Shown here: one piece after another, positions 1 through 64,000 of the stretch
Layout of the letters: each line of letters opens with the position of its first letter
Position numbering within the stretch: position 1 is the stretch's first letter
Source: Candidatus Saccharimonadia bacterium
GTDB taxonomy: Bacteria; Patescibacteriota; Saccharimonadia; CAILAD01; JADZBC01
NCBI GenBank assembly: GCA_041907025.1
Contig: JAYRIB010000004.1
Location: forward strand, 1,223 to 65,222
Length of the DNA: 64,000 bases
Direction: 5' to 3'
The notes under the pieces: generated by a model
The model's input: only the letters and a program-made list of their open reading frames with translations
Told to the model about the DNA's origin: nothing
Database searches by the model: none
Program-made: the position numbers and the translations under genes

Positions 1-1
1 C

Positions 2-121
2 TCGCCGCAACTCATGCTGGGGGCATTGGCCTTTGTCTCAGTACTTGGCTTCCTGGTGGTGCTTTATCCAGCATACAAGGCTGCGCACACCAACCCAGTT
101 GACTCTATGCGCCGCGACTAG
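2..121 (+). CDS. 3' fragment of an ABC-transporter permease (FtsX/MacB-like); 5' end lies outside the window
   Basis: Frame-2 ORF entering from the window edge ends ...VLYPAYKAAHTNPVDSMRRD*, which resembles the conserved C-terminal tail of FtsX-family permeases. Confidence 0.4.
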   Translation, partial: SPQLMLGALAFVSVLGFLVVLYPAYKAAHTNPVDSMRRD

Positions 122-184
122 TTGCAGTCTTGATCGTTCGTAATATGTTTGGTTTATAAGGTAGTATGGCGTATAATAAGGGCT

Positions 185-1417
185 ATGAACGAAAGCCAAC
201 TACCACGCCCGCCCCAAGACTATGCAGTGATGTATGTCGACATGAATGCATTCTTTGCTTCGGTGGAGCAACAAGAGCACGTTGAGCTGCGCGGTAGGCC
301 AGTTGCGGTCGCTCCTTGCACGGCTGATAGCTGCTGTATCGTAGCGGCTTCGTACGAAGCGCGAGCTTATGGGATTGGTGTCGGTACGAGAATAGGTCAG
401 GCGCGTCAGCGCTGCCCGGGACTTGTGGTAGTGGGCGATAGCCCGGCCCTTTATCGGCACTATCACGAAGTGATTATGGCAATTTTACAGTCTACTTACT
501 GCCGGGTGGGGGTTAAGAGTATTGATGAGGCGTATTTGATAGTGCCCTCGTATGCTCGTGCTGAGGCGGATATATTGGCTTTAATAGAGGTAATAACGTC
601 ACGCATTCGTACGGACCTTGGTGAGTATATAAAGTGTTCGATTGGCGTTGGGCCGAACATTTGGTGTGCTAAGATGGCGGCCGGGCGCAACAAGCCAAAT
701 GGCCGAACCTTTGTCCATCTTGATGCTCTCTCGAGCTTCTATAAGGGCTTACCGCTTGTGCAATGTACAGGGATTGGTAGGCGATTAGCACGGCGTTTGT
801 ACGACGTTGGAGTGAGCGACACGGCAGATTTGGCCTCGCGCTCGCTGGCTACGATGCGTTCGTACTTAGGGGTGGTGGGCGAGAAGTGGTACCTGCGTTT
901 GCGCGGTTATGAGGTAGACATAGACGCCCCTCGCTGCCGCAAGAGTATTAGCCACCAGGTGACAGTGGTGGGCAAACGTAGTTTAAGCGCGACTGAGCGC
1001 CGTCGCTACACAGCGGCGCTTGCGCATCGGCTGAGCGCCCGTCTGCGCGGTTACGGTCTGTATGCTGGCGGTATTGGTTTGTTTGTGGCGCTCACGGGCT
1101 TTAAGGGCGTGCATACTCATATGATTTCGCGTTCGTTGACTGGGGACGGGGAGGTAACACAGGCCGCCCTTGGTTTGCTCGAGCGCTTAGATTTAGACGG
1201 TAGACAGATTCGGTTGTTTGCGCTGTATCTGGACGGACTAGCGTCGGTTTGCCAGTTGAGCTTGCCCTTATGCGCCTCAGCGGAGGCGGCACGCGATCAA
1301 TCCTTGAGCTTGGCAATTGATACTATTCATCGGCAATTTGGCCCCAGATCCGTGTTATGGGCCTCTGGACTCAAGGCTGAGCTTGTACCTGACCGTATTG
1401 GGTTCGGTAATCTTTAG
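185..1417 (+). CDS. dinB: Y-family DNA polymerase IV (DinB/UmuC-like)
   Basis: N-terminal motif AVMYVDMNAFFASVEQ is the classic DinB VDMDCFFAAVE box, followed by the SIDEAYL motif. Start taken at MNESQ (185); the ORF extends back to 149. Confidence 0.8.
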   Translation: MNESQLPRPPQDYAVMYVDMNAFFASVEQQEHVELRGRPVAVAPCTADSCCIVAASYEARAYGIGVGTRIGQARQRCPGLVVVGDSPALYRHYHEVIMAILQSTYCRVGVKSIDEAYLIVPSYARAEADILALIEVITSRIRTDLGEYIKCSIGVGPNIWCAKMAAGRNKPNGRTFVHLDALSSFYKGLPLVQCTGIGRRLARRLYDVGVSDTADLASRSLATMRSYLGVVGEKWYLRLRGYEVDIDAPRCRKSISHQVTVVGKRSLSATERRRYTAALAHRLSARLRGYGLYAGGIGLFVALTGFKGVHTHMISRSLTGDGEVTQAALGLLERLDLDGRQIRLFALYLDGLASVCQLSLPLCASAEAARDQSLSLAIDTIHRQFGPRSVLWASGLKAELVPDRIGFGNL

Positions 1418-1494
1418 GCTGTGTGGGTGTCCAAAAAGCCCATGCTTGTAGTAAGGTTTTTTACTCTGCTAATCTAGGTTCAATAGGAGCAAGC

Positions 1495-3057
1495 ATGACA
1501 ACACGGCTCGAAGTTAACAAAACCCACAACCCGGTAAGCTCGGGGCCTGTGTTGTCACCAAAAATTCTTGAAAGTTTTGCTAGTAAGTTTAAGCGCACTG
1601 CACACTATGCAGAGCAGGACCTTGATATGGCCTTGGGGCTGTATATGCAGGGAGTCGTGCCGTTACGCACCTTGGCTCGAGAGGCAGTCAATCGACTGGA
1701 ATACCCCGTGACTATAGTGGCCGCTCGCGTGCAAGCTGGCGGTAATATAGCGAGAGAATGCATAGTTCAGCTTGCGGCACTCAGCCGTGGCCAGTATCGA
1801 GCCATAGACATGGGTGACGCACGTTTGTGTCTCGTACTAGAGGGTGACGCCGATCAAGATGAAGCCTGTACAATGTTGAAAAAGGCCGCTCGCAGCCTGG
1901 GCGGAACACTCAATATTGGTTTGCGCGAAGCCGTCGGTTCTGCCGAGCAGCTGCCGACAGCTTACGTCGAAGCAGAGTGTATAGCGAAACTCGGTATGCA
2001 ATTGTGGAGTAAGCCATACATTTATCGCCAGTCGGATATGGGTTTAACCCTTGGGTTATTGGGTAGTGAATCGGCCCGAAACCACGTAGGGCAAGAAAGC
2101 CAGCGCATTCTCGATGCCTTAGCTCGCCCGAAGGTGCTATTGCCGACCCTCAAGCTATTCTTCGCGAGTAATATGAGCCCAACAGAGGTTGCTCGACTTG
2201 GTAAAGTGCATCGCAATACAGTAGTCTATCGACTCGATAAAATTCGCCAGCTTACTGGCCTTGACCCACTGGATTTTAACGATGCCACCCAGCTGTATCT
2301 AGCCTCAGTTGTGCACGACATCGCTAGGGCTGGGGTAGTCACAACGGCTGGCTCGGAGCTCGGTGAGAGTGATGACTTGGCAGAGAAGGCGATTATCTCG
2401 CTCCTCAACGGTTCTGGTATGAGCGAGACTCGCGTGCGGGTGCTTCTGGAATCATCTGGCTTAGTACTACCACAAGACTTTAGTTTGTATCTTGTTGCCA
2501 GTGAGGATGACATGACGAATGTTGGGGTTAATACAACATTATCTGCGCAAGTTAAGCTTCGCCAGGGTTTATGGCTGCTTGTTGGGCTGAATTCAGCAAG
2601 GCAATCCGCCAAGGTAGCGGCTGGGCTAGCAGATCGGGGCAGCGTAGTTTACGCTACCAGCTCTCAGTTGGGTTCTCAGCTGGGCAGCGCGATCCCAGTT
2701 CTTATAAATGGTCAGGCAATCGTTGCTCAGTGCTGGCCAAACTTGCAGGTAGCACCTTTAGACAGCTACGCGGGACTCTTGGCCTTAATGGAGAGTTCTC
2801 GAGTACGAAAGTATGCTCAAGTTCGCGCTCAGGCGATTGTAGATAGACTGCGGCTCGTTAAGCAGCTCGAAACAACAGCTAGTGTATTGCTCGACACATC
2901 ACTTAATCTCACCTTGGCTGCACGACGGCTTAAGGTGCATCGCAATACACTCATTTACCGCGTTGGCCGGATTCGTCACTTGACCGGTTATGACCTCACC
3001 CGGTTTGAAGACGCGGTACAAATACGCTTAGCATTCTTGCTCGCTGAGTTGACTTGA
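1495..3057 (+). CDS. CdaR/PucR-family transcriptional regulator with two PucR-type C-terminal HTH modules
   Basis: Two copies of the PucR HTH signature: LGKVHRNTVVYRLDKIRQLTGLD and LKVHRNTLIYRVGRIRHLTGYD. Start chosen at ATG 1495, preceded by AGGAG; the ORF extends to GTG 1423. Confidence 0.55.
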   Translation: MTTRLEVNKTHNPVSSGPVLSPKILESFASKFKRTAHYAEQDLDMALGLYMQGVVPLRTLAREAVNRLEYPVTIVAARVQAGGNIARECIVQLAALSRGQYRAIDMGDARLCLVLEGDADQDEACTMLKKAARSLGGTLNIGLREAVGSAEQLPTAYVEAECIAKLGMQLWSKPYIYRQSDMGLTLGLLGSESARNHVGQESQRILDALARPKVLLPTLKLFFASNMSPTEVARLGKVHRNTVVYRLDKIRQLTGLDPLDFNDATQLYLASVVHDIARAGVVTTAGSELGESDDLAEKAIISLLNGSGMSETRVRVLLESSGLVLPQDFSLYLVASEDDMTNVGVNTTLSAQVKLRQGLWLLVGLNSARQSAKVAAGLADRGSVVYATSSQLGSQLGSAIPVLINGQAIVAQCWPNLQVAPLDSYAGLLALMESSRVRKYAQVRAQAIVDRLRLVKQLETTASVLLDTSLNLTLAARRLKVHRNTLIYRVGRIRHLTGYDLTRFEDAVQIRLAFLLAELT

Positions 3058-3211
3058 GGCTAGAGATTATCTAGAGTTAAGTGTGCTAAGCAAGTTATGG
3101 GCCCTTAGCAAAGTTGGCATAGGCCATAGGCCGGTAAAGTAAAAAGTGCACCAAAGCGCTCCAAGACATCACCTAGTGTAGTACCATCACAATACCCCGA
3201 TAAACATATGT

Positions 3212-3288
3212 GGGCCCTTAGCTCAGTTGGCTAGAGCGCTTCCTTGACGTGGAAGAGGTCAGTGGTTCGAATCCTCTAGGGCCCACCA
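3212..3288 (+). tRNA. tRNA-Val (anticodon GAC), CCA encoded
   Basis: Cloverleaf: acceptor GGGCCCU/AGGGCCC, anticodon stem CUUCC/GGAAG with loop UUGACGU, T-arm GGUUCGAAUCC, 3' CCA. Confidence 0.85.
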
Positions 3289-3484
3289 TCTCTGCCTTTT
3301 TGCGCAGCAAGAAGTTAGAGATGGTGATTCAAGAATATGAGAACCAGGTTCGGTGTAGTACGGCGCGCAGCGTGATGATCAAGCTTGCTTGAGCAATCAC
3401 CAAGCACCGTGCGGAGGTGGCGTCAGCCACCATCCTCTAGGGCCCACCAGAACATGTAATTATTTGGAGCTGAATTTGTCACAA

Positions 3485-4090
3485 ATGTCTAAGCGAGAGG
3501 CCCGTGATTACCTCAAAAAGCACAATGTGTTGAGGGAGAATGGGCATTATGTGTATACCTCGGGCAAGCACGGCGATACGTACTTAAACAAAGACGCCTT
3601 GCTGCCGCACGTGGAGTTGGTGAGTGAGATATGCGAGCAGATTGCGACTGAGTTCGTTGGTCGGGACATTGAAGTAGTTTTGGGTCCGGTGGCCGGCGGA
3701 GTGGTGCTTAGTCAATGGGTGGCGCATCATCTGGGCAAGATTGAAGGCCGCGAGGTATTGTCTGTTTATGCTGACAAACGGAAGACGGAAGGTGAATTCA
3801 TCATTCGCCGTGGTTACGACGAGATGATCCGCGGCAAGCGCATATTGCTTGTTGATGACATTATTAACCAGGGCTCTTCGCTTCGAGGGCTGCAGCGCGA
3901 GGTTGCCCTGATAGAGTGCGAAGTAGATGGGGTGGGGTGCCTGTGTAATAGGTATGAATCAACTGCCGAGGACTTTGGCGTGCCAAAGCTATACAGTTAC
4001 ATTGCATTCAAGCTCAACATCTACGATCCAGACGATTGTCCGCTATGTAGGGCAGACGTACCCTTGAGTAAAGGCTTGGGTCACGCTTGA
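3485..4090 (+). CDS. type I phosphoribosyltransferase (orotate-PRTase-like)
   Basis: PRPP-binding motif RILLVDDIINQGSS, and YTSGKHGDTYLNKD resembling the OPRTase N-terminus. ORF upstream of ATG 3485 overlaps a tRNA-derived repeat and is not taken as coding. Confidence 0.55.
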   Translation: MSKREARDYLKKHNVLRENGHYVYTSGKHGDTYLNKDALLPHVELVSEICEQIATEFVGRDIEVVLGPVAGGVVLSQWVAHHLGKIEGREVLSVYADKRKTEGEFIIRRGYDEMIRGKRILLVDDIINQGSSLRGLQREVALIECEVDGVGCLCNRYESTAEDFGVPKLYSYIAFKLNIYDPDDCPLCRADVPLSKGLGHA

Positions 4091-4094
4091 GAAA

Positions 4095-4300
4095 CCACGG
4101 GTTTTGGAGTATGCTAGGGCTAGATTAAGAGAGCGTTTGAGCTAGGTCTAACCACCCAAGCGAGCTCCGCGGCTGACGACGCGTTACAAGTCAGAAAGAG
4201 TGATCCACCAAGGATAAGCCCGGTGGAACCCCCCGAAAATTCGGGGCCGGGCAATCATCATTTTGGTGGTTTTTGTGTAATAATCCAAGTAGAGGAGTCA
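4095..4300 (+). promoter_or_regulatory. possible T-box-like leader with intrinsic terminator upstream of thrS
   Basis: Long terminator helix CCACCAA...GCCCGG...CCCCG aaaatt CGGGG CCGGGC...TTGGTGG followed by TTTTT (4205-4274). GGTGGAACC at 4222-4230 resembles the T-box GGUGGNACC core, and an ACC (Thr) codon followed by A sits in a putative specifier context at 4152-4155. Confidence 0.3.
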
Positions 4301-4304
4301 TAAA

Positions 4305-6128
4305 ATGGCAGATCAGCTAAAAAATAAGGTAGACATCGAGGCTATGCGGCACTCGGTCGCTCATATGTTGGCCGCCGCAGTACAGAAGTTGCACCCTGAT
4401 GCGCAGTTTGGCGTCGGCCCAGTGGTGGAGAATGGCTTTTATTATGACATTAAGCCTAGTAAGGCATTGAGTAGTGATGATTTGGGCGCCATCGAAGCTG
4501 AGATGGCAAAGATCGCATTAGCCGATGAGGATTTTGTACGTGAGGAATGGCTGATTGACGAAGCCATAACGTATTTCAAAGAGCATAATCAGCCATTTAA
4601 GGTCGAGTTGCTCAAAGACCTCAAAACCAAAGGGACGACATCGCTGAAAGACACTGGCGATGAAAACTTAGTTGGTAATAATGTTGCTGGAGTTACAACG
4701 GTTACCATATACAGAACAGGTGACTTTGTTGACTTATGCCGCGGCCCACACATAGGAAGCACTTCTCAGGCCGGTGCCTACAAGCTTACCAAGCTGGCCG
4801 GAGCCTACTGGCGCGGGGACGAGAAGAATCCGCAGATGCAACGCGTGTATGGCGTGGCGTTTGCGACTAGTGAGGAGCTTGGTCACTATTTGGCCATGAT
4901 CGAAGAGGCCGAGAAGCGTGATCACCGTAAGCTAGGCAGAGAGCTCGACCTGTTTGTGTTCTCAGATCTTGTAGGTTCAGGCCTGCCGATGTACACGCCA
5001 CGGGGCACAATTCTTCGTAACCAGCTCGACAATTTCGTACAAGAGATGCGTAATGAGTACGATTACGAAGAAGTGTCTGTGCCGCACATAACTAAAAAGG
5101 ATGCCTACATTGCCAGCGGACACTGGCAGAAGTTCTCAGATGAACTCTTTAAGGTGAATACAAGGGAAGGGCATGAGTTTGCCATGAAGCCGATGAATTG
5201 TCCGCATCATGCTCAGATCTACGCAAGTCGCGCTCGATCGTATCGGGATTTGCCCATTCGTTACCGCGAGACGACGACGTGTTATCGTGACGAGCAGACG
5301 GGTGAGCTCTCGGGCCTTAACAGGACACGGGCCTTTGCTCAAGATGATGCGCATGTGTTCTGCCGACCAGAGCAAGTGCAAGAAGAAGTCACAAAAATAT
5401 GGAGCATTATTGAGAAGTTTTATGCCACACTGGGCTTTGATGACTTAACTGTTCGGTTCTCACGGCATGATAGCGAGAATATGGCGTCATATTCTGGCGG
5501 TGAAGCTGCTTGGAGGGATGCCGAAGCTCAGCTTCTTGCGATTATCAAAGACAAGGTAGGTGATGGTTACGTGGACGGTGTAGGTGAGGCTGCATTCTAT
5601 GGCCCTAAGATAGACTTTATGGGCCGAGATGCGTTGGGTCGAGAGTCACAAGTGGCAACCATTCAGCTCGACTTTAACCAGCCTGCTGGCTTTGGGCTTG
5701 AGTTTATCGATGAACAGGGCCAAAAACAGCAACCAGTGATGATTCACGCTGCAATCATGGGCTCGATTGAGCGTTTTCTGTCGGTCTACATAGAGCATGT
5801 AGGCGGTGCCTTCCCGACTTGGTTAGCCCCCGAGCAAGTCCGAGTCTTGCCGGTGTCGGATAAGTTTGCCGAGTATGGCGCTCAAGTAGCTGCCGAGCTT
5901 AAGGCCGCCGGGGTGCGTGTGAAGCTCGATGATGACAATGAGTCACTTGGTAAGCGCATACGTGCTGCTGAAGCCATGAAGGTTCCCTACACGCTCATAG
6001 TGGGTGAGAGGGAACAGGAAGCCGGCGAGGTGGCTGTGCGCAAGCGAGGCGAGGGCGACAAAGGCAGTAAGAGTTCCAGGGAGTTTGTGAAAGACATTCT
6101 TGCCGAAATAAGTTCACGAAAGGCTTAG
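4305..6128 (+). CDS. thrS: threonyl-tRNA synthetase
   Basis: Class II aaRS motifs HRKLGRELDLF, FAMKPMNCPHH and RDEQTGELSGLNRTRAFAQDDAHVFC, plus the N-terminal SAD-like RHSVAHML. Confidence 0.9.
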   Translation: MADQLKNKVDIEAMRHSVAHMLAAAVQKLHPDAQFGVGPVVENGFYYDIKPSKALSSDDLGAIEAEMAKIALADEDFVREEWLIDEAITYFKEHNQPFKVELLKDLKTKGTTSLKDTGDENLVGNNVAGVTTVTIYRTGDFVDLCRGPHIGSTSQAGAYKLTKLAGAYWRGDEKNPQMQRVYGVAFATSEELGHYLAMIEEAEKRDHRKLGRELDLFVFSDLVGSGLPMYTPRGTILRNQLDNFVQEMRNEYDYEEVSVPHITKKDAYIASGHWQKFSDELFKVNTREGHEFAMKPMNCPHHAQIYASRARSYRDLPIRYRETTTCYRDEQTGELSGLNRTRAFAQDDAHVFCRPEQVQEEVTKIWSIIEKFYATLGFDDLTVRFSRHDSENMASYSGGEAAWRDAEAQLLAIIKDKVGDGYVDGVGEAAFYGPKIDFMGRDALGRESQVATIQLDFNQPAGFGLEFIDEQGQKQQPVMIHAAIMGSIERFLSVYIEHVGGAFPTWLAPEQVRVLPVSDKFAEYGAQVAAELKAAGVRVKLDDDNESLGKRIRAAEAMKVPYTLIVGEREQEAGEVAVRKRGEGDKGSKSSREFVKDILAEISSRKA

Positions 6129-6133
6129 ATAGT

Positions 6134-6628
6134 ATGACGAACTTAGTCCAAGGGAGCAAAGAATACCCCTACCATATCTCTGTAGGTGCTGTGCTCGTTA
6201 ATAGTGAGCGTAAGGTCTGCGCACATTACTTTGACGAACTCCAGATTGGCTCCAGGAAGGCGAAGGACTTTTATATCCTAATGCGGGAAACGCCTGAGCC
6301 AGGGGAGTCGCTAGAGGCTACTTTGGAGCGTGGGTTGCGCGAAGAGTTTGGAGCTACGGCTACCACAAGGCATTTTATCGGAAGTGTGTTGGCGAATATC
6401 GGCGGAGTAGAATCTCTTAAAGAAAAGACAACTCTGTACTTCCTGTGTGACGTTATAGCTCATGAAGCATCCCTGCGTGAGAATATTGATGCAGAGAGTA
6501 GCAGTAAGGTAGGTTGGTATGACCCTGACTTTTTAATCGCCAGAATGAAACAGCAGAGTAGAGAGACTGGCTATGAAGATATCGATGAATCAATGATACT
6601 CGAAAGGGCACAGCAATATCTAAGCTAA
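6134..6628 (+). CDS. NUDIX hydrolase
   Basis: Nudix box GESLEATLERGLREEFG. Confidence 0.7.
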   Translation: MTNLVQGSKEYPYHISVGAVLVNSERKVCAHYFDELQIGSRKAKDFYILMRETPEPGESLEATLERGLREEFGATATTRHFIGSVLANIGGVESLKEKTTLYFLCDVIAHEASLRENIDAESSSKVGWYDPDFLIARMKQQSRETGYEDIDESMILERAQQYLS

Positions 6629-7479
6629 TTACCATTGTTGGCCCAACGGCGAGCGGGAAGTCAGCGCTCGCTATGGAGCTCGCCCAAAAGTATGATGGCG
6701 AGATCATCTGCGCTGACTCACGCACCATTTATAAAGGTTTTGACATTGGTACGGCCAAGCCTTGCCGCGAAGACCGGGCGCTCGTGCCTCATCATTTGCT
6801 CGACATCTGTGAACCAGGTGAGGAGTTCAGTGCCGCCCAGTTTAAAGTGTTGGCTGAGGCTACGATTCATGACATCTGGAGGCGGGGTAACGTGCCATTT
6901 TTGGTAGGGGGCAGCGGCATGTATGTGGATAGTGTGCTGTTTGGCTATCAGTTTCGTGAGAGCGGCGAGGAATCAAAGGACTACTCGGCTGCCACGCTAG
7001 AAGAGCTGCAGCGGCTAGTAGCCGAGCAATATCCCGCCGAATTCGAGACTATAGATAGGCAAAACAGACGGCGATTAGAGCAGATTTTGGCGCGAGGGGT
7101 GGCCGATAGCAAAGATCGCAAGGAGCTTGCATACGATACACTTATCCTAGGCCTGGCGCCCGATAGGCTTTTACTAAAGCAAAAAATAGCTGATCGCATA
7201 GAGGCCATGTTGAACAATGGATTTGTTCAAGAGGTTGAAGACCTCATGGAACGCTACGGCAGTGACTGTCCGCAGCTAGGGATTATAGGTTACAAGCATG
7301 CACAGGATTACCTTGAGGGCAATGTATCACTTCCGGAGCTCAAAGAGCGCTTTGCTCGAGACGATGGAGCTCTCGCCAAGCGGCAGATGACGTGGTTTAA
7401 GCGTAACGAGGCTATTCATTGGCTAACTGCAGCTGGCGAAGCCGAGGAGTTGGTTAGTGACTATTTGTCGCACCCGTAA
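6616..7479 (+). CDS. miaA: tRNA dimethylallyltransferase (IPP transferase); likely non-AUG start
   Basis: Strong MiaA similarity: ADSRTIYKGFDIGTAKP and LVGGSGMY. The P-loop GPTASGKS is encoded in frame at 6640-6663, upstream of the first ATG at 6673. The in-frame AUA at 6616 gives (M)SKLITIVGPTASGKSALA, and AAGGG lies 7 nt upstream. Confidence 0.6.
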   Translation: MSKLITIVGPTASGKSALAMELAQKYDGEIICADSRTIYKGFDIGTAKPCREDRALVPHHLLDICEPGEEFSAAQFKVLAEATIHDIWRRGNVPFLVGGSGMYVDSVLFGYQFRESGEESKDYSAATLEELQRLVAEQYPAEFETIDRQNRRRLEQILARGVADSKDRKELAYDTLILGLAPDRLLLKQKIADRIEAMLNNGFVQEVEDLMERYGSDCPQLGIIGYKHAQDYLEGNVSLPELKERFARDDGALAKRQMTWFKRNEAIHWLTAAGEAEELVSDYLSHP

Positions 7480-7502
7480 GCAAAATATCTTGCATAAAAG
7501 CA

Positions 7503-7532
7503 TTGGCATTTATGAGCGCAAAGGCCTATAAT
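7503..7532 (+). promoter_or_regulatory. putative sigma70-type promoter upstream of the wHTH-NTase gene
   Basis: TTGGCA at 7503-7508, an 18-nt spacer, then TATAAT at 7527-7532. Confidence 0.3.
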
Positions 7533-7595
7533 ACGACCTATACACAGCAATAAACGCGCATTATTGCACACATTTTGAGGTAGGAGACAACAGAT

Positions 7596-8300
7596 ATGCG
7601 CTTCGAACAATTGTTTGGATCAAAGACCAGAGTGAAGCTTCTGAGCTTGTTTTATAACAACCCAGAGCGGCCTTTTTACGTGCGCGAGATTACGCGCAAG
7701 GTTGATGAACAGATTAACTCGGTGCGCCGCGAGCTACAGAACCTACTCAACATCGGCATCGTCAAATCAGTGAACCAGTCGAACCGCTTGTATTACGAAG
7801 TTGACCCTAAGTACAAATTCCACGCTCAGTTGCAATCAATCTTCCAGCAGATCCCAGCAAAGTCTAAGGCCATTAAGGAGACTAAAGAAGAAGACCAAAT
7901 TCTCAAGAAGATATCGAAGGCGGGGAATGTAAAAATGATCTTCTTATCTGGTGCTTTTGTGCGTGGTAGTAACCAGAACGTCGACATTTGCATAGTGGGC
8001 GACATGAACAAGGCGCAACTGGCCAAAATAGTCGGTGACATGGAGCAAGAAATGAGCCGCGAGCTAAACTACTGGGTGATGCGTGTAGAGGACTTTGACT
8101 ATCGCCGTAACCTAAACGATCGCTCGCTGATGGATATCTTAGACGCCAAGAAGATCGTGCTACTCGATACGCTGGAGATATTTGGGAAAGCGCCTGTGGA
8201 GTCGACTGCTTCAGCTGGCTTTTCTGAAGCCGACTTGTCTGGACCCAATCCAAACATTTCTACCGACGACGCCATCAAAGTAACGGTGAACGAAGGCTAA
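7596..8300 (+). CDS. winged-helix DNA-binding protein fused to a minimal nucleotidyltransferase (MNT-like) domain
   Basis: N-terminal wHTH-like segment, then the NTase-fold signature LSGAFVRGSNQNVDICIVGD (GS...D.D). Confidence 0.45.
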   Translation: MRFEQLFGSKTRVKLLSLFYNNPERPFYVREITRKVDEQINSVRRELQNLLNIGIVKSVNQSNRLYYEVDPKYKFHAQLQSIFQQIPAKSKAIKETKEEDQILKKISKAGNVKMIFLSGAFVRGSNQNVDICIVGDMNKAQLAKIVGDMEQEMSRELNYWVMRVEDFDYRRNLNDRSLMDILDAKKIVLLDTLEIFGKAPVESTASAGFSEADLSGPNPNISTDDAIKVTVNEG

Positions 8301-8301
8301 C

Positions 8302-9327
8302 ATGGCGCAGCAGCAGCGTGTAACTGTCGATATCTCACTACGAACCTTCTGGTATGTATTGGGCGCGTTTGCCATTGTCGCTTTGCTATGGATGATTGCT
8401 GACGTTTTGATCTTGCTGTTTGCCAGTATAATATTTGCCGCAGCCCTGGATCCGTCGGTCAAGGCGCTGCAGCGTCTTAAGTTGCCGCGTGTGGTGGCCG
8501 TAGCTCTGATATATCTTATATTCATAGCTGTTGTGATAGGTACGGTCTTGTTGATTGTCCCAACTGTTTCGGCTCAAATTGAAACGATTTCGAACAACAT
8601 TCCTGCCTATCAAGAGAAGTTGCGCCAGTTGGTCGACCAGAGCCCTCAGTTGGAGCAAATGTACCTAAAGCTTACACAGCAAACATCTTCGATATCCGAA
8701 AACCTTGTAAGTAATGTTGCGCCAGTTGCCGCAGGCTTGTTTAGCGGTGTGGTTGGGTTACTAACCTTTTTGGTCTTAACGTTTTACATGCTCTCAGGCG
8801 GAAAGCGCTTGGCGACAACCGCTTTTGACTTTATACCCGAGAAACACACCAAGAAGCGTCTTATTGCCTTGAGCCTGGCTATTTCGACTAAGCTTGGCTA
8901 TTGGTTGCGCGGACAGGCTATTCTAGGAATTATCATTTTCATTGCCAGCTTCATTGGACTGAGCTTCATTGGTGTTGAGTACGCGCTTACCCTGGCGGTC
9001 ATTGCCGGAATCTTTGAGTTAGTACCATTGATCGGTGCATATTTGGGCGCCATTCCAGCTATTCTTGTGGCGGTAACAACGTCGCCTGGCAAGGGCTTGG
9101 CTGTGGCGATTATGTTCCTCGTCATTCAGCAGCTGGAAGGTCAGGTGATCGTACCACAAGTCATGAAGCGTGCGCTTGGCCTGCCGCCTATCATTATTCT
9201 GCCTGCCGTCCTGATCGGCGGTAAGCTGCTTGGCTTTATCGGTATATTGTTGGCAGCACCGGTTGCCGCTGCCGTCTTGGTAGTGGTAGAGGATGTCTTG
9301 CGTCAGCCCGACTTAAGCAAAGAATAG
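8302..9327 (+). CDS. AI-2E family transporter (PerM/YdiK-like, UPF0118)
   Basis: Eight predicted TM segments and the conserved C-terminal region ...AGIFELVPLIGAYLGAIPAILVA... Confidence 0.65.
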   Translation: MAQQQRVTVDISLRTFWYVLGAFAIVALLWMIADVLILLFASIIFAAALDPSVKALQRLKLPRVVAVALIYLIFIAVVIGTVLLIVPTVSAQIETISNNIPAYQEKLRQLVDQSPQLEQMYLKLTQQTSSISENLVSNVAPVAAGLFSGVVGLLTFLVLTFYMLSGGKRLATTAFDFIPEKHTKKRLIALSLAISTKLGYWLRGQAILGIIIFIASFIGLSFIGVEYALTLAVIAGIFELVPLIGAYLGAIPAILVAVTTSPGKGLAVAIMFLVIQQLEGQVIVPQVMKRALGLPPIIILPAVLIGGKLLGFIGILLAAPVAAAVLVVVEDVLRQPDLSKE

Positions 9328-9383
9328 CCATAAGAAACTACACCACCTGGATGGCGTGGTAAATCTTTGCTAGAATACAATAC

Positions 9384-9914
9384 ATGGACATAACTTACTC
9401 ACAAAAAACTGGCATCAAACTAACTGGTAAGGGGCTGAGCGTAGCGCTTGATCCAGCCGCAGAAACAAAGTCAGACGTAGTGCTATTGTCACGCCCAGCC
9501 GAGTCAGAGCGCACACTGACGACGTTTGATGGTCCGGGCGAGTATGAAGTCAAAGGCTGTATGATCGACGCTCTAGCGCTGCCCGATGGCCTTACAGCGT
9601 ATCGCGTAGAGCTCGAGGACATGCGGCTCGGTTACTTGCCAGTGTTCCCTGAAGAGGGTGACAAAGGCAGCGATCCGTTGCGAGGCTGCGATGTACTGTT
9701 TGTGCCGCTTGGCGGAGTTAAGGTTGAGGTGGTAGCTAAGCTGGTTGCATCGTTTGAGCCCAAAGTAGTTATTCCAATCAACTACAGCGAGCAAGAGCTG
9801 ACAGCGTTCTTGTCTGAGATGGGCGCAAAAGACGTTGAGCCTATTGAGCGACTCAAACTCCAGCGCAAGGACATTGATGAGGATCGACAACAAGTCGTTG
9901 TTTTACAGTCGTAG
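9384..9914 (+). CDS. MBL-fold (Lactamase_B_3-like) protein, possibly non-catalytic
   Basis: Pattern ...KLTGKGLSVALDP...DVLFVPLGG...VVIPINY resembles PF13483-type beta-lactamase-fold proteins. No HxHxDH motif seen. Confidence 0.3.
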   Translation: MDITYSQKTGIKLTGKGLSVALDPAAETKSDVVLLSRPAESERTLTTFDGPGEYEVKGCMIDALALPDGLTAYRVELEDMRLGYLPVFPEEGDKGSDPLRGCDVLFVPLGGVKVEVVAKLVASFEPKVVIPINYSEQELTAFLSEMGAKDVEPIERLKLQRKDIDEDRQQVVVLQS

Positions 9915-9953
9915 TATGTAGCCGGGGCTTCGCGGAGCCAGCAGTAGAGTGTA

Positions 9954-9987
9954 AAGAAAAAACCTCCTTGATCTAGGAGGTTTTTTG
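9954..9987. terminator. bidirectional intrinsic terminator between the MBL-fold gene and rpmB
   Basis: A-tract, perfect hairpin AACCTCCTTGATCTAGGAGGTT, then T-tract. It overlaps the last codons of rpmB on the minus strand. Confidence 0.7.
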
Positions 9988-10203
9988 CGCTTGTGCCTCG
10001 GTGGCGAGGGCAGCTTGTTTTTGGTACTTGTTGAGTGTACGGATGGTTGAAGCCGCTAGCTTGAGCCGTACCTTTTGGCCGTCTATGATGAGGGTTTTGG
10101 TTTGCAGGTTGGGCTTCCAGTCGCGCTTGGTATGACGCATGGAGTGACTCACGTTGTTGCCGAACTGCTTACCTTTTCCTGTGATGTCGCATTTGTATGA
10201 CAT
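9973..10203 (-). CDS. rpmB: 50S ribosomal protein L28
   Basis: MSYKCDITGKGKQFGNNVSHSMRHTKRDWKPNLQ matches the L28 N-terminus (CxxTGK...GNNVSHA..KTKR). Confidence 0.85.
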   Translation of the reverse strand: MSYKCDITGKGKQFGNNVSHSMRHTKRDWKPNLQTKTLIIDGQKVRLKLAASTIRTLNKYQKQAALATEAQAQKTS

Positions 10204-10359
10204 TGTTTGCTTCCTTAGCTTTTAGATCTGTCTCACGTCTTCGGCCTCTCAGAGCTGAAGTAACCTGAATATGATAGCATTTTTGCCGCGGGCTTGCAAT
10301 ACTTTGGCGCAAGGTTGCTGCGGGCGCACTAGCCCGGCCAGCAACAATCGATTATCATA

Positions 10360-11001
10360 GTGAATATGAGCCTAAACCCAATATCTCTTATTGTCTACAT
10401 CGCCACCTTGGTAGTCGCCATTACAGTCCACGAGTTTAGCCACGCCTGGGCAGGGCATCGCCTGGGTGATGTCACCGCTCAGCGCGAGGGGAGACTCACC
10501 CTTAATCCGATTAAGCACATTGATCCGTTTTTTACCTTGCTGCTGCCACTCATGCTGATCTTTATTGGCTCACCAGTGGTGTTCGGGGCGGCCAAGCCGG
10601 TGCCGTTTAATCCCTACGCCGTCCGGTACGGTAAGTGGGGGGCTGCTTTGGTGGCAATTGCTGGTCCGATGAGTAACTTCGCAATGGCTGCCTTTGTGGC
10701 GCTCTACCTGCGACTCTTTGAGCTCCCTGCTGGTGCCACCAACCTGTTGGTCAGCTTCGTGATGATCAATATCGGGTTCTTTGTGTTTAATATGATTCCA
10801 GTCCCACCTCTTGATGGTTCGCGCGTGCTCTATGCCGCTGCGCCACCCGCTCTAGCTGACATTATGGATCGGATTGAGCGCTTTGGCTTGGCTGGCGTCA
10901 TGCTGTTCCTGTTCGTGTTTTATCAGTTCTTGTCGCCGTACATCGTGCTGATTATTACCTCGCTCGGACGCGCCCTGCTTGGTCCAGCCGCGAGTTTTTA
11001 A
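10360..11001 (+). CDS. site-2 protease-like zinc metallopeptidase (M50 family)
   Basis: HEFSHAW zinc-binding motif in the first TM, multiple TM helices, and a conserved LDGS motif (PLDGSRV). Confidence 0.65.
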   Translation: MNMSLNPISLIVYIATLVVAITVHEFSHAWAGHRLGDVTAQREGRLTLNPIKHIDPFFTLLLPLMLIFIGSPVVFGAAKPVPFNPYAVRYGKWGAALVAIAGPMSNFAMAAFVALYLRLFELPAGATNLLVSFVMINIGFFVFNMIPVPPLDGSRVLYAAAPPALADIMDRIERFGLAGVMLFLFVFYQFLSPYIVLIITSLGRALLGPAASF

Positions 11002-11021
11002 GCCAAGCTAGGCATCATGGG

Positions 11022-11030
11022 CGTGATATA
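11022..11030 (+). promoter_or_regulatory. extended -10 promoter element (TGATATAAT) heading an ORF-free transcript
   Basis: TGnTATAAT at 11022-11030. A roughly 215-nt interval without a credible ORF follows, ending at the terminator at 11218-11251. Confidence 0.3.
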
Positions 11031-11217
11031 ATATAGGAGTTCTGCCGCTCTCGCCCATAAGACAAGGGTATGTAACTTTTTCCTATTAAGATAGTTGCTT
11101 TGGGAGCTCTAGATTGCCTCGGTCTAACGACCCTGTGCTGCGAGCACCCACCTGGATATTGCCGGGAAGAGTTAATTGCCCTCGACGGAGCGCGCGGATC
11201 TCCATTATTCTAAAACA

Positions 11218-11251
11218 AGGCCACCTATTGAAGCGGGTGGTCGCTTTTTTT
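11218..11251. terminator. intrinsic terminator (hairpin GGCCACC...GGTGGTC plus T7); it may serve both the minus-strand gene and a plus-strand sRNA
   Basis: Stem AGGCCACC/GGTGGTCGC followed by TTTTTTT. The stop codon of the 11250..11780 gene abuts it. Confidence 0.55.
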
Positions 11252-11780
11252 ACTTCAGTCCAAAGGCTTGTTTAAGGGAGGCTTCGCCGTCGAGCGCGCT
11301 GGCGGTTATGAGTTTGATTTCCTTTTGCAAACCAAGTAGTTTCTTGAGGCCACGCACGTAGTCGATGGGGTCGTAAGGGTAGACCCACAGGCCCTTGGTG
11401 TAGTTCACAAAACCCTGGAGCTTAAGCTGCGCTACCAGGTAGTTACGGGTTACCTTTTGCGCGTCGGGGATCTCAAACGTCACAATGTAGAAGCTGCCTT
11501 GCCATTCACGCGGTTTGGCGATGCCTTTTTTGCCTAATAAGTAGAGGTCGAGGTGGCGCAAACCCTTTTCTGTGACCTTGTAGAGTTTTTCGTGCTCGAT
11601 GGTGCCAATCGAAATAAAGCCTTGCTTAGTTAGCAGGGCGGCAGTGTCGATGATTCGTCGGCGCGCATTGGCGCCAAATAAGCTCAAAAGGGAACGGGCA
11701 GTGGTTAGCTCGTCTTCGACGATCACCCGCTTGCCCGCTATTACTTTCAGCACCTCAGCTGATTTGTTGATCCTTGGCAC
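11250..11780 (-). CDS. PaaX-like/wHTH regulator-like protein
   Basis: C-terminal WQGSFYIVTFEIPDAQKVTRNYLVAQLKLQGFVNYTKGLWVYP resembles the PaaX C-terminal domain (W.G.W.lv.f.iP...R.....L...GFG.l..G.Wv.P). Confidence 0.3.
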   Translation of the reverse strand: MPRINKSAEVLKVIAGKRVIVEDELTTARSLLSLFGANARRRIIDTAALLTKQGFISIGTIEHEKLYKVTEKGLRHLDLYLLGKKGIAKPREWQGSFYIVTFEIPDAQKVTRNYLVAQLKLQGFVNYTKGLWVYPYDPIDYVRGLKKLLGLQKEIKLITASALDGEASLKQAFGLK

Positions 11781-11924
11781 ACATTTACTCGTTACCTAAG
11801 TATTATGTCAAAGCATGAGAGTTATGTAAAGTACTTTTGCTAAGAAAGTTCACATTCGCTGCCCTCAACAGGAGAGAAGTTATTGTAATTCTGCGCGGGG
11901 AGCGCGTAAAATAGGGGAGGTTAG

Positions 11925-12000
11925 CAGGGTGTGGCGCAGTTGGTAGCGCGTACGGCTGGGGGCCGTGAGGTCGCAGGTTCAAGTCCTGTCACCCTGACCA
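11925..12000 (+). tRNA. tRNA-Pro (anticodon GGG), CCA encoded
   Basis: Acceptor CAGGGUG/CACCCUG, D-arm GCGC-AGUUGGUA-GCGC, anticodon stem ACGG/CCGU with loop CUGGGGG, T-arm GCAGG-UUCAAGU-CCUGU, ACCA. Confidence 0.8.
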
Positions 12001-12136
12001 GAAATTATTCTTTGCACAATAATGTTGCTCTATCGCGCGTTTCTCGGTACAATGAGCGTAAGCATTATGTAAGTAGTTACCATAAGGAATAAGGGCGGCT
12101 TTTCCTTCTAAAGAAAAACCACTCAAAACAAAACAA

Positions 12137-15100
12137 ATGGCTCCCAACGCCACACCACCTAAGCCTACGCTTCGATCCAAACTTCACTTGCGACCCTCAA
12201 CTTCTCTGAAAGTGAGTAAGGCGTCTGTATTTACCCTCCTGGCACTTATATCCATCCAAACCGTCAGTAGTGCCTTGCTTTGGTACGCCGGTAAGATCAA
12301 GGCTGACAGCAGTAGCCGAGTAGTAACTACGAGCCCGGCAAGTAGCGTTACTACTACCGGCGCTACGCTCAGTGGCACATACGATTACCCCACAGATGTT
12401 ACTCAGCGTGGCTTCCAGTATGGCTTGACTACTGGCTATGGCAGCCAAGTGGTGGATGACAGTGTGATGACATACGTGGATACGGGTATACTGGGCGGCG
12501 TAGATACGTCAAGCGGTAGTAGTGGCTACGCTACGGATTCCACGGGGAACCTATACTTGACTCACTTTGATGACCACACAAGTGCAAGTGTGCAAAAGTA
12601 CAGTGCAAGTGGCACTCTTGTATCTGAGTTCGGTTCACAGGGCGCAGGAGACGGGCAGTTTGACACTCCGCAGGATGTTGCTTTAGACACGAGCGGGAAC
12701 ATCTATGTCGCTGACACTAATAATAATAGGGTGCAGAAGTTGGATAGCACTGGTAATTACGTGAGCCAGTTTGACCCACTTGAGCAGGGTAGTGGTAAAT
12801 ACATCGTAGTGACTAGGGTTTCCTTAGATAGTCTAGGTAATATATACGTTTTTGGACACTGGGATAGTGATCCGGGTATATCGAATAATTGGCAGCCAGT
12901 AGTTCAGAGGTATAACGCCAGTGGCGTGTTTCAAACCCAGTTAATCAACAGTTCTGGTACGGCAACTAATCAGCTATACTCATATGCGCAAAATACCGAC
13001 CTGACAACTGATACAAGTAATAATCTATACATTACTGATGCTTATAATCACCGGGTGCTCAAATACGACAGTAGTGGCAATTTCTTGGCTCAGTGGGGAA
13101 CAACTGGCGTTGCTAGCAACGCCCCAGGCCAGTTTAATCTTCCAACTGGCATCGCGCGTGGGCCTGGCGGGCAATTGTATATTTCAGATGGCGGGAATGA
13201 CAGGGTTCAAATCATCAGCCCAGCAGGGGATTACGTACAGAGTTGGTCAGACAATCAAATTGGGTTTCCACTTAATTTAACAGTGAGCCTGAACGGTAAG
13301 ATATACGCCCAATCATGGGGGGGTGCTGGAGGCTTGGTTGTTGGTACACCATCAATCAATGCGAATATCACAAGCCTCCAGTGCGACACTACCTACCATT
13401 ACCGTGCCTTTACTACTGATGCAGACAGTACTGAATACGGTTCAGACGCTACATTTACAACAGATGCTTGTACGGGGTTGCGTAACATAACTAATTTGCC
13501 CACGACCAGCATAAGTCAAACGGGGGCTACACTCCACGGCGCTACAGATTACCCACAGGGCATTACTGGGCGCGGCTTCCAATACGGGTTAACGACTGGT
13601 TATGGTAGCACGGTAGTGGACAGTTCGGCTGTAAACGCAAGTTTTGGCAGTAAGGGGGTAACTAGTTTAAGCGGGACTACAGCGATTGACCTATCTGTCG
13701 ATGCTAACGGCTATAAGTACGTTGCATATTATGGTGATCATGTTGTTAAGAAATATGATGCCTCCAATAATCTCGTGCTTCAGTGGGGCTCAGAAGGGCT
13801 TGGGGCCGGTCAGTTCGGTGGTATTTCTGGGATTACCGCTGCGCCGGATGGCTTTGTTTATACTACGGAGTATTATCTCCAGAATGGTGGAGATATTCTT
13901 TCAAACCCCCGGGTTCAGAAGTTTGACTCCAATGGAAATTTCATTACCCAGTGGGGTTCGTTAGGGTCAGGCGATGGGCAGTTTTCAGCTCCTAAAGATG
14001 TCGCTGTAGACAAGAGTAATAACGTGTATGTTGTAGACTACAACCGCGTTCAGAAGTTTGACTCCAATGGAAATTTCATTACCCAGTGGGGTTCGTTAGG
14101 GTCAGGCGATGGGCAGTTTTCAAACCTAAGTGGTATCGCAATTGCCCCAGATGGCTCTGTGTATGTATCAGACAGGAGTAATGCCCGTATACAGAAGTTT
14201 AGTTCCAGTGGAACATTTATTCTGAAATGGGGTCAGCCGGGGGGTATGGGTGATGGTGAGTTCATCGCCCCTGAGCGAGTCGGAGTAGACGGGTCGGGCA
14301 ATGTATACGTATTGGATTATGCTGGTGGCACATTAAGGATGCAGAAGTTTGATTCAAACGGCAGTTTCCTGGCTCGTTTCGGCGGTTATTTCTATTTTGG
14401 TACCGGACTTTCTGTTACGCCATCCGGTCAGGTATATACCATAGATGCAGCTTCCACTACAGACTACTACACATATGGTATTGATGCCCCTATCACTACT
14501 CTTACCTGTGGCACAGAGTACCACTATCGTCCATACGTAACAGATCGTGGCGGCACGCAGTATGGAAACGATGCAACATTTACAACATCTGCCTGCCCGC
14601 CACTTAACATCACCACAACTAGTTTGGATGATGGCGTGGTTGGCGTGAGTTACTCTGATCTCATTACGGTCGATAATCTCCAGGGTGGCGAGACGTATAC
14701 GGTTAGTTCCGGAAGCGTGCCCCCAGGGTTGACACTTGGGTCGACAACTGGGTATTTGGAAGGGATTCCCTCACAGGAAGGACATTATTTCTTCGATGTA
14801 ACAGTTGAGAATTCTGGATCAAGCGACACCGCGCAAATAGATGTTCATATTTATAACACAAACCCACAATTAAGTATCACGACTGTGGCTATTCCGGACA
14901 CCCAAGTCGGCGCTTCGTATCAGGAATACATCTACACCAGTGACGGTGTGGGTGATGTGAGCTTCAGTATAACTTCAGGTGCGCTACCAGATGGTATGTC
15001 TATTACCTCGTACGGCACGAGCGGGGTATTGTACGGTACTCCAACTACTCCAGGGACCTATACCTTCACCGTGCAAGCTCAGGATAGCCGTGGGGCTGGT

Positions 15101-17272
15101 GTCGGCACTGATACACAGGAGTACTCCATAACGGTCTCGGCGGCTAGTATTAATATCACTACTACCAGCTTGCCGTCAGGTCTAGTGGGCTTGCCATACA
15201 ATAAAAGTATCGATTATGAGTCTGCTAACGCTCAGCCGGTCTTTTCACTTGTTTCTGGAACTTTACCTCCAGGTGTTTCTCTAACCCTTCAGGGCTATCT
15301 GCAAGGCACCCCAACGCAACAAGGTACTTACGATTTTACGGTGCAAGCCGATGATGGTTTTAGTACGGATACCCAGGCACTTAGCTTGCTCATAGGGGCA
15401 CCGGCGGCAGTTACTCCTAATACGCCTTTCGTAAAAATCACTTCGCCAGCGAATGGGGGCTCTATTGGGGCTACAAAGCTTGACGTAGCAGGTATTGGTC
15501 CTGCAGGCAATAAGGTCATACAGCTAACGATAGATAATGTTGTGCAAGGTACAACGAATACGGATAATGAAGGCAAATGGGCATATCAAGCAAGTGGTCT
15601 AAACCCAGGTTCTCATACACTGAGTGCCACTTGGGTTCCGGGCGACGATGTGGCTTTTGTGCCGTTCTTTAACCCCGAAACTTTCTCGAGCGGGATTTCG
15701 GTGATAGATAATGCTAGCTTGCAAACGGTGAAGACAATATACCTCCCAGAATATTCCTTGGCATATGGAGTAACACTCAACCATGCTCGTACTAAGTTGT
15801 ACGCATATGGGGGGCAGCTAAACTTGGGAGAGGGTGAACTTACGAGCTCTGCACAGCTATGGGAGGTTGATCTGGCAACTATGGCTATCCGCACGGTAGG
15901 TTATCCAAGTATGCCTGCCCAAATTGGCTTTGTTACTGCAGTTAACATCTCGCCAGACGACACAGGAGTCGTCCTGCTGAAGATGGAGGGCGGAGAACAG
16001 GCACAACAGGTACTAATCTCACGAGTAGATTTACCAAGCTTCACACCTACAGGGACAGACATTCAGGCTGAAGCTTTAAATACGCCAGCTGTAGTTGATA
16101 GGTTCTTTGAGCTTGCTTTAGCAAGAGCTTACACGTACAGTACCGATTCACAGCAGCGCTACATGTACTTCTTGCTAAGCGCCCTCGATGACGCACCAAG
16201 CAGTAATGAAGTGGTTGTTATTGATACACTAGATGGTAGCTCGAGTACGATCGAGCTTGGTGAGGGGGCTGAATATATACCTAAGGTAATTCAGACTGTA
16301 GGAGATAGGCTCTATGTACTCACCAGCTCGCATCTCCTCACTATTGATGTCGTTACGGGAGGTATTCTGAGCGACATTACTCCAGGTTTCAGTATCGATG
16401 GCTCCGCTTTTGGGTCCGTTGTGTTTGATGTCCCCCCAGATGGTTTGACCGCACTGCTTAGCACATCGGGATTTGGTAACTCCACTACTGTTGTTAGTAT
16501 TGACCTTGCTTCGGGCCAGTCGACTATTCTTCCGAATAGTATCGAAACCAGTAGGCGGCTGGCTAGGGCACTTGGTAAACAAGGCCCTATAGGCATAGGT
16601 ACAACTAGTGATGGTTCTAGGCTATATATTTCATCTCAGGGCCTGTATATATTTGATATGGCCAACGGGGTACCAATTGACCTGGCTGGGTTGCTCCCGC
16701 CAGGTGCAGAGGCCTCGGGACTTACAAGTCATGACTACATTGCCCCTATTCGCCCTCGAGATACCATCGCTTTTACCGTTGCTTCTGGTCCCGTATCGTG
16801 TACCACTACCAACACCTGTCCACCACCGCCGCCTTGTGCTGTGACCAACACCTGTCCACCGCCACCACCGCCCCCGACTGAACCAGCCACAGTCGGCACT
16901 ACCAATCCTAAGACTCCCAAGATTGTGGTTACACCCTTCCCACCAGCGGCATCTGCAGCCTCACGCCTGGGGTGGTTTGACCGCGGTGTTCTGGCGGTGG
17001 CTCGCTTTGTACCTGGGCAAGCAGCCATTGGTTTTCCGTTCCTCTTGTTCCTGCTCTTGCTCCTGTTTGCCCTCTCCCTGTACTATCAGTCTGCCAATGA
17101 GGTCCGTAAGGACAAGCTTAACCGTCAGTTCCTCGCCAAGCGTAAGTCCATCCGAGCGCAACAAGACAACTTTATAGCCCTGGCCTCACACTATCTCAAC
17201 ACCCCAATTACGATTATTCAGAATGGTATAGAGGTGATGGAGGAGTCGAGTAGGGGGCCAAAGAGTAAGTAA
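12137..17272 (+). CDS. giant cell-surface protein (1711 aa): NHL repeats, fibronectin/Ig-like (He_PIG-type) modules, poly-Pro linker, C-terminal TM and HisKA-like tail
   Basis: N-terminal signal anchor; at least 8 NHL-like repeats (NNRVQKFDSNGNFITQWGSLGSGDGQF); repeated modules TGATLSGTYDYPTDVTQRGFQYGLTTGYGS and CDTTYHYRAFTTDADSTEYGSDATFTTDAC; four He_PIG-like Ig modules (TLPPG..L...G.L.GTPT..GTY.FTV); TTNTCPPPPP x2; TM FPFLLFLLLLLFALSL; C-terminal FIALASHYLNTPITIIQNGIEVMEE. Confidence 0.8.
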   Translation: MAPNATPPKPTLRSKLHLRPSTSLKVSKASVFTLLALISIQTVSSALLWYAGKIKADSSSRVVTTSPASSVTTTGATLSGTYDYPTDVTQRGFQYGLTTGYGSQVVDDSVMTYVDTGILGGVDTSSGSSGYATDSTGNLYLTHFDDHTSASVQKYSASGTLVSEFGSQGAGDGQFDTPQDVALDTSGNIYVADTNNNRVQKLDSTGNYVSQFDPLEQGSGKYIVVTRVSLDSLGNIYVFGHWDSDPGISNNWQPVVQRYNASGVFQTQLINSSGTATNQLYSYAQNTDLTTDTSNNLYITDAYNHRVLKYDSSGNFLAQWGTTGVASNAPGQFNLPTGIARGPGGQLYISDGGNDRVQIISPAGDYVQSWSDNQIGFPLNLTVSLNGKIYAQSWGGAGGLVVGTPSINANITSLQCDTTYHYRAFTTDADSTEYGSDATFTTDACTGLRNITNLPTTSISQTGATLHGATDYPQGITGRGFQYGLTTGYGSTVVDSSAVNASFGSKGVTSLSGTTAIDLSVDANGYKYVAYYGDHVVKKYDASNNLVLQWGSEGLGAGQFGGISGITAAPDGFVYTTEYYLQNGGDILSNPRVQKFDSNGNFITQWGSLGSGDGQFSAPKDVAVDKSNNVYVVDYNRVQKFDSNGNFITQWGSLGSGDGQFSNLSGIAIAPDGSVYVSDRSNARIQKFSSSGTFILKWGQPGGMGDGEFIAPERVGVDGSGNVYVLDYAGGTLRMQKFDSNGSFLARFGGYFYFGTGLSVTPSGQVYTIDAASTTDYYTYGIDAPITTLTCGTEYHYRPYVTDRGGTQYGNDATFTTSACPPLNITTTSLDDGVVGVSYSDLITVDNLQGGETYTVSSGSVPPGLTLGSTTGYLEGIPSQEGHYFFDVTVENSGSSDTAQIDVHIYNTNPQLSITTVAIPDTQVGASYQEYIYTSDGVGDVSFSITSGALPDGMSITSYGTSGVLYGTPTTPGTYTFTVQAQDSRGAGVGTDTQEYSITVSAASINITTTSLPSGLVGLPYNKSIDYESANAQPVFSLVSGTLPPGVSLTLQGYLQGTPTQQGTYDFTVQADDGFSTDTQALSLLIGAPAAVTPNTPFVKITSPANGGSIGATKLDVAGIGPAGNKVIQLTIDNVVQGTTNTDNEGKWAYQASGLNPGSHTLSATWVPGDDVAFVPFFNPETFSSGISVIDNASLQTVKTIYLPEYSLAYGVTLNHARTKLYAYGGQLNLGEGELTSSAQLWEVDLATMAIRTVGYPSMPAQIGFVTAVNISPDDTGVVLLKMEGGEQAQQVLISRVDLPSFTPTGTDIQAEALNTPAVVDRFFELALARAYTYSTDSQQRYMYFLLSALDDAPSSNEVVVIDTLDGSSSTIELGEGAEYIPKVIQTVGDRLYVLTSSHLLTIDVVTGGILSDITPGFSIDGSAFGSVVFDVPPDGLTALLSTSGFGNSTTVVSIDLASGQSTILPNSIETSRRLARALGKQGPIGIGTTSDGSRLYISSQGLYIFDMANGVPIDLAGLLPPGAEASGLTSHDYIAPIRPRDTIAFTVASGPVSCTTTNTCPPPPPCAVTNTCPPPPPPPTEPATVGTTNPKTPKIVVTPFPPAASAASRLGWFDRGVLAVARFVPGQAAIGFPFLLFLLLLLFALSLYYQSANEVRKDKLNRQFLAKRKSIRAQQDNFIALASHYLNTPITIIQNGIEVMEESSRGPKSK

Positions 17273-17542
17273 CTTATGCTCGCATGGTGGTGCCCAGAAA
17301 GGTATAATAAGTGGCGAAAGAATCCATATGCGAGCAAAAACACTTTTTCTCATTATGATCATCACAACCTACGGGTATTACCTGCACACTATGTCGGGCG
17401 CCGTGCAGCGCCAAGCAGACGGCCTTATGCGCCAATATAACGCGGCGTTAATAACTGCCAGCGAAACAGCCGATTATTCCGCGCCGAACAATCTAGTAGT
17501 TCAAAAACCAACAGCTAACTAACAGGTAGGGCAAACAATAGT

Positions 17543-17962
17543 ATGGAGAGCAGCATATTCAGTAGAATTATCAACGGCGAGGAGCCAGCGGAGGTGCTCT
17601 ATGATGATGAGCGCGTCATTATTGTGTTGTCGCGGGCGCCGATGGGCCCTGGCCATAGTCTCGTAATCCCAAAGCGGCCAGCGGAGTACTTCTACCACAT
17701 GGCAGCGGGAGAATATGAGTACCTTATGCAGACTGCTCGCAAGTTCGCGGTCGTGCTCGACAGCGTCTTTGAGCAAAAGGTGGTGGCCATGCAACTAATG
17801 GGGCTTGGGGTGCCGCATGTGCATGTCCACCTGGTACCGATCAACGATGAAGGCGACATGGACCATGACCATGCAGTGTTTGGGCCGCTCGAGCCTTTGA
17901 AGCCGGTGGCCGAGCGAATCCGTGCCCACCTTGCCGAGCACCCCCTAAGCAGCATACAATAG
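17543..17962 (+). CDS. HIT-family (histidine triad) nucleotide hydrolase
   Basis: SIFSRIINGEEPAEVLYDDERVIIV and the histidine triad HVHVHLVP. Confidence 0.8.
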   Translation: MESSIFSRIINGEEPAEVLYDDERVIIVLSRAPMGPGHSLVIPKRPAEYFYHMAAGEYEYLMQTARKFAVVLDSVFEQKVVAMQLMGLGVPHVHVHLVPINDEGDMDHDHAVFGPLEPLKPVAERIRAHLAEHPLSSIQ

Positions 17963-17967
17963 TATTT

Positions 17968-18747
17968 ATGCTCATCGTTTTACTCCTTTCTGCTATACAA
18001 GGCATCAGTGAATTCTTGCCGATATCTTCGTCGGCCCACCTGCTGATTACCACCTGGGCACTCAACGTTAGCGACCTTGGGCTGAGCTTTGACGCCGCTA
18101 TCCACATTGGTACCTCGCTAGCTCTGCTCATCTTCTTTTATAAAGACTTCTGGCGGCTTTGGAAGGAGCGCAGCCCCTTGCTGTACTACATAGCACTAGC
18201 CACCATCCCAGCTGCACTAATTGGCTTCGTGGGGGACAAATGGATAGAGTCAACGCTGCATCGAAGCTCCGTGGCGCCGCTGATCGTCGGCATCGGTATG
18301 ATCTTATTTAGCTTTTTACTACTTTACGTTGACAACATCGCTAAGCTCAACCGTGACAGCAAGGACATTGGGCTCAAAGACACGCTGATTGTTGGTTTTG
18401 CCCAGGCCTTAGCACTCATACCCGGTACGTCGCGTTCGGGAATTACTATGACAGCCGGGCTGTGGCGCGGGCTTAAGCGCGAAGACGCAGCCCGGTTTAG
18501 CTTTTTGTTGGCCGCCCCAATTAGCCTGGGGGCAGGGCTGTATAAGGCTTTTGGTTTAATTTCTAATCCCGAGCCAACCGTCTCCATGCTGCAAGTAGGG
18601 GTCGGAATTGTCGCCTCTGGCTTGGTTGGCTTGGCAGTTATTAAATGGCTGCTTAGATACCTAGGTAGCCACAACTTGCGGCTGTTTGTGGTGTATCGGA
18701 TCGCCTTTGGTGTACTAGTAATTGCTCTGTGGGTATGGCGGCAATAA
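17968..18747 (+). CDS. uppP: undecaprenyl-diphosphate phosphatase
   Basis: AIQGISEFLPISSSAHLLI and PGTSRSGITMTAGL, the BacA/UppP signature motifs. Confidence 0.85.
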   Translation: MLIVLLLSAIQGISEFLPISSSAHLLITTWALNVSDLGLSFDAAIHIGTSLALLIFFYKDFWRLWKERSPLLYYIALATIPAALIGFVGDKWIESTLHRSSVAPLIVGIGMILFSFLLLYVDNIAKLNRDSKDIGLKDTLIVGFAQALALIPGTSRSGITMTAGLWRGLKREDAARFSFLLAAPISLGAGLYKAFGLISNPEPTVSMLQVGVGIVASGLVGLAVIKWLLRYLGSHNLRLFVVYRIAFGVLVIALWVWRQ

Positions 18748-19178
18748 TGGGTGAATTTCCAGCACACGTTAAGGTATTTTGTGATGGTGGTTCGCGCGGC
18801 AACCCTGGTCCAGCAGCTTCTGGCGTAGTAATAACTACAACGAATGATGAGGTTATTGGTGAGTATCACGAATACCTTGGACTACGAACGAATAATTACG
18901 CCGAATACAGCGCTGTCATCTTGGGATTGAGCGAGCTTAAAGCTCACCAGGGAGTAGCTCGTGCTGACTTCTACCTGGATAGTGAGCTCGTTACCAAGCA
19001 GCTGAATGGGCAATACCGCGTCAAGCACGTTGATATGAAGCCACTCTATACTAGAGTACAAGAATTGTTGGCAGCAACTGGAATTGAGGTCAGTTTTTCT
19101 CATGTTCGTCGCGAGTATAATAAGCTGGCTGATGCCCAAGTGAACGTTTGCTTGGATGCTCAGATTGGCTCGACATAA
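18747..19178 (+). CDS. rnhA: ribonuclease HI
   Basis: VKVFCDGGSRGNPGPAASGVVI ... NNYAEYSAVILGLSEL ... DSELVTKQLNGQYRV. TAATG stop/start overlap with uppP. Confidence 0.75.
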   Translation: MGEFPAHVKVFCDGGSRGNPGPAASGVVITTTNDEVIGEYHEYLGLRTNNYAEYSAVILGLSELKAHQGVARADFYLDSELVTKQLNGQYRVKHVDMKPLYTRVQELLAATGIEVSFSHVRREYNKLADAQVNVCLDAQIGST

Positions 19179-19206
19179 AACTCTAAATATCGTATAATAA
19201 TGGCCT

Positions 19207-19610
19207 AGTTAGTCAGTGAGTGATCGCTCCACGGCGCAAGCCAAGGAGAGGAAAGTCCGAACAGCGTAGAGTAGGGTGGTTGCTAACGGCAACCGAGGGA
19301 GACCTTAGGGAAAGTGCCACAGAGACAATACCGCCCCTCACATTTATGGCAACATAAAAGGTGCGGGGTAAGGGTGAAAAGAGTGCGGTAAAAGCGCACA
19401 GCGGACCTTAGGTGACTAGGTCTGGAGGTAAACCCCACCTGCTGCAAGACTATGGGCCCCGTCGCAAGACAGAGTTACTCGCTCTTAGTTGGGTTTGTCG
19501 CATGATGTAGCCTTCGGGCTGCACGCCAACTGTAGCAATGCAGGAGGAAGATAGATGATCACAGCTAGCCTTCGGGTTAGACACAGAATTCGGCTTATAG
19601 CTGACTAACT
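19207..19610 (+). ncRNA. rnpB: RNase P RNA (bacterial type A)
   Basis: P1 pairing AGTTAGTCAG/CTGACTAACT; conserved P4 and other blocks GGAAAGTCCGAACAGC, AGGGAAAGTGCCACAGAGACAA, GGTAAACCCCACCTG, ACAGAATTCGGCTTATAG. Confidence 0.85.
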
Positions 19611-19695
19611 AGGCACTTATTTTGTTATATTTACTTCTCAGCAGGCACAAGGGAAAGTTTCATACGCTATTATGCTAGAATAAGAGATAACGACC

Positions 19696-21105
19696 ATGAA
19701 GAAACGCAGCGAACTTATCTTTAGCTTGATCCTGGTACCGATTGATTACTTCATGATGATACTTGGCTTTGTAGCTGCGTATTTTTATCGCTTAGGGAGT
19801 GACAAGCCCTTGGCTTACGACATCGGCGGCACGGCTTACCTGCGCTATCTCATTATTCTCTTGCCGCTCTGGGTGCTGATTTTTGCTATGCTGGGGCTCT
19901 ACTCACTTGGCAGTACTCGCCGTCGTATCGACGAGATCGTTAAGGTGTTCATTGCGAGTGCTTGTGGGGTTATGGCGTTGATTGTGTTGGACTTCTTTAA
20001 TCCGCAGCCCCTCTTTCCCTCCAAAAGCATTGTGATATACGGCTTTATTGCGACCTTTGTGCTGGTAGCCCTCGCACGGCTCATTTTGAGCGTTGTGCAG
20101 CGGGTTTTATTTCATTATGGCGTTGGAGTTCATCAGACACTGATTTTGGCTCCAAACAAGCTTGTTACAAGTCTGGAGCGCGACTTAGGGCCGGGCTACC
20201 ATGTGCTCAATGGCTTGCTGAAGGATTTTAAGCCGCGCAGTGCTACGCCAGAGGATATCGAGCGCATTCATGCGCAGCGTCACATTGACGAAATCATCCA
20301 TATGCACGCAAACAGCGTTGATGACGCTCGCTGGCTAGGCTTTTGTCAGCAGAACAACATCGCATATCGGTATATCCCGAGCATTATGGGGCTGTATGGT
20401 ACAAACGTGCAGACATCATTGCATGGCGGTGTGCCGGTGCTCGAATTACGGGCTACGCCCCTCGAAGGCTGGGGGAGGATTGTGAAGCGCATTGTAGACT
20501 TTATTACATCATTATTTGGAATCATTTTCTTGAGTCCACTATTCGTGGTAATTGCTGCTGCGATTAAGCTTACTGACCCAGGTAGTGTCTTTTATGCTCA
20601 CGAAAGACTGTCCAAATCAGGTAAGAAAATAAGGGTGTTGAAGTTTCGCTCAATGAAGATGGAGTATTCCACGGGCGGAAAGTATGCTAGTAAAACTGCC
20701 GAGGAGGCATTAGCAAAATTTGACGACCCAGGGTTGCTAGAGGAGTTTAAGAAATTCCAGAAGGTAAAAAATGATCCTCGCATCAGTAAAGTAGGGGCGT
20801 TCTTACGTAAAACAAGTCTCGATGAACTGCCTCAGCTCTTTAACATCTTCAAGGGAGATTTGAGTCTTGTAGGTCCACGGCCAATTGTAGAGTCTGAACT
20901 AGAGCGGTACGGCGCACTCGGGGGCAAATTCTTGGCTATTAAACCTGGACTAACTGGCTTGTGGCAGGTTTCAGGGCGAAATGACATTGGCTATGATGAG
21001 CGGGTTGAGTTAGACATTTATTATGTTGAAAATTGGAGCTTATGGATGGATCTGACGATTCTGGTCCGTACGCTGGGAGTGGTGGTGAGGGGCCGTGGTT
21101 ACTAG
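19696..21105 (+). CDS. polyprenyl-phosphate hexose-1-phosphate transferase (WbaP/bacterial sugar transferase family)
   Basis: N-terminal TM bundle plus the C-terminal PF02397 block GLSPLFVVIAAAIKLTDPGSVFYAHERLSKSGKKIRVLKFRSM...DPRISKVGAFLRKTSLDELPQLFNIFKGDLSLVGPRP. Confidence 0.8.
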   Translation: MKKRSELIFSLILVPIDYFMMILGFVAAYFYRLGSDKPLAYDIGGTAYLRYLIILLPLWVLIFAMLGLYSLGSTRRRIDEIVKVFIASACGVMALIVLDFFNPQPLFPSKSIVIYGFIATFVLVALARLILSVVQRVLFHYGVGVHQTLILAPNKLVTSLERDLGPGYHVLNGLLKDFKPRSATPEDIERIHAQRHIDEIIHMHANSVDDARWLGFCQQNNIAYRYIPSIMGLYGTNVQTSLHGGVPVLELRATPLEGWGRIVKRIVDFITSLFGIIFLSPLFVVIAAAIKLTDPGSVFYAHERLSKSGKKIRVLKFRSMKMEYSTGGKYASKTAEEALAKFDDPGLLEEFKKFQKVKNDPRISKVGAFLRKTSLDELPQLFNIFKGDLSLVGPRPIVESELERYGALGGKFLAIKPGLTGLWQVSGRNDIGYDERVELDIYYVENWSLWMDLTILVRTLGVVVRGRGY

Positions 21106-22213
21106 TACGTCTCGTAACGAGCTAAAAGTCGCTATCGTCCATGACTGGCTGACTAATATAGGTGGCGCAGAGCGCGTGGTGGAGTCACTTTTGAAGGCGT
21201 ACCCCCAGGCGGATTTGTACTCGAGTGTGTACGATGCGGCTAAGCTGCCTCAGTTTAAGGGCCGCGTAACCACTTCGTTTTTACAGCACTGGCCATTGTC
21301 ACGACGTAAACACCAGCTCTACCCCGTGTTGCGAACGCTGGCTTTCGAGAGCTTTGACCTCTCATCCTATGACTTGGTGTTATCTAGTAGTAGTGCTGAG
21401 GCCAAGGGGGTCATTACGCCGACCGAGACGCTGCACATATCTTACATCCATACTCCGGTGCGTTACTATTGGAGCAACTATGACCAATACCTGGCCGACC
21501 CAGGCTTTGGGTTCCTTAATCCACTGGTGCGCTTGGTTGCGCCATTCTTTGTACGCAGAATGCGCCGTTGGGACTTCGCGGCTGCACAGCGACCAGATGC
21601 TCTGATTGCTAACTCAGAAACAGTGGCCAAGCGTATTAAAAAGTACTACAAGCGCGAGGCTAAAGTAATTCATCCGCCAGTAGATTTGGCTCGCTTTCAG
21701 TTGGGCAACGCTACAAGCGGCGATTATTACCTGATCGTTTCACGCCTGGTGCCCTATAAGCGCTACGATATCGCGGTAGAGGCGTGCAATAAGCTCGGTA
21801 AGCGGTTGATGATTGCTGGCAGTGGTTCGGAGCTCACCCATCTTAAAAAGCTTGCTGGCCCGACCATTGAGTTTAAGGGGTCGTTGTCTGAAGATGAGAT
21901 CACGCGCCTCTATGAAGGCTGCAAAGGGTTTTTGTTCCCCGCTGAGGAAGACTTTGGCATTACGCCGCTCGAAGCTATGGCCTGTGGTAAGCCAGTGTTG
22001 GCTTATGGCAAGGGCGGAGCGACAGAGACGGTAGTGGATGGTAAGACAGGCTTACTATTTGGCCATCAAACAGCAGATAGCCTGGCGGACGCCATAGAAC
22101 GATCTGAGACTATGGAGTGGGACAGTGCGCGTATTGCTCGCCACGCAGCCACGTTTAGTGAAGAGCGATTTATTAAACAGATTCATGAAGCGGTCTCGGC
22201 GCACCAAGCGTAG
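21095..22213 (+). CDS. GT4-family glycosyltransferase
   Basis: C-terminal GT4 signature EDFGITPLEAMACGKPVLAYGKGGATETVVDGKTGLLF. Confidence 0.75.
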   Translation: MVTSTSRNELKVAIVHDWLTNIGGAERVVESLLKAYPQADLYSSVYDAAKLPQFKGRVTTSFLQHWPLSRRKHQLYPVLRTLAFESFDLSSYDLVLSSSSAEAKGVITPTETLHISYIHTPVRYYWSNYDQYLADPGFGFLNPLVRLVAPFFVRRMRRWDFAAAQRPDALIANSETVAKRIKKYYKREAKVIHPPVDLARFQLGNATSGDYYLIVSRLVPYKRYDIAVEACNKLGKRLMIAGSGSELTHLKKLAGPTIEFKGSLSEDEITRLYEGCKGFLFPAEEDFGITPLEAMACGKPVLAYGKGGATETVVDGKTGLLFGHQTADSLADAIERSETMEWDSARIARHAATFSEERFIKQIHEAVSAHQA

Positions 22214-23591
22214 CTATGCAACTCGAATAGGCGGGAAGCTGCTGATTGCTGTTATTGCCGTGGGTTTTGTAGGTGTTTTTGGAGGAATCTATAATACTGT
22301 TGTAGTAAAAGCTACAGAGATTCAGAAGTACCAGACTCTCATAGGCGGGTTAAGCGGCAAGAGTGGCACCAACCGCACCCTAATCCTCTTTAGTAATAAC
22401 GCCGAGATGCGCTATGGCGGAGGCTTTATTGGCTCGGTTGGCTACATAGAGGCTCAACAAGGCAAAAAGCTCCATATTGACCCAATTCATAGTGTTTATT
22501 ACTACGATCACAGGGTTGAGGGTAAAGAAGATTCGCTTGAATCTGCTACGCCAGAGTTGTTACCCTTGGTACCACGCATTACCTTGCGTGATAGCGGGGT
22601 TGATTTGGACTGGCAACGCAATGCCGAGCGCGCAGCGCGGCTCTTTGAGCTTGAATCTGGCAAGCAGGTTGATACGGTAGCCATGATGACCCCCAGTGTT
22701 ATAAAGGGGTTACTGAGCGTAACTGGACCAGTAGAGCTGAAGGACTATGGTTTTGCAGTCACAAGTAAAAACTTTTTAGAAAAGGTGCAGCTGGAGGTTG
22801 AGGCTGGCGATGACAAGCAGGCCGGCAAAGACCCGAAGACGATACTTGGCGTGCTTGCTAACACCCTACTTAAGCAGCTTTTTGAGCAGGGTAGCCTGCA
22901 GGACGTTGCCAAGTACTCCGAGTTACTATCCAAGATGGCCGAGCAGAAGCAGCTCGCGCTCTACAGTCGTGACGCCAAGGTTCAAGAACTACTGACATCA
23001 ACTGGAATTGATGGCGGGCTCATGCCAGCAGATGGTGATTACTTGATGGTTGCCGAAGCTAACATCGGGGCAAACAAGAGTAGCCCATATATGGAGCAAA
23101 ATATCAGTCGGAAACTGATGATTGATAGCTCGGGCAGGGCAACGGTGGAGGTGGTACTAGAGCGCAAGCATACTGGGCGGTATTTGCACCAGTATGTTGA
23201 TCCGCATGATGGTCGTACGAAGTGGCTGGTTGGTGCGAATGCGAGTTATATGAAGCTTGCTCTGCCCGTAGGTAGTAGGATTCTGACTAAGGACTTTGAT
23301 CTGTCGCGGGAAGTATACACGGAGTCGGGGCGAGACGTGGTAACTTTCTTTTCTGGCCTTGAGCCAGGATCAGCCGCCACATACAGGCTGACCTATGAGC
23401 TACCGTTTCGTTATGATATGGGTTCAGAAGTGGTGATTCGCAGTGTTATGGAAAAGCCAATTGGTGGCTTTGCTCAAACGGTAACCCAAACGGTAGAGTT
23501 GCCAACTGGCTACCGGCTGGCTGAAGGGAGTTTACCTAAGAACATGCAATTAGAGACGGACCTTGACTCGCGGCTCGTGTATCGCCGCTAG
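22185..23591 (+). CDS. membrane-anchored protein of the glycan locus (DUF4012-like?)
   Basis: Basic N-terminus MKRSRRTKR followed by one TM helix and a large extracytoplasmic domain. Co-oriented with and overlapping the WbaP-GT4 genes. Start taken at MKRS (22185); the ORF extends to 22125. Confidence 0.4.
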   Translation: MKRSRRTKRSYATRIGGKLLIAVIAVGFVGVFGGIYNTVVVKATEIQKYQTLIGGLSGKSGTNRTLILFSNNAEMRYGGGFIGSVGYIEAQQGKKLHIDPIHSVYYYDHRVEGKEDSLESATPELLPLVPRITLRDSGVDLDWQRNAERAARLFELESGKQVDTVAMMTPSVIKGLLSVTGPVELKDYGFAVTSKNFLEKVQLEVEAGDDKQAGKDPKTILGVLANTLLKQLFEQGSLQDVAKYSELLSKMAEQKQLALYSRDAKVQELLTSTGIDGGLMPADGDYLMVAEANIGANKSSPYMEQNISRKLMIDSSGRATVEVVLERKHTGRYLHQYVDPHDGRTKWLVGANASYMKLALPVGSRILTKDFDLSREVYTESGRDVVTFFSGLEPGSAATYRLTYELPFRYDMGSEVVIRSVMEKPIGGFAQTVTQTVELPTGYRLAEGSLPKNMQLETDLDSRLVYRR

Positions 23592-23676
23592 TGCCCACTC
23601 CTGCCACTGGACTTACCCTAATCAAAAGACCCTCATATGCGAGGGTCTTTTATAAGTAGAACTTGGTAGGGACGGG

Positions 23677-24018
23677 CTACTGAGCTTCTTTTACGATGGC
23701 TTCAAACGCCTTAGGCTGGTTAACCGCTAACTCAGCGAGCATTTTGCGGTTAAGCTTGATGCCAGTCTTATTGAGACCTGCAATGAGCTTAGAGTAGGTA
23801 GTATCATTCTGAACGGCACCAGCACCGATGCGGGTGATCCAGAGTGAGCGCATGTCGCGTTTTAGGTTGCGACGGTCGCGGTACTGGTATGAAAGGGCCT
23901 TAAGCACGGCTTCGTGAGCCTTACGGTACGAAGATGTTCGAGCATGACTCATCCCTTTGGCGGCTTTGAGTACCTTCTTGTGTCGTTTTCTGGCTGTTAC
24001 GCCTCGTTTTACTCTCAT
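23677..24018 (-). CDS. rplT: 50S ribosomal protein L20
   Basis: [22 protein letters not shown]...[17 protein letters not shown] is the canonical L20 sequence. Confidence 0.9.
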
Positions 24019-24021
24019 GGC

Positions 24022-24216
24022 TTATAGTCCTAACATTTTCTTGATATTCTTGCTGTCACCCAGTGCTACGCCGTGCTCCAGAGTAAAGGCACGTTTGCGC
24101 GTAGCTGACTTAATCGTCAGTTTGTGGGCGCGAGTAGCTTTACGGCGCATAATCTTACCGCTGCCGGTAATCTTTACGCGCTTGCTCATCGTCTTATTCG
24201 TCTTTAGCTTTGGCAT
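24022..24216 (-). CDS. rpmI: 50S ribosomal protein L35
   Basis: MPKLKTNKTMSKRVKITGSGKIMRRKATRAHKL. Confidence 0.85.
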   Translation of the reverse strand: MPKLKTNKTMSKRVKITGSGKIMRRKATRAHKLTIKSATRKRAFTLEHGVALGDSKNIKKMLGL

Positions 24217-24724
24217 CTTTTCTCCTTGCTACTACCATGGACAGTTCTCGGCCCGATAGATTGGGCTCCTGCTCTTTAGTGGCGATATCTGAAAGCTTCA
24301 CGTAGAAGTTGTCCAGAATGGCACGACCAAGCTCAGGGTGAGTTATCTCGCGACCCTTGAAGCGTAGATTCACTTTTACTTTATTACCTTGCTCAAGGAA
24401 TTTGATAGCTGCTTTGAGCTTAACCTCAATGTCGTGCGAACCAGTTTTGAGGCCGAGTCGGACTTGCTTAACCTCGACGTTCTTCTGGTTTCGGCGACTT
24501 TTCTGCAGCTGCTTCTCTTGTTCGTACCGATACTTGCCCCAGTCAACAAGTTTGACGACGGGAGGATCGGCAGTCGGTGAAACTTCGGCTAGATCAAAGC
24601 CCTGCTCTTCTGCAATATTCAGGGCTTCTCGAATTGAGATAACACCGTGTTGCTCAGAGTCAGATCCAAGTAACCGTACCATTGGTGCAGTTATCTCATG
24701 ATTCAACCTAATTCTACCTTTTAT
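24194..24724 (-). CDS. infC: translation initiation factor IF-3, probable AUA start
   Basis: (M)KGRIRLNHEITAPMVRLLGSDSEQHGVISIREALNIAEEQGFDLAEVSPTADPPVVKLVDWGKYRYEQEK aligns with E. coli IF3 MKGGKRVQ...EVRL...G. AAGGAG lies 9 nt upstream of AUA; the ORF extends to GTG 24763. Confidence 0.8.
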   Translation of the reverse strand: MKGRIRLNHEITAPMVRLLGSDSEQHGVISIREALNIAEEQGFDLAEVSPTADPPVVKLVDWGKYRYEQEKQLQKSRRNQKNVEVKQVRLGLKTGSHDIEVKLKAAIKFLEQGNKVKVNLRFKGREITHPELGRAILDNFYVKLSDIATKEQEPNLSGRELSMVVARRKDAKAKDE

Positions 24725-24788
24725 AAAAGAGATCTCCTTAAAGCTCAAAGAGAATGATAGCACTAAGAACCAAGGAAATCAAGGTGTT

Positions 24789-25601
24789 CTAAGCGAGACT
24801 GTCTCGCTTCCTGCTGACGATGACTGATTGCTGCTGAGCTAGCTGTGACACCTGGATGACAAGGCGAAGCTGCAAAAGGCCATGGAGCAAGAGGGGGCTT
24901 GAGGTTTCTATGGTGATATCACTAGCTTTAAGTCGTAACATCTTGGCAGGAGATGAAGGCAGGTTCTGTTTTGTTGGCAGAGCAATGAGTGGCTGCTTGT
25001 TCTGCAGTAGTTGGTCGCTGCCCTGACTGGCTGTTGCCTCAATAAGTATCGGCTGAACGTGCTCGGTGGCGGGATCTTTAGATGTGTTGGTCAGCGTGAG
25101 TTCACTTATTGGCAATTCAACAGTGAGCTTATGGTCGATGCTAAGGGTTATAGTTTGTTTCGTACCTAGCTGCGTTTGTTTGGGGCTAAGGGTGCAATAG
25201 GAGAGTATTGTGTAATCTTCAACGGCAAGCAGGTGAAAGTCCTCTCGTTTGCCTTTTAAGAGGGCAACGGTGGCCTGCTTCCAGTCTGTTACGCCTAAAT
25301 GCTGCGCGCTTTGCGAGTTGGGGCGAAGCGGAATGTAGCCCAGAGGGATTTTACCCGTTTGGTCTGCCTGCGAGAGTGAGGATATTGCTAGGTCGAGACT
25401 AAGGTCGTCGCCGAGCATTACGATGGTGGCGGTCGAGGAGCTGGTGGCTATCTTTTTGACTTGCTCCATGATGTGCTGCGGGCTCTTAAGGCTCAGTTGC
25501 TCACCAGCGATTCGACTTGTCTTAATCCAGCTTTGGATGCGGTTGAGTTGTCCCGTGGGGGTAGTCTTGGCTACTCGTTCGTCGATAAGGTAGTGATGCA
25601 T
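24789..25601 (-). CDS. diacylglycerol-kinase-catalytic-domain-like protein (degenerate GGDGT motif)
   Basis: IVMLGDDLSLDLAISSL...GKIPLGYIPLRPNS resembles the DAGK_cat/YegS signature GGDGT...PLGIIPLGTGN but carries substitutions. Confidence 0.3.
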   Translation of the reverse strand: MHHYLIDERVAKTTPTGQLNRIQSWIKTSRIAGEQLSLKSPQHIMEQVKKIATSSSTATIVMLGDDLSLDLAISSLSQADQTGKIPLGYIPLRPNSQSAQHLGVTDWKQATVALLKGKREDFHLLAVEDYTILSYCTLSPKQTQLGTKQTITLSIDHKLTVELPISELTLTNTSKDPATEHVQPILIEATASQGSDQLLQNKQPLIALPTKQNLPSSPAKMLRLKASDITIETSSPLLLHGLLQLRLVIQVSQLAQQQSVIVSRKRDSLA

Positions 25602-25602
25602 G

Positions 25603-25977
25603 CTAGCTTGTTGTAATTGTTACATCGATAAGCTGACTGCCAGGTTGGACGTCGAGACTGTCACACTGTAGTTTGGCGTGCTGTAGCCTAGAGCCGCCCT
25701 GAATAACCAGCCGTGCCTCGGCTGAAAGCGACCCTTGTAGGTTACCCTGATGGTACACGCTGCGCGCCGAAGCTGCTCCCTGCACAACCGCGTTTGGCCC
25801 TATTGTGAGATGGCTGGTGGAAGTAATGTCGCCTTTTAGCGCAGCATCGAGTAGGAAGTCATCATATACCTTGATGCTGCCGCGCGCTTTAGCCGGTTCG
25901 TGAAGGAAAAGCTCACTCGAGAGGGCGTTGGGTGACTTTCGCTGCCAGATTTTGGGCTGAAGTGACCTTAGCTTCAT
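25603..25977 (-). CDS. bactofilin-like protein
   Basis: Repetitive beta-helix pattern TIGPNAVVQGAASARSVYHQGNLQGSLSAEARLVIQGGSRLQHAKLQCDSLDVQPGSQLIDVTI, typical of the bactofilin (DUF583) domain. Confidence 0.45.
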   Translation of the reverse strand: MKLRSLQPKIWQRKSPNALSSELFLHEPAKARGSIKVYDDFLLDAALKGDITSTSHLTIGPNAVVQGAASARSVYHQGNLQGSLSAEARLVIQGGSRLQHAKLQCDSLDVQPGSQLIDVTITTS

Positions 25978-26441
25978 GCATCATCTCGATTCGTCATGGC
26001 TTTTTGGATGGCACGCATTTCTTCGTCCGAAAGGTGGTGCTTGCTCTTACCTTGTTCGATTTCTTTGGCGTATAATCGCGCGCCAGTTCGGGAGTGGATA
26101 GCGGACATAACGAAGCCATCCAGGTGACGGTTGAGTGCAGCGAGGCAGAAACTCTGATCACCCCCTTTGTCATTAAACGGATTAAAACGCACCAAGCCGA
26201 CTCGCGTCAGTCCTTTGGAACTGAGTTTATGTAAGTTGGCGCTGAAAACAGCTAACTCGTCTAGTTTGCGAGCGTTATCTTTAACTTCAAGGTTATACTG
26301 CTTGAGGATTCGCTCAATTGACTTCGGATCTTGGCGGTCAAAAAACACTCCGTATGCGGCTTTGATGGACATGACTTGCCACACCGAGTAGACAGCTACT
26401 GACAGGCTGATAGTTGATATGATAATCATAAATAACTCCAC
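25974..26441 (-). CDS. membrane-anchored hypothetical protein
   Basis: N-terminal TM helix; conserved-looking core GLVRFNPFNDKGGDQSFCLAALN. 4-nt overlap with the bactofilin gene, so likely one operon with infC-rpmI-rplT. Confidence 0.4.
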   Translation of the reverse strand: MELFMIIISTISLSVAVYSVWQVMSIKAAYGVFFDRQDPKSIERILKQYNLEVKDNARKLDELAVFSANLHKLSSKGLTRVGLVRFNPFNDKGGDQSFCLAALNRHLDGFVMSAIHSRTGARLYAKEIEQGKSKHHLSDEEMRAIQKAMTNRDDA

Positions 26442-26541
26442 TCACTCTTCTCACATTTAGCTATGTCATTATAGCTGTTTGTAGCCGTTCTTGGCAACGC
26501 TGGGTAAAGCAGTTAGAATATGACAAAGGGGAGTAATACAC

Positions 26542-26883
26542 ATGGCTAAAAAGAAGAAACACAACAAGAAGAAGTCGCAGTATAAGGCCAGCAAAAGATC
26601 AGAAGGTGTTACTGCGGCTGTGCAGCGGCAAGATATGACTGCAAGCTCGTCTAGCCTAGCCCAACCCGCGCAGGGAGGGAGTGAAGCTAAGAATAAGCCA
26701 GATCACAAGCGCTCAGTACCGACACCAGATAGCGGAGATCAGGTTGTCGCTCGGCGTGCACGACGCGAGGTGAAGCATGCTTTGGTCTTGGCTGGCGCGA
26801 TCATGCTTGGACTTATTGCCTTGTGGTGTTTATTTGCCTTTACATCGGTTGGGTCAGAAGTCTACAAGTTCATTCGTATTTAG
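26542..26883 (+). CDS. small lysine-rich protein with C-terminal TM anchor
   Basis: MAKKKKHNKKKSQYK... basic N-terminus, then the TM helix LVLAGAIMLGLIALWCLFAF. Confidence 0.35.
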   Translation: MAKKKKHNKKKSQYKASKRSEGVTAAVQRQDMTASSSSLAQPAQGGSEAKNKPDHKRSVPTPDSGDQVVARRARREVKHALVLAGAIMLGLIALWCLFAFTSVGSEVYKFIRI

Positions 26884-26893
26884 GTTTTTATTG

Positions 26894-28393
26894 CTACATA
26901 CGGTATTGTAGTGCTTCACTGAAGTGAGGGAGTTGAATGTGTTTACTATCGTCAAGGTCGGCGATCGTGCGGCTTACCTTAAGCACACGCATGTAAGAGC
27001 GGGCGGAGAGTCGTAGCTGGTTAATGGCCTGATCGGCTAGGCTCTGGGTTTTGTCGTCAAGCGCACAGACGCTTTTAATGTCCTGATTACTAAGCTGACT
27101 GTTCTCTACGGCTTTACCATTGGACTTAGATCGATCAAGCTGGGTGGCTCTGGCGCAGGCAACTCGCTTAGCTATCGCCCTAGTCGACTCGCCAGGGTTC
27201 TGCTGTAATAATTCGCTCGATGGCATACGGCCAACATGGACCTTGATATCTATTCGATCCAGAAGCGGGCCAGATACTTTGTGCTGGTAGCGGTTGATCT
27301 GAACAGGTGTGCATTGGCACGAGGTGAGTGGGTCGCCAGCGTAACCACATGGACAAGGGTTCTGGGTGGCGACAAGCATGAAACTGGCAGGGAATCGATA
27401 GGTGGCGGTGGCCCGTGCAATGCTGACAGCCTTGTCCTCGAGAGGTTGGCGCAATACTTCGAGTGCACTACGGGGAAACTCGGGTAACTCATCAAGAAAG
27501 AGGATGCCGCGATGAGCTAGGCTGATTTCGCCCGGCTTTGGCCATTGCCCGCCGCCAGTTAGGGCAATGTTGCTCGAGGTATGGTGAGGGGAACGAAACG
27601 GACGACTGGTCACCAGCGTGTCACCTGTTTCGGCGCAGAGGCCGTGGATGCGCGTTACCTCGATCATTTCCTCATAGCTGAGGCCGGGTAAAATGCCGGC
27701 GATCGCCTTGGCAAGCAGTGTCTTGCCTGATCCAGGCGGGCCACTAAAGAGAATATTGTGTCCACCTGCTGCAGCTATCTCGGCAGCCCGCTTGGCTTGC
27801 TCTTGACCGTAAACCTCGGCAAAATCAACTGTTGGTGCGGGCGGAGCTGCTTTGGCGGGCTGCTTGGTGAGGGGAGCAATGGTCAATTCGCCAATAAGGT
27901 GCTTGTAGAGCTGCAAAAGGCTCTCGACTGGGTAAATGCTTACATTGGGGACTAGCGTGGCCTGAGCGGCGTTGTGAGCAGGCACATAGAGGTTCGTTAT
28001 GCCCTGTTCGGCAGCGGCTTGGGCTACTGCCAGACAGCCCGGAACTGGCCGTGTACTGCCGTTAAGGGCAAGTTCGCCGTAGAACATGCTTTGGGAGGTG
28101 AGTGGTTCAATCTGGCCCGAGGAAACCAAGATGCCAATTGCGATGCCGAGGTCGAAGGCGCTACCATTCTTGGGTAGATCGGCTGGCGCGAGGTTTACGG
28201 TGATACGCTTTGGCGGGAAGGTGAGTCCGGAGTTCTTGATAGCACTGCGTACACGCTCTTTCGATTCTTCGATCGCTTTGTTGGCGAGCCCAACAACGAC
28301 GAAGCCAGGGAGACCGTTACTCATGTCGGTTTCGATATCAATGAGTTGCGGTGTAAGGCCTAAGTGGGTGACGCTTTGGGTGTTGGCTAACAT
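26894..28393 (-). CDS. comM: YifB/ComM-family Mg-chelatase-like AAA+ ATPase
   Basis: Lon-like N-domain (VVGLANKAIEESKERVRSAI), Walker A GPPGSGKT, and sensor/arginine-finger regions typical of ComM. Start at MLANTQS after GGAGGA; the ORF extends to 28444. Confidence 0.8.
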   Translation of the reverse strand: MLANTQSVTHLGLTPQLIDIETDMSNGLPGFVVVGLANKAIEESKERVRSAIKNSGLTFPPKRITVNLAPADLPKNGSAFDLGIAIGILVSSGQIEPLTSQSMFYGELALNGSTRPVPGCLAVAQAAAEQGITNLYVPAHNAAQATLVPNVSIYPVESLLQLYKHLIGELTIAPLTKQPAKAAPPAPTVDFAEVYGQEQAKRAAEIAAAGGHNILFSGPPGSGKTLLAKAIAGILPGLSYEEMIEVTRIHGLCAETGDTLVTSRPFRSPHHTSSNIALTGGGQWPKPGEISLAHRGILFLDELPEFPRSALEVLRQPLEDKAVSIARATATYRFPASFMLVATQNPCPCGYAGDPLTSCQCTPVQINRYQHKVSGPLLDRIDIKVHVGRMPSSELLQQNPGESTRAIAKRVACARATQLDRSKSNGKAVENSQLSNQDIKSVCALDDKTQSLADQAINQLRLSARSYMRVLKVSRTIADLDDSKHIQLPHFSEALQYRM

Positions 28394-28453
28394 AAACTGT
28401 CCTCCTGTTTCTTGGAGGATAACGAATACAAACCGAACTGTCAACCATGGGCG

Positions 28454-29566
28454 TTATGGGGTGGCGTACCAACGTGCGGCGGACTCTGGCGGAATGGTGT
28501 TGATCATGATGCCTGTTGCAACTTCGAGTCCGCCGAGGGGGCTGACAACGTCGCGACCGTAGACGCGTAAGACCCAGCTTTGGTTCTTGCTGACGCCTTC
28601 TTCGATGAAGAAGTTGTAGTTTATAGCTGAGGAGTTCAGCTTTCGTAGTAATATTAGCAACGATTTAGCAATCTCGGCAATTTCCTTAGGCGTAGCTTCG
28701 GAAAAACTTTGCATATGGCGCTTTGGTATTAACCAAGCCTCGAGCGGCCAGCCCGATGCGTAGGGTGCAAATGCTAGGACCGATGCGTTGTCGGCAATGA
28801 TGCGCTGCTGCTGTTTAGTCTCGTAGGCGATAATGTCTTGGTATGGGTTGGATTTCTTGCGGGTAACATAGTCATCAACCACCTTGGCTCTAGCTGCAAA
28901 GCGGGGCGGGATAATCGGCAAGGCAAATATTTGTGTATGCGCGTGGGCGAGCGAAGCACCCGCATGGTGGCCATCGTTCTTAAAGACCTGTACGTATTTG
29001 ATGTGTTCTAGCCCGCTCAGAGCGTGCAAACGCTGTTGATAGACTCTGAGGACGTCTTGCATTGATTCGGGGCTCAGACGGCCTGGAGGCGTGTTGCTGA
29101 GCGGTGTGTCCACTACGAGTTCTTGGCTACCGTATGATTTGGGTGTGGTCAGCGAAATGGCCGGGAACTTGTTGGCTACCACGCGGACAGGCCAGCCGCC
29201 AAGGGGAGATTGGAGGCTGTCGATGAGCTCTTGGTCGTCCAGGTGTGGGCTGGAGGCAGTTTCGATTAGCGGATGGTCATTACCGCGGAAGTCAAACGGC
29301 CGGTTATGTCGCTTTGGTGCAATAATGGCGTATTCATCGTAGATGTAGTCTCGACGGATTTCTGCTTCGGCCGAAGAATCACCGAAGTTCAGGGTGGAGG
29401 CTGATGGTTTCTCTACTGGTTGGCCTGGGGAGGTGCTGACGTGATTGCCTGCGAGCTCGGCATGGGGCTGCGTGGCTGCATCTATCTCACCCACGGTTGC
29501 TGGGTTAGCAAGATTGGTTTTATGAAATGAATGCGCTTGTTTGCTCTGCACTGTTCCGCCCGACAT
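28454..29566 (-). CDS. GalT-like hexose-1-phosphate uridylyltransferase (HIT superfamily branch III) with a low-complexity N-terminal extension
   Basis: VANKFPA motif and HAHTQIFALP (HxHxQ active-site motif), with the two-half GalT architecture. Confidence 0.5.
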   Translation of the reverse strand: MSGGTVQSKQAHSFHKTNLANPATVGEIDAATQPHAELAGNHVSTSPGQPVEKPSASTLNFGDSSAEAEIRRDYIYDEYAIIAPKRHNRPFDFRGNDHPLIETASSPHLDDQELIDSLQSPLGGWPVRVVANKFPAISLTTPKSYGSQELVVDTPLSNTPPGRLSPESMQDVLRVYQQRLHALSGLEHIKYVQVFKNDGHHAGASLAHAHTQIFALPIIPPRFAARAKVVDDYVTRKKSNPYQDIIAYETKQQQRIIADNASVLAFAPYASGWPLEAWLIPKRHMQSFSEATPKEIAEIAKSLLILLRKLNSSAINYNFFIEEGVSKNQSWVLRVYGRDVVSPLGGLEVATGIMINTIPPESAARWYATP

Positions 29567-29615
29567 AGTTATTAATCCCTATAATAGCAGTATTACGCTT
29601 ATGGCAAAAGTAGGA

Positions 29616-30872
29616 CTAGCTATGGCGACGGTGCTTGGCAGCTTGATGGTAGAGTTCAATGAGGTGCTTGGCTTGGTTCTCGGCTGAGTAACTGTGGGCG
29701 AGCTTGTGGCTTTCGGCCCCGAACTTCTTTTGTAAGTCTGGGCGCTCGATCAATCGAATACACTTGGCAGCAAAGTCCTTAGGGTTATTCTTGGCATGAA
29801 AGCCGTTTTTGTTGTTCTTGGTGAGCTCGGAGATTTTGTCATCAACAAAGATAACTGGTTTGCTTTGAGCGCAAGCCTCGTTGATGACCAGGCCCTGTGT
29901 GTCGGTAATAGAAGGGAATACAAAGCTGGTACAGCTTTGTAATGCACCCATAACCTCGGCGCGATTCAGAGTGCCAGCAAATAACACTGCCTGGTCAACA
30001 TTGAGCGACTCGGCGATGTCGGTGAGGCGCTCAGTTTCTTCCTCGCCCGGGCCTGCTAAGACGAGCTTGGTCGCAGGCTCTTTGCTAAGAATATGAGGCA
30101 GGGCGCGCACAAGCAGCTCAAGGTTCTTTTCTTCACCGATTCGCCCCAGATAGAGTAGGATCGGGCTGGCAGGGTCAAGTCCAAACCGATCGTGGATGTT
30201 GTAGGTGGTGGTTAGCTCGGTTTCGCTCCAATCAATGCCCGTTGGCAAAATGGCGAGTGGGGCTGGTGTGTGGTATCGCTTGAGGAGGCGTTCGATTTTG
30301 CGCGATGGGGTGATGACGAGGTCGAAGTTTTGGTGAAAGGCATTGAGCGTCTCGCGGATCAGCTTGCTGCTCCAGCTGGCGTCGCTGGTATCATTGCGCA
30401 TGCCAGCTATACGGTCCCGCAAGCCGACGGGAGCATTAAGGATAAGAGGGCCGAATACGGCACCAATTACGAAGCCGCCCAATATACGCTTGTACACTTT
30501 GGCGTATTGTTCGATGTCGGTGTGGTAGGTAGTTACGAGTGGGATGTTGTCGGCAATGCCTATGCGCGCGCCCATGAAGCCGATGGGGGTGGGGGTGTGA
30601 ACGTGAATAATATCGAGGTTGAGTGAGCGTATGAGTCGAGCATTGGCAGGCGTCCAGGGCATGGTGTCGCGGTGCGAGGGGTGGAAGATGCTGCGGACTG
30701 AGCGAAAGCGAATGATGTTGGCTGGTTCGTGAGCAATCTTCTTAGCTGGAGCAGGGCAAAAGATGAATACTTCGTGGCCAAGCTTCTCAAGTTCGCGGGC
30801 AAAGATGTCGACCGAAACCCCCACCCCGTCCACAAGCGGGTAGTAGCGGTCAGTAAAGAAGCCAATTCTCAT
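29616..30872 (-). CDS. GT4-family glycosyltransferase
   Basis: EEKNLELLVRAL...LVLAGPGEE...FVFPSITDTQGLVINEACAQSKPVI. Confidence 0.75.
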   Translation of the reverse strand: MRIGFFTDRYYPLVDGVGVSVDIFARELEKLGHEVFIFCPAPAKKIAHEPANIIRFRSVRSIFHPSHRDTMPWTPANARLIRSLNLDIIHVHTPTPIGFMGARIGIADNIPLVTTYHTDIEQYAKVYKRILGGFVIGAVFGPLILNAPVGLRDRIAGMRNDTSDASWSSKLIRETLNAFHQNFDLVITPSRKIERLLKRYHTPAPLAILPTGIDWSETELTTTYNIHDRFGLDPASPILLYLGRIGEEKNLELLVRALPHILSKEPATKLVLAGPGEEETERLTDIAESLNVDQAVLFAGTLNRAEVMGALQSCTSFVFPSITDTQGLVINEACAQSKPVIFVDDKISELTKNNKNGFHAKNNPKDFAAKCIRLIERPDLQKKFGAESHKLAHSYSAENQAKHLIELYHQAAKHRRHS

Positions 30873-32044
30873 CTCTGTACCTGTTGGTAGATGGCTTCAT
30901 AGTTATCAAACATGACGTCGGTAGAGTGGTGGGCTTTGACAATTTCAAGGCTTTGCTTGCCGAATGCTGTTCTTTTTACATCATCACGCAACAGATCAAC
31001 CACGCGCTTGGCGAGCTCTTGGTAGCTGTTCTCGCGGAAAAGATAGCCATTTTCGCCATCGTGCACCAACTCTTTGAGAGCAGCAACATCGACCGAGACC
31101 ACTGGCTTGGCCGTAGCCATGGCTTCTAGGGTAACAATGCTTTGCAGCTCGGCCGGTGAGCTGATGACGAACATGTCGCAGAGGTTATAGAACAGCGGCT
31201 TGTCGGCCTCATCGATATAGCCGGTGAACGTTACATTGGCGCTGACGTGGAGGCTGCTGGCTAATTGTTTGAGGTTGTCCATTTCCTTGCCAAAACCGAC
31301 AATGAGCAAGTGGCACTTAATGTTGCGCAGGATCTCCGGCATGGCACGCAAGATAATGTCGAGGCGCTTTTCGCCGTCGACGCGGCCCAGATAGAGCAAG
31401 ATGGGTAGGTCTGGTAGTTTGTACTTGTGCTTGAGCTCCTTGGCGTCGAGCCCGGCCTTGAAGACAGCCATGTCGATGCCGTTACTGATAGGCTTGAGTG
31501 GCTTTGTCACGCCGAACTTCTTGAGGAAGTCAGTAGCAGTTGGGGTGGGTGAGGTCACGAAGTCGCAGCGGTTATGGAACCAGACCAAGTAGCGCCAGAC
31601 CAGCTTATAGAGCACGTTGTATAAGAATTTAGTCCACTTCAGGTTTAGCAGGATGTTTTCAGGCATGAGGTGGTTGGTGGCCACAATTGGGATACCATGT
31701 TTGCGAGCGTAACGTTGGGCGGTGAGGCCAAGCAGACTGGGGTTGTGAATGTGAATGACATCTGGCTTGGTGGCCTGGAAGATCTTTTTAGTGTGCAGGC
31801 TTGGCCAAAAGCTGACCTTGTATTTGCGGTTAAACAGCAAAGTGATCGCTCGCTCGCGGTAGATGGTAGTATCGCCATCGACCTCTTGGTAGTTACTAAA
31901 GTCCTTAGCTGGCGCCCAGATCGACACCTTGTGACCCTTGGCGGCCATACCCAGGGCCAGGCGTCGCTCAAACAATGCACCGCCATCAGCGTTGGGCCAA
32001 TACGATTCAGTTACGAGCAGGATGTTCATAGAATTCATTATCAT
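30869..32044 (-). CDS. GT4-family glycosyltransferase
   Basis: GEKRLDIILRAMPEIL...LLIVGFGKE...FVISSPAELQSIVTLEAMATAKPVVSVDVAALKELVHDGENGYLF. Confidence 0.75.
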   Translation of the reverse strand: MIMNSMNILLVTESYWPNADGGALFERRLALGMAAKGHKVSIWAPAKDFSNYQEVDGDTTIYRERAITLLFNRKYKVSFWPSLHTKKIFQATKPDVIHIHNPSLLGLTAQRYARKHGIPIVATNHLMPENILLNLKWTKFLYNVLYKLVWRYLVWFHNRCDFVTSPTPTATDFLKKFGVTKPLKPISNGIDMAVFKAGLDAKELKHKYKLPDLPILLYLGRVDGEKRLDIILRAMPEILRNIKCHLLIVGFGKEMDNLKQLASSLHVSANVTFTGYIDEADKPLFYNLCDMFVISSPAELQSIVTLEAMATAKPVVSVDVAALKELVHDGENGYLFRENSYQELAKRVVDLLRDDVKRTAFGKQSLEIVKAHHSTDVMFDNYEAIYQQVQR

Positions 32045-32146
32045 TGTTTTTTTGCCCTTTGCCTAGTCCTAGAAGTCTCTTTTTGCCGGAAATACAGTCA
32101 ACTAGGCTGGTAAAAAGCGTAAGAATAGTGTATAGTAGGTGGTCTT

Positions 32147-32524
32147 GGGGCTGACCAGCTTCGACGTTGGATTCTTGACATATAACTGCAAGCCGCCTGA
32201 TCGACGTTACAGATCAATCACAATAAGTGCAAACACTTTTGTTAGCAAAGTAAAAGCTGCTTTTAGCATGCCAAGCTTTGCGCCAGCTTACGCCTAAAAA
32301 CGTTCGCCGCCTATTGCGCCTGACATCAGATGAAGCGCAGGGCGTCACAGTATCTGGTTGCTTAGCTATCGTTCTATCCGGTAGCTCCTAAGACGCAGAA
32401 TAGAGGAGTGATGAGTATGTTTGGCTCGCTTTAAGTGCCTGTACCTCCCAAAACAACCACCAAGCAAGCTAAGCTTGTAGTACGTTATAGAGACAGACTA
32501 GCGGACCAGGGTGCGATTCCCTGC
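32147..32524 (+). ncRNA. ssrA: tmRNA (SsrA)
   Basis: 5' GGGGCUGACCAGCUUCGACG matches the tmRNA 5' consensus GGGGCUGAUUCUGGAUUCGACG. The 3' end GGACCAGGGUGCGAUUCCCUGCAGCUCCACCA is the tRNA-like T-arm/acceptor/CCA. Candidate tag ORF GCA AAC ... GCC TAA at 32229-32297 (ANTFVSKVKAAFSMPSFAPAYA*); its frame is uncertain. TATAGT -10 at 32131-32136. Confidence 0.8.
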
Positions 32525-32542
32525 AGCTCCACCAAAGCTCTT

Positions 32543-32567
32543 ATGCTTAGAAGACCAGGTTAAATGC
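32543..32567 (+). terminator. intrinsic terminator after ssrA
   Basis: ACCAGG ttaaatg CCTGGT followed by TTTTTTG. Confidence 0.6.
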
Positions 32568-32867
32568 CTGGTTTTTTGTATTATAAACAGAGAGAGGGTA
32601 GATGCACTTGCTGCTATTCTCGCCATACTATAAGGACAACGACAGGAAGCACCTTGCCAGAAGGGGGCATGATGGTTACAGGAGGAAAACTCTATTCATT
32701 TGGTATGACGTCATGCTACAATCGTGCCATCAGTTAAGTATTGTACTGCTGAAGATCCTTATACCCTTTGAGAGCGGCGTCTTGTGTTTATTTCGCCCAT
32801 AAGACGCCGCTCTCAACAAAAGTTGAGCTACCTCATCGGTAGTTTCTACGGCAAAGGAGCTATTTCC

Positions 32868-33407
32868 ATGCAAGGTGATTCGCAAACCGAGGTCGTAGCA
32901 ATCGACCTCAGCAAGCCGTGGCAGGTCGTCGAGATGACGGCCGAAGAGTTCCTGCTTCGTATGGCAGCGATCGGTCCGTACAAGGACATCAACCTGGTCG
33001 GCTCGTTTGCCGATCCTGATGACCAGGCAGCCCGCACCGCTCACCGCGACAAGGACCTGCCCTGGCATCGCGACGGCATCGAGAGCCAGGCCATCAAGGA
33101 CATGCAGGGCGGCAGGTACATCACGGCGCCGAACGTGGACGTGGTTGGGATGTACTGCCTCCGCGACAACCGAGAGCCCGGGTCGGACGTCCGCACACCG
33201 TGCTACACGGTGCTCGCGGAAGCCGCGCCCGATGCTGACCCGTACGACGACTCCCAGTTCGCGATCGTGGCCGAGGTTGATCTGCGACCGGGTCAGGCAC
33301 TCATCTGGGACAACCGTCTCTGGCATCGACGCCATGGGCCGGTCGGCAGTCGGGTGAACATCCGCTTCTGGTCGACCTGCCCTGCGCTGTACGAGGTCCG
33401 GCCATGA
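32868..33407 (+). CDS. Fe(II)/2-oxoglutarate dioxygenase-like protein (TauD/TfdA-like motifs), high-GC gene
   Basis: LPWHRDG (HxD) and C-terminal ALIWDNRLWHRRHGPVGSRVNIRF, which resembles TauD WDNR..H.A......R.M.R. Third-position GC is very high and AAAGGAG lies 7 nt upstream. The ORF extends to 32784 through low-GC non-coding-looking sequence. Confidence 0.4.
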   Translation: MQGDSQTEVVAIDLSKPWQVVEMTAEEFLLRMAAIGPYKDINLVGSFADPDDQAARTAHRDKDLPWHRDGIESQAIKDMQGGRYITAPNVDVVGMYCLRDNREPGSDVRTPCYTVLAEAAPDADPYDDSQFAIVAEVDLRPGQALIWDNRLWHRRHGPVGSRVNIRFWSTCPALYEVRP

Positions 33408-33934
33408 TCTTGCCGGAAGGAGCGGCGGTCGTAGGATGTCGACGCTGTGGTGTCGACATCTTCCAGGAGGAAGGTGGGAAGTGGGCAACAGTTGCCTACC
33501 CCATTGCCGACCCTTATGACTGTGAGGGGGGCGCACATGCTCCTGCGGGCAGCCTCTTCGAGCTCGGCCCGTTCGCTCTTCCTGATGGGCGTGTGACGGG
33601 CTTCAAGATCGAGTGCGATCTCGTGGAGCTGGAATCGTGGGCGGCTCTCGCCCGGGTTGCGGCTGAGCTCCTGGATCCGTTCGGTGCCGTCGAGGGCGTA
33701 CCCCGAGGCGGGGTGGCGTTCGCGGAGGCGCTTGAGCCGTACATCGATCCTTCGAGCAAGACGCTCCTGATCGCCGATGACGTGTGGGTCAGCGGCACTT
33801 CGATGGAGCGCCACCGAGCTGGCCGAGACGCCTTTGGCGTTGTGGCCTTCGCTCGGAACCCCGTGGCGCAGTGGGTCAAGTCGATCCTCTCCCTCAACCC
33901 CGAGGCTGAGGCAGCCACATACCGGCTTCAATAG
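33404..33934 (+). CDS. Zn-ribbon plus phosphoribosyltransferase-domain protein (ComF/PRTase-like), high-GC gene
   Basis: N-terminal CRRCG...DCEGG; PRTase motifs VEGVPRGGVAFAEALE and KTLLIADDVWVSGTSM. ATGA overlap with the upstream gene. Confidence 0.4.
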   Translation: MILPEGAAVVGCRRCGVDIFQEEGGKWATVAYPIADPYDCEGGAHAPAGSLFELGPFALPDGRVTGFKIECDLVELESWAALARVAAELLDPFGAVEGVPRGGVAFAEALEPYIDPSSKTLLIADDVWVSGTSMERHRAGRDAFGVVAFARNPVAQWVKSILSLNPEAEAATYRLQ

Positions 33935-34289
33935 CTCAACAACGTTAACCATCGTCGGCATATGTTGTATGGGTTACCGCGATACACAGTCTGGGTTCGT
34001 GCGACCACAATCGCACTGACCTGCCAGTCCGCATGGACCGTCTACTGGAGCGTCATTCCAGGGCTCGATTGAAGGATCGAGCCACTACCCAAGTGCATAA
34101 TCCAGTGATTATGAGTTTAGGTGGTATAGTGCTAATCCCTCACGTTACTCAACCCAGCTGTGTACCTAGAGTAGGGGGTAGCTAGAATCTCCCTCCATCG
34201 ACCTGATTCAGCCATTAGTTCGTGCCACAAAAAACGTACCCGCTCCACCAAAAGGGATTTTCGTGACTCACAAAGATCTTTGTTTGCTG

Positions 34290-34847
34290 TTAGCCCGAGG
34301 GAGTAGTGATTCTGGCCTGTATTGTCTTGTCTACGAAGTGCAAAGTCTTGGCCTTGTTATGTTCAAGAGTGGCCGCCCACTTGATTGCTTCAAGCTTGTT
34401 AATCTCCGAGCGTTCGGCATCTGACAGGCAGTTATGTGCTACGGCAAAGCCAATGTGGTAATTATCTCCATATACCTCACGGAATAAGTATTCAGCTCTT
34501 TGGGCGTGAAACTGGCTTGTGACTACAACAATGCTTTCCCAGCAGTTGGCTTCAACAATCTTTTTGGTGTAGATTGCGTTCTCGTAGGTACTTTTAGATT
34601 TATTCTCAATCAGGATCTTTGCGGGAGGAAAGCCCTGTAATACTGCGTAATCTGCCATCGCTTGGGCCTCTGACTTTTTAGGAGTGTATGAGTGGATGTG
34701 TGCAACATTACCAGACATTACTAGTTGTTTAGCCCCCACCTCCTTATAAAGCTGAATTCCTGTGCGAACTCGACTAGCCCCTTCTTCTGGAAGAGTACCG
34801 TCTGGTCTGACATCAAAGCCAAGAATGATCACTGCGTCATACGTCAT
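34290..34847 (-). CDS. DUF218 (YdcF/SanA/ElyC-like) protein
   Basis: AVIILGFDVRPDG...LVMSGNVAHI...SEAQAMADYAVLQGFPPAKILIENKSKSTYENAIYTKKIV...IVVVTSQFHAQRA follows the DUF218 pattern. GC is native-like. Confidence 0.55.
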   Translation of the reverse strand: MTYDAVIILGFDVRPDGTLPEEGASRVRTGIQLYKEVGAKQLVMSGNVAHIHSYTPKKSEAQAMADYAVLQGFPPAKILIENKSKSTYENAIYTKKIVEANCWESIVVVTSQFHAQRAEYLFREVYGDNYHIGFAVAHNCLSDAERSEINKLEAIKWAATLEHNKAKTLHFVDKTIQARITTPSG

Positions 34848-34999
34848 ATGATTAGTATAACTTATGCAGACATAATAATAGTCATGCTTGGGTGGAATCT
34901 TGAGATATACCTACAATCTGTTATTATAGGCTCTGAACCTTTACTCAACCAATTCCAACCTGCTGGCTCCCGCCGGCCCAATCGCCCAGGGGGCAAGAT

Positions 35000-36052
35000 A
35001 TGGCAGTTTCAACTCGTCAGCACAAGTCTGGCGCAGAGCAACGCAAGTACGTGCTGCAAAAGCCGTACACCATCAAGGGTCGCGATGAGAGGCCAGATAG
35101 GGTGGTCGGCTCCGTTGTGACGGACTCTGACTTCAGCAAGGGCGACATCGTGCCCTGGCTGCTCACGGCAGAGGAAGACAGGAAGCGTGTGCACGGACTA
35201 CGTCGGTCCACCGGACAGGCGAGCTGGTGGGAATACCCCATCTTCCGCGGACTCATCACCCTGATCGGTCGCGTGTTGATCAAGCGCGTCTTCGTCGATC
35301 AGCACAAGATCCCCGGCGGCTTGGGCTTCTATCCGAAGTTCTACCGTCGTGGCCGGCTTTCATCCAAGGCTGGTCGCTGCGAGTTCACCTTCATTGCGGC
35401 GCCTACTCACGCCGATGAGCGGGACATCCTGATCACAGGGTCGTTGGCTCGGCCCTTGGTCTGGACCTGCAAGCCATGGTTTTGCTCTGGCCCCATGTGG
35501 TTGGCTTTGCTCAACCACTACAACGGTGCCTTGCCTATCTTTCGGCCTCAGATCGACGGTATTTACCATCCCAAGAAGAACACACTGGCAATGATCCATC
35601 ATCACCAGATGCGCTCGCATAGGGGTTCGGAAGCTCTCGACATCGTCACGGCACGTCTCTTGGAGGGTAACTCCGCTGAGTTCTTCATCGAAGGGACCAG
35701 GCTTGGGGCTAGTGAGGTCTCATCTGGCTTCTTTGGTGCAATCAGGGTCTCTCGAAGGACAGGTGTTCCGATTCTTCCAATCGCCATCGTCGGCGTGTCG
35801 GAAGGTGATCCGGTGGTTCGCCCGGGATTGTTGCCCTGGCGCCGGGTGGTCCTTGCGGTTGTTTGCAAGCCAATCTACCCGGTTGGATTCGTGGGTACTG
35901 ACGAGGAATGCGAGCAAGCCATGATGGCTGCTTGGACCGGCGCCGTCAACGAAGGGCGTGCCAGGGGTCGAGAGTTGGTTTTGCAGCACGGCCGCCATAG
36001 GGGCGTTGTGCCGCCCAAGCGGACCAAGCCCGCTGAATCGGCTGAGGGGTAG
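35000..36052 (+). CDS. PlsC/LPLAT-family acyltransferase, high-GC gene
   Basis: HxxxxD motif APTHADERD and motif III FFIEGTRLG. Very high third-position GC in a low-GC flank. Confidence 0.45.
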   Translation: MAVSTRQHKSGAEQRKYVLQKPYTIKGRDERPDRVVGSVVTDSDFSKGDIVPWLLTAEEDRKRVHGLRRSTGQASWWEYPIFRGLITLIGRVLIKRVFVDQHKIPGGLGFYPKFYRRGRLSSKAGRCEFTFIAAPTHADERDILITGSLARPLVWTCKPWFCSGPMWLALLNHYNGALPIFRPQIDGIYHPKKNTLAMIHHHQMRSHRGSEALDIVTARLLEGNSAEFFIEGTRLGASEVSSGFFGAIRVSRRTGVPILPIAIVGVSEGDPVVRPGLLPWRRVVLAVVCKPIYPVGFVGTDEECEQAMMAAWTGAVNEGRARGRELVLQHGRHRGVVPPKRTKPAESAEG

Positions 36053-36099
36053 TAGTAAAGAGGTGGTGTGATGGGTGGATTGGGCCCATCACACCACAT

Positions 36100-36126
36100 G
36101 GCCTAGCACTATGCTAGGCCTCTTTT
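36100..36126 (+). terminator. intrinsic terminator after the acyltransferase gene
   Basis: Perfect hairpin GGCCTAGCA cta TGCTAGGCC plus TCTTTT. It is preceded by a second perfect 11-bp inverted repeat, GGTGTGATGGG...CCCATCACACC, at 36063-36093. Confidence 0.65.
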
Positions 36127-36292
36127 ATTAGTGTTATTTCCCGACGCCGTTCGCACGGGTTAAGCATCTAGAGTAGAGGCGTAGTTGATCGTATAGAGGT
36201 TGAGTACACCCCTACTAAAGACTCGGATTGCCTTCGGCCTCCTTGAAGTAGTATCATATACGTAAGAGGAATGAAACAATGGGCGGTACAGT

Positions 36293-37480
36293 ATGTTGCC
36301 AGTAACTAGGGGCACAATTGATAACTTGCAGCAATCAGTCGATCAAACGTCTGAAGCGCTGGATAGTTATGCCCAAAAGCAGCCTAAGCAGGCCGAGGAG
36401 CTCAGAGAGCACATAACTGCTATGGCCAAGATAGTAGGTGGGTTGTCGGCCAAGATTAATGCTGTTGATAGGCTGGGTGAGAAGAATTACTTTATACCAG
36501 ATCCTAAGAACCCACTGCTGAGCGCGGCTTTCTTGGCGCCTGTACTTATCTTGATGGTAGTAGTTACCGTCTCAATCTGGTTATTTAACTTGGCAGGCTT
36601 ATTGGGCTCAGACATCATCTATATTGTTACTCTAGGGGTGGGCTTGCTTCTGGTTATGCAGGTGTTGGTGAGCAACATTCGCAACCTACAGCTCCGTCGG
36701 CGGATCGCCAAGCAGTCAGGCACTGCGATTAACGAGGAGCTGCAGCTTGAGCACGCTCGGGCGGAGTTCTTCAAGGCTGCCACCGATGAGTTGCAGGGGC
36801 ATTTGTTTGCGATAACTTCGGCGATCCCACGGGGGAGCGACCCTGCAATCGATGACGCGGCTCAACGGCTTATTACACTCCTTGATCGTATGGCTCTGAT
36901 TTCAACGCTAACAAACCGCGGCGCCGACTACGTGCTCAATACCGAGCCTGTTGATATGCCTGTGTTACTTTCGCAGATCATAGCTAATAGTCATACTCAG
37001 GCTCAGGCGGCGGGGGTACAGGTGAAGCTTGATGCTCCTAAGCAGCTCACCTACGAACTCGACCCACTTTTGCTCACCCAGGCTATCTCCCCAGTGCTGG
37101 ACAACGCTATCAAGTTTTCAAAGGACGCTCAGGCTGGCGGTCGAGTTCTGGTGGCATTAAAGCCAATACATCGTGGTTTTGAGCTCAAAATTGCTGATAA
37201 TGGTCCAGGCATTAGTCTTGAGCGTAGATCCCAGCTGTTTAAGCCATTCTCGCGAGGCGAAGACGCGCTACGCTTTAATTACGAAGGCGCCGGGCTTGGG
37301 CTTTACCTTACGAGCCTCGCAACAGGCCTCCTGGGGGCGTACGTGGAAATTGGTAATCCCAAGGCAGGGACTGAAATTATCTGGAGGTTTGATTCTCTGG
37401 TGCCAACCTCGCCTGAACAGTCTAGGGCTAAGCCTGGGCACAAACCAGCTCACAATACGCTTTCTCCTGCAGCGCACTAA
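36293..37480 (+). CDS. sensor histidine kinase (two TM helices, HisKA plus HATPase_c)
   Basis: Two TM helices, H-box region ...ELQGHLFAITSAI..., and ATP-binding motifs DNGPGISLERRSQLFKPFSRG and GAGLGLYLTS. Confidence 0.7.
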   Translation: MLPVTRGTIDNLQQSVDQTSEALDSYAQKQPKQAEELREHITAMAKIVGGLSAKINAVDRLGEKNYFIPDPKNPLLSAAFLAPVLILMVVVTVSIWLFNLAGLLGSDIIYIVTLGVGLLLVMQVLVSNIRNLQLRRRIAKQSGTAINEELQLEHARAEFFKAATDELQGHLFAITSAIPRGSDPAIDDAAQRLITLLDRMALISTLTNRGADYVLNTEPVDMPVLLSQIIANSHTQAQAAGVQVKLDAPKQLTYELDPLLLTQAISPVLDNAIKFSKDAQAGGRVLVALKPIHRGFELKIADNGPGISLERRSQLFKPFSRGEDALRFNYEGAGLGLYLTSLATGLLGAYVEIGNPKAGTEIIWRFDSLVPTSPEQSRAKPGHKPAHNTLSPAAH

Positions 37481-37601
37481 CTTACTGCGGATATGTCTTT
37501 TAGCTCCAAGGTCAACTCAAGTTTACTAGCCGAGGAGAAATTCTGTCGATACACTACTGATTGACGCGTCGATGTAGTGTAAATAAGATGGGAGTATAGT
37601 T

Positions 37602-38315
37602 ATGAGTCTAGAAATTAAAATTCATGCGGCCCAAGTGAGCATATTGCGTGAGCTGCTGTTCCACCCGAGTGCGGGGTTTGCTCAGCTACAACGGCCTACT
37701 GGCCTGACGAGCGATCACTTTACCTTCCACATTGGTAGGTTAGTTGAGCTTGGCTTGGTCGAGAGGGCCGCACGGCGCCAATACAGGCTTACGCAGCTGG
37801 GTAAGGAATACGCCAATAGGTTAGACACCGACAATAATACAGTTGAGCGTCAACCCAAAACGGCAGTGATTCTGGCCATTGAGCGCACAACGAGCAGTGG
37901 CACCGTGCAATATGTCTTCCAGGAGCGACTTAAGAACCCGTATTACGGCTTTTGGGGCTTACCGACGGGTAAAGTGCGCTGGGGTGAAACAATCCTTCAG
38001 ACGGCCGAGCGTGAGCTCCTAGAGGAGACGGGGTTAATGGCGGACTTTAGAATTGCGGGCGTGTACCATGAGCAGGTGTTGTCTGAAGAAAGTGGGGATA
38101 TGCTTGAAGACAAGATCTTCTTTGTGGCCCACGGCACAAACCCGCGGGGTGATCTGCTTGAGGAGTTTGAGGGTGGGGCGAATCAATGGTTGAGTTTTGA
38201 CGATGCACATAAAAAGGCCAAGAAGTTTGATAGCTTTGAGATGGAGCTTGATATTCTTTCATCCAAAGAGTGGCTGATTGAACGCAAGACACGCTATAGT
38301 GCCGATCTTTTCTAG
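37602..38315 (+). CDS. wHTH DNA-binding domain fused to a C-terminal NUDIX hydrolase domain
   Basis: N-terminal MarR/ArsR-like wHTH (...FHIGRLVELGLVER...) and Nudix box GLPTGKVRWGETILQTAERELLEETGL. Confidence 0.55.
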   Translation: MSLEIKIHAAQVSILRELLFHPSAGFAQLQRPTGLTSDHFTFHIGRLVELGLVERAARRQYRLTQLGKEYANRLDTDNNTVERQPKTAVILAIERTTSSGTVQYVFQERLKNPYYGFWGLPTGKVRWGETILQTAERELLEETGLMADFRIAGVYHEQVLSEESGDMLEDKIFFVAHGTNPRGDLLEEFEGGANQWLSFDDAHKKAKKFDSFEMELDILSSKEWLIERKTRYSADLF

Positions 38316-38335
38316 CGGGTAGCAGGGGTCGATTA

Positions 38336-38380
38336 GGCAATAACAAAAGGCAGCGATGTGCTGCCTTTTGTTATAACCAG
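38336..38380. terminator. bidirectional intrinsic terminator (15-bp perfect stem); a second hairpin follows at 38399-38450
   Basis: ATAACAAAAGGCAGC gatgt GCTGCCTTTTGTTAT, then AAAGCTCCGC...GCGGAGCTT plus TTTTTTG. Confidence 0.65.
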
Positions 38381-38560
38381 TGATACGCGCGGATGGGCAA
38401 AACAAAAGCTCCGCTTGGGTTTTAACCTGTTGCGGAGCTTCTTTTTTGCTTTGTTTTTGTTTTTGAGTAATTTATGTGTGCAGCACTGAATCTATAATAA
38501 AACTTATGCATAGTGACTGTCAACAACTTTTTAGCAAAAAAGTTGTGGATAAACCAAAGT

Positions 38561-39616
38561 TTATGATTTCGGAGTAAATATCTCCATGGATGCTCGGTAC
38601 TCGCCAGCCCGCGCTGCGCTGTTGCATGCTAGCCGGTGGTAGAAGATTTTTTGTGCTTCGGCCACATTCTTGGCTTTGCCAAGCCAGGCCTTCATGGCAG
38701 GATCCTGCACAGCACGGGAGAAGGAGAAGGTTATTGGCCACGCTTGCTTGCCAGCCAGACTAAGGGCATTGAGGTTGGCGCTTGCTTGGGTCGGGCTCTG
38801 TCCACCTGAGAGGAAGACCACGGCGCCAACTTCTGGCGGTACGGCAGCTTTGAGGCTGCGCAACGTAGCGGCACCAACCTCATCGGCCGTGGACTGGTGG
38901 GGGTTGGCTTTTCCTGCCAGCACAAAGCTGGTCTTGATGATGACGCCGCGCAAGTCGACGCGGTAGGCACGGACAATCTCGATAGTGGTTGCCAGTACTC
39001 GCGTAGTGGTATGCTCGGCCTGCTCCAAGCTATGTGGGCCGTCGTAGATCACCTCAGGTTCAATGATTGGTACGATGCCGTGCGACTGGCAAATGCTAGC
39101 GTAGCGACCAAATACATTGCCGTTAGCATGAATAGCGGCCTCTGTGGGGGTGGTAGGACCAATAGTGAATGCAGCGCGCCACTTCGCAAAACGTGCGCCC
39201 AGGCGAGCATACTCAGCCAAGCGCTTGTCCAGGCCATCAAGCCCTTCGGTTATCTTCTCGCCGGGGAAGTTTGTGAGATCGACCAGGCCCATGTCTACCT
39301 TAATTCCGGGTATGATTCCTTTGGACATGAGGTATTTCGGAAAGCCCACCCCGTCGTCGGTACTCTGATGGATGGTCTCGTCGTACAATATAACGCCACT
39401 AATGAAGTCATTGAGGTTTGGTGTGGTAAAGAGTAGGTGACGCCAATTACGACGTGTTTCTTCGTTGACGGGCAAGTGCAGCGCCTCCAGGCGTGCGTTC
39501 GCGCTCTTCGTACTCTCGTCTGCTGCCAAAATGCCTTTACCGGGGTGCAAGAGGTGATCGATGGTGGCATAGAGCCGAGTGTGATGTTCTTGTGCACTGA
39601 TCTGGTCTGGACGCAT
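38561..39616 (-). CDS. fba: class I fructose-bisphosphate aldolase
   Basis: GKGILAADESTKSANARLEAL... and Schiff-base-lysine-region similarity to class I (eukaryote-type) FBA. Confidence 0.75.
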   Translation of the reverse strand: MRPDQISAQEHHTRLYATIDHLLHPGKGILAADESTKSANARLEALHLPVNEETRRNWRHLLFTTPNLNDFISGVILYDETIHQSTDDGVGFPKYLMSKGIIPGIKVDMGLVDLTNFPGEKITEGLDGLDKRLAEYARLGARFAKWRAAFTIGPTTPTEAAIHANGNVFGRYASICQSHGIVPIIEPEVIYDGPHSLEQAEHTTTRVLATTIEIVRAYRVDLRGVIIKTSFVLAGKANPHQSTADEVGAATLRSLKAAVPPEVGAVVFLSGGQSPTQASANLNALSLAGKQAWPITFSFSRAVQDPAMKAWLGKAKNVAEAQKIFYHRLACNSAARAGEYRASMEIFTPKS

Positions 39617-39715
39617 CCACGCCTCCTATAGTTCTTATGTAACTAGCATAGCACACCAGTCGGGGTAGGCAAACTATCTACTTATAAATAGTACTTTAGC
39701 ATTATAGTTAAGTAG

Positions 39716-40177
39716 CTAGTTTGCCTGGGCTTTACGGGGTTTGATTTCTCGATCGGCGTCCCTGAGCATGTCGCGACGCTTGGTAGCTTCGCGCTTGTCG
39801 AAATGTTTTTTACCCCGCCCAATACCAAGCTCAACCTTCACGAGGCCACGCTCAATGCCGACAGATAGAGGGACGACGCTGAGCCCTTGAGTTTTAACAG
39901 CGCCGATCAGCTCATCGATCTGTTTGCGGTGTAGCAGAAGCTTGCGGCTCCGTACAGGGTCGTAGGAGGCGAGATTGGCCGCACTTTGGTAGCGAGTAAT
40001 ATGTGCGTTCGTAAGCCAAGCTTCGCTTGCGTGCACACTAATGAAACTACCTTTGAGGCTGATATGGCCCGATTTAACGCTCTTTACCTCATGGCCAGCC
40101 AATACAATGCCGGCTACGAGGGTATCTTTGATCTCATAGTCGAACCGAGCACGCTTGTTTTTGGCAACTATCTTCAT
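39716..40177 (-). CDS. smpB: SsrA-binding protein
   Basis: KIVAKNKRARFDYEI...AGIVLAGHEVKS...LLLHRKQIDEL is the canonical SmpB. Confidence 0.9.
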   Translation of the reverse strand: MKIVAKNKRARFDYEIKDTLVAGIVLAGHEVKSVKSGHISLKGSFISVHASEAWLTNAHITRYQSAANLASYDPVRSRKLLLHRKQIDELIGAVKTQGLSVVPLSVGIERGLVKVELGIGRGKKHFDKREATKRRDMLRDADREIKPRKAQAN

Positions 40178-40272
40178 GGGGTGTCCTTATGCAAGCATTA
40201 TATCACCCTAGTCTCAGGTAGGGCAGAGCCGACTTGGTTTAGGGGTAGGCGTAATTAGGTTATAATGGGTTT

Positions 40273-41997
40273 ATGAGTAAGGTTACTACTGAAATTATTG
40301 GACTTATTGAGCAGTCCTGCCGCGTGGCGTATCCAGACTATGGCAAAGAGGGTGACGTGGCAGATAGCATAAGTCTGCCAGATCAGGCGTTTGGCGACTT
40401 AGCCTCGAGCATAGCCATGCGTATAGCAGCCCAGCTCGACGTAGCTCCACGCATAGTGGCTGAGAAGATCGTCGGGTCTTTACCGGAGAGTTCACTTGTG
40501 CAGCAGGTGACCATAGCCGGTGCTGGCTTTATTAACATTCGCTTGTCGGACAGTGCGTTGAGCACAATGTCTGCTGAGATGGCTAGTTTGCATCCCGAGG
40601 CTATGGTGGATGCCATAGGCGGTGGTAAAACGGTTGCAATCGACTATTCGCACCCGAATATCGGCAAGCCCATGGGTGTACACCACTTGCTTTCGACCGT
40701 CATTGGCGATGCAATTAAGCGGACGATGCGCGAGGCGGGTTACAAGGTGATTGCTGACAACTTCATCGGCGACTTAGGCACGCAGTTTGGTAAGCTAATC
40801 TGGGCCGTCAAGCAGTGGGGCGACAGTGCTACGATCGAACTAGATCCAATCACTGAGCTGCAGAAGTTGTACGTGAAGTTTCACATTGAGTCGGATGGCG
40901 ATGTCGAACTGGACGCTGCGGCTCGGGCAGAGTACTTAAAGCTAGAGCAGGGTGATGCCGAGAACCGTGAGCTTTGGCGAAAGATTGTAGACTGGAGCAA
41001 GGCTGAGATACAGCCGATTTATGATGCTTTGGGGGTGGAGTTTGATTATATGCACGGCGAGAGCTTCTATGAGGATAAAATGGAGTCTATTCTGCAGCGA
41101 GGCATAGATGAGGGCGTGTTTATCGAGAGTCAAGGCGCTCTTGTTTGCCTGTCGACGAACGAGGATGAGCCACCTGCCATCCTGCGCAAGAGTGATGGCG
41201 CTACGCTGTACCTTACCCGTGACTTGGCTCGCATTGCCTACTGGGAGGAAGCCTGGCAGCCGGATATTATGCTCGTGGTCGTAGATGAGGCACAGAGCTT
41301 TGCCCAAAGGCAGCTGTATAGTGTTGCCCAGAAACTACAGCTTACAGACGCACAGCTCACACAGGTTAACTTTGGTCGCATGCGTTTTACTGATGGTAGT
41401 ATGAGTACGCGCAAAGGTAATATTCTCTTGCTAAAAGACTTGCTTGCAGAGGCTGAGGCTCGGGCGCGCAAGCTAGTTGATGACAAATCTCACGGGCTTG
41501 ATCCCCAAGAGCGAGCCCAAGCAGCCCATATATTGGCAATATGTAGTATAAAATACAACATACTTTCACAAAATAGGCTTTCAGACATTGTCTTTGACTG
41601 GTCGAGTATGCTGAACTTTGAAGGTAATAGCGCCCCTTACCTAACGTATACCCTTGTCCGCTTGCGCTCACTGCTGGCGAAAGCCGCCCATGACCAGGAG
41701 GGTAAGGCAGGTAGTGAACACCGCGCTTGGTCTGAAGCTGTTGAGCGCGAGCTAGTACTACAGCTAACGCAGTACAACGATACGTTTAGACGCGCTATGA
41801 ACGAGCAAAAACCCAGTCATCTTGCTAACTACGCTTACTCACTCGCTCAAAAGTACAACAGGCTCTATAATAGCCTCCCTGTACTGCAGGCCGATGGCGA
41901 CACCAGGGCTGTGCGACTACAGCTTAGTACTACCGCAGAGCGGACTTTGGCACACGCGTTTCGTTGTCTCGGTCTCGTTGCGCCAATAAAAATGTAG
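40273..41997 (+). CDS. argS: arginyl-tRNA synthetase
   Basis: Class I aaRS; HIGH-region variant SHPNIGKPMGVHHL, the C-terminal DALR anticodon-binding domain, ending ...APIKM. Confidence 0.85.
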   Translation: MSKVTTEIIGLIEQSCRVAYPDYGKEGDVADSISLPDQAFGDLASSIAMRIAAQLDVAPRIVAEKIVGSLPESSLVQQVTIAGAGFINIRLSDSALSTMSAEMASLHPEAMVDAIGGGKTVAIDYSHPNIGKPMGVHHLLSTVIGDAIKRTMREAGYKVIADNFIGDLGTQFGKLIWAVKQWGDSATIELDPITELQKLYVKFHIESDGDVELDAAARAEYLKLEQGDAENRELWRKIVDWSKAEIQPIYDALGVEFDYMHGESFYEDKMESILQRGIDEGVFIESQGALVCLSTNEDEPPAILRKSDGATLYLTRDLARIAYWEEAWQPDIMLVVVDEAQSFAQRQLYSVAQKLQLTDAQLTQVNFGRMRFTDGSMSTRKGNILLLKDLLAEAEARARKLVDDKSHGLDPQERAQAAHILAICSIKYNILSQNRLSDIVFDWSSMLNFEGNSAPYLTYTLVRLRSLLAKAAHDQEGKAGSEHRAWSEAVERELVLQLTQYNDTFRRAMNEQKPSHLANYAYSLAQKYNRLYNSLPVLQADGDTRAVRLQLSTTAERTLAHAFRCLGLVAPIKM

Positions 41998-42012
41998 GCG
42001 ATCGTGATGTCC

Positions 42013-44070
42013 TTACAGCTTTGTAGAGATGACCTTGTTGCCGCTGAGCGCGTACAGGGTGCCGTCAGCGGTTACACTAAAGTCCTTTAGCTTTACTCCA
42101 GCTGGAGTGAGGTATTGCTGCTTGTACGCAAAGCCATTACCATCGAGGTTTATGCCGACAATTTGTTGCTGGTTTGTTCCAAGAGCAATGATTGACTGCT
42201 CGTTTTGAAGTATAAGCTTAGTTAGGCCTTTGACCGAAGTTGCCAGGTCGGTAATTGAAGCGGGTTCGCCAATACCGTTGGTGAACGTTGTAATTTTAGT
42301 ACTGCCATCGACCATTAAGATAGAACCGTTGATGGCGAGAGCAGTGCCTTTGGCTACACTTGCAGCGTTTGCCCGTTTAATATAGCTTGAGCTCGCGCTA
42401 AAACCAATCGAGGTGCGACTGTGTCGGTAGATTTGATCATTCTGAGGTGAGAGGATATAGAGGTTGCCAACATAACTCGCAATGGCGTTGCCAGCGATCC
42501 AATTGCCGCCACTTAGTTTGACCGTAGTAAGTGGTTTTCCAGGTATAAACTGCAGCACATCTGGTGCAGAGGTTAGGATGAAGATGCTATCTCCAAGCGA
42601 AGACGGTGTTGCGGCGACGGCAAGCTTTAGGCTACTGTTTTGAGCTACGATGCTTGATGATTTGCGGGCAATGTCTATCTGGTACAGGGCGCCTGCATTC
42701 GTATCAACCGTATACAGCCGGTCGTCGAGTTGCACAATGAAATTCGCAGTAAACTTCTTTACTGATGTAAAATCTACAATATTATTAACTTTAAGTCGGG
42801 TGATGTTGCTTAGCTTGTCGTTGACGGTAGAGAGGCGCGCCGCTAACTCCTGAGGGCTAATGCTCTTTTGGCTGCGCAAATCACTGTCCATTTCAAAGGC
42901 GCGGCTGATTTGTTGAGCATTATAGGCATTGGTAATTGCCTCTAGCTTGGTGGTGGCTGATTTTGTGGAGGCGGCACTACCATCAACTTGCCCTAAACTC
43001 TGTTTGGCCTCGGCGCTTTCGGTCAAGGCAACCACTTCTTTGTAGTCTGTCACTAAGTCTCGATAGTTCGTGGTATTGGCGGAATACAGGTACGAACCGA
43101 TTCCAATGCACAGGACCAGCCCCAGAGCGATCACGAGCGCTTTGCGCGGGTTTGGGTTAATATACTTAGTCCACAGGTTGTTCCAAATGGATTTGCTATG
43201 ATGTTTGGCATTCGGCCAGGCTTTGGTTTTCCACCAGGAGTGAGACTTGCTAGCAGCTGCTTTGACAGCTCCAGAGGCCTTGAGCGCGAGCGGTGCGCCA
43301 GCAGCCTTTACCTCGTCGAGCTTGGTTTGCGATTTACCTACCATGACGGTGTCGGGTTGGCCTTCGAGGGGTTCGTTTGAGGCCTGTTCCAGGTCGCTGA
43401 GCTCAACTACAAGGGCGGCACAGCGTGCACTGCTTGCCTCACCCTCGAGTTGGCTACTCATTTTATGTACGCAGCTGGCAGGAGAGTTGTCGATTACCAG
43501 CTGGTTGAGGGAACTGGCTTCGAATTCAAAGAGGACTGCGGGTGTGGCAAAGAGCAGTTTATCTTTTTGCTTGAGTGTGCCCTCGGCAATGCCGTGGAAG
43601 GTTTTGCGCGGGCTGCTGCCTGCATTCAGGCCCTCAGCTAAGTCGGTAAGCTTGGAGCCTCGGTACAGGCGTGCATGCGCCTTGCCACACTGGGATAAAT
43701 AGAGCTGATCTTGATTCAGTATGGCTACAACTGCACTGAGACTACTAATGTGCTTGGCATGATGTGATTCATTGAGTCTGGCGAGTTGGCTGTTCAGGGC
43801 AGCGATGGACTTTTCGAACCGAGTGCTCGGCTCGTCATCAAACTTCTTGTTAAAGTATTCTTCACCCATAGTCTTAATAACCAAATCGACTATTTGACTT
43901 GCTAGGGACTCCTTGGCCATGACTTCGATGACAACAAATAGGCTACCAAGTTGGAGTTTTTGCTCAATCGGTGGCTCGAAATGGTAGGCAAATGCCAAAG
44001 CCGGCACACTGGAGTGCTTCGTGGGGTATGGTACAAGTTTGGCTACGCGCTGAAGGAGGGGTGTGTTCAT
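42013..44070 (-). CDS. membrane protein: cytoplasmic PP2C-like (possibly inactive) N-domain, one TM helix, extracytoplasmic beta-rich C-domain
   Basis: GSLFVVIEV and LYLSQCGKAHARLYRGSKLTDL loosely match PP2C motifs (fgVfDGHGG; lanvGDSRa.l.r.g) but lack the metal-binding Asp residues. TM helix ALVIALGLVLCIGIGSYLY. Start at MNTPLL (44070); the ORF extends to 44427, overlapping the divergent helicase gene. Confidence 0.35.
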   Translation of the reverse strand: MNTPLLQRVAKLVPYPTKHSSVPALAFAYHFEPPIEQKLQLGSLFVVIEVMAKESLASQIVDLVIKTMGEEYFNKKFDDEPSTRFEKSIAALNSQLARLNESHHAKHISSLSAVVAILNQDQLYLSQCGKAHARLYRGSKLTDLAEGLNAGSSPRKTFHGIAEGTLKQKDKLLFATPAVLFEFEASSLNQLVIDNSPASCVHKMSSQLEGEASSARCAALVVELSDLEQASNEPLEGQPDTVMVGKSQTKLDEVKAAGAPLALKASGAVKAAASKSHSWWKTKAWPNAKHHSKSIWNNLWTKYINPNPRKALVIALGLVLCIGIGSYLYSANTTNYRDLVTDYKEVVALTESAEAKQSLGQVDGSAASTKSATTKLEAITNAYNAQQISRAFEMDSDLRSQKSISPQELAARLSTVNDKLSNITRLKVNNIVDFTSVKKFTANFIVQLDDRLYTVDTNAGALYQIDIARKSSSIVAQNSSLKLAVAATPSSLGDSIFILTSAPDVLQFIPGKPLTTVKLSGGNWIAGNAIASYVGNLYILSPQNDQIYRHSRTSIGFSASSSYIKRANAASVAKGTALAINGSILMVDGSTKITTFTNGIGEPASITDLATSVKGLTKLILQNEQSIIALGTNQQQIVGINLDGNGFAYKQQYLTPAGVKLKDFSVTADGTLYALSGNKVISTKL

Positions 44071-44199
44071 GGAAGTGCTATGGATTTGCAGTTTTTGCAG
44101 ACTTACAAGGTGTTTAAGCAGAATGTTTTCCTTAGCATAACATTTTTGGCACTTGGCGGCCAGGGAGTATGTAGGGAGGTGAGCTGCTATACTAAGGTC

Positions 44200-47055
44200 A
44201 TGGAAAAAACCGATCACATTGCAGGGCTCAACAAGGCACAGGCCAGGGCAGTAACGCATGGTAGCGGCCCAGCTCTTGTGGTGGCGGGCGCAGGGACAGG
44301 TAAGACCACGGTTATTACCCGACGGATAGCTTGGTTGATAGCTACGGGTAAGGCGCGGCCAGATGAGATTCTCGCACTTACCTTTACCGACAAGGCCGCC
44401 CGTGAAATGGAGGAGCGGGTTGATCACTTATTGCCATATGGGGTGGTGAGCACCAATATCATGACATTCCACGCCTTGGGTGATCAGATTCTGCGTGATC
44501 AGGCGTTGGAGATTGGCATTTCAACCGACTTCCAGGTAATGAGTGGTTTTCAGCAGATAATCTTCATGCAACAGATTCTGCCAGAGCTCGAGTTGGATCA
44601 TTACGCACCGCTCGGTAATCCATACCAGTTTCTGGAGGCACTTGCTACGCATTTTTCACGACTCAAAGATGAATGTATTACGCCGGCGCTGTATCGAGAG
44701 TTTGCTGCCCAGCAGATAGTTAAGGCAGCAACAGAGGAGGCTAAGTCTGAGGCTGAGCGCGTTCGTGAATTGGCGTTTGCCTACAGTGTGTATACCGAGC
44801 AGGCTCGAGCTCAGGCTAAGCTGGACTTTGGGGATCAAATCTCGCTGACCATTGAACTATTCAAGGCACGGCCAAAGGTCCTGCTTGGCTACCAGCAACG
44901 GTTCAAATACATCATGGTAGACGAGTATCAGGATACAAATTACGCTCAAAACGAGTTCGTAAAGATGTTGACAAAAAAGCATCAAAACATTATGGTTGTA
45001 GGTGATGATGACCAGTCAATCTACCGCTTCAGAGGTGCTTCAATCGCGAATATCTTGCAGTTTAAAAAACAGTACCCCAAAACCAAGCAAATCGTGATGA
45101 CCGAAAACTATCGGTCGACTCAGGAAATTCTAGATATTAGCCATACGCTTGTTGCTAACAACAATCCAGACCGACTTGAAGTTCAAAACAAGATCGATAA
45201 GCGTTTAGTCGGTTTCAGTCATGGTCCAGCACCTGTACTCATGCAGGCCCCCACCTTACCAGAGGAGATGCAGCTGGTAGCGCGCCAAGTAGCAAGACTC
45301 ATTGCCGATGGCGTTGAGCCGCGTGACATTGCGATTTTAATGCGCAAAAACAGTCAGTCGAGCGCCATAATGTTGGCCTTAGAGGCTGAGGGGGTGATGG
45401 CTGAAACCTCCCAAAGGGAAAGTCTGTTTATGCGTCCAGAGGTAAAAGCTCTCCTTAACTTTGTGGCGGTCATGAATGACCCCCAGGACTCAACGGCTAT
45501 GTATGGACTGCTCGCGGGTGATATATACCAGATGCAGCTTGGTTCGCTGGTCAGTATGACATCTCAGGCAAAGCGTGAGCACAGCAGTCTTGAGCAGTAT
45601 TTGAGGGGTATTGAAGGGGCGGAGGCAGGTATGGAGAGGGTGATTGAGCATATCGATGAGTACCGCAAGCACGCCCGTGAGCTGAGTGCTGGACAGCTGT
45701 TGTATAAATTCATACATGAGCAGGGTTATCTGGGAAAGCTGCTCGAAGCAGCCGAAAATAGTAATGAAGCGGCCCTAAAGATTCAAAACATTGCCCAGTT
45801 TTTTGGGCTGATCAGGGAGTTTGAAAACATGAGTCTTGATCCAACGATTTATCATTTCTGGGCCTATGTTTCCGAGATGCGCAGCTCAGAAGCCGACATA
45901 TTGTCGACCGAATCGCCACTTGATCAAAATGCGGTGCGGATTATGACGATACACAAGGCAAAGGGGCTAGAGTTCGAGGCGGTGTTTGTGCCTAATATGG
46001 TTGCAGAGGTCTTTCCCTCGCGTCGTCAGGCCGAAAAGATTCAGATTCCAGATGGCCTGATAAATGTCGATACCAGTCGGGAATGGCATGTTGCTGAGGA
46101 GCGACGTCTTTGTTACGTGGCGCTCACGCGTGCCAAGAAATACCTCTACTTGTCATGCTCATACGATCATGGCGGAGCTCGCTTGCGTAAGATGTCGCCG
46201 TTTGTAGCCGAAGCACTTGGTGCCCAAGCTCCCATACAACTGGAGGCTAAGACGGGTGCTCTTGAGCTGATTGACCAATTTGCAGTACCGCAAAAACCAG
46301 AACACGATCTGACTGCGCACTTGTACGAGGATGGCTGGCTGAATCTCACCCCACACCAGATTGACGACTATTTGCGCGATCCAGAAAAGTTTTGGTTATT
46401 CCATGTCCTGAAGCTGCCACAGGGGCCGTTTCATGCCCTTGTGTATGGATCGGCTATTCATCATGCGATAGAGTTTTATTACCGCGGGCGGCTCAACGGT
46501 CGCACGGTTCCACTCAAAGATGTGCAGCAGGCTTTTGAGGACGCTTGGTCGAGTGAGGGCTTTGTGTCCAGGCGCCACGAGCAGCAACGGCTGTCGCGTG
46601 GGAGAGAGGTCATTAAACGGTTCTATGAACGCGAGAAGCAAGCTGAGTTGCCACAATGCGTTGAGTTACCGTTTAGTCTCATTATCCCTGAGCTCAAAGT
46701 CCGTATTAGCGGTCGATATGACGCAGTTTTTGCGCACAAGCTGGTTGGTAGCAAGAATGGGGCGATCGAAATTCGCGACTTCAAGACTTCCCAAGTAAAG
46801 GACCAGGCGGCTGCAGAACGGAAGCTCAAAGACAACGTGCAGCTGGCCATTTATGCACTCGCTTGGGAGCGCACCACGCAGCAGCCAGTTGCAAGTGTGT
46901 CGTTGGACTTTGTTGAGCCTGGGCTTATCGCTGCGACAACGAAGGTTGATCATGTCAAGACGCTCGAGAAGATTAAGAAAGTGGCTGACGGGATAGCTCG
47001 CCGCGACTTCAAAGGTGGTGCCCAGTCGCTCTACAAGGTAACGCAACCATGGTAA
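44200..47055 (+). CDS. UvrD/PcrA-family helicase with a C-terminal PD-(D/E)xK (RecB-type) nuclease domain (AddA-like)
   Basis: Start MEKTDHIAGLNKAQARAVTHGSGPALVVAGAGTGKTTV (UvrD motif I); motif II VDEYQDTN; C-terminal ISGRYDAV...IEIRDFKTS nuclease motif. The ORF extends upstream to 43951. Confidence 0.75.
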   Translation: MEKTDHIAGLNKAQARAVTHGSGPALVVAGAGTGKTTVITRRIAWLIATGKARPDEILALTFTDKAAREMEERVDHLLPYGVVSTNIMTFHALGDQILRDQALEIGISTDFQVMSGFQQIIFMQQILPELELDHYAPLGNPYQFLEALATHFSRLKDECITPALYREFAAQQIVKAATEEAKSEAERVRELAFAYSVYTEQARAQAKLDFGDQISLTIELFKARPKVLLGYQQRFKYIMVDEYQDTNYAQNEFVKMLTKKHQNIMVVGDDDQSIYRFRGASIANILQFKKQYPKTKQIVMTENYRSTQEILDISHTLVANNNPDRLEVQNKIDKRLVGFSHGPAPVLMQAPTLPEEMQLVARQVARLIADGVEPRDIAILMRKNSQSSAIMLALEAEGVMAETSQRESLFMRPEVKALLNFVAVMNDPQDSTAMYGLLAGDIYQMQLGSLVSMTSQAKREHSSLEQYLRGIEGAEAGMERVIEHIDEYRKHARELSAGQLLYKFIHEQGYLGKLLEAAENSNEAALKIQNIAQFFGLIREFENMSLDPTIYHFWAYVSEMRSSEADILSTESPLDQNAVRIMTIHKAKGLEFEAVFVPNMVAEVFPSRRQAEKIQIPDGLINVDTSREWHVAEERRLCYVALTRAKKYLYLSCSYDHGGARLRKMSPFVAEALGAQAPIQLEAKTGALELIDQFAVPQKPEHDLTAHLYEDGWLNLTPHQIDDYLRDPEKFWLFHVLKLPQGPFHALVYGSAIHHAIEFYYRGRLNGRTVPLKDVQQAFEDAWSSEGFVSRRHEQQRLSRGREVIKRFYEREKQAELPQCVELPFSLIIPELKVRISGRYDAVFAHKLVGSKNGAIEIRDFKTSQVKDQAAAERKLKDNVQLAIYALAWERTTQQPVASVSLDFVEPGLIAATTKVDHVKTLEKIKKVADGIARRDFKGGAQSLYKVTQPW

Positions 47056-47083
47056 TTCTTGACCTAGTTGCTATACTTTAGGC

Positions 47084-47593
47084 ATGAGCGCCAAACACTA
47101 TTTGAGCTATCGCGATCAAGACTGGCTCGAGAATTCGCTAGCTGATATTTGGTATCGGCATTTTGAGGATGTGGTTCAGGGCAATGTTGTGCGGATTGTA
47201 TATGGTCGCAAGGCAAAGAACCAGCTAGGCTCGATTAGGCGAGACAAACATGACCCGACGGCAAGCATTATAACAGTTAATCCGCTATTCCAAGATCTTG
47301 ATGTGCCAGAGTATGTTGTTAAAGCCACCATTGTGCACGAGATGACGCACTATGCACATGGCTTTAACTCGCCACTCGAGCAAAAGCACAAACACCCGCA
47401 TAGTGGTGGCGTGATTCGGCGGGAGTTTGCCGAAAGAGGTTTAGAGCAGTTGTATCTGGACCAAAAGGCCTGGTTGAAGGAGTACTGGCCACTCATCTTG
47501 GCTCGGCACTTCCCAAATAACCGCTACAAGATAGTAAAAACTACAACGAGTAGGCAGGTACCCTTGCCGTGGTGGATGCGAGGCATGCGCTAG
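47084..47593 (+). CDS. YgjP/DUF45-like metal-dependent hydrolase
   Basis: HEMTHYAHGFNSP (HExxH...N.S), characteristic of the DUF45/WLM-like family. Confidence 0.45.
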   Translation: MSAKHYLSYRDQDWLENSLADIWYRHFEDVVQGNVVRIVYGRKAKNQLGSIRRDKHDPTASIITVNPLFQDLDVPEYVVKATIVHEMTHYAHGFNSPLEQKHKHPHSGGVIRREFAERGLEQLYLDQKAWLKEYWPLILARHFPNNRYKIVKTTTSRQVPLPWWMRGMR

Positions 47594-47669
47594 TATTGAC
47601 ATACTTATTGGTAGGTACTATTATAGTAGTCCGAACTTTGTTATCAGGACTTCGATCTTGGGAGCGAGC

Positions 47670-48017
47670 ATGTCAACAATTGCAGTAATTTGTCCGCAGT
47701 GTGGAGACGTAGAAGTTACTCAGAAGGAAGTAGTTGTCAGGGTGTGCAGAGATACCTCTGTCGCGAGCTACTGGCTGACGTGCCCATGGTGCACAGAGAT
47801 AATTACCCGGAGGGCGGAACCGCGGGTTGTTGAGTTGCTGGTGGCTGCAGGCTGTCGGCTCCAAACGTGGAGCCTTCCAGAGGAGTTGAGTGACGCGCAG
47901 CGGTGTGGCAGTGGTTTGCCTATCGATATTGATGAAGTCCTCGATTTCCCTGAGAAAGTTCAGGACGAAGCTGCCTTCGATGAGGCATTCGATAAACTCT
48001 GTCGTGAAGTGAAGTGA
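47670..48017 (+). CDS. small Zn-ribbon protein (CxxC...CxxC) with an acidic C-terminus
   Basis: CPQCG ... CPWC. GGGAG lies 5 nt before ATG 47670. Confidence 0.4.
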   Translation: MSTIAVICPQCGDVEVTQKEVVVRVCRDTSVASYWLTCPWCTEIITRRAEPRVVELLVAAGCRLQTWSLPEELSDAQRCGSGLPIDIDEVLDFPEKVQDEAAFDEAFDKLCREVK

Positions 48018-48133
48018 TGGAAAAAGAGGGGTGGCTAGGCATAGGGCTTAGCCACCAATCGGCCGGACAAATATGTCCGGTTTTCTTTTGCCCACATAGT
48101 TCGTTTTGTGTTCGTTGATGGGTCGTGTATAAT

Positions 48134-49216
48134 ATGCTTATGACAGCACTTCTCATTGTCCTCATCGTAATTATGCTCTTGGGCTTCGGCGCGATTATAT
48201 TTGTGCTGAGTCGGCAAACGCCTGCTCCAAAGGCCGATGAGGGCGCTCTGGGCATGCTCAAGCAGGACCTGCAAGGAATCACTCAGTTACTCTCGCAAAC
48301 CCAGTCGCAAATGGGTGAGCGGCTGGATAAAAACAATGATGCTATGCGCGACTCGGTGCACAGACAGATGAGCGAGTCAGCCAAGCTCATTACTGAGGTC
48401 ACACAGCGGCTCACGACGCTCGACGAAACCAACCGTCGGGTAGTTGATGTAGCGGATGAGCTAAAAACGCTTCAAAATGTCTTACAGAACCCCAAACAAC
48501 GCGGTGTATTGGGGGAATACTACCTTGATACAGTGCTTAAGAACGTGTTGCCGCCCGATCGCTATAAATTGCAGTATAAATTTGAAGATGGCGAGATTGT
48601 TGATGCGGCTATTTTCCTAGAAGAGGGTAAGGTTTTGCCGATCGACTCTAAGTTCAGCTTAGAAAACTACAATCGGTTGATTGAAGAGAATGACAAGGAC
48701 AAGCGTGAGGTAATTATCAAGACCTTTAAGCAAGACTTAAAGAACCGCATTGACGAGACTGCTAAGTATATTCGCCCTAATGAAGGCACAATGGACTTCG
48801 CCTTCATGTTTATTCCCTCCGAGGCCATTTACTATGACTTGCTGGTTAATAAAGTCGGTATGGTGCAGACATCCTCGCGCGACCTCATAGAGTATGCTTT
48901 TCGGGATAAGAAGGTCATTATTGTGTCGCCAACCTCATTTATGGCCTACTTGCAGACAGTTTTGCAGGGCTTGCGCTCGTTGCAGATCGAAGAGCAGGCC
49001 AAGGAGATCCAGATCCGCGTGGGCCAGCTTGGGCAGCATCTGCGCGCGTACGACACGTTTATGGGCAAGCTGGGTAATTCGCTCGGTACAACCGTTAATC
49101 ACTATAATAACGCCCACAAAGAGCTGAAAAAGATTGATAAAGACGTGGTGAAGATCTCGGGCAGTAGTCCGGCCGTTGAAGCGTTGTTAGTTGATAAGCC
49201 TAGCCTAGACGAGTAA
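48134..49216 (+). CDS. rmuC: DNA recombination protein RmuC
   Basis: N-terminal TM, coiled-coil region, and C-terminal RmuC block DFAFMFIPSEAIYYDLL...VIIVSPTSFMAYLQTV. Start uncertain among 48125, 48134 and 48140. Confidence 0.8.
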   Translation: MLMTALLIVLIVIMLLGFGAIIFVLSRQTPAPKADEGALGMLKQDLQGITQLLSQTQSQMGERLDKNNDAMRDSVHRQMSESAKLITEVTQRLTTLDETNRRVVDVADELKTLQNVLQNPKQRGVLGEYYLDTVLKNVLPPDRYKLQYKFEDGEIVDAAIFLEEGKVLPIDSKFSLENYNRLIEENDKDKREVIIKTFKQDLKNRIDETAKYIRPNEGTMDFAFMFIPSEAIYYDLLVNKVGMVQTSSRDLIEYAFRDKKVIIVSPTSFMAYLQTVLQGLRSLQIEEQAKEIQIRVGQLGQHLRAYDTFMGKLGNSLGTTVNHYNNAHKELKKIDKDVVKISGSSPAVEALLVDKPSLDE

Positions 49217-49243
49217 AGTAGAACAAAAGGGAACACAACTACT

Positions 49244-50224
49244 ATGCGCATACTTTCGGGCATTCAGGCTACTGGAAAACTACACATCGGCAATTATTTG
49301 GGGATGGTTAAGCCATTTGTAGACATGCAGGATAAGGGTGAGGCCTTTTACTTTATTCCAAACCTACACTCACTCAATGTTCGCCCCGACCCAGAAGTGC
49401 TGCGGCAAGACACACTGGCGAATGTTGCGTGGTTTTTGGCAGCTGGCGTAGACCCTAAAAAGTCAGTTGTGTTCACTCAATCGCATGTGTCGGCGCACTC
49501 AGAGCTATGCTGGATACTCAATAACTTCGTTACTATGGGTGAGCTGAGCCGTATGACGTCGTATAAGGACAAGAGTGCTTCAAGGGGCGCCGAGGGGCAG
49601 CTCGTAGCGCTTTATACCTACCCGGTACTCATGGCTGCCGACATTATTCTCTACGATGCTGAGCTGGTGCCTGTCGGGGAGGATCAAAAGCAGCACGTGG
49701 AGCTGACTCGGGATATCGTAGGGCGTTTTAACAAGCTCTATGGCGACACATTCGTGGCCCCAAAGGCAGTTCTGCCCTCCGTTGGGGCACGCATCATGAG
49801 TCTGCAAGACCCATCGAGCAAGATGAGCAAGAGCGATCCGAACCAAAGCGGCAACATAATGCTCCTTGATGACGAGCTGACGATTAGAAATAAGGTTAAA
49901 CGAGCCGTAACAGATGCTAAGGGCGAGGTGAAAGTGTCTGAACACGGTGGCGCCGTTACTAATCTCATGCACATTTATAGCGGTTTTTCCGGTAAGAGCA
50001 TGCATGAAATTGAGCAATTATACGTAGGTAAGGGGTATGGGGACTTCAAGTCCGATCTAGCAGACATTCTAGTGGAGGAAGTCAGTGTTTTACAGCGTAC
50101 ATTCCACGCGTTAATGGCTGACGAAGACTACCTACTTAAGGTTCTCGAGGACGGTGCTATGCAGGCCAACCAAATAGCCACCCAAAAACTTAATGAAGTG
50201 AAGCAAAAGCTCGGCATACTATAG
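49244..50224 (+). CDS. trpS: tryptophanyl-tRNA synthetase
   Basis: SGIQATGKLHIGNYLG (HIGH) and KMSKS. Confidence 0.9.
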   Translation: MRILSGIQATGKLHIGNYLGMVKPFVDMQDKGEAFYFIPNLHSLNVRPDPEVLRQDTLANVAWFLAAGVDPKKSVVFTQSHVSAHSELCWILNNFVTMGELSRMTSYKDKSASRGAEGQLVALYTYPVLMAADIILYDAELVPVGEDQKQHVELTRDIVGRFNKLYGDTFVAPKAVLPSVGARIMSLQDPSSKMSKSDPNQSGNIMLLDDELTIRNKVKRAVTDAKGEVKVSEHGGAVTNLMHIYSGFSGKSMHEIEQLYVGKGYGDFKSDLADILVEEVSVLQRTFHALMADEDYLLKVLEDGAMQANQIATQKLNEVKQKLGIL

Positions 50225-50286
50225 TAGAATGTAGTATTTACAACACACTTTTACAGGTTAGGGCAGACGAAATAGCATAAAAAGTA

Positions 50287-50315
50287 TTGACGGAAGCATA
50301 AGCATTTGCTATACT
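50287..50315 (+). promoter_or_regulatory. near-consensus sigma70 promoter (TTGACG, 17 nt, TATACT) at the head of an ORF-free region
   Basis: TTGACG at 50287-50292, a 17-nt spacer, then TATACT at 50310-50315. Confidence 0.5.
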
Positions 50316-50321
50316 TGTATC

Positions 50322-50826
50322 AACATAAGTTAGTCCTTTAAAACAAAAATAAAACTCAAAAAGTTTCTCCAGGAAAAGGTAGCCCGGACTCTACGAGCGG
50401 GCGAGTAACGGTAGGGCAAGCCCGGCATAGAAACAACCCCCTTGTTTCTAGTCGGACTCTCCCTACTGTTCTATGGGTAACAAGCCGCTAATGTTCGTAC
50501 GTTCTAGGCTTAAGTTATACACTACCCGTTGGCTATAGCCAGTAAACTGCATCGGATCGCAACCAGCGATAGGTATAGCTTACTGGCTAAACCGGACGGA
50601 TGGTGGGGAAGCGAGACTTTGACAAAAGCAGTGATGCTTGTGTCACACAACAGTCTCACCTGTAAGCTTGGCCTCATTGGCTAAGGTTACTTACCGGGCC
50701 TCCGCGTGCCAATTTGTTTCTTAACATTAGGGCAGATGCGATTAGAGGCCCGTAACCATGCAATCATAGTCGTTCAGACTACTTCGCACAATAATGTCGA
50801 CTCGGCACAACGTGCGGAGTTTTTTA
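50322..50826 (+). ncRNA. candidate ncRNA of about 500 nt, unidentified; bounded by promoter and terminator
   Basis: No ORF of 60 aa or more on either strand between 50225 and 50836. Internal perfect hairpins TAGAAACAA ccccc TTGTTTCTA, GGCTATAGCC and CCAGTAA...TTACTGG. Terminator CTCGGCAC aac GTGCGGAG plus TTTTTTATTT at 50801-50830. Confidence 0.35.
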
Positions 50827-51051
50827 TTTGGCTTAGTTAGGGCTTGAGACGTGGTGCTAAGAGTGACGCGAAGTAAAGCAATCTTCGCAATTCGAATAGA
50901 ACAAAAAAGTAGCTCATTACGCTTTGGAATATGTCACTAATAAATATAGTGTTCATATAAACGTGTGGTAGTGTTCGATTCTTTGGGTAAGTTGTTGCTA
51001 CGGGCGTGCCTGCTTGAGCTGAAGGTCCATATCTGGGATAATAGGTGCTAT

Positions 51052-51453
51052 ATGGCAAAAACAGACAAGCTACAGAAGGGGATATTTGGGGTAGGGCTTG
51101 TTACTTCGTGCCTACTTTCCTTTACAGTGCTCCTTAGTTTAATGGTTATGGCGAGTCCATCCGAGCTTGGACCTGCCGGTGTTACCCTATGGTTTATTCT
51201 GGCCCTAATAGCCCTTACGACGCTGTTTATGTTACTGTACTGGTCGTACAGTCGAAAAAAGAACAGCTTTGTGAACGGTCGTAGGCAGTCAGTCGGTGCA
51301 TTTAGGGTGGCAGTAGTGCCAGCTGGCGCCATTGTAGTTCTGCTAGGCATGAGTAGCCTCGGTACGCTGACATTGCACGATACACTGCTCGTGCTGGGTG
51401 CCACATTTATTATTGAGACTTACTTGTACACAACCGAGAGGAGGGGGCTATGA
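51052..51453 (+). CDS. small integral membrane protein (four predicted TM helices)
   Basis: Hydrophobic profile. Start at MAKTDK after AGGTG; the ORF extends to 50965. Its end overlaps the pheS start. Confidence 0.4.
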   Translation: MAKTDKLQKGIFGVGLVTSCLLSFTVLLSLMVMASPSELGPAGVTLWFILALIALTTLFMLLYWSYSRKKNSFVNGRRQSVGAFRVAVVPAGAIVVLLGMSSLGTLTLHDTLLVLGATFIIETYLYTTERRGL

Positions 51454-52424
51454 GCTCAATCATTGAATCCGCGCGGAGCGCTGCCGCAGCCGCCCAAACT
51501 GAGAATGATTTACAGCTTGTTAAAGCGCAGTTTCTAGGTAAGAAGAGCGAGCTCCAGGCCGGTTTGCGCGCGCTTTCAAGCCTGGGCCAAGAAGAGCGCA
51601 AGCAAAAGGGAGCCGAGCTTAACCGTCTAAAGCTGGAGCTCGAAGAAGTATTTTCTTTGCGCCATGCTTCGCTCCTCAACGAGCTTGATGCCCTACCGCC
51701 ACTTGATCTTACGGCACCTGGTATTGGCCAGGGGTTTGGCCATGCCCATCCAGTAACGCTCGTTATGAGTGAGCTATATAGCTCGTTTACTCGCTTGGGC
51801 TTTGCGATAGTTGATAGCAACGAAATAGAGGATGACTGGCACAACTTTGAGGCACTGAATATGCCGCCGCACCACCCGGCCCGCGATATGCAGGACACGT
51901 TTTATATTAAGGACAGCGAAGACTCTCATCGTATTCTGCCTCGTACTCACACCTCTGGCATGCAGGTACGGTTTATGAAGGATAACAAGCCACCGTTTAA
52001 GATCATCGTGCCGGGCAAGGTTTTCCGGAATGAAGATGAAGACAGAACACACTTGTGGTCATTTACCCAGGTGGAAGGTTTGGTTGTGGGTGAAGGGGTG
52101 TCGTTAGTACATCTTAAAGGCGTGTTACTTGCAGCTATGAAAGACTTGTTAGGTGAAGACACAGAGATTCGATTGCGACCGAGTTATTTTCCTTACACTG
52201 AACCATCGATTGAGATCGACGTGACTTACAAGGGAGAGTGGTTGGAGCTTCTGGGTGGCGGCATGGTACACCCAAGTGTACTACAGAACGCTGGTATTGA
52301 CCCTGAGCGCTATAGCGGTTTTGCCTTTGGTATCGGGCCGGAGCGGGTTGCTATGGTGAAGTATCGCATCTCGGATTTACGCAACTTTTGGCGACCAAAG
52401 CTTGACTATCTGGAGCAGTTTTAA
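51450..52424 (+). CDS. pheS: phenylalanyl-tRNA synthetase alpha subunit
   Basis: Class II motifs HPARDMQDTFY, FRNEDEDRTHLWSFTQVEG and GFAFGIGPERVAM. Confidence 0.9.
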   Translation: MSSIIESARSAAAAAQTENDLQLVKAQFLGKKSELQAGLRALSSLGQEERKQKGAELNRLKLELEEVFSLRHASLLNELDALPPLDLTAPGIGQGFGHAHPVTLVMSELYSSFTRLGFAIVDSNEIEDDWHNFEALNMPPHHPARDMQDTFYIKDSEDSHRILPRTHTSGMQVRFMKDNKPPFKIIVPGKVFRNEDEDRTHLWSFTQVEGLVVGEGVSLVHLKGVLLAAMKDLLGEDTEIRLRPSYFPYTEPSIEIDVTYKGEWLELLGGGMVHPSVLQNAGIDPERYSGFAFGIGPERVAMVKYRISDLRNFWRPKLDYLEQF

Positions 52425-55237
52425 TGAAGCTTTCCGTTAAAACACTCAATACTTACCTTAAGAAACCACTTACTACAGAGCGAGTAGTTGAGCTTCTGGG
52501 CCGCACTGAAGTTGAGATTGAAGAGGTTGTTTCAGCTAACACCTGGGACGAGAAGATCATTGCTGCCAAGGTCCAAGAGGTACGGCAGCATCCAGACGCT
52601 GATCGTTTACGCATAGCCACCGTTGATACTGGGTTGGAAACTGTAGAGATTGTCTGCGGTGCACCGAACTTGGCTCAGCACCAAGTTGTTGTCTTGGCGC
52701 AAGTTGGCGCCACATTGCCTGATGGTTTGCGGATCGAATCGGCTAAGCTTCGTGGAGTAACTTCGAATGGTATGCTGTGCTCGGCCAAAGAGCTTGGTAT
52801 TTCAGACGATCATGCTGGGATTATGGTGCTACCAGATGAAACACCACTTGGCGCAACATTGTGCGACATATGGCAAAAGGGCGACACCCTTGATATAAAG
52901 ACACCTGCAAACAGGTGGGATTATCTTAGTTTTGTTGGGCTGGCCAGGGAAGTGGCTGCTCAGGATGAGGGGAACGAGCTGGTAGAGCCACCAGTCGAGG
53001 AAATTACATATTGCGACACTGAACTTGTAAAAGTCAAGGAAAAGGGGGAATGTAGGCGATTCGTGAGCGTTAAGATGTCTGTGAATAACGCTGTGAAGTC
53101 CCCGCAGTGGCTTGTGGATAACTTAGAAGAGAATGGCCTGCGCAGCATTAGTCCTGTTGTAGACATTACCAACTTTGTCATGCTTGAGACTGGCCAGCCT
53201 TCGCACGCTTACGACGCCAAAAAGCTACACGGTGCGTTGCAGGTACGCTTTGGCTCCCCCACCGATAAACTTACAACATTAGATGGCGTGGTGCGCAACT
53301 TGGGTGTTGAGGATCTGGTGATAGCAGACGATAGTGGTGTAATAGCCTTGGCGGGCGTGATGGGCGGCGTGAGTACTGAAGTTGACGCCCAGACGACCGA
53401 GATCCTCTTGGAGGTTGCCAACTTTGACCGCACAAGGGTGCGTAAGGCGGCATTAAGACACGGTTTGCGCAGTGAAGCGTCGGCCCGGTTCGAGCGCTCA
53501 CTCCCTCTCCCCTTGCCTACTTTGGCAGCTAGTCGACTTATATCCTTACTTAAAGAAGTTGCTGAGGCAAAGGTGATTGACTCCCCTTGTGACCAGCTCT
53601 ATGGTTGGCCTTGGGTTCAGCAAATTGGCTTACGTTTACGCAAGGCGGAAAAGCTCTTAGGCACGCCGCTTGATGAAAAGCAGGTGATGAGTGGGCTCAA
53701 GCAGCTCGGATTTGAAGTTGAGCATTTTAGTATTACCAAGGAATCGCGCAAGCACCTAGGTAAGCCGTATATCTGGGGTGCAAATTTCCGAGAGCACGGC
53801 GAATCTGGCTTTGATTGTTCATACCTCATTGATCGCATCTATTCACGCATTGGTGTGCATGTTGGCCACGTGGCGCTTGGTCAATTCCACTTTGGGCGGC
53901 CAGTCGAGGTTGGTGACTTACGCCCAGGCGACGTGGTATTTTACGAAGGCTTAATTAAGAATTCACCAACCGATCACTACTATGTGGCCGACGGCCGCGG
54001 CGGTCACACTAAGATCGAACTTGACAAGCCTATGAAGGTGGGGCATAACGGCATATACATTGGCGACAACCGAGTAATAACTGCTATTCAGTATGAACGC
54101 AAAGGAGAAGACTGGGTTCCTCGGGCCGAGCAAGGCGTGATCGAGGTGCCATTAAGTGACTTCACCAACGACCCAACTTATCTGGGTGCTCGACGCTATG
54201 TTGAGAACTTTAATCATATTCTGGCTATCACAGCACCTTGGTGGAGGACGGATGTGCGCTTAGAAGAAGACATGATTGAGGAAATCGTGAAGATTATCGG
54301 CTATGATGCGATTCCAGCTGAACTACCTCCCCTGCCTCCAACCAACACGCGACCGCATCAACTACTTCCACGGATACTGGAGTTTAAAAAGGCATTGAGC
54401 GCTAGTGGTCTGCAAGAGATTGTGTCATATTCATTTATTAGCGAACGCTCGATTAAGCGCCTGCATCAGAATCCCCATGACTTTCTTGAGATCGCAAACC
54501 CGCTCAGCCGCGAACAGCAATTCTTGCGTCGATCAATGCTACCGAGTCACCTCGATATGGTCAGAAATAACCAGACGTATGCGAAGGAGTTTTTGTGCTT
54601 TGAGGTTGCTCGCACCTATCGGCCCACACAAGACGGCGCTTTGCCAAGCGAGATTTGGCAGCTGGGTATTACGGTGGTGGGTCCGCAGAGTACCCTGAGA
54701 CTTAAAAAAGTGTTCGATAATGTAGCTCAGTATTGTGGCGCCAACCTCGAGTACCAGCCAGTTGATGAGATGCCGTTTGTACCTGGCCGAAGGGCAATAG
54801 TTAAGCAGGAAGAAACTCACCTTGGTAGCTTTGGCCAGTTGAGTAAGCAAGTGCTTGCAGCGAGCGAGATTAGCGCAGAAGTTAGCTATGGCGAGCTGGA
54901 GCTGGGTGAGTTGCTCGGTAGTGAAACGCAACTACATGTTGCTGATCTGCCTGACTATCAGCTTGTAAGGCGTGATATTACGTTTAGCTGCCAATCAGGA
55001 GTGGCTTGGACAGATGTGTGCCGCCTTGTAGCTCAGTCTCAGGGTGTTATGAAGGTTGAGTATCTCGATCAGTATCAGGATGCAGCAATGCAGAAGGATC
55101 GTATTAAGCGTTTAAGTTTGCGTTTGTGGTTCGATCTTGGCGCCAACCCAACTGCTGAGGAGATCAAGAAGCGCCAGGATGCAGTTGAACGAACGCTGAC
55201 ATCGAGCGAAACACTGGGCAAAGTCACAATTAACTAG
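52424..55237 (+). CDS. pheT: phenylalanyl-tRNA synthetase beta subunit carrying an inserted NlpC/P60 domain
   Basis: N-terminal tRNA-binding domain, B3/B4, B5 (...LGTPLDEKQVMSGLKQLGFEVE / ITAPWWRTDVRLEEDMIEEIVKIIGYDAIP), core and C-terminal FDX domains. 937 aa against a typical length of about 800, owing to an insert of about 160 aa. Confidence 0.85.
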   Translation: MKLSVKTLNTYLKKPLTTERVVELLGRTEVEIEEVVSANTWDEKIIAAKVQEVRQHPDADRLRIATVDTGLETVEIVCGAPNLAQHQVVVLAQVGATLPDGLRIESAKLRGVTSNGMLCSAKELGISDDHAGIMVLPDETPLGATLCDIWQKGDTLDIKTPANRWDYLSFVGLAREVAAQDEGNELVEPPVEEITYCDTELVKVKEKGECRRFVSVKMSVNNAVKSPQWLVDNLEENGLRSISPVVDITNFVMLETGQPSHAYDAKKLHGALQVRFGSPTDKLTTLDGVVRNLGVEDLVIADDSGVIALAGVMGGVSTEVDAQTTEILLEVANFDRTRVRKAALRHGLRSEASARFERSLPLPLPTLAASRLISLLKEVAEAKVIDSPCDQLYGWPWVQQIGLRLRKAEKLLGTPLDEKQVMSGLKQLGFEVEHFSITKESRKHLGKPYIWGANFREHGESGFDCSYLIDRIYSRIGVHVGHVALGQFHFGRPVEVGDLRPGDVVFYEGLIKNSPTDHYYVADGRGGHTKIELDKPMKVGHNGIYIGDNRVITAIQYERKGEDWVPRAEQGVIEVPLSDFTNDPTYLGARRYVENFNHILAITAPWWRTDVRLEEDMIEEIVKIIGYDAIPAELPPLPPTNTRPHQLLPRILEFKKALSASGLQEIVSYSFISERSIKRLHQNPHDFLEIANPLSREQQFLRRSMLPSHLDMVRNNQTYAKEFLCFEVARTYRPTQDGALPSEIWQLGITVVGPQSTLRLKKVFDNVAQYCGANLEYQPVDEMPFVPGRRAIVKQEETHLGSFGQLSKQVLAASEISAEVSYGELELGELLGSETQLHVADLPDYQLVRRDITFSCQSGVAWTDVCRLVAQSQGVMKVEYLDQYQDAAMQKDRIKRLSLRLWFDLGANPTAEEIKKRQDAVERTLTSSETLGKVTIN

Positions 55238-55284
55238 CGATTCATTGGATAGGCCTCTATAATGAGTAACAAGACACAAGCATT

Positions 55285-56766
55285 ATGAGGCAAACCATTC
55301 ATCAGCCAGTAAAGACAACTAAGCTAAGTAGCCAGGCACAAGCCTGGGTAGTTGGCTACCTTCGTACGCTTGGGCTTATGGCGATTGGCGGAGTTGTGGC
55401 CTTTGCGGCTATTAATACCCTATTGTCAGCGTCACTTACTGGCGTGGTCTACCCAGGAGTGAAGGTGGCTGGTCAGAATGTGGCTTTCAAGACACGCGCG
55501 CAGGTGGTGTCTGAACTCAAAAAGCGTAAAGACCAACATACCTTGACGATTTACTTAGCCGACAAGACGTATGTGATGAAGAGCAGTGAGCTTGGCGCGA
55601 CACGAGACATTTCCGCTACGGTCGATGCGGCTTACGGCGTCGGGCGTGCTACTCCTTGGCCAATGATCGGTTTGCTCAGCTCAATACGCAGTGGACAGAC
55701 TGGATATGCCTATAACCTTAACTCGGCCCAGCTTAATAACTTTGTATCGAAAGTGCTTGGTGACATTGGTCGAGCACCCGTTAATGCCAAGGTGGAAGTG
55801 GTAGAAGGCAAGATGATTGCAGTAGCAGATCAAGATGGTGTGTCGCTTGATCAAAAGCAGCTCGCTCAGACGCTGCAAGAGGCCTTGGCTGAGGGTAGAG
55901 ATAGATCGGTCGAACTCCAGCCAGCCACAGTAAAGGCCGATATTCGGCTCTCGGACACTGAGCCCGTCATTAATCAAGCGAATCAGCTTGCTCAGTCTGA
56001 GCTGATACTGAACTACGAAGGCAAGGTGTATCGGCCATCACCAAGCGCAGTGGTTACTTGGCTGGTGTTCCCTACCAAAACGGGTCCTTCAGGTGCCACT
56101 TCTCTGGCTGTTGATATTGATGAGGCCAAGGTTCGTGGCTATGTCCAGTCAGTCGCTAACGAAATTAACATTACCCCAACTAATAAGAAGGTGACAATCA
56201 AAAACGGGGTCAGCACTGTTGACCAAGAAGGCAGAGATGGTTTGGCAATCAATCAGGAGCAGGCTACCGCAGGGCTGGTGGCGGCCTTGCGTAAGCAGGC
56301 AGGCGCCAACCTTACTATCGCAGCCTCGCCCGTGGCCTATAAGACAGAGTATAATCGGGTAACGACGCTCGACGTTGGTCGTTATATTGAGATCAACTTG
56401 AGCACGCAGCAGCTGTGGGTGTACCAGGATAGCCAGGTCATTTATTCCTCACCGATCACGAGTGGCGCTACAGGCATGGGCTTCCCTACGGTAACAGGAC
56501 TTTTTAGCATTTATTCGAAATCTACAAACATCTGGTTGGATGGCCGTGCTTATGGTGAGAATTATAACTACCGAGTCCTGGTGGATTATTGGATGCCCTT
56601 CCACGGCGGGTTTGGCCTACATGACGCCTGGCGCTGGCGAACATCATTTGGCGGTGCGGACTATTACTACAATGGTAGTCATGGCTGTGTCAACCTACCT
56701 CTTGCGACTGCTGCATTTATCTATAATTGGGCCGATATTGGTACGCCTGTCTGGGTCCACACCTAG
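55285..56766 (+). CDS. L,D-transpeptidase (YkuD domain) with N-terminal membrane anchor
   Basis: C-terminal YkuD catalytic motif FHGGFGLHDAWRWRTSFGGADYYYNGSHGCVNLP (H...GSHGC), with an N-terminal TM. Confidence 0.7.
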   Translation: MRQTIHQPVKTTKLSSQAQAWVVGYLRTLGLMAIGGVVAFAAINTLLSASLTGVVYPGVKVAGQNVAFKTRAQVVSELKKRKDQHTLTIYLADKTYVMKSSELGATRDISATVDAAYGVGRATPWPMIGLLSSIRSGQTGYAYNLNSAQLNNFVSKVLGDIGRAPVNAKVEVVEGKMIAVADQDGVSLDQKQLAQTLQEALAEGRDRSVELQPATVKADIRLSDTEPVINQANQLAQSELILNYEGKVYRPSPSAVVTWLVFPTKTGPSGATSLAVDIDEAKVRGYVQSVANEINITPTNKKVTIKNGVSTVDQEGRDGLAINQEQATAGLVAALRKQAGANLTIAASPVAYKTEYNRVTTLDVGRYIEINLSTQQLWVYQDSQVIYSSPITSGATGMGFPTVTGLFSIYSKSTNIWLDGRAYGENYNYRVLVDYWMPFHGGFGLHDAWRWRTSFGGADYYYNGSHGCVNLPLATAAFIYNWADIGTPVWVHT

Positions 56767-56836
56767 GATCCTGCTTATGGTTCTGGTTTGCGCACCGTAT
56801 TCTTGATATAATTCAATGAAAAGGTAAACGAACGTT

Positions 56837-57268
56837 ATGCAAGCCCAGGCCAACCCTAATCTTAATCCTGATACCCAGCCCCGTATGGCTACGGGCGAGC
56901 AAAGGAACACACCTGAGCGGCAGCTGGATCGTCCTCCTTCCCAGCAGCCTGAGCGGCAGGCAACGAGCCCAGCCGAAAAGGGTAGTCATCAGCCTTCGGG
57001 GTTGCCAACTCAGGCTGTCACTGCTCCTCAAGTGGCTAGCGTGGCTCAGCCAGTAGTTAGTGCGGCATCAGCGACAGTCGCTCCTTCCAGCCTGTCGGCC
57101 ACCGACGGTGGAAAACTTGAGAAGCCTTGGGTTGACCGCGCCGATGAGATTATTGAGAAGACTGCCCAAGACCCGTACGCGGAGGAAGAAGCACATGAGG
57201 AGCTCAGCGCACTTTATCTTAAACAGCGTTTCAACCTTGATATTAAAAGGAACAACCCGCAGCGCTAG
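56837..57268 (+). CDS. hypothetical protein with disordered Pro/Gln/Ser-rich N-terminus and helical C-terminus
   Basis: ORF immediately upstream of, and co-oriented with, the T4CP-like ATPase. No recognised motif. Confidence 0.35.
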   Translation: MQAQANPNLNPDTQPRMATGEQRNTPERQLDRPPSQQPERQATSPAEKGSHQPSGLPTQAVTAPQVASVAQPVVSAASATVAPSSLSATDGGKLEKPWVDRADEIIEKTAQDPYAEEEAHEELSALYLKQRFNLDIKRNNPQR

Positions 57269-57291
57269 CGGGTAAAACGGGCGGATACATA

Positions 57292-59808
57292 GTGGAAACA
57301 CAGAACCAGACATTCATTATTCTTGCCACACTACTAACTTTAGCATTTCTTGCTACGCTTGGGTTGGTAGCTTTCGTGATTTACCGGAAAATGGTTCGAC
57401 GCAATAAGGACATCGAGCGGAGCCTAAAAATGGTGCCGTTGCAGATCAAGCTCCCACCGGCCGAGGCGAGTGAATCGAGTAACCGAGATACCCGGGAGCT
57501 GTTTAAAGAAAACATCTCAAAAGCCGAGGGGGTCTTTAACTTGCTTTCGGGCATCACGGCAGATAAATCTCATCTTTACGGTAACCGTTATGTCAGCTTC
57601 GAGATTATTGCTGACGGCGCCATGATCTACTTCTACACCGCAGTGCCAGTCACGCTTTTGTCGACAGTCCAAAAGGCCCTGGTGTCGGGCTACCCGACCA
57701 TCCAGATTGAGCAGATCGATGATCCCAATATCTTTTCACAGACTAGTAAGCTGGCTGGGGTATCTGGTGGCGAGTTGGTACTGGCCAACGATTCCTACTT
57801 CCCTATAGCTACCTATAAGAGTCGTGATTCTGATCCGTTGGCTGGCATACTGAGTAGTCTTTCACGCTTGCAGCCGGGCGAGGGGGCTGGAATTCAAATT
57901 ATGATTCGCCCAGCTAAGCCTGTTTGGGCAAAGAATGCCAAGAAGAAAGCCAAGGACTTGCTAGACCCTGAGAAGATTGCCAAAGAGAAGTATACGACCA
58001 AGAAGTTGGTGCGGGATATTGCCATGGCGCCAATCAAGCAGCCTAAGTACTCCAAGAAGATGGAAGAAGGGACCTATAAACAGGACAACCAGCCAGACGC
58101 CATCAACCAGAAGATGAGTCAGTTGGTAGAGGAGAAGTACGCCGCGCCGGCTTTTGAAACGATGATCCGTATCCTGGTAAGCTCGGGCGATCAGCATCGT
58201 TCCAAGGCGATCGTTCAGGATATGCTCACTGGTTTTGCGCAACTTGCGCTGCCAAACTCCAACCAGTTTAAGTTTAAGCCTGCACCATCGGCCGAGAAGC
58301 TAGCGACCGACTTCATCTTCCGCTTTTTTCCGGCAAGTAAGTCGTCGACGGTGCTAAATTCCACTGAACTTGCAGGAATCTTCCACTTCCCTGGTGAGGA
58401 TATGCAGGTGTCCACACCTGTTATTCGCAAAGGAATGCGCGAGGTACCAGCCCCAGCCGACATGCCAGCCGACGGACTTATACTGGGTAGCAATGTCTAC
58501 CGTGGTCAAGAAACAGTAGTGCGTTTGCTGGACGATGATCGACGGCGTCACGTTTATATTATCGGTCAAACTGGTACCGGTAAGTCAGTTTTCTTAGAAA
58601 ACTGTATCGTGCAGGACATGCATATGGGCAAGGGACTATGCTTCTTGGATCCCCATGGCGACACAGCCGAGAAGCTCATGGCCAAAGTGCCGCCCCATCG
58701 GCTCAAGGACGTTATCTACTTTAACCCGGGTGACATTGATTACCCGCTTGGTTTTAATATCCTCGAGTTTGACCCCGCGCATCCGGAGCAGAAGGACTTC
58801 CTTATTCAGGAGGCGATTAGTATGTTCTATAAGCTCTATGACCCAAAAGGTCAGGGCATTGTCGGGCCAATGTTTGTTGATTGGTTCCGCAATGCTGCTC
58901 TTACCGTTATGTCCGACCCAGCTGGCGGTACGATGATTGAGGTGCCTAAGTTGTTTACGAATGATGACTTTTTAAAGCAGAAGTTTAGGCACGTGGCCGA
59001 TCCGGTGGTGCAAGAGTTCTGGACCGGACAGATGGCGCAGACCAGCGAGCACACTAAGAGTGAAATGCTTGGTTACTTTACGTCTAAGTTTGGCGACTTT
59101 GCCAATAATGAGATAATGCGTAACATTATTGGTCAGAAGAAGTCGTCCTTTAGCTTGCGTGACATCATGGACGGTAAGAAGATCCTATTTGTGAACCTGT
59201 CCAAAGGTTTGCTTGGCGACATGAACTCTAAGTTGCTCGGCATTATTTTCATTATTAAATTCCAGATGGCCGCTATGAGCCGAGCCGATACGCCCGAAGA
59301 TCAGCGTCAAGACTTTAGTCTCTACATTGATGAGTTTCAAAACTATGCCACTGATTCAATTGCCACGATTCTGTCTGAAGCTCGCAAATATCGCTTGAAC
59401 ATGATTATGGCAAACCAGTTTATCTCCCAGCTTGAGGAGCCGATTCGTGATGCGGTCTTTGGTAACGTTGGTAACATGATTGGCTTTCGGGTTGGCCCAG
59501 AGGACGCTGAGTTTATGGCCAAGCAGTTCGCGCCTGCTTTTGATAAAGATGACATTATTAATACGCCCAACTTGTACGCGGCGGCTCGTCTGATTAGCCG
59601 TGGTGCCGTTACGCCGCCTTTTTCGCTCAAAGAAATATTCCCACCGATTGGGGTGGCCAACCCGCAGCTCTATGATCAAATGGTACAGCTCTCGCGTCAG
59701 CAATTCGCCCGCCCGAAGGCCGATGTGGCCGCCGAGATAGCTCATAGTTTGGCAGTTGTGCCCTCGACACCGCAGGCAAAGCCAGGCACCTCCGTAGTAA
59801 ACCGCTAG
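57292..59808 (+). CDS. VirD4/TraG/TraD-like type IV coupling-protein-family ATPase with N-terminal TM and a long N-terminal extension
   Basis: Walker A YIIGQTGTGKS; FLDPHGD; C-terminal LYIDEFQNYATDSIATILSEARKYRLNMIMANQFISQL matches the TraG-D_C (DEF...RKYG....QS.SQL) signature. Confidence 0.5.
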   Translation: METQNQTFIILATLLTLAFLATLGLVAFVIYRKMVRRNKDIERSLKMVPLQIKLPPAEASESSNRDTRELFKENISKAEGVFNLLSGITADKSHLYGNRYVSFEIIADGAMIYFYTAVPVTLLSTVQKALVSGYPTIQIEQIDDPNIFSQTSKLAGVSGGELVLANDSYFPIATYKSRDSDPLAGILSSLSRLQPGEGAGIQIMIRPAKPVWAKNAKKKAKDLLDPEKIAKEKYTTKKLVRDIAMAPIKQPKYSKKMEEGTYKQDNQPDAINQKMSQLVEEKYAAPAFETMIRILVSSGDQHRSKAIVQDMLTGFAQLALPNSNQFKFKPAPSAEKLATDFIFRFFPASKSSTVLNSTELAGIFHFPGEDMQVSTPVIRKGMREVPAPADMPADGLILGSNVYRGQETVVRLLDDDRRRHVYIIGQTGTGKSVFLENCIVQDMHMGKGLCFLDPHGDTAEKLMAKVPPHRLKDVIYFNPGDIDYPLGFNILEFDPAHPEQKDFLIQEAISMFYKLYDPKGQGIVGPMFVDWFRNAALTVMSDPAGGTMIEVPKLFTNDDFLKQKFRHVADPVVQEFWTGQMAQTSEHTKSEMLGYFTSKFGDFANNEIMRNIIGQKKSSFSLRDIMDGKKILFVNLSKGLLGDMNSKLLGIIFIIKFQMAAMSRADTPEDQRQDFSLYIDEFQNYATDSIATILSEARKYRLNMIMANQFISQLEEPIRDAVFGNVGNMIGFRVGPEDAEFMAKQFAPAFDKDDIINTPNLYAAARLISRGAVTPPFSLKEIFPPIGVANPQLYDQMVQLSRQQFARPKADVAAEIAHSLAVVPSTPQAKPGTSVVNR

Positions 59809-59908
59809 CGCTTATGGTCTAGAGGACTTGCCCGTCCTTGAACAGGTGGGGTATACTAGGGAGTATCTGTTGTCAGCTTGGCTGGCACGTAATAAAAGTG
59901 AGGGTTAA

Positions 59909-62005
<2,097 letters not shown>

Positions 62006-62012
62006 GAGCATC

Positions 62013-64000
62013 ATGGCAGATACAACCGACAAGCAAGCTAAAGAACCCCAGATGACGCCCGAAGAGCAAACAAACCAGGCGATGATTGAGAGTGGTATTG
62101 GCCAGGTAGAATTCCGCACCATTGAAACGGAAATGGAGAAGAGCTACCTCGACTATTCCATGAGTGTCATCGTTTCACGCGCGTTGCCTGATGTGCGTGA
62201 CGGGCTCAAGCCAGTGCACCGACGTATACTTTTCGTAATGAACAACCTTGGTCTGCGCCACGGTTCTAAGTTCCGCAAGAGCGCCACCGTGGTTGGTGAT
62301 GTGATGGGTAGCTATCACCCTCACGGCGATAGCGCAATCTACGACGCCATGGCTCGTATGGCGCAAGACTTTTCGATGCGCTACATGCTGGTTGATGGTC
62401 AAGGTAACTTTGGTTCGATTGACGGTGACTCGCCAGCCGCCATGCGTTATACCGAAGCTCGCATGCAGAAGCTCACCGAGGAGTTGTTGGTCGACATCGA
62501 CAAAGACACCGTGGACTTTAGACCCAACTACGATGGTAATAAGCGTGAGCCATCAGTCCTGCCAGCTAAATTACCAAACTTACTCTTAAACGGTGTACAG
62601 GGTATTGCCGTTGGTATGGCAACTAATATCCCGCCTCACAATCTAACCGAAATCGTCGATGCCGTAATCCATATTATCGACAACCCCGAAGCTACCGTCG
62701 CCGATCTCATTGGTATCGTGACGGGTCCAGACTTCCCGGGTGGGGGGATTATCTTTGACGACGGCGGCATAGCTCAGGCCTACGGCACGGGCAAGGGTAG
62801 TATTGTGATGCGGGCTGATGCTGAGATTGAAGAAGATAAAAAAGGCCGCCAGCGTATTGTAGTTACCTCAATCCCATTCCAGGTGAACAAGTCTACCCTA
62901 GTGACCAAGATTGCCGACCTGTATCACGAGAAGAAGCTGATTGGTATCTCTGACGTACGCGATGAATCATCAGACCGTGTCGGCGTGCGCATTATCATTG
63001 AGCTCAAGAAAGACGCTTACGCTCAGAAGCTCCTAAACCAACTCTTTCGCTTAACGCCCCTGCAAACTACCTTCCACGTTAATATGCTCGCCTTGGTGAA
63101 TGGTATTCAGCCGCGCGTGCTCAACCTTGAGATGGTCTTGCGTCATTACCTTGACCACCGCAAGATCGTGGTGCGTCGTCGCACTGAGTTTGAGCTGCGC
63201 AAAGCGCAGGCCAGAGCGCACATTCTAGAGGGCTTACGTATTGCCCTTGATCAGATCGATAAGGTTATTTCGACCATCCGGGCGAGCTCGACCAAAGAAG
63301 AAGCCCTTGCCAACTTAATTAAGAACTTTAAGTTGACCGAGATTCAAGCTAAAGCTATTCTCGACATGCAACTGCGGACCCTGGCTGGCTTGGAACGCAA
63401 AAGGATTGAAGATGAGTACAACGCACTCATGTTGTTAATCAAAGAGCTCGAGACCATCCTGAGCGACGAGGCCAACATCCTTAAAGTTATTCGTGAAGAG
63501 CTGGTTGAGCTTAAAGAAAAGCATGGCGACAAACGCCGAACTAAGGTTGTGAAATCAGCTATTGGTAAGTTCTCGGATGAAGATTTGATCCCGAACGAAG
63601 AAGTGATTATTACCTTGACGACTGGTAACTACATTAAGCGCATGCCATCAAATACCTATACGGCGCAAGCGCGTGGCGGTAAAGGTAAAATCGGTATGGC
63701 CACCAAGGAAGAGGACGTGGTAGAGCACATGGTGCAGACGAATAACCACGATACCATCCTGTTCTTTACCTCGCTCGGGCGGGCCTTTAAGCTGAAAGCG
63801 CACGAGGTGCCAGCTTCATCCCGTACTGCTAAAGGCCAGGCGATCGTTAATTTACTGAATCTGAGTCCAGACGAGCGTGTCACTTCCTTGCTGACGATTG
63901 AGAAGGACAATGCCTCCAAGTTCCTGTTTATGACCACCAAGAACGGGGTAATCAAGAAGACAGCGATTACTGAGTATCAGAATGTCCGAGCCAGTGGACT
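62013..64000 (+). CDS. gyrA: DNA gyrase subunit A (3'-truncated by the window end)
   Basis: MADTTD...[27 protein letters not shown]... with the active-site region [15 protein letters not shown] lies 4 nt upstream; no stop codon before the window end. Confidence 0.9.

Follow-up and report, generated by a model that had tools for sequence, protein, structure and literature searches.

The non-AUG start of infC is a textbook exception (PMC5499595) in which an AUH start codon is associated with autoregulation by IF3, and an AUA-started infC is known in Staphylococcus aureus (PMC13009471). Experimental proof of conserved AUA starts outside infC is recent and comes from S. aureus also, where ribosome profiling and reporters revealed AUA starts at infC, ccpN and citZ, with ∼10–30% of the efficiency of AUG (PMC13009471). 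The AUA starts of ccpN and citZ and the AUU start of cvfC1, mapped by Ribo-Ret, belong to conserved and otherwise ordinary metabolic or regulatory genes, and are directed by strong, extended Shine-Dalgarno (SD) sequences in intergenic leaders, with expression reduced to about 10–30% of AUG (PMC13009471). AUA performs poorly as a start in reporters in E. coli, at 1–2% of AUG, and the pcnB gene of E. coli encodes an RNA-metabolism enzyme that is kept low by an AUU start (bioRxiv 10.1101/063800). A further point of comparison is provided by coupled overlapping gene pairs of the ATGA or TAATG type, in which both the SD and the start codon of the second gene are contained in the final codons of the first.

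Here, the start of miaA in a Candidatus Saccharimonadia bacterium was examined within a window of 64,000 nucleotides, this being the whole stretch of DNA that was analysed; the features concerned are collected in Table 1. The explanation favoured here, to which a probability of about 0.72 is attached, is that miaA would be translated from the AUA at 6616, guided by an SD that lies in the tail of the upstream NUDIX gene, the ancestral start having been lost to the NUDIX gene.

Table 1. Features of the thrS–NUDIX–miaA region, with positions counted from the first nucleotide of the window.
Feature	Position	Strand	Basis or remark
thrS	4305..6128	+	First gene of the apparent thrS–NUDIX–miaA operon; Pfam families recorded for orthologues
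NUDIX hydrolase gene, 164 aa	6134..6628	+	PF00293; between thrS and miaA
TGA closing the miaA frame upstream in the window	6586..6588	+	Read directly
SD-like GAAAGGG	6602..6608	+	7 nt upstream of ATA, within NUDIX codons Glu-Arg-Ala
ATA, proposed non-canonical initiation codon	6616..6618	+	ATA in 10/10 NUDIX-bearing lineages
Corrected miaA CDS (proposed)	6616..7479	+	287 codons plus stop, ATA start; TIGR00174 coverage, PDB alignments and purifying selection from 6625
P-loop (Walker A) GPTASGKS of MiaA	6640..6663	+	Read directly, in frame
First canonical in-frame ATG, internal Met20 (ALAMELAQ)	6673..6675	+	Homologues with canonical starts carry ALAMELAQ internally

Within the window, the miaA frame reads TGA (6586–6588) ATC AAT GAT ACT CGA AAG GGC ACA GCA ATA (6616), and onwards from the ATA as ATA TCT AAG CTA ATT (6628) ACC ATT (6634) GTT, followed by the P-loop codons GGC CCA ACG GCG AGC GGG AAG TCA and then by GCG CTC GCT ATG (6673). 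Translation after the TGA gives I N D T R K G T A I S K L I T I V G P T A S G K S A L A M. The first-pass annotation had stated that no canonical start lies in frame between 6586 and 6673 despite the presence of the P-loop there, and all of its coordinates proved exact, with zero ATG, GTG or TTG codons among the 28. Since a start-free stretch of 28 codons has a chance of ∼0.24, its length alone is unremarkable; what goes beyond chance is that the stretch, judged by comparison with the family, encodes the N-terminus of MiaA. The gap between thrS and the NUDIX gene measures 5 nt, and no convincing terminator or promoter was found on the + strand between 6128 and 7479.

Profile and structural comparisons identify the gene product as MiaA, tRNA (adenosine(37)-N6)-dimethylallyltransferase, for which i6A37 transferase activity is predicted. 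The protein translated from the ATA scored 237.3 bits against TIGR00174, the NCBIfam miaA equivalog (curated cut-off 148.65 bits), and covered positions 2–286 of 288 in the profile, compared with 17–286 only for the protein translated from ATG 6673; the match to PF01715 had E = 3.9e-59. Solved MiaA structures align from KLITIVGPTASGKS on, at residue 3–4, and residue 4 of B. halodurans MiaA (2qgn, KLVAIVGPT) is aligned with residue 3 of the AUA-started protein, such that an N-terminus of this length appears natural for MiaA. GPTASGKS conforms to the family motif GxTxxGK[ST] and is aligned to the P-loops of 3d3q and 2qgn, while the active-site segment that follows helix 1 (DS..Y.G.DIGTAK) was also found, with ADSRTIYKGFDIGTAKP aligned to GDSMQVYQGMDIGTAK of 3d3q. 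The P-loop, which is involved in DMAPP binding in MiaA (PMC5699536), is included only when translation begins upstream of ATG 6673.

A sequencing or assembly error, whereby the true codon at 6616 would be ATG or an indel would conceal a canonical start, had been put forward by the first-pass annotation as an alternative, and single-base errors are common in metagenome assemblies. However, a 121-nt junction that includes the ATA is identical between the window, JGI 3300045389, Logan DRR685534 and Logan SRR23702509, and contigs of the same three assemblies, which are unrelated and stem from different projects, encode precisely the 268-aa product. Moreover, the ATA and the same frame structure are present in nine further, diverged lineages, and an ATG at 6616 would put Cys at a NUDIX position that is Tyr throughout the clade; the probability of an error is therefore considered close to negligible. 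A pseudogene or assembly artefact was rejected also, the defect being the same in three assemblies and the P-loop region being under purifying selection in ten lineages.

For the comparison of lineages, the closest homologues, most of which were called at 267–270 aa, were drawn from a collection of 5.8 billion proteins and the corresponding DNA was then fetched. The thrS–NUDIX–miaA layout, with the same geometry and no indels at the junction, was observed in the window and in nine further lineages (L086, L087, L088, L090, L097, L098, L099, L100 and L101); the ten are related, and counts among them represent non-independent events. Pairwise MiaA identity among nine of the ten (L101 left out) is 61–79%. 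Synonymous sites are saturated, a single codon being kept in 10 of the 121 degenerate columns of miaA with an invariant amino acid, and in 0/10 of the Arg columns. Between 6625 and 6672, amino acids are near-invariant in the ten-lineage alignment and codons are free: the 16 codons upstream of ATG 6673, Leu 6625 to Ala 6670, show the conserved protein pattern L-I-x-(I/V)-V-G-P-T-A-S-G-K-S-A-L-A with 2–5 codons per column (Leu 6625 as CTA, TTA, CTT or CTC; Ile 6628 as ATT, ATC or ATA; Val as four codons). Amino-acid changes within the P-loop are Pro-to-Ser and Ser-to-Thr, in one lineage each. Since amino acids are kept upstream of ATG 6673 in the face of saturated synonymous change, the P-loop region is, on this pattern of substitution, translated and under purifying selection, and the 268-aa product is wrong. 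The orthologue alignment that had been proposed as a check thus places the P-loop-containing extension in all ten lineages. Two further scans were made: among the matches listed for genome contigs searched with the MiaA protein, identity was ≤45% and nothing was informative for the junction, and a degenerate P-loop DNA pattern, run against metagenome contigs, matched five miaA genes of high GC that are unrelated.

These data bear directly on the annotated start at ATG 6673, under which the P-loop stretch would be an untranslated relic and the 268-aa enzyme truncated and probably inactive. That codon is the first canonical start and is the one chosen by gene callers in NCBI, JGI and Logan records. 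Nevertheless, the combination of kept protein and saturated synonymous change from Leu 6625 to Ala 6670 in ten lineages is unlike that of an untranslated relic, there is no SD ahead of 6673, and in the 268-aa product the DMAPP-binding P-loop and beta-strand 1 are missing. In one close relative (L085) an unremarkable GTG start was likewise overlooked by gene callers, and little weight is given to their choice of start; initiation at ATG 6673 is regarded as very improbable. The public calls examined for miaA and NUDIX-linked orthologues (NCBI, JGI, Logan and ENA) are all too short, most comprising 267–270 aa without the catalytic P-loop (the window's own call, from 6673, has 268 aa) and one starting from a GTG that abuts the P-loop. 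As proof of clade-wide non-canonical starts, the short calls are only partly valid, because the caller likewise produced one in L085 (P0003) in spite of its GTG; hence, the DNA was checked for each lineage.

The position of the start can be bounded from both sides. Further in-frame stops are present upstream in other lineages, at columns 6583, 6592 and 6601, and L087 has both a TAA at column 6592 and a TGA at column 6601, from which it follows that the L087 start lies at or after 6604. Downstream, Lys/Arg-Leu (6622–6627) fits the family strand K-L-I-x-I-V-G, and the Leu is kept through four codons; by this comparative reading the miaA start is bounded to between 6604 and about 6625. Within these bounds, 10/10 lineages offer no start-like codon ahead of Lys-Leu other than the ATA at column 6616. 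No ATG, GTG or TTG lies in frame ahead of the P-loop in 7/10, and in the others (L099, L100 and L101) the sole such codon is a GTG immediately preceding GPT; this GTG is absent in the window, and residues upstream of it are still conserved. The ATC at 6589, homologous to the ancestral Met, was rejected as the start since half of the lineages have GTC there and the L087 stops lie downstream of it. Reassignment of ATA to Met was rejected too: conserved Ile columns contain ATA, ATT and ATC interchangeably, and ATA is an ordinary Ile codon.

The same alignment is relevant to programmed frameshifting, by which MiaA would be made either through a −1 shift at the NUDIX end, giving a NUDIX–MiaA fusion, or through a +1 shift from an out-of-frame ATG at 6585 (ATG AAT CAA TGA). 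Whilst an ATG with a stop three codons on is superficially like prfB-type +1 sites, and a rare AGG codon sits in the NUDIX frame, no X_XXY_YYZ slippery heptamer is present in the NUDIX frame of the ten lineages, and a +1 shift at the AGG leads from that frame into the wrong one. ATG 6585 is part of the conserved D-E-S of the NUDIX family and is absent in L097 and L100 (GACGAG), and the miaA-frame stops of L087 at 6592 and 6601 lie downstream of any +1 shift at this ATG. Frameshifting is considered highly improbable.

The sequence AAGGG occupies 6604–6608, 7 nt before the ATA, and an SD-like GA(A/G)AGG(G/A) is found at this distance from the ATA in 10/10 lineages. The proposal that AUA 6616 is the probable start, with AAGGG as its SD, is thereby strengthened, both elements being conserved in the ten lineages. 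The NUDIX Glu codon at the SD alternates between GAA and GAG, and the Arg is always AGG, which is rare (10% of Arg codons) and whose column is one of the 4 of 67 that are codon-invariant in the NUDIX gene. AAAGG is present in the −22 to −5 region of 5 of 30 ATG-started genes of the window, versus 0.4 expected, and the NUDIX start has its own SD in the form of cGAAAGGC, 10 nt and ATG. With regard to the ATA, its first A is the synonymous third position of a NUDIX Gln or Arg codon (CAA or CGA) and is A in 10/10 lineages, while its TA stems from the NUDIX Tyr, a position at which the wider NUDIX family has Y, F, L, K, R, V, A or S; another NUDIX Tyr column of the clade varies between Y and F. Glu-Arg is conserved across the NUDIX family, however, and the Tyr position is often aromatic, and conservation of the ATA and GAR-AGG is partly confounded because the overlapping NUDIX frame constrains the same bases.

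The SD-like element is a partial match only, and its effective spacing is short. A hairpin is predicted at 6606–6644, with a modest z of −2.1 and without covariation, that could sequester the SD and the ATA.

Initiation at AUU 6628 or 6634 had been mentioned by the first-pass annotation as an alternative to AUA 6616. The AUU at 6634 is weakened as a candidate start, its column being GTT in two lineages. For codon 6628, initiation could feasibly proceed by termination–reinitiation at the NUDIX UAA (6626–6628, UAAUU), yielding (M)TIVGPTASGKS. Indeed, all ten lineages have the NUDIX stop overlapping codon 6628 (TAATT or TAATC, six lineages; ATAG, four), in a manner that resembles canonical TAATG and ATGA coupling overlaps, and the TIGR00174 alignment begins at the Ile of codon 6628, such that family conservation alone is compatible with a start there. 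Several observations stand against it. The codon lies 19 nt from GAAAGGG, with no SD in range, and drifts between ATT, ATC and ATA like an ordinary internal Ile, the position being occupied by Ile or Val in those relatives whose starts are canonical; the codon is never ATG, GTG or TTG, even though, in the TAATT lineages, NUDIX places no constraint on its last two bases. The preceding Lys/Arg-Leu, with its fit to the family strand and its four Leu codons, behaves as coding sequence, and a start at 6628 leaves the invariant AGG and ATA unexplained. A start at 6628 is judged unlikely on these grounds, and AUA 6616 is retained as the probable start.

The first-pass annotation had placed the miaA start within the end of the NUDIX gene, and the overlap is indeed present, with the last 13 nt of the NUDIX gene overlapping the miaA start, the NUDIX stop 10 nt downstream of the AUA and the same geometry in ten lineages. 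The cause of the lost start, an insertion of NUDIX between thrS and miaA, had gone unmentioned in that annotation. The NUDIX gene is absent between thrS and miaA in two close relatives: in L084 (MiaA 85% identical) the ATG of miaA overlaps the last 26 nt of thrS (ATGAAATCAGTT... = MKSVREQPSSNRLIAIVGPT), and in L085 (81%) a GTG that was missed by the gene caller occupies the position of the L084 ATG and likewise overlaps thrS. More distant full-length homologues share an MKS... N-terminus, indicating that this N-terminus is ancestral. The NUDIX gene would have come between thrS and miaA and replaced the first dozen or so miaA codons, with loss of the ancestral ATG or GTG that overlapped the end of thrS, after which the ATA and the Glu-Arg codons (GAR AGG) of the NUDIX tail may have been co-opted as start codon and SD. 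Judged from 252 representatives, the DLDESxILERA at the C-terminus is a native feature of the NUDIX family, and the SD (Glu-Arg), and probably the ATA too, would thus have arrived with the NUDIX tail. Lineages with and without the NUDIX gene are intermingled in the MiaA tree, which suggests that the NUDIX cassette is an old presence/absence polymorphism moved among lineages by recombination. The sequence gATGAATCA (6584–6592) was considered as a relic, with 1 nt deleted, of the ancestral start ATGAAATCA of L084, and was rejected since it encodes the D-E-S of DLDESxILERA and has GACGAG in two lineages.

On this explanation, a 30S subunit would be placed by GAAAGGG 7 nt upstream of the AUA, which initiator tRNA would read as fMet to give (M)SKLITIVGPTASGKS..., of 287 aa; the expected N-terminal peptide is (f)M/S-KLITIVGPTASGK. 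Since the SD and the AUA lie inside the 3′ end of the NUDIX gene, with its stop close downstream, NUDIX translation probably helps miaA initiation by translational coupling, and the predicted hairpin could occlude both elements, in which case initiation would hinge on translation of the NUDIX gene. What the sequences show is that a canonical start is missing, that the P-loop region is translated and that the ATA and SD are conserved; from this we infer that AUA is the codon actually used and that the two genes are coupled. The Tyr-to-Cys change that an ATG would bring about in NUDIX is perhaps part of the reason that the ATA has not been repaired.

The first-pass annotation had also taken infC and miaA together as a hint of frequent AUA initiation in this genome. 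In the window, infC lies on the minus strand, and its first canonical start, a GTG at 24763, leads to a 13-residue extension that is unsupported. AAGGAG (24739–24734) is followed after 9 nt by ATA (24724–24722), from which translation gives (M)KGRIRLNHEI..., of 176 aa, a product that agrees with the TIGR00168 profile and, in length and N-terminus, with an IF3 annotated by NCBI (P0132); infC therefore probably starts at the ATA. A stop-to-start survey of the 49 large ORFs of the window revealed a protein-like stretch before the first canonical start in miaA only, and a Pfam scan of ten stop-to-stop extended ORFs revealed no domain that begins upstream of the first canonical start. Thus the infC component of the suggestion appears sound, whereas frequent AUA initiation is unsupported because infC is the classic exception and the window holds no further case.

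The miaA gene resembles infC in that an essential N-terminus precedes any canonical start, with a near-cognate AUH codon after an SD and conservation of the odd codon across lineages. Conversely, MiaA is no translation factor, such that there is no obvious autoregulatory logic; the miaA start and SD fall within the final codons of a different gene, and GAAAGGG is a weaker SD than AAGGAG. Like ccpN, citZ and cvfC1, miaA is a conserved and ordinary gene, although the evidence for it is comparative, as opposed to experimental mapping, and it concerns a start within an overlapping ORF of an uncultivated lineage which, going by the names of homologues, is Patescibacteria-like and probably related to Saccharimonadia. 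As proposed here for miaA, the pcnB product is kept low by its AUH start; pcnB differs in having AUU, no gene overlap and no replacement of its start by gene insertion. The arrangement is akin to that of coupled ATGA or TAATG pairs, and the ancestral thrS–miaA pair also overlapped, by 26 nt, but here the start is AUA and, instead of overlapping the stop, precedes it by 10 nt. Judged by the lack of a canonical alternative, the codon conservation and the SD, miaA fits the class of conserved AUH starts formed by infC, pcnB, ccpN, citZ and cvfC1. AUA starts as such have already been proven in S. aureus.

Since AUA gives 1–2% (E. coli) or 10–30% (S. aureus) of AUG, expression of MiaA is probably low and may be sensitive to IF3. 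The i6A37 modification concerns UNN-decoding tRNAs, and IF3 discriminates against AUA starts. Given this discrimination, and an infC that appears to be AUA-started too, it is conceivable, albeit doubtful, that the overlap-locked AUA is a regulatory device that ties MiaA and i6A37 to the level of IF3 and to NUDIX translation, and that the NUDIX-plus-AUA cassette is an old polymorphism exchanged by homologous recombination among lineages with canonical starts.

In terms of annotation, the correct miaA CDS would be that of Table 1, and the public annotations examined for the orthologue group would need correcting, as pipelines would score the short-called MiaA as partial or inactive. The locus provides a comparative case in which an insertion would have destroyed a canonical start, an AUA and SD in the tail of the inserted gene would have taken over, and the resulting dual-coding overlap may hinder repair to ATG. 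As a clade-wide example, it suggests that AUA starts may be under-annotated wherever gene callers allow only ATG, GTG and TTG.

Translation of infC most likely initiates at an ATA codon (24724-24722, minus strand), which is preceded at a distance of 9 nt by a perfect AAGGAG (24739-24734). Initiation from this codon yields an IF3 protein of 176 aa, in agreement with an NCBI-annotated homologue, and the additional 13 residues that would be gained by starting from the first canonical start, the GTG at 24763, are without support. With regard to ribosome binding sites more generally, A-rich Shine-Dalgarno variants of the type (G)AAAGG(G) are enriched ∼12-fold 5' of ATG starts in the window. Enrichment of this type would fit a putative 16S rRNA 3' tail ending CCUUUC, the ending found in Firmicutes; no 16S gene is located within the window.

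Features referred to in the text (window coordinates unless a locus is named)
Feature	Position	Strand	Remarks
infC ORF	24194..24763	-	start region 24722-24763
A-rich Shine-Dalgarno sites	6118-6136; upstream of e.g. 32044(-), 49244, 56837, 26542		
miaA of L085 (protein P0003)	L085 1917-2807		in-frame GTG start at 1917
1711-aa ORF	12137-17272	+	NHL / beta-propeller repeats close to N-terminus
Long ORF	42013-44427	-	
Long ORF	43951-47055	+	
RNase H / RVT_3-like ORF	18729-19178	+	
Bacterial class A RNase P RNA	19208-19613	+	211.8 bits
tmRNA	32147-32534	+	ARAGORN and Rfam both

At the probable miaA start a hairpin is predicted (6606-6644; z-score -2.1), in which GGGC and GCAAU, comprising the end of the Shine-Dalgarno sequence and the AU of the AUA codon, pair with AUUGU and GCCC of the Ile-Val and Gly-Pro codons. 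No covariation support was found for this hairpin; were it to form, miaA initiation could depend upon ribosomes translating the upstream NUDIX gene.

The public 268-aa call of miaA at the related locus L085 is also wrong, albeit from a different cause, in that a plain GTG, in frame and overlapping the end of thrS, provides the full MKSVPAQRSLGRLVVVVGPTASGKS N-terminus.

Elsewhere in the window, the 1711-aa ORF probably encodes a large surface protein. The two long, opposing ORFs overlap by ∼480 nt when each is read from its first canonical start, and the true start of at least one probably lies further in. The tmRNA encodes the tag peptide ANTFVSKVKAAFSMPSFAPAYA, and the RNase P RNA directly adjoins the RNase H / RVT_3-like ORF on its 3' side.

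Finally, loci with and without a NUDIX gene between thrS and miaA (L086-L101 versus L084 and L085) are interleaved in the MiaA tree, and the closest MiaA relatives of the window, L084 and L085 (85% and 81%, respectively), both lack the gene found at 6134-6628. Together, these observations suggest that the NUDIX gene represents an old cassette polymorphism, swapped by recombination.

Follow-up and report, generated by a model that had tools for sequence, protein, structure and literature searches.

Domain architecture of the giant membrane protein

The forward strand of the window, by which we mean the entire 64-kb stretch of Candidatus Saccharibacteria DNA analyzed, carries between positions 12137 and 17272 a single unbroken ORF with an ATG start. 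Its product, a giant membrane protein of 1711 amino acids (aa), is by far the largest encoded in the window (the next largest ORF has 1034 aa), in agreement with an earlier note on this DNA. Based on the ORF and its homologs, we annotate the whole gene as a putative receptor/phospho-acceptor subunit of "type A". Its homologs comprise an identical protein (P0001, for which no exact-sequence match was found in the contig collection) and full-length orthologs (P0002 to P0005, P0007, P0010, P0012, and P0013). The start codon matches that of P0004 and P0005, and the site of the gene is syntenic in five related genomes (L001, L003, L005, L006, and L012). All features described below lie on the forward strand.

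Hydropathy and charge predict a cytoplasmic N terminus (aa 1 to 28, net charge +6) followed by a first transmembrane segment, TM1 (aa 29 to 49; positions 12137 to 12283 together), a stretch that is 69 to 71% identical to P0004 and P0005. The remainder is predicted to consist of an ectodomain of about 1570 aa, a second transmembrane segment, TM2 (approximately aa 1628 to 1650), and a cytoplasmic tail of 59 aa. With positive charge N-terminal of TM1 and C-terminal of TM2, the protein thus has the predicted layout of an extracytoplasmic sensor flanked by two transmembrane segments; the N-terminal anchor and C-terminal TM read earlier correspond to its two hydrophobic segments.

The N-terminal portion of the ectodomain consists of two FN3-like domains, each of which is interrupted by a six-bladed NHL propeller. 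FN3-like domain a is made up of an N-terminal half (positions 12311 to 12460; AF2 pLDDT of 89 to 97), the inserted propeller 1 (12461 to 13348; supported by Pfam NHL at 83 bits, AF2, and Foldseek), and a C-terminal half (13349 to 13477; C416...YHYR...DATFTTDAC445, from sequence and AF2). FN3-like domain b repeats this arrangement, with halves assigned by sequence at 13478 to 13630 and 14477 to 14599 (C791...YHYR...DATFTTSAC820) and propeller 2 (Pfam NHL, 72.5 bits) inserted at 13631 to 14476. While Pfam confirmed the NHL assignment of the earlier note (PF01436; 127.4 bits for the whole protein and 83.3 and 72.5 bits for two segments, against a cutoff of 20), the "at least eight repeats" described there are in fact two six-bladed propellers with nine strong and three degenerate blade motifs. 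Likewise, the motif GFQYGLTTGYGS does occur twice (aa 92 and aa 480), but the pair of sandwich-like modules that it was taken to mark are not separate domains but the N-terminal halves of the propeller-interrupted FN3-like domains. Only two of the three claimed CxxxYHYR...DATFTT modules were found (aa 416 to 445 and aa 791 to 820), and instead of being disulfide-bounded domains of their own they are the C-terminal halves.

Several observations underlie this reassignment. Across 123 homologs, the spacing between the GFxYG and YHYR motifs was either 36 to 41 aa (12 units) or 269 to 345 aa (53 units); the short class includes FN3b of ortholog P0005, which lacks propeller 2 and in which this domain is contiguous. 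Since the FN3 halves are contiguous when the insert is absent, the "sandwich" and YHYR modules can be regarded as two halves of one FN3-like domain. When spliced together, these halves weakly matched the FN3-like family Pur_ac_phosph_N (profile positions 13 to 93 of 93; 15.6 bits against a cutoff of 30). An AF2 model of aa 59 to 447, which covers only propeller 1 of the two NHL propellers, reached a pLDDT of 91.9 and a pTM of 0.89, featured the expected six-bladed NHL propeller with both FN3a halves at a pLDDT of 89 to 97, and could be aligned with the Lin41 filamin-NHL structure over about 396 columns. Foldseek matched propeller 1 to the NHL domains of Thin, TRIM2, TRIM3, and TRIM71 (E values of 1e-19 to 1e-15, target TM score of about 0.8) and also to the sensor domain of PknD (1rwi). 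Propeller 2 contains a 79-nt direct repeat (positions 13909 to 13987 and 14044 to 14122) with 99% identity between copies, suggesting a recent blade duplication. This nesting of an NHL propeller in an FN3 domain recurs as a composite module, with 53 occurrences among 123 homologs, and is relevant to the evolution of domain insertions and to protein engineering.

The propeller-bearing region is followed by four Ig-like domains. Three of them, at positions 14600 to 15412, belong to He_PIG (PF05345; 59.7 bits for the whole protein and 90.2 bits in three stretches of the segment, cutoff of 24), whereas the fourth (aa 1093 to 1170; positions 15413 to 15646), also assigned to He_PIG in the earlier note, is rather a Big_7/Big_3_5-like domain, with Pfam scores of 23.6 to 24.4 bits that are just under the cutoffs (for Big_7, 23.6 bits against 24.1). 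Weak Y_Y_Y matches were also observed within the Ig region. Next comes a feature that had been overlooked, a membrane-proximal, hypervariable beta-propeller of the YVTN type with about seven blades (aa 1171 to 1550, approximately 380 aa; positions 15647 to 16786). Its fold resembles the seven-bladed propellers of YVTN proteins, and no Pfam family matched aa 1171 to 1560 at an E value of up to 10, nor did sequence profiles place it in the YVTN or YncE families. Its structural comparator is found in archaeal S-layer or surface proteins that combine a YVTN propeller with PKD/Ig domains (fragment of Methanosarcina mazei MM_1976, PDB accession no. 1l0q); however, the giant shares no Pfam- or sequence-level family with these S-layer proteins, which in turn lack a kinase-derived cytoplasmic tail. 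Two further candidate relationships were rejected: kinship with ScyF/PEP-CTERM proteins (ScyF, the top NCBIfam match, scored 244.7 bits against a cutoff of 350, through the NHL blades only) and an enzymatic propeller (lactonase, Vgb lyase, or phytase-like), whose matches fell below cutoffs and reflect a similarity common to propellers in general.

Between the YVTN-type propeller and the membrane lies the Pro-rich stalk already recognized in the earlier note, a Pro/Cys-rich segment (approximately aa 1555 to 1600; positions 16787 to 16960) with C-x5-C repeats of the TNTCPPP type. The number of these stalk repeats differs among orthologs. A conserved juxtamembrane segment and TM2 (positions 16961 to 17092), which form part of our profile A1, are 82 to 89% identical to the orthologs.

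The cytoplasmic tail and its family

The 59-aa tail (aa 1653 to 1711; positions 17093 to 17269) features, according to the HisKA profile and its conservation, helix 1 of a DHp domain with the H-box FIALAS-H1685-YLNTPITIIQ, after which the ORF ends. The codon of the presumed phospho-acceptor, His1685, occupies positions 17189 to 17191, and the protein stops 26 residues past it. The stub matched positions 2 to 30 of the 66 positions of HisKA with 15.3 to 19.2 bits, under the Pfam cutoff of 26.9; it contains helix 1 only and is therefore not a complete DHp domain, although the H-box His is present and invariant. HATPase_c is absent from the giant's own polypeptide, and no enzymatic Pfam domain was found in it. 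The earlier statement that the protein carries no recognizable enzymatic domain therefore holds in this respect, but the helix that would serve as kinase substrate had been missed. A regular-expression search of the 64-kb window found no H-box ORF besides the giant gene.

The tail is the best-conserved part of the protein, with 83 to 92% identity to the orthologs, compared to 20 to 23% for the YVTN propeller and 25 to 58% for the NHL propellers. The same mosaic is seen between paralogs inside one genome, which are 91 to 95% identical over their last 110 aa and just 23 to 28% identical in the YVTN propeller. All full-length orthologs stop 21 to 26 residues after the His with a near-identical sequence, and this shared stop position, together with the near-identical tails, argues for a conserved tail and not for a truncation artifact.

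We assembled the homolog set by an exhaustive profile search, as a word-index search of 5.8 billion proteins with the 122-aa C-terminal module is insensitive to subsequences (it returned three short fragments only and missed the identical parent protein). The 621 cluster representatives obtained fall into three classes according to the length of the tail after the His: 21 to 26 aa, as in the giant's clade; 48 to 58 aa, comprising the DHp domain only; and about 353 to 450 aa, corresponding to full kinases with HATPase_c. The tail is thus homologous to the H-box (SHYLxTP) of a large kinase family, and the 15 homologs that could be placed in genomes of the species-representative collection all come from Saccharibacteria, Patescibacteria, or unclassified-bacterium MAGs. 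This family has a Tyr beside the His, where HisKA kinases usually carry Glu or Asp, suggesting that its chemistry may differ from that of the usual HisKA domain.

A stub of this kind could in principle be the remains of a full-length kinase gene broken by a frameshift, sequencing error, or misassembly, especially as unsplit relatives exist (P0156 and L008) and the 79-nt near-perfect repeat could mislead assemblers. Yet at least 10 independent clusters, drawn from different samples, share the same or nearly the same stop, and the tail is under strong purifying selection. Moreover, no kinase remnant or frameshifted continuation was found after the stop (positions 17273 to 17542), only an ORF for a small membrane protein of 64 aa (17328 to 17522) that is conserved at the same position in L001, L003, L005, and L012 (39 to 61% identity); HIT also lies downstream of the giant gene. 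The conserved junction between giant and kinase genes at the loci described below likewise argues against an artifact, and we regard this explanation as effectively refuted.

A candidate catalytic partner 19 kb downstream

Nineteen kilobases downstream of the giant gene, at positions 36293 to 37480, lies a 395-aa ORF that Pfam and our family HMM identify as the candidate catalytic subunit, with a leader, helix 2 of a DHp domain, a TM hairpin, a helical region devoid of His, and HATPase_c. Pfam HATPase_c matches it with 62.5 bits and the family CA HMM with an E value of 2.6e-38, and it keeps the N, G1, F, and G2 boxes; neither a HisKA match nor an H-box was found in it. When both proteins were aligned with the unsplit kinase P0156, the tail of the giant aligned up to residue 1762 and the 395-aa protein covered residues 1754 to 2075. 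The two alignments abut with an overlap of a few residues, showing that acceptor and catalytic parts are collinear with the unsplit homolog; in L008, both homologies are contiguous and in frame within one ORF of 2112 aa. When the tail was joined in silico to the 395-aa protein, the hybrid scored 26.9 bits against HisKA, equal to the Pfam cutoff, over positions 2 to 55 of 66 and across the junction, and it could be aligned with KdpD (6lgq) along both helices of the DHp domain, His matching His. The catalytic subunit does, however, carry an N-terminal leader of 20 to 55 aa that is missing from the unsplit kinases, such that a simple complementation of the hairpin by helix 1 and helix 2 is not geometrically assured.

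Genomic context ties this catalytic gene to giants of a second kind. In related genomes, its homologs sit directly downstream of paralogous "type B" giant genes, with which they form an operon; in four loci (L016, L002, L004, and L007), the TGA stop of the giant gene overlaps the catalytic ATG (TGATG), and this one-base overlap is likewise seen in the gene calls for L016 and L017. The catalytic proteins of the TGATG loci are just 56 to 61% identical to the 395-aa protein of the window. The type A giant, in contrast, never adjoins a catalytic gene and only co-occurs with it on the same contig, where it lies upstream, separated from it by about 19 kb in the window and by some 17.5 kb in contig CAZRJR010000003.1 (L005, L018). 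On both contigs, which derive from MAGs and do not represent whole genomes, type A is the sole giant seen. We pair type A with the catalytic subunit because its stub is near-identical to that of type B and because of this co-occurrence. The catalytic gene also persists intact, with its N, G1, F, and G2 boxes, at loci that have no adjoining giant, namely those of the window, L018, L020, and L021. No response regulator was found in the 64-kb window, in which 30 neighboring or small ORFs were checked.

The conservation of the tail points to contact with a conserved cytoplasmic partner, but the same evidence would also fit a regulatory decoy, in which the stub is not phosphorylated and instead associates with the catalytic subunit or with a paralogous kinase of full length, modulating or sequestering it on ligand binding. 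The Tyr at His+1, which could be incompatible with catalysis, would favor a decoy, as would the conserved His that the catalytic subunit has in its own helix 2 (motif L(R/K)xH..AMAKIVG). However, this helix-2 His is missing from the unsplit relative P0156, and the full kinases of the family use S-H-Y-L as their sole H-box, which is thus presumably the functional acceptor. We therefore consider a decoy improbable.

A putative split receptor kinase and its possible roles

Taken together, these sequence comparisons make it somewhat probable, in our judgment, that Candidatus Saccharibacteria possess a naturally split sensor histidine kinase, of which the giant is the subunit that acts as receptor and carries the phospho-acceptor. 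In such a system, the ectodomain, in which two NHL propellers nested in FN3 are combined with four Ig-like domains and a YVTN propeller, would bind a ligand; the most plausible candidates are glycans or other surface components, either of the host bacterium or of the environment. The resulting conformational change in the ectodomain, probably dimerized via the Cys-rich stalk, would be relayed through TM2 to helix 1, which would pack on helix 2 of the catalytic subunit, itself in the membrane. His1685 would then be phosphorylated in trans and its phosphate passed to a response regulator.

The earlier note had instead proposed a host-attachment adhesin, and part of this proposal holds: the protein is anchored in the envelope, its ectodomain consists entirely of binding-type modules, and its propellers diverge far more rapidly than the housekeeping genes on either side, as would be anticipated for a protein in surface contact, so that binding of a host or environmental ligand remains plausible. 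One could accordingly picture a structural adhesin or S-layer-like protein that binds the host surface or coats the cell, with TM2 and the tail reduced to an anchor or dimerizing coiled coil inherited from a kinase ancestor and devoid of phosphotransfer. This would agree with the rapid variation of propellers and domain number among strains (besides the loss in P0005, P0125 has a different N-terminal module), with the location of the gene beside the envelope-synthesis genes for UppP, a sugar transferase, and GT4, and with the several surface proteins required for epibiotic growth of Saccharibacteria (PMC10633639). A plain anchor, however, would not need an invariant S-H-Y-L-N-T-P box, and the His and its neighbors are identical across proteins whose ectodomains are only 20 to 50% identical, as well as in the DHp-only class. 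Further arguments against this role are that the catalytic half is encoded in the window and kept intact even without an adjoining giant gene, that the topology is that of a sensor kinase with the acceptor helix as its most conserved part, and that neither LPxTG nor any other known sorting signal was detected in the protein by motif scan or NCBIfam sorting domains. While we thus hold a purely structural role to be rather unlikely and the architecture points to signaling over passive attachment, binding or adhesion may form part of the role.

Histidine kinases divided between polypeptides have been described before. In CheA3/CheA4 of Rhodobacter sphaeroides and Hik36/Hik43 of Synechocystis, both split CheA-type kinases, acceptor and catalytic domains are located on separate, associating polypeptides that engage in trans-phosphorylation, and hik36 and hik43 are distant in the genome (PMC3591291, PMC7656254). 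The giant and the 395-aa protein would share this division of labor, and like hik36 and hik43 their genes lie apart. Yet the former systems are cytoplasmic, of the CheA class, and split between the HPt domain (P1) and P3-P5, whereas here a transmembrane kinase of the HisKA class is apparently divided within its DHp hairpin, helix 1 falling on one polypeptide and helix 2 on the other, and both halves are membrane anchored, the acceptor half bearing the large ectodomain. EnvZ split in vitro into its DHp "domain A" and catalytic "domain B" demonstrates that HisKA and HATPase are able to function when placed on separate chains, and about 3.7% of the HisKA-containing proteins in SMART lack HATPase (PMC3591291). 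This HisKA-only pattern is fitted by the DHp-only sister class (tail of 48 to 58 aa), of which the L011 member adjoins a catalytic gene; unlike these proteins and the EnvZ fragments, the giant retains just helix 1 and not the whole DHp domain. In the searchable literature, we found no description of a kinase split inside the DHp hairpin, and searches combining Saccharibacteria with NHL, histidine kinase, or propeller returned nothing relevant.

The closest comparison is offered by the unsplit giant kinases of Patescibacteria (P0156, P0030, P0032, and L008), which to our knowledge are uncharacterized. Their juxtamembrane region, TM2, and H-box are homologous to those of the giant, their ectodomains combine NHL, FN3, and Ig domains, including FN3 with nested NHL, and a TM hairpin between H-box and HATPase_c is common to them and the split pair. 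In contrast to the giant, they are single chains of about 2100 to 2650 aa with 353 to 450 residues past the His, and their ectodomains are only distantly similar. A propeller ectodomain on a transmembrane kinase also has a precedent in PknD of M. tuberculosis, whose NHL propeller, the structural match to propeller 1 mentioned above, senses outside the membrane on behalf of the kinase; PknD is, however, an unsplit Ser/Thr kinase. In the hybrid two-component glycan sensors (HTCS) of Bacteroides, an ectodomain of Reg_prop propellers and Y_Y_Y serves as ligand sensor, but HTCS proteins are unsplit single-chain hybrid kinases, and the propeller families and domain order of both PknD and HTCS differ from those of the giant.

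One catalytic subunit may serve several giant receptors (types A and B). It is tempting to speculate, if only tentatively, that this reflects a modular "plug-in" receptor kinase, in which one small membrane-anchored catalytic subunit is common to interchangeable giant receptors that each donate helix 1, such that the DHp four-helix bundle would be formed within the membrane from two polypeptides. If this were true, receptors could be swapped or lost while the catalytic core stays untouched, and the hypervariable propellers would let ultrasmall epibionts couple the recognition of host-surface ligands to signaling.

Should the tail turn out to be no more than an anchor, the revised domain layout and the uneven conservation between orthologs (at least 83% identity in the tail, 20 to 58% in the propellers) would still aid the annotation of surface proteomes in the candidate phyla radiation (CPR). 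If the split is functional, proteins now annotated as "hypothetical," "YncE," or "YvrE" would be flagged as signaling receptors, and the pair would constitute a naturally occurring histidine kinase that is split within the DHp hairpin and bears its acceptor helix on a giant surface receptor and its catalytic core on a second membrane protein. Saccharibacteria are obligate epibionts with very few regulators, and a functional split kinase would provide a concrete candidate for how they sense host contact or environmental ligands.

Domain anatomy of the giant protein

The largest gene of the window, as the earlier note had claimed, is the open reading frame (ORF) at 12137..17272 (+), which starts with ATG and encodes 1,711 amino acids. 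It is a single continuous ORF, and the ATG chosen fits the N termini of the aligned orthologs. Public data hold an identical protein (P0001) and full-length orthologs with 34-51% identity. The C-terminal module was located at 15 genomic loci, all of them from MAGs of Saccharibacteria, Patescibacteria, or unclassified bacteria, and the gene itself is one of Candidatus Saccharibacteria. That it is a pseudogene or an artefact of assembly can effectively be dismissed.

From N to C terminus, the protein comprises a cytoplasmic N terminus, a first transmembrane segment (TM1), two FN3 domains each with a nested NHL propeller, three He_PIG domains, one Ig domain, a YVTN propeller, a Pro/Cys stalk, TM2, and a cytoplasmic tail. 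Hydropathy places the transmembrane segments at aa 29-49 and ~aa 1628-1650, in agreement with the signal anchor and TM proposed earlier, and the proposed NHL repeats were recovered by Pfam at 127 bits (cutoff, 20). He_PIG was likewise detected (59.7 bits for the whole protein and 90.2 bits for the segment; cutoff, 24), although the four copies originally counted resolve into three He_PIG domains and one Big_7-like Ig domain. The CxxxYHYR...DATFTT modules number two (aa 416-445 and 791-820) rather than three. Furthermore, these “disulfide-bounded” modules and the “sandwich” modules (…GFQYGLTTGYGS), previously described as separate domains, are the two halves of a single domain, probably FN3-like, between which a six-bladed NHL propeller is inserted.

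Evidence for this nested arrangement comes from 123 homologs, in which the spacing between GFxYG and YHYR is bimodal: 36-41 aa in 12 units, corresponding to contiguous FN3 domains, and 269-345 aa in 53 units, corresponding to one inserted propeller, with a few units at 554-603 aa. The orthologous second unit of the homolog P0005 is such a contiguous FN3 domain without a propeller. An AlphaFold2 model of aa 59-447 (pLDDT, 91.9; pTM, 0.89), built from a 24-sequence alignment, was confident in both FN3 halves. Foldseek matched it to NHL domains from the proteins Thin, TRIM2, and TRIM71 (best E, 1e-19) as well as to the extracellular NHL sensor domain of the Mycobacterium tuberculosis kinase PknD. 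Since the spliced halves matched an FN3-like profile only weakly (15.6 bits), the FN3 assignment draws chiefly on the units that are naturally contiguous. Propeller 2 contains a 79-nt direct repeat (99% identity; 13909-13987 and 14044-14122) spaced by exactly one blade (135 nt), which indicates a recent blade duplication or gene conversion; such a repeat is also a possible trap for short-read assembly. In P0125, a 1,908-aa relative of the stub class (see below), the He_PIG, Ig, YVTN, stalk, and tail modules are shared with the giant protein, and a Gly-rich, beta-helix-like N-terminal region replaces the NHL/FN3 units. This architecture suggests that the distal ectodomain may be exchanged like a cassette.

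The cytoplasmic tail and its kinase family

TM2 is followed by 59 cytoplasmic residues (“…RAQQDNFIALAS-H-YLNTPITIIQNGIEVMEESSRGPKSK”), which match positions 2-30 of the 66 in the HisKA profile, i.e., helix 1 of the phospho-acceptor domain (DHp) with its H-box, at 15.3-19.2 bits, below the cutoff of 26.9; there the chain ends. No kinase remnant was found in the 270 nt 3' of the gene, where there is instead a conserved 64-aa ORF. This ORF (17328-17522, +), immediately 3' of the giant gene, starts with a hydrophobic segment and probably encodes a genuine small membrane protein, since its position is kept at four related loci (L001, L003, L005, and L012; 39-61% identity). All full-length orthologs end 21-26 residues past the same His with almost identical sequence, and this shared end point rules out a truncation artefact as the source of the short tail.

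Identity to the homologs P0002-P0005 differed strongly among regions, at 83-92% in the cytoplasmic tail, 82-89% in the TM2 region, 56-91% in the FN3 halves, 55-69% in the He_PIG domains, 25-58% in the NHL propellers, and 20-23% in the YVTN propeller. Similarly, two paralogs in one genome are 91-95% identical over their last 110 residues, compared with 23-28% in the YVTN propeller. The gene occupies a fixed syntenic site (PaaX(-), tRNA-Pro, giant gene, small ORF, HIT, UppP, RNase H, sugar transferase), and its neighbors are 53-90% identical between genomes. The ectodomain thus evolves much faster than the surrounding genes and the tail more slowly, the latter being under strong purifying selection. 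Between the RNase H and sugar-transferase genes of the window lies a class A RNase P RNA (19208-19613; 211.8 bits).

An exhaustive search of 1.84 billion cluster representatives, using a profile that spans the juxtamembrane region, TM2, and the H-box, found 621 proteins, which fall into three classes, checked with Pfam, according to the residues past the His. The stub class, the clade of the giant protein, has 21-26 residues; a DHp-only class has 48-58, with a nearly invariant “QNNFVALSTHYLHTPLTVMEGEI” box and ectodomains of either NHL plus He_PIG or DUF285; and complete kinases have ~353-450, including HATPase_c. The complete kinases show an unusual layout, in which the H-box DHp is followed by a TM hairpin, a His-less helical region, and then HATPase_c. 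Family-wide (P0155-P0261; window 17186-17206), the H-box reads S-H-Y-L-x-T-P, with Tyr in place of the usual Glu or Asp after the phospho-acceptor His. The tail is homologous to the helix that bears the phospho-acceptor in these kinases. The DHp-only class represents a second, independent split point within the same family. Two of its members (L011, 205-3037; L013, 6239-10369) have a complete DHp at their end and no catalytic domain. The DHp-only gene of L011 shares its last 17 nt with a gene for a 306-aa protein, composed of a TM hairpin and HATPase_c; within locus L013, no such gene follows. The class thereby resembles the stub proteins, for which an adjacent catalytic gene is likewise present at some loci and absent at others (see below).

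The predicted catalytic half and its neighborhood

The window encodes a separate predicted catalytic half, which together with the giant protein is collinear on an unsplit kinase. An HMM for the catalytic end, built on 90 full kinases of the H-box family, matched exactly one window ORF (36293..37480, +, 395 aa; E=2.6e-38), in which Pfam detected HATPase_c (62.5 bits) and no HisKA, and whose N, G1, F, and G2 boxes are intact. This protein aligns with P0156, an unsplit kinase, over residues 1754-2075 (E=7e-30) and the giant's tail aligns as far as residue 1762, so that the two abut with an overlap of a few residues. At the related locus L008, a single 2,112-aa ORF holds both homologies, contiguous and in frame. 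When the tail was joined in silico to the 395-aa protein from residue 23 onward, the fusion matched HisKA positions 2-55 across the junction at 26.9 bits, exactly the Pfam cutoff and a higher score than the 21-23 bits reached by natural unsplit family members. The fusion also aligned with both DHp helices of Escherichia coli KdpD, placing the giant's His on the KdpD phospho-His. The cut therefore lies in or near the DHp hairpin loop, with predicted helix 1 on the giant protein and predicted helix 2, TM hairpin, and catalytic domain on the 395-aa protein.

The catalytic subunits form a tight family (388-423 aa, HATPase_c as the only domain). A His in DHp helix 2 is conserved in all split subunits (that of the window and P0263-P0273), within the motif “L(R/K)xH..AMAKIVG”; this His lines up with “IRQH” of KdpD helix 2 and is missing from P0156. 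Their leader of 20-55 aa, without counterpart in unsplit kinases, is a weak point of the split-kinase reading.

The catalytic gene also has a fixed site: catalytic gene, (NUDIX), FBA(-), SmpB(-), ArgRS, AddA-like helicase. At L002, L004, L007, and L016, it directly follows a second giant stub gene, a paralog termed type B, whose TGA stop overlaps the catalytic ATG (TGATG), and gene calls at L016 and L017 show the same one-base overlap. This junction is kept though the catalytic proteins are just 56-61% identical to the window's, which speaks for a stable operon, probably with translational coupling, and against a sequencing frameshift. The catalytic gene of the window, like those of L018, L020, and L021, has no giant gene beside it and is nonetheless intact. 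The only giant gene seen in the window, and likewise in contig CAZRJR010000003.1, is of type A, the type of the 1,711-aa protein, and lies ~19 kb and ~17.5 kb upstream of the catalytic gene, respectively. The type-B place is filled in the window by a tmRNA (32147-32534), an adjoining GC-richer 1.3-kb segment, DUF218, and an acyltransferase. The segment (32730-34000; G+C, 0.555 versus ~0.50) carries two ORFs (32784-33407, +; 33404-33934, +) without counterpart in syntenic loci, and it could be explained as a small island or as a replacement at the tmRNA site.

Elsewhere in the window, the phenylalanyl-tRNA synthetase beta chain (52424-55237, +) carries an NlpC/P60 plus C92-amidase-like insert (aa 446-595) between its B3_4 and B5 domains; it is unusual for the fold of a cell-wall hydrolase to be combined with a housekeeping enzyme. 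The ORF at 57292-59808 encodes a VirD4/TraG-like type IV secretion coupling protein.

A possible split sensor kinase

Judged from these homologies, the giant protein would most likely, and in our view somewhat probably, be one subunit of a split sensor kinase, serving as its receptor and phospho-acceptor. The type-A protein would pair with the catalytic subunit, His1685 would be phosphorylated in trans, and ligand binding by the propellers would control this phosphorylation. Alternatively, the protein could be purely structural or adhesive, its tail being a vestigial anchor; this reading, which we regard as unlikely, leaves unexplained both the invariant H-box and the retention of an orphan catalytic subunit. 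The earlier note had proposed a candidate host-attachment adhesin, an interpretation that is partly supported; its underlying observation is partly confirmed. The split-kinase reading has further weak points in the Tyr beside the His and in the absence of a response regulator among the window ORFs checked. A decoy or regulator role appears distinctly improbable. We file the gene as part of a putative split histidine kinase and also as a member of the NHL and He_PIG surface-protein families.

Propeller sensor domains on membrane kinases are known from PknD, one of the structural matches of the NHL/FN3 model, and from the hybrid two-component glycan sensors of Bacteroides. Split histidine kinases are known but rare, e.g., CheA3/CheA4 of Rhodobacter sphaeroides and Hik36/Hik43 of Synechocystis; EnvZ is separable in vitro into DHp and catalytic domains, and ~3.7% of HisKA proteins have no HATPase (PMC3591291, PMC7656254). 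Three features seem new here: a transmembrane kinase of the HisKA class appears to be cut within its DHp hairpin, its acceptor half bears a giant multi-propeller ectodomain, and one catalytic subunit is apparently common to paralogous receptors. The searchable literature yielded no description of a split giant-receptor kinase in Saccharibacteria. A Tn-seq study of Southlakia reported surface proteins that are essential and carry lectin-like, dockerin, and FN3 domains, and its main text does not contain the terms “histidine kinase,” “NHL,” “propeller,” or “two-component” (PMC10633639).

As first described, the giant gene would not stand out among those of Candidate Phyla Radiation (CPR) bacteria; with its kinase-derived tail and a separately encoded partner, it offers a specific and testable clue to the way an epibiont may sense its surroundings.

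Follow-up and report, generated by a model that had tools for sequence, protein, structure and literature searches.

The products of two genes on one strand of the DNA analysed here (the window, 64,000 nucleotides from a Candidatus Saccharimonadia bacterium) probably make up a sensor histidine kinase of Saccharibacteria that is naturally split into two polypeptides. The gene at 12137-17272 encodes a giant surface protein that ends in a putative phospho-acceptor helix, and the gene at 36293-37480 encodes an ATP-binding subunit, HK-C. A common origin of these genes, as the halves of a single ancestral gene, is close to certain, and we infer that their products work together as a kinase. A search of the literature on Saccharibacteria histidine kinases, split histidine kinases and Southlakia genetics found neither the protein family nor its split described.

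Domain layout of the two proteins

12137-17272, + strand: giant surface protein gene, 1711 aa (ORF list, translation)
12227-12292, + strand: N-terminal membrane anchor or signal-anchor, aa 31-52, VFTLLALISIQTVSSALLWYAG (hydropathy scan, motif location)
12293-17026, + strand: extracellular region, ~1580 aa, between the two hydrophobic segments (Pfam matches)
16802-16885, + strand: Pro/Cys-rich stalk within the extracellular region, TTTNTCPPPPPCAVTNTCPPPPPPP
17027-17086, + strand: TM1 helix, aa 1631-1650, IGFPFLLFLLLLLFALSLYY (hydropathy; runs on into a1 in AF2 models)
17087-17164, + strand: K/R-rich basic juxtamembrane stretch, directly after TM1
17165-17245, + strand: H-box helix, equivalent to DHp helix a1 alone, DNFIALASHYLNTPITIIQNGIEVMEE (Pfam HisKA profile 2-30 of 66)
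17246-17272, + strand: short basic C-terminus SSRGPKSK and TAA stop (17270-17272); the split point, in the a1-a2 loop of fused relatives
36293-37480, + strand: HK-C, ATP-binding subunit, 395 aa (Pfam HATPase_c E 6e-17, no HisKA)
36392-36475, + strand: helix a2, aa 34-61, AEELREHITAMAKIVGGLSAKINAVDRL (aligns with a2 of fused relatives)
36515-36679, + strand: TM hairpin TM2-TM3, aa 75-129 (hydropathy; AF2 chimera helices 178-200 and 208 onward)
36680-36916, + strand: second, degenerate DHp hairpin (DHp2), aa 130-208 (Foldseek)
37061-37393, + strand: HATPase_c catalytic domain, aa 257-367 (Pfam PF02518)

The giant protein is collinear with other Saccharibacteria giants that have orphan H-box tails at the C-terminus; its gene is located after tRNA-Pro. 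The preliminary description had read it as an NHL/Ig protein with a stalk, a TM helix and a HisKA-like H-box tail, and the ORF, Pfam and hydropathy analyses confirm this. The ectodomain contains two NHL beta-propeller regions (Pfam E 6e-38, five stretches), three He_PIG Ig-like domains (E 4e-16, three stretches) and a weak Pfam match to Big_7, with a region at aa ~1170-1540 that has no domain assignment. By the positive-inside rule, the K/R-rich stretch after TM1 would place the 61-aa tail in the cytoplasm. The putative phospho-acceptor, His1685 (17189-17191), lies 26 aa before the end of the ORF.

Judged from profile searches and alignments, the resemblance of this tail to HisKA is real, sub-threshold and limited to half a domain. 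PF00512 (HisKA) matches the giant protein with an E value of 4.7e-4 and 20.6 bits at profile positions 2-30 of 66, leaving the two-helix a1+a2 DHp hairpin incomplete, and the tail by itself scores 20.6-22.0 bits against a gathering threshold of 26.9 bits. The NCBIfam PorY and PhoR models match the tail at their H-box regions only, and a PDB profile search gives weak matches (E 0.2-0.8) in the correct H-box register, including that of HK853 (E 0.2; FIANISHELRTPLTVI in the tail against FIALASHYLNTPITII). Within the tail, ALASHYLNTPITII aligns with the H-box of both the PF00512 profile and HK853. The pattern used for the HisKA H-box was h-x-x-x-S-H-[ED]-L-R-T-P-L. Across the family of relatives described below, the His on a1 is present in 117 of the 117 members with the region, the SHYL.TP motif is invariant in every member having the H-box region, and the His, Ser-1, Thr+4 and Pro+5 are invariant or nearly so. 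Position His+1 is Tyr throughout the family, as opposed to the Glu/Asp usual in canonical HisKA kinases. An acidic residue there is not obligatory, as PhoQ carries Ser at this position.

HK-C has a variable N-terminus followed by helix a2, the TM hairpin, a His-less DHp and the only HATPase_c domain in the window. Its N, G1, F and G2 boxes (37097, 37190, 37235 and 37286) are intact, with the motifs DNAIKFS, DNGPGI, LFKPFSRG and GAGLGL, and their key columns show no variation among 122 sequences. Foldseek aligns DHp2 plus the catalytic (CA) domain with the DHp+CA cores of HK853, WalK, DivL and RetS. At the canonical His position of DHp2, HK-C has Asp165 (36785-36787), and the equivalent column in the family holds A, T, D, E, V or M, never a conserved His. 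Pfam finds no Hpt, H-kinase_dim or CheW match in either protein.

The preliminary description had further stated that no HATPase_c domain follows the giant ORF and that the next ORF, 17328-17522, is unrelated. Both points stand: Pfam on the next ORFs and tblastn of the whole window with a fused member revealed no ATPase remnant downstream of 17272 in any frame, and the 64-aa ORF has no Pfam match, is conserved in L003, L100 and L101, and is followed by a HIT hydrolase gene.

Common ancestry of the two pieces and relocation of the giant gene

The H-box of the tail recurs within a single ORF in over 100 Saccharibacteria proteins of ~650 aa and in some fused giants (among them L016/P0247 and P0248-P0250), in the order variable ectodomain, TM1, DHp1 (a1+a2, with the only conserved His), TM2-TM3, His-less DHp2 and HATPase_c. 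The same H-box followed by 360-378 aa in-ORF was found in ~30 GTDB Saccharibacteria genomes and 149 database proteins, and of the 303 proteins found with a profile of the tail most belong to this parent kinase family. It had been proposed that orthologues be compared for an intact kinase domain, and that orthologous tails without HisKA similarity would count against the H-box reading; more distant relatives carry both pieces as one ORF, and the fused relatives match HisKA profile positions 1-61 of 66. The unnamed ~650-aa family, which includes P0016 and P0020, is the direct evolutionary parent of the window's pair and shares its order of helices, TM segments and domains. Each of its members is one polypeptide, with a Cys-rich ectodomain of ~240 aa that has CPNxxG repeats, whereas the window has a ~1580-aa NHL/Ig ectodomain and a gene that is split and dispersed. 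P0016, P0020 and their relatives are annotated as 'ATP-binding protein', 'hypothetical protein' or 'signal transduction histidine kinase'.

A tblastn search of the whole window with fused P0016 matches only 17087-17239 (47% identity, E 2e-10) and 36626-37378 (E 4e-26), the tail corresponding to P0016 residues 246-296 and HK-C to residues 380-637. Alignments of the tail and of HK-C with the fused family also support homology in the same order. At the split point the fused giant L016 reads ...LQRAPKSM... and continues. In single-chain AF2 predictions, P0016 (pLDDT 84.6) has TM1 and a1 as one long helix, then a2, TM2 (the hairpin found in HK-C), TM3 joined to DHp2, and CA, with the C-terminal ~235 aa matching the HK853, WalK, DivL and RetS cores (E 6e-11); a chimera of the two window halves adopts the same fold, with a2 of HK-C helical and the junction disordered.

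We propose that a2 of HK-C is the partner of a1 in the giant protein. Joining a1 and a2 in silico raises the HisKA score from 22.0 to 28.1 bits, a modest gain of ~6 that passes the threshold, and a reversed-a2 control gives 21.8 bits. The joining does not single out a2, as a1 with a poorly conserved 'extra helix' (HK-C aa 8-30) reaches 27.8 bits, and appending the HK-C N-terminus to the tail gives 27.7-28.1 bits. Conservation in the alignments favours aa 34-61 as a2 over the variable extra helix: mean identity among orthologues is 70% for a2 and 27% for aa 1-33.

In three related lineages (L001, L009, L013, L015) the two genes are adjacent, and the ATG of HK-C overlaps the TGA of the giant gene as TGATG. 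Here the giant ORF ends 18-21 aa past the H-box motif (L001/L015, L009/L010, L013/L014), and the HK-C gene, ~415 aa, encodes a2, TM-TM, a pseudo-DHp and HATPase_c. The gene order in these relatives is tmRNA, giant gene, HK-C, aldolase, SmpB, ArgS. In the window, tmRNA (32147-32534), HK-C, aldolase, SmpB and ArgS are retained, with the giant gene at 12137 instead, in an order (giant gene, 64-aa ORF, HIT, BacA) shared with L003, L100 and L101. By this comparison the giant gene is relocated away from HK-C in the window and in at least three other lineages. Among relocated-type genomes the window is the one in which both halves have been located, and L011, L012 and L007 have HK-C without a giant gene nearby. 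With orthologues that are fused, or adjacent with overlapping start and stop, and a dispersed pair here, the window genes would by their comparative genomics count as a split kinase. A metagenome scan with the tail profile returned four loci and no further split examples; L091, L093 and L094 are ordinary fused members, and L092 has no H-box match.

Selection on the halves and alternative explanations

The TM+tail is the best-conserved segment of the giant protein, with 83-89% amino acid identity to orthologues as against 28-42% for the fast-evolving ectodomain. With pN at 0.09-0.13, pS at 0.67-0.9 and synonymous sites saturated, the H-box segment is, from these rates, under strong purifying selection. 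HK-C is constrained too, its a2 being conserved as strongly as its catalytic domain.

The alternative that best survives these data is that the tail acts without the 36293 protein, as a dimerisation or phosphatase module, as a response-regulator decoy, or as the substrate of another, complete kinase in the manner of RetS-GacS-like DHp heteromers. Proteins with 'HisKA, no HATPase' are a recognised class for which phospho-acceptor and phosphatase roles have been proposed (PMC5847659), and the giant tail has this layout, but with half a HisKA domain. In a large sister group the giants have a complete orphan DHp at the C-terminus and no kinase gene nearby: in P0296, P0336 and P0298, RmuC or tRNA-synthetase genes follow and no kinase gene lies beside them, and L098 has three such giant genes in tandem. 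It follows that an orphan tail need not have a partner gene next to it, and its role may be kinase-independent. The window genes, moreover, are 19 kb apart with no obvious co-regulation, and the Thr conserved at His+4 is part of the HisKA phosphatase motif. A lone a1 helix, however, is no DHp domain and cannot by itself form the usual bundle or response-regulator docking surface. The missing a2 is carried by the 36293 protein, whose own DHp is without His, so that HK-C would lack a substrate without the tail; the genes overlap start-to-stop in three lineages, and no second H-box ORF that could serve as an alternative partner was present in any fetched locus. We therefore regard independent action of the tail as unlikely, and the suggestion in the preliminary description of a truncated phosphotransfer partner for the 36293 kinase gains support from comparative genomics, through complementary domains and through adjacent and fused relatives.

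Its other suggestion, a decayed sensor kinase whose catalytic half was lost and whose giant protein serves only as an adhesin, with a functionless H-box, is very improbable. The protein does stop in the middle of HisKA and below the Pfam threshold, its NHL and Ig-like modules are adhesin-like, and no ATPase lies downstream. Against this, no other part of the protein is as conserved as the TM+tail, whose synonymous sites are saturated and whose His is invariant, so that decay, and likewise sequencing error, is rejected. At least seven independent lineages or assemblies, and seven 50%-identity clusters, preserve the H-box and the stop position, tandem copies of the giant gene in L100 still have the tail, and the catalytic half that matches it is likewise intact and conserved. 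These signs of selection, read from sequence divergence, largely refute decay.

That a frameshift, mis-assembly or programmed recoding masks one continuous kinase gene, an error after 17272 having been a concern from the outset, can be dismissed: the one-base overlap of the adjacent-type ORFs, in different frames, could alone suggest a sequencing or ribosomal frameshift, but the split-clade junction is 40-60 aa longer than in the fused forms, which is no simple frameshift, the window halves are separated by 19 kb with many housekeeping genes, RNase P RNA and tmRNA between them, so that no recoding could join them, and the stop, at the identical position in the independent assemblies L003 and L004 and with equivalents in L001/L015, L009/L010, L013/L014, L100 and L101, recurs across independent NCBI, JGI, ENA and Logan assemblies and lineages and is therefore no sequencing or assembly error.

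A model for the probable split kinase and its relation to known systems

To return to the probable split kinase, the ancestral gene was cut in the a1-a2 loop in the window's clade, which left one product with the giant ectodomain, TM1 and the His-bearing a1, and the other with a2, TM2-TM3, DHp2 and HATPase_c. Both subunits would be membrane-anchored, and a1 would pair with a2 of HK-C to re-form the DHp1 bundle, probably as 2+2. His1685 and the pseudo-His Asp165 stand at nearly equal distances from their TM helices, 35 residues below TM1 and 36 below TM3 respectively. The depth of the pseudo-His is where a CA domain would normally deliver phosphate; given the similar depth of His1685, the CA domain would reach and phosphorylate it. 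Isolated DHp and CA domains of EnvZ reconstitute phosphorylation in vitro. Association of the two proteins, phosphorylation in trans and the kind of signal are predictions of the model. Phosphorylation of His1685 would answer what the NHL/Ig ectodomain binds; as the Saccharibacteria in culture are epibionts, the surface of a host cell is a plausible ligand. From His1685 the phosphoryl group would be handed to a response regulator whose gene lies outside the window. A point against the model is that phmmer, with CheY and PhoB queries, found no response regulator or REC ORF in the 64-kb window, and among the related loci (L001-L048, L052, L056 and L079) found one near the kinase in L028 and L052 only.

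To our knowledge, nearly all split histidine kinases described so far are chemotaxis kinases of the CheA type. Two of these act in trans, CheA3/CheA4 of R. sphaeroides (PMC3591291) and Hik36/Hik43 (PilL-N/PilL-C) of Synechocystis, whose genes lie at distant positions (PMC7656254). As in the window, the acceptor His and the ATP-binding domain are on separate polypeptides, neither of which is a kinase alone, and Hik36/Hik43 and the window are alike in having the two genes far apart in the genome. The CheA-type pairs, however, are class II, soluble and scaffolded by chemoreceptor arrays, and are cut between whole domains (HPt/P1 from P3-P4-P5), whereas in the window the cut would fall within the DHp hairpin (a1 from a2) of a class I HisKA-type kinase, with both halves membrane proteins and the His-bearing half a 1711-aa surface protein without an HPt or CheW domain.

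The giant protein also resembles the proteins classed as 'HisKA, no HATPase' or 'possible incomplete histidine kinase', a P2CS category also covered by an archaeal census (PMC5847659), in having a sensor region, a C-terminal HisKA-like segment with a conserved His, and no ATPase. The described cases are cytoplasmic archaeal PAS/GAF proteins with a whole HisKA and no identified partner, whereas the giant protein is a membrane protein of a CPR bacterium with a giant ectodomain and half a HisKA, and its partner can be named from fused and adjacent orthologues. With respect to HK853, WalK/YycG and EnvZ, the window pair has its H-box in the HK853 register and conserved N, G1, F and G2 boxes, and the DHp2+CA fold of the family is like that of HK853, WalK and the His-less DivL and RetS. 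In the canonical kinases, however, the His is on the DHp that bears the CA domain; in the Saccharibacteria family the CA-bearing DHp is His-less and the His sits on an extra upstream hairpin, across a two-helix membrane hairpin.

It is possible, and we put it forward tentatively, that several fast-evolving giants with a detachable phospho-acceptor (a1 or an orphan DHp) dock on one shared His-less kinase core. If so, interchangeable ectodomains would read host contact through one ATPase subunit by way of a re-assembled intermolecular DHp bundle, a many-sensors-to-one-kinase design that may be central to host recognition by epibionts. We know of no description of such a design for class I histidine kinases.

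All the stages of the split still exist among public genomes, from fused proteins and fused giants through neighbouring genes that overlap start-to-stop to the dispersed pair, and they amount to a natural experiment in how far a His-bearing helix can be uncoupled from its catalytic core. An otherwise uninterpretable 'HisKA without ATPase' protein now has a named partner, and an uncharacterised architecture (His-DHp, membrane hairpin, His-less DHp, CA) proves to be widespread in Saccharibacteria. In many giant NHL/Ig surface proteins from these epibionts the C-terminus is a signalling tail, so that the supposed giant 'adhesins' may be receptors. Host sensing in CPR bacteria thereby becomes a testable question, with a specified His and a specified pair of proteins to work on.

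The C-terminal tail of the giant surface protein

The giant surface protein carries NHL repeats (Pfam, E 6e-38), three He_PIG Ig-like domains and a weak Big_7 match, and at its C-terminus a K/R-rich stretch directly follows the TM helix and leads into the H-box helix.

Features of the window relevant to the giant protein and its gene context
12137-17272, + strand: gene of the giant surface protein (ORF, 1711 aa)
aa 31-52, + strand: N-terminal anchor of the giant protein (hydropathy)
aa 1631-1650, nt 17027-17086, + strand: its single C-terminal TM helix (hydropathy)
nt 17165-17245, + strand: its H-box helix DNFIALASHYLNTPITIIQNGIEVMEE (sequence)
nt 17189-17191, + strand: His1685, the H-box His
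17270-17272, + strand: TAA stop of the gene, eight residues past the H-box helix
11925-12000: tRNA-Pro
32147-32534: tmRNA

The match of the Pfam HisKA profile to the tail (E 4.7e-4, 20.6 bits) falls short of the cut-off of 26.9 bits and spans profile positions 2-30 of 66 only, which correspond to a1, the first helix of the first DHp hairpin (DHp1). Similarly, the NCBIfam PorY and PhoR models match through their H-box regions only, and a PDB profile search gave a weak match in register with the HK853 H-box. Column statistics show Tyr, not Glu or Asp, at the position after the His. Nothing kinase-like lies 3' of the gene, where an ORF without a family match precedes a HIT hydrolase gene. Because the tail is a HisKA a1 match and no kinase-like gene follows, the preliminary description of a TM helix, an H-box-like tail and a stop with no ATPase downstream was accurate on ORF, Pfam and hydropathy evidence. 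By itself the tail fails Pfam HisKA on both threshold and completeness, and it belongs with the incomplete histidine kinases, a descriptive class in P2CS. The ORF immediately after the giant gene (17328-17522, +) encodes 64 aa with a hydrophobic N-terminus (MRAKTLFLIMIITTYGYYL...), lacks a Pfam match, keeps its position in the related loci L003, L100 and L101, and is unrelated to the kinase.

A Saccharibacteria kinase family and the ATPase subunit

More distant matches (P0016-P0020, 26-30% identity) are single ORFs of about 650 aa, in which a signal or anchor and Cys-rich CPNxxG repeats precede a TM helix and KDNFIALASHYLRTPLTLM; next come a second helix, a pair of TM helices, a helical stretch and finally HATPase_c. 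When all fetched loci were scanned by regex, about 30 Saccharibacteria genomes had the fused form, in which 360-378 aa lie past the H-box, and L016 proved to be a fused giant of at least 1613 aa with 371 aa past the H-box; a search with P0016 returned 149 proteins at E below 1e-10. The HisKA match in fused members covers positions 1-61 of 66, and the window tail is therefore half a domain. When P0016 was compared with the window by tblastn, exactly two places matched: residues 246-296 at 17087-17239 (47% identity, E 2e-10) and residues 380-637 at 36626-37378 (E 4e-26).

An AF2 model of P0016 (113-sequence alignment, pLDDT 84.6) contains one long helix, 228-298, that unites TM1 with a1 and includes His280, followed by the second hairpin helix a2 (304-329), TM2 (354-377), a long helix of TM3 plus the second DHp helix (384-457), a helix at 463-484 and an a/b domain at 495-641. 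With the C-terminal ~235 residues, Foldseek retrieved the DHp plus catalytic (CA) cores of HK853, WalK/YycG, DivL, RetS and others (E 6e-11, target TM-score 0.6-0.7); the family therefore has two DHp-like hairpins. By column statistics the first hairpin has its H-box His in 117 of 117 sequences, the equivalent column of the second holds A, T, D, E, V or M, and the N, G1, F and G2 boxes are invariant across the family. On this pattern the catalytic domain is intact, with the only conserved His seated on the upstream hairpin. Ectodomain size across the family runs from none to more than 1700 aa, with one conserved core. Among the sensor-less members, of about 410-425 aa, P0277 and P0361 begin almost directly with TM1 and the H-box, and P0333 has no clear TM1 ahead of the H-box.

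The 395-aa protein encoded at 36293-37480 (+), here HK-C or the ATPase subunit, matches HATPase_c at E 6e-17 and has no HisKA match in Pfam. Its orthologues form twelve clusters (56-100% identity, 388-423 aa) of equal Pfam content, and its gene stands alone, with no adjoining giant gene, in the window and in L005/L012, L007/L008 and L011. Among orthologues, identity is 70% over a conserved helix, AEELREHITAMAKIVGGLSAKINAVDRL (aa 34-61), much as over the second, His-less hairpin DHp2 (72%) and the linker plus CA (66%); residues 1-33 reach only 27%. The DHp2 His-equivalent position is occupied by Asp165, 36 residues past TM3. Directly 3' of this gene, in the window (37602-38315, +) as in L005 and L007, a gene encodes an N-terminal winged helix (weak MarR/HTH matches) and a NUDIX domain; L009 and L001, where giant and HK-C genes adjoin, have a ~110-aa membrane ORF instead. 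The winged-helix/NUDIX protein could be a non-canonical output or a mere neighbour.

Split point, gene order and constraint

A word-indexed search with the last 120 aa of the giant protein found three proteins of 80-84% identity that all stop at nearly the same point. In L001 the tail ORF overlaps, stop to start, a gene for a 424-aa HATPase_c protein, and the genes beyond (class I aldolase, SmpB, ArgS) are those past the window's HK at 36293; L003 has the window's order, a small ORF, HIT and BacA coming after the tail. In the adjacent type (L009/L010, L001/L015, L013/L014) a giant NHL/He_PIG ORF, of 1983 aa as called in L009 and 2007-2171 codons stop to stop in L009, L013 and L015, ends ...ALASHYLNTPITIIQGGVE... 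and adjoins a HATPase_c gene whose ATG shares its A with the giant gene's TGA stop (TGATG).

Alignment of split pairs with fused forms places the split stop in the a1-a2 loop: the window protein terminates at ...EESSRGPKSK, whereas fused L016 reads ...TLQRAPKSM... and continues. The ATPase subunit of the split clade begins with an extra 40-60 poorly conserved residues before the aa 34-61 helix. An AF2 chimera of the window tail and the 36293 protein (pLDDT 78.5, pTM 0.71) has the helix order of P0016 with a disordered junction. When a2 of HK-C was appended to the tail, the HisKA score rose from 22.0 bits to 28.1, which exceeds the gathering threshold, and the reversed a2 control gave 21.8 bits; we regard this rejoining test as supportive only, because the variable 'extra helix' likewise gives 27.8 bits.

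By blastn synteny, the giant gene of L009 and L015 lies just downstream of the tmRNA, between it and the ATPase gene. In the window about 3.7 kb of other genes (DUF218, acyltransferase, others) separate the tmRNA from the ATPase gene downstream of it, and the giant gene lies 19 kb upstream of the ATPase gene, just after tRNA-Pro. Genes for tRNA and tmRNA are classic recombination and integration hot spots. The window also has RNase P RNA and two tRNAs in total, and the tag peptide of its tmRNA, ANTFVSKVKAAFSMPSFAPAYA (22 aa, ARAGORN), is unusually long. Divergently upstream of the tRNA-Pro/giant-gene region is a PaaX-like regulator gene (11250-11780, -), a neighbour also present in L100 (Pfam PaaX_M).

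The relocated order of giant gene, 64-aa ORF, HIT and BacA recurs in L003, L100 and L101. L100 (6001-16990; JGI 3300007489 Ga0099920_10072), closely related to the window and similar to it in synteny, has two giant paralogues in tandem (1908 and 1651 aa). Both retain the a1-only H-box tail, which suggests that several sensors share one ATPase subunit. Conservation of the tail has thus outlasted the separation of the two genes, as would be expected if both products still work together. In codon alignments of the window giant gene with L009, L013 and L015, the TM-plus-tail segment is 83-89% identical (pN 0.09-0.13; pS 0.67-0.9, saturated), against 28-42% for the ectodomain and 54-60% for the stalk, and in a DNA alignment with L003 and L004 the stop falls at the identical position and the third-position pattern is that of coding sequence under constraint. 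By these measures the tail is the most constrained part of the giant protein, which rules out its decay and speaks against the earlier proposal of a decayed sensor kinase.

Proposed mechanism and the breadth of orphan tails

We are nearly certain that the giant gene and the HK-C gene share a common origin, the pair being a clear descendant of the unnamed Saccharibacteria kinase family, and we judge it probable that their products function jointly as a split kinase. Both subunits would be membrane proteins, with the tail and the DHp2-CA part cytoplasmic by the positive-inside rule. Since His1685 lies 35 residues past TM1 and Asp165 36 past TM3, the helices could hang side by side at equal depth below the membrane, Asp165 marking where the CA domain would normally deliver phosphate. 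We propose a pairing between a1 of the giant protein and a2 of HK-C, which would re-form the first DHp bundle; the CA domain, held by the His-less DHp2, would then phosphorylate His1685. The signal would be whatever the NHL/Ig ectodomain binds. EnvZ phosphorylation can be reconstituted in vitro from DHp and CA domains supplied as separate pieces. Trans-acting halves have precedents in CheA3/CheA4 (PMC3591291) and in Hik36/Hik43, whose genes are also far apart (PMC7656254). The window pair would work like such split kinases; it fails the defining domain tests of the CheA type, having no HPt or CheW domains, and the literature searched held no description of the kinase family, the double-DHp architecture or the intradomain split. 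No REC (receiver) domain ORF occurs anywhere in the 64-kb window, and of the related loci searched just two place a response regulator close to the kinase: L052, where it is the divergent neighbour, and L028, at a distance of about 4 kb. The kinases of this family are for the most part orphans.

An exhaustive HMMER search of 1.84 billion representatives with a profile of the tail gave 303 matches in four groups: seven 50%-identity clusters of window-like giants ending right after a1; numerous fused giants (1200-2160 aa); family members of ordinary length (about 620-690 aa) together with sensor-less members of about 420 aa; and, in at least 25 clusters, giants of about 900-2100 aa whose C-terminus lies about 35 aa further on, behind a complete a1+a2 hairpin (...THYLHTPLTVMEGEISLMVKAGT...AEAEAVLAQEE, then the stop). 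The window giant protein is collinear with this last group along most of its sequence. The group forms a second clade, larger than the first, in which giants carry signalling tails cut after a2. L099 is of this type, as is L098 (1-13103; ENA ERZ27239183 k141_615015), where three overlapping tandem giant genes of 1628, 1260 and 1700 aa (P0320, P0329 and P0298) each end in a TM helix and a complete orphan DHp hairpin with the conserved His and no ATPase. No kinase gene adjoins or lies near these tandem giants, which are followed by RmuC and tRNA-synthetase genes. 'HisKA, no HATPase' proteins have been suggested to act as phosphatases or decoys (PMC5847659), and the orphan tails without an adjacent partner gene in this sister clade leave room for a kinase-independent role, for instance one of these two, alongside the split kinase that we favour for the window pair. 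Considered together, the a1-ending and complete-hairpin clusters indicate that giant surface proteins with putative orphan phospho-acceptor tails recur across Saccharibacteria and are split at no fewer than two distinct points.

Follow-up and report, generated by a model that had tools for sequence, protein, structure and literature searches.

A two-gene cassette bounded by copies of the ssrA 3' end

Two short genes, ORF1 and ORF2, lie behind an intact tmRNA gene (ssrA) whose tag peptide is ANTFVSKVKAAFSMPSFAPAYA. The window, that is, the whole 64-kb stretch of DNA analysed here, matches MAGs of Saccharibacteria both in its ArgRS and in its synteny. The locus is made up of the following features.

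32147..32534, + strand: ssrA (tmRNA), intact; found by ARAGORN and by Rfam RF00023 (87.8 bits, E=4.8e-34)
32526..32536, + strand: left core copy, GCTCCACCA(AA), the last 9 nt of the tmRNA plus 2 nt
32535..34250, + strand: whole cassette, 1,716 bp, running from the base that follows the tmRNA CCA up to and including the CCA in the distal core copy
32553..32578, + strand: terminator-like hairpin, ACCAGG-TTAAATG-CCTGGT followed by a T-run, directly 3' of the tmRNA at the left end of the cassette
32579..32867, + strand: leader, AT-rich (~44% GC), in which the RBS AAAGGAG (32853-32859) precedes the ATG of ORF1 by 8 nt
32868..33407, + strand: ORF1, 179 aa, predicted minimal TauD/CarC-type Fe(II)/2OG dioxygenase (family alignment, AF2, Foldseek)
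33404..33934, + strand: ORF2, 176 aa, predicted OPRT-like minimal type I PRTase (alignment, AF2, Foldseek, profile)
33935..34128, + strand: cassette tail, ~50% GC; its last ~40 nt (34085-34124) are similar to the pre-repeat tails of other cassettes
34129..34241, + strand: att-arm-like element of ~113 nt, abutting the distal core copy upstream; arm and core together span ~122 nt
34242..34252, + strand: right core copy, GCTCCACCA(AA), attR-like, an exact repeat of the left copy
34253..36292, no strand assigned: strain-variable segment beyond the array, reaching a conserved histidine-kinase gene; absent at the ssrA locus of the sister genomes L012 and L013

The original prediction named ssrA as a classical integration hotspot and reported no repeat of its 3' end. 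The second statement proved incorrect: the window has exactly two copies of the 11-mer GCTCCACCAAA from the ssrA 3' end, on the + strand at 32526 and 34242 (0.05 copies expected by chance), and the two copies delimit the 1,716-bp cassette. The first statement was borne out, with an intact tmRNA gene, a cassette that begins at 32535 and the 3'-end repeat at the distal border. As in islands of the Islander type, the tmRNA gene is full-length, the island starts at the tmRNA 3' end, its distal boundary carries a direct repeat of the tDNA 3' fragment, its composition is deviant and it is absent from the site in L012 and L013, where other cassettes are found. It departs from such islands in one respect, having no integrase: ORF1 and ORF2 are its entire gene content. 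The ssrA gene is the target (attB side) for the cassette array described below. The core sequence GCTCCACCA is invariant across all seven aligned repeat copies; at 9-11 nt it is short beside the typical identity blocks of tmRNA islands.

The att-arm-like element was recognized by nhmmer with an E value of 1.8e-40 in the window, and its other matches fell only downstream of ssrA, in eight related loci (L001-L006, L012 and L013). It closes every array cassette in L001, L012 and L013. The repeat copies have diverged (63-71% identity to one another) and the window's copy differs in sequence from those in L001, so some of the variability could stem from homologous recombination or gene conversion among the repeats. 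Two other identities for the ~122-nt repeat were considered and rejected. It is not a tmRNA 3' fragment, as homology to the tmRNA body was not detectable past the last 9-12 nt, nor is it a structured RNA or attC site: there was no Rfam match and no stable fold, the DNA fold reaching -8.4 kcal/mol (z=0.18 versus shuffles) and the consensus fold -4.5 kcal/mol with little covariation.

At the left end, the hairpin was read from the sequence and was not listed by the consensus scan; it moves with the cassette in L001. A scan of the + strand of the leader found no consensus promoter. The leader contains a 66-aa ORF (32602-32802) that is called by some pipelines and lacks support.

Tandem arrays of small cassettes behind ssrA

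In related genomes, small cassettes are found in tandem, strain-variable arrays behind ssrA. A comparison of this locus among relatives, put forward with the original prediction as a check, shows that the ORF1/ORF2 cassette is present or absent by genome. It lies directly 3' of the tmRNA in the window and is second to another cassette in L001-L004, while L012 and L013 have other cassettes at ssrA and lack ORF1 and ORF2. The inter-repeat spacing in L001 is also 1,716 nt; that locus has one additional cassette placed precisely at the end of the ...CCACCA of the tmRNA and another behind the ORF1/ORF2 cassette. Differences between strains of 97-99% identity involve entire cassettes, and the boundaries fall exactly at the core. 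One cassette, which encodes a 124-aa protein and is 85% identical over 620 nt between L012 and L013, is nevertheless first in the array of the former and second in that of the latter. The array units measure 0.55-1.7 kb and consist of a promoter or terminator, one or two genes and the arm, with no pseudogene debris; promoter-like left ends have the form TTGACT-17 nt-TAnnAT.

The absence of an integrase had been noted originally and was upheld: no recombinase or integrase was found among the scanned ORFs of the 64-kb window or beside the arrays in related loci. Neither a circular nor an attP form was found, and no autonomous element with a cognate integrase at the same att site was present in the loci examined. 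Viral contigs yielded 0 matches to either of two repeat patterns or to the tmRNA 3' end. The repeat pattern hit 26 loci in metagenome contigs, which nhmmer and ARAGORN identified as chance matches except for one weak partial copy in L036. Other Patescibacteria have homologues of the 124-aa cassette protein close to tRNA genes, and neither a recombinase nor a repeat accompanies these.

Several known systems resemble these arrays in part. In Dehalococcoides, several tandem islands with strain-specific content lie downstream of the single-copy ssrA, and some units without an integration module have been read as cis-mobilizable elements (McMurdie et al. 2011, PMC3146451). These features are shared with the saccharibacterial arrays. 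However, an island in Dehalococcoides extends over several kb, generally includes a module with the serine recombinase DsiB and inserts at the T-loop with a 20-bp repeat (PMC3146451), whereas the saccharibacterial units are 0.55-1.7 kb long and all lack a recombinase, their core consists of the terminal 9-11 nt (the acceptor/CCA end) and their conserved arm spans about 113 nt. In CIMEs, site-specific accretion at tDNA and the tycheposon arrays of Prochlorococcus, newer integrations displace older units from the tRNA or tmRNA gene (10.1101/2020.12.28.424599). The likeness here is in att-flanked cargo with no integrase of its own and partial tDNA repeats at unit borders; cassette presence and order are likewise variable, the sites being putative att sites. 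Unlike these systems, the saccharibacterial array has units that are far smaller and of uniform build, and no integrase-bearing parent element was found for it. Integron arrays also have tandem one- or two-gene cassettes, a family-conserved terminal recombination element, a single fixed site, and order and content that vary among strains. By contrast, the saccharibacterial repeat lacks an attC hairpin fold (z=0.18), no IntI lies beside the array, several cassettes have their own promoter and insertion is at the ssrA end rather than at attI. We see the saccharibacterial arrays as tandem ssrA islands in a new form, with orphan cargo.

A predicted dioxygenase and a predicted phosphoribosyltransferase

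The original assignment of a short Fe(II)/2OG dioxygenase and a PRTase holds at the level of predicted structure and not at that of Pfam, where both proteins score under threshold. For ORF1, TauD (PF02668) scores 15.2 bits, where the cut-off is 27, and aligns only with the region of the WDNRLWH motif, and the ORF1 profile had no match among PDB sequences. The AF2 model (pLDDT 94.5) is a double-stranded beta-helix whose best Foldseek matches are CarC, PlaO1, PHD2 and TmpA (probability 1.0, TM about 0.5); a BFVD fold search returned just generic 2OG-oxygenase folds. H67-x-D69, H153, R162 and R166 are invariant in 33 aligned sequences of the family, the 2OG-binding Arg being assigned by analogy. 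The predicted structure thereby confirms ORF1 as a putative TauD/CarC-type 2OG dioxygenase. It resembles the TauD/TfdA-CarC clade in the predicted DSBH fold, the HxD...H triad, the WDNRxxH(R) motif and the matches to CarC, PlaO1 and TmpA, and differs from it in length, 150-180 aa in the ORF1 family versus about 250-300 aa. The family is rare, its profile recovering 29 clusters among 1.84 billion representatives. Relative to the L001 allele, pN/pS was 0.05 for ORF1 and 0.28 for ORF2.

ORF2 scores 12.7 bits with PF00156 (cut-off 26.3) and has no NCBIfam match (pyrE). Its AF2 model (pLDDT 86.8) is closest in Foldseek to OMP synthase and XGPRT, and the ORF2-family profile matches 2yzk, the OPRT of A. 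pernix, among PDB sequences (E=1.7e-5). The motifs VEGVPRGG and LLIADDVWVSGTS are present, VPRGG and LLIADDVWVSGTS being conserved in the family alignment. ORF2 thus has in common with PyrE (OPRT) the type I PRTase fold, the PRPP motif (LLIADDVxxxGxS), the PPi loop (VPRGG) and an N-terminal FxLxSG-type motif. It differs in a core of about 125 aa from which a segment of ~22 residues is deleted: in the 2yzk alignment, the residues with no counterpart in the ORF2 family include the flexible catalytic loop (Lys/His), and this missing loop makes the PRTase activity of ORF2 uncertain. ORF2 is thereby confirmed, at the level of predicted structure, as a putative OPRT-like PRTase of minimal size with no catalytic loop. 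A second difference from PyrE, an N-terminal extension of 48 aa with the pattern CxxC...C...H, limits the zinc-ribbon part of the original description, since it is conserved in only four close relatives (P0054-P0057, including the L001 allele of ORF2) and most relatives lack it. This restricted distribution, together with the lack of a ComF model match in Pfam or NCBIfam, also led us to reject ORF2 as a ComF-type protein. The window has an OPRT-like gene of its own at 3389-4090, to which ORF2 is not paralogous.

The two genes overlap by the 4 nt ATGA, as first described. Homologues of ORF1 form 53 clusters and those of ORF2 106, and about 25 contigs are apparently common to both match lists, an overlap that indicates linkage. 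ORF1 and ORF2 are a conserved, translationally coupled pair. Searches of PHROGs and PADLOC gave no match for either protein or for the other cassette proteins. In one ~50% GC genome (L046), a dihydroorotase gene adjoins the ORF1 homologue within the same GC island, a single observation; this Amidohydro_2 neighbour was also considered as an iso-orotate decarboxylase, which PDB and NCBIfam searches rejected in favour of dihydroorotase. Because of this neighbour, and in line with the OPRT profile match of ORF2, our best guess from the sequences is that the pair would act in orotate or pyrimidine chemistry.

Origin and possible role of the gene pair

The two genes stand out from their surroundings, as the original prediction of a high-GC block in a window of about 50% GC had it. 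ORF1 has 64.1% GC and ORF2 64.2%, versus a window mean of 50.7% (z ~7, relative to sliding windows of 1067 nt elsewhere in the 64-kb stretch, with an sd of 2.1% and a maximum of 59%). GC3 is high as well, although the values of 0.79 and 0.71 are slightly below the figure of over 80% first given. Other details of that description agree with our data: composition switches at the start codon of ORF1, the 333 nt upstream having 44% GC, and the AAAGGAG ribosome-binding site that it called native-looking is present there. The antisense ORFs it mentioned are in the ORF list and are regarded as spurious because conserved homologue families occupy the + frames. The RSCU distance of the cassette to native genes is 1.54, beyond the native maximum of 1.30, and its distance to phage contigs is 0.81-0.89. 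Composition, codon usage and absence from the ssrA locus of both sister genomes agree that the genes are foreign.

Homologues of the pair point to phages. Among nine other long contigs that bear them, seven are phage-like and of high GC content (56-66%; L007, L008, L010, L011, L047, L049 and L050), two of the nine having ORF1 relatives only. The genes of these phage-like contigs include terminase, PolA or DnaE, RecA, SSB, WhiB, ThyX, dCTP deaminase and RTPR (RNR), and the homologues belong to replication and nucleotide modules. The remaining two contigs, L046 and L048, come from genomes of ~50% GC in which the pair genes again form GC islands; in tblastx comparisons with the Saccharibacteria loci, the cassette genes alone were matched. 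The three cell-borne ORF1 copies (window, L048 and L046) group together in a small NJ tree, which makes a single entry into cells followed by cell-to-cell spread possible. No match was found by tblastn of ORF1 and ORF2 against 50,697 cultured-phage records, or for the L007 terminase against the cultured-phage records. The DnaE of L011 is nearest to Streptomyces phages (33%), and the assignment of a host to the donor phages is based on this match, WhiB and GC content. Since most of the long homologue-bearing contigs are phage-like and high-GC, the donor is likely to have been a high-GC (actino)phage pool rather than a host chromosome.

Saccharibacteria are ultra-small epibionts of Actinobacteria with reduced genomes, and the suggestion that the organism is an epibiont of high-GC hosts fits its identity. 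We consider it probable, taking the parts jointly, that the locus is an integrase-less ssrA cassette of a tandem family whose cargo came from high-GC phages and acts on a pyrimidine. The region 32535-34250 would be a discrete 1.7-kb cassette in the chromosome of a Candidatus Saccharibacteria member that entered by recombination at the extreme 3' end of ssrA (GCTCCACCA), through a recombinase presumably encoded elsewhere and acting in trans. It would belong to a lineage-specific family whose members have one or two genes each, often with their own -35/-10 promoter, end in the ~122-nt conserved arm with its ssrA-end core, and pile up in tandem behind ssrA in a manner that differs among strains and species. 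The relatives are found mostly in high-GC phages that are uncultured and of which one or more resemble actinophages, and the pair most likely came from phages that infect the high-GC hosts of Saccharibacteria. The acquisition is probably recent, because the GC content of the cassette has not been ameliorated, and the captured pair is kept under purifying selection.

Other explanations account for some of these data. The abrupt change in composition could suggest a chimeric contig that fuses a Saccharibacteria genome with high-GC DNA; however, both junctions (low-GC leader to ORF1, and ORF2 to tail and repeat) recur at 96.6-98.7% identity in six other datasets (NCBI MAG GCA_964602205.1, DRR359555, ERZ4208449, SRR26871262, DRR236223 and DRR236222). 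With the same junctions in these assemblies, the contig is not chimeric, and an artefact, refuted as far as assemblies can show, is next to inconceivable. Decay in situ of a complete integrase-bearing prophage or island at ssrA, with the repeats as old att scars, would explain the missing integrase and the divergence of the repeat copies, and tRNA and tmRNA genes often harbour degraded tandem elements that have partial tDNA repeats (PMC3146451; 10.1101/2020.12.28.424599). We regard this as rather unlikely given the exact core boundaries at which nearly identical strains differ by whole cassettes, the different array positions of one cassette in two species and the compact, debris-free build of all units. 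Direct transfer of both genes from an actinobacterial host chromosome, as first proposed, agrees with the high-GC type of composition and codon usage and with a group that lives on Actinobacteria, and a prophage in the host chromosome would blur the two routes. The foreign high-GC origin in that proposal stands; its direct host donor is distinctly improbable, as no actinobacterial genome name appears among the 53 and 106 homologue clusters, the long contigs inspected are mostly phage-like and the pair genes form GC islands in the two ~50% GC genomes as well. A route from a phage of a high-GC host to the symbiont is the better reading.

With regard to function, ORF1 would be a minimal TauD/CarC-type Fe(II)/2-oxoglutarate oxygenase and ORF2 a stripped-down, orotate-PRTase-like PRPP-binding protein, acting jointly on an orotate-like pyrimidine base or nucleotide. 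Our leading guess is that dihydroorotate or a related pyrimidine may be oxidized and then ribosylated in a PRPP-dependent step. Alternatively, the pair could be a phage counter-defence or regulatory module whose task might be, for example, to bind or break down PRPP/ppGpp or a nucleotide signal; rather than being biosynthetic, it would serve the Saccharibacterium in phage exclusion or be neutral cargo there. Consistent with such a module are the missing OPRT catalytic loop of ORF2, the place of the homologues among early and replication genes of phages, the tiny size of the orphan family (the 29 clusters given above) and the presence among the Foldseek matches of ORF2 of 5vog, an example of a PRTase fold able to bind ppGpp. 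The lack of any PADLOC match and the pyrimidine-metabolism enzymes among the neighbouring genes argue against it, and the facial triad and PRPP motif are invariant or nearly so, which favours catalysis; we therefore hold it to be an unlikely role. A more specific version of the pyrimidine reading is bolder and a long shot: ORF1 might be a soluble Fe(II)/2OG dihydroorotate oxidase (desaturase) in place of the flavin-dependent PyrD, with ORF2 ribosylating orotate, an O2-driven two-gene shortcut to OMP. The pair would then be a phage auxiliary metabolic unit captured by nucleotide-auxotrophic Saccharibacteria by way of integrase-less, promoter-bearing ssrA mini-cassettes, a system previously undescribed.

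To our knowledge, little has been established about how Saccharibacteria acquire genes. The ssrA locus offers a concrete route of gene gain, a fixed hotspot that collects self-contained cassettes of less than 2 kb, one of which bears genes otherwise found mainly in high-GC phages. Should phages of the actinobacterial hosts have been the donors, the epibiont would have a supply of genes in phage DNA that is set free or injected where it meets its host. As a two-gene module that is very rare, has clear catalytic motifs and lies among genes of pyrimidine metabolism, the cargo is a tractable target for enzyme discovery, and the array supplies an attB/att-arm pair for a recombinase hunt that could serve the genetics of Patescibacteria. 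On either side of the array lie further genes: the strain-variable segment at 34253..36292 holds a DUF218 gene (34290-34847, - strand) and an acyltransferase gene (35000-36052, + strand, 59% GC, GC3 0.70), and glycosyltransferase genes are found upstream of ssrA.

The ssrA cassette and its borders

The original prediction, a tmRNA gene followed by a pair of ORFs with a jump in GC content, was confirmed as a whole at the level of observation. The pair consists of a mini Fe(II)/2OG dioxygenase-like gene (ORF1) and an OPRT-like PRTase gene (ORF2).

Features downstream of ssrA (window coordinates)
32147–32534, + strand: tmRNA (ssrA) gene, intact (ARAGORN and Rfam)
32553–32578: terminator-like hairpin opening the ORF1/2 cassette
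32868–33407, + strand: ORF1, 179 aa, downstream of the tmRNA and on its strand
33404–33934, + strand: ORF2, 176 aa, overlapping ORF1 by ATGA
34129–34250: repeat, sole copy in the window
34290–34847, − strand: DUF218 gene, 46% GC
35000–36052, + strand: acyltransferase, 59% GC, GC3 0.70, second-highest GC of the window

GC content reaches 64.1% in ORF1 and 64.2% in ORF2 (GC3 0.79 and 0.71, respectively), with a window mean of 50.7%; equal-length sliding windows elsewhere have a standard deviation of 2.1% and none exceeds 59%, giving z ∼7 for the cassette genes. The proposed switch in composition at the ORF1 start codon is real, because these values are combined with a spacer of 333 nt and 44% GC between the tmRNA and ORF1, and with an AAAGGAG located 8 nt 5′ of the ATG. 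The listed antisense ORFs are also present. They are by-products of high GC, because conserved protein families occupy the plus-strand frames.

The ORF1 protein was detected at 99% identity on contigs from an NCBI MAG, an ENA assembly and four Logan assemblies, six further datasets in all, with 96.6–98.7% nucleotide identity. Four of these contigs cross both GC boundaries and two cross the upstream one only; at the level of assemblies, this rules out a chimeric join, the artefact for which a junction check had been advised. The ArgRS gene located 6 kb downstream matches solely Candidatus Saccharibacteria/Patescibacteria MAGs in a species-representative genome collection (top identity 80%), and synteny with those MAGs covers the genes for histidine kinase, NUDIX, aldolase, SmpB and ArgRS.

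Cassette borders were established by comparing the window with the conspecific contig L001, which contains two additional blocks: one of ∼660 bp, inserted exactly after the tmRNA ...GCTCCACCA, and another of ∼1.37 kb behind the ORF1/2 block. A direct repeat of ∼125 nt is present in L001 in three copies, all terminating in the 9 nt that end the tmRNA (CGCTCCACCA). In the window, the 11-mer GCTCCACCAAA occurs only at 32526 (tmRNA end) and 34242 (0.05 expected by chance). Thus, the ORF1/2 unit is a bounded cassette of 1,716 bp (32535–34250) with core copies at both borders, and the repeat spacing around it in L001 is likewise 1,716 nt. The earlier statement that the ssrA 3′ end is not repeated was wrong; the statement that no integrase is present holds, as no recombinase domain was found among the window ORFs scanned. 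Neither a recognisable tmRNA fragment nor a stable or covarying fold was found in the repeat; in this it is like a double-stranded att arm and unlike the attC of an integron. The window repeat deviates in sequence from the L001 copies, although the flanks are ∼98% identical, suggesting that gene conversion or within-repeat recombination also occurs.

Cassette arrays in related genomes

Matches to the repeat profile are confined to DNA downstream of ssrA, on a constant strand, and extend to two further species. The sister-species loci L012 and L013 contain three and two copies, respectively, in the interval from ssrA to the conserved histidine-kinase gene; their arrays carry other small genes and, in the comparison with relatives that had been proposed, ORF1/2 are missing from both. 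L012 and L013 share a 620-nt cassette with a 124-aa ORF (85% identity), which leads the L012 array but takes second place in that of L013. The left ends of cassettes, right after the core, are of three types. One of them (TTGACT, 17 nt ending in TGn, TAnnAT) is a near-consensus extended −10 promoter; the ORF1/2 cassette opens with the hairpin at 32553–32578 in place of a promoter-type left end.

The closest described system is that of the tandem ssrA-specific islands of Dehalococcoides (PMC3146451), together with CIME/accretion and tycheposon arrays (10.1101/2020.12.28.424599). Unlike those, the Saccharibacteria array has very small and uniform units, none containing a recombinase, a terminal crossover core and a long conserved arm (∼113 nt). 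An integron was rejected, because both the attC fold and IntI are missing from the array.

The array is separated from the histidine-kinase gene by a second strain-variable segment (34253–36292). The DUF218 and acyltransferase genes of this segment are both missing at this locus in L012 and L013, and the segment is probably another acquired unit with a decayed terminal repeat. In two more distant Saccharibacteria (44–47% GC), purC (SAICAR synthetase) and purE (AIR carboxylase) are found downstream of ssrA at 60–64% GC (L017, 5854–7276; L018, 5825–7265), another high-GC nucleotide-metabolism pair at a hotspot equivalent to the ssrA of the window; no core repeat was found at this interval. A small cassette protein, 'YPWKLE...', is present in cassettes of L012, L013 and L001. 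It has homologues in Patescibacteria contigs of ∼41% GC (L053, 10001–10288, and L055–L057), shortly downstream of tRNA genes (tRNA-Gln, tRNA-Arg), with no ssrA-type repeat or recombinase nearby.

Origin of the cargo genes

Homologues of ORF1 and ORF2 form 53 and 106 clusters at 90% identity, respectively, metagenomic and unnamed proteins throughout. About 25 contig sizes are common to both match lists, and the two genes are adjacent with the identical 4-nt overlap in the inspected loci L007, L011, L047, L048 and L049. In an exhaustive profile search of 1.84 billion representatives, no more than 29 clusters (50% identity) matched the ORF1 family, which is thus tiny and isolated. Neither gene had a match in cultured phages.

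A phage-like character was seen in seven of the nine other long contigs inspected: dense co-directional small ORFs, a uniform GC content of 56–66%, and genes for terminase, PolA or DnaE, RecA, SSB, MazG, DpdA, methyltransferases and WhiB. WhiB is known exclusively from Actinobacteria and their phages. The cargo gene or pair neighbours ThyX in L047, dCTP deaminase in L049 and a B12-dependent RNR in L011, whose DnaE is closest to those of Streptomyces phages (only 33% identity). The codon-usage distance of the cassette is 0.81–0.89 to phage contigs versus 1.54 to native genes (native maximum 1.30).

The original interpretation was upheld in part: foreign genes are supported by GC, codon usage and absence from the L012/L013 locus, ssrA as the insertion locus by the start of the cassette at the tmRNA end, and an epibiont by the assignment of the organism to Saccharibacteria, a group known to live on Actinobacteria. 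Besides the overlooked att repeat, what did not stand was the donor, for which a high-GC phage is more likely than a host chromosome. In two cellular contigs of ∼50% GC, L046 and L048, cargo genes form sharp GC islands at other loci. DNA identity between the window and L048 is 93% for ORF1 but drops to 69% for ORF2, which places a recombination breakpoint at the ORF1–ORF2 junction; such a mosaic is typical of phage modules. In a small NJ tree, the ORF1 copies from the three cellular contigs group together as sister to the phage copies, so a single entry into cells with subsequent cell-to-cell spread may have occurred. Window versus L001 pN/pS values are 0.05 and 0.28 for ORF1 and ORF2 (few substitutions), and both are under purifying selection.

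The L046 island (9394–11195; contig 51% GC) consists of an ORF1 homologue (78% identity, GC 66%, GC3 0.88) and then a dihydroorotase-like gene, with no ORF2. In L048 (48% GC), the ORF1–ORF2 pair is a 63% GC island at 9465–10537, not at ssrA, and a large serine recombinase is encoded ∼10 kb away. The phage-like contig L007 (89.8 kb), which has the pair, encodes a dGTP_diPhyd_N (dATP/dGTP diphosphohydrolase-type) protein at 15944–17299 plus MazG, a hint of further nucleotide-pool manipulation. An ORF1 relative at 41% identity on two IMG/VR contigs (L051, 6001–6630; L052, 2308–2790) carries TAG in frame at a position that is otherwise conserved, and these loci yield 16 long ORFs with TGA as sense versus 10 otherwise; they may belong to a stop-codon-recoded phage, or the relative may be a pseudogene.

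Predicted proteins and possible function

Pfam matches were sub-threshold only (TauD, 15 bits, for ORF1; Pribosyltran, 13 bits, for ORF2) and NCBIfam gave no match for either protein. AlphaFold models from family alignments are confident (pLDDT 94.5 for ORF1 and 86.8 for ORF2). The ORF1 model matches Fe(II)/2OG dioxygenases, with CarC best, then PlaO1, PHD2 and TmpA (TM ∼0.5); H67-x-D69, H153, R162 and R166 are invariant, and a TauD-type WDNRLWH motif is present. The ORF2 model matches OMP synthase and XGPRT. Its family profile aligns with A. pernix OPRT (E=1.7e-5) over the PPi loop, the PRPP motif and the N-terminal FxLxSG motif, and the family is without the ∼22-residue segment that bears the OPRT catalytic loop. 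Just four close relatives share the CxxC...C...H extension of ORF2, and a phage contig encodes at least one of them. ORF2 is unrelated to the native OPRT-like gene of the window (3389–4090; host GC; NCBIfam pyrE_Therm 104 bits, cut-off 150); the organism is thereby already equipped with one orotate-PRTase-type protein.

We infer an orotate-centred function from four lines: the ThyX, dCTP deaminase and RNR neighbours, which point to pyrimidine metabolism; the OPRT likeness of ORF2; the top structural match of ORF1, a desaturase whose substrate is a carboxylated N-heterocycle; and the dihydroorotase directly 3′ of the ORF1 homologue in L046, within one GC island. ORF1 might oxidise dihydroorotate or a related pyrimidine, with ORF2 then performing a PRPP-dependent conversion. 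We regard this specific scheme, which is based on one adjacency (L046) and on fold analogies, as rather unlikely. As an alternative to the orotate-centred function, a non-catalytic or counter-defence role has to be considered seriously in view of the missing OPRT catalytic loop; PADLOC gave no match.

Elsewhere in the window, the PheRS beta chain (52424–55237) has an insertion at residues ∼446–595, between the B3_4 and B5 domains, made up of NlpC/P60 and C92 papain-like amidase. A 1,711-aa protein (12137–17272), probably located at the surface, combines NHL and beta-propeller repeats with He_PIG Ig-like domains. A T4SS-DNA_transf (VirD4-type coupling protein) domain is found in an 838-aa protein encoded at 57292–59808, adjoining gyrB.
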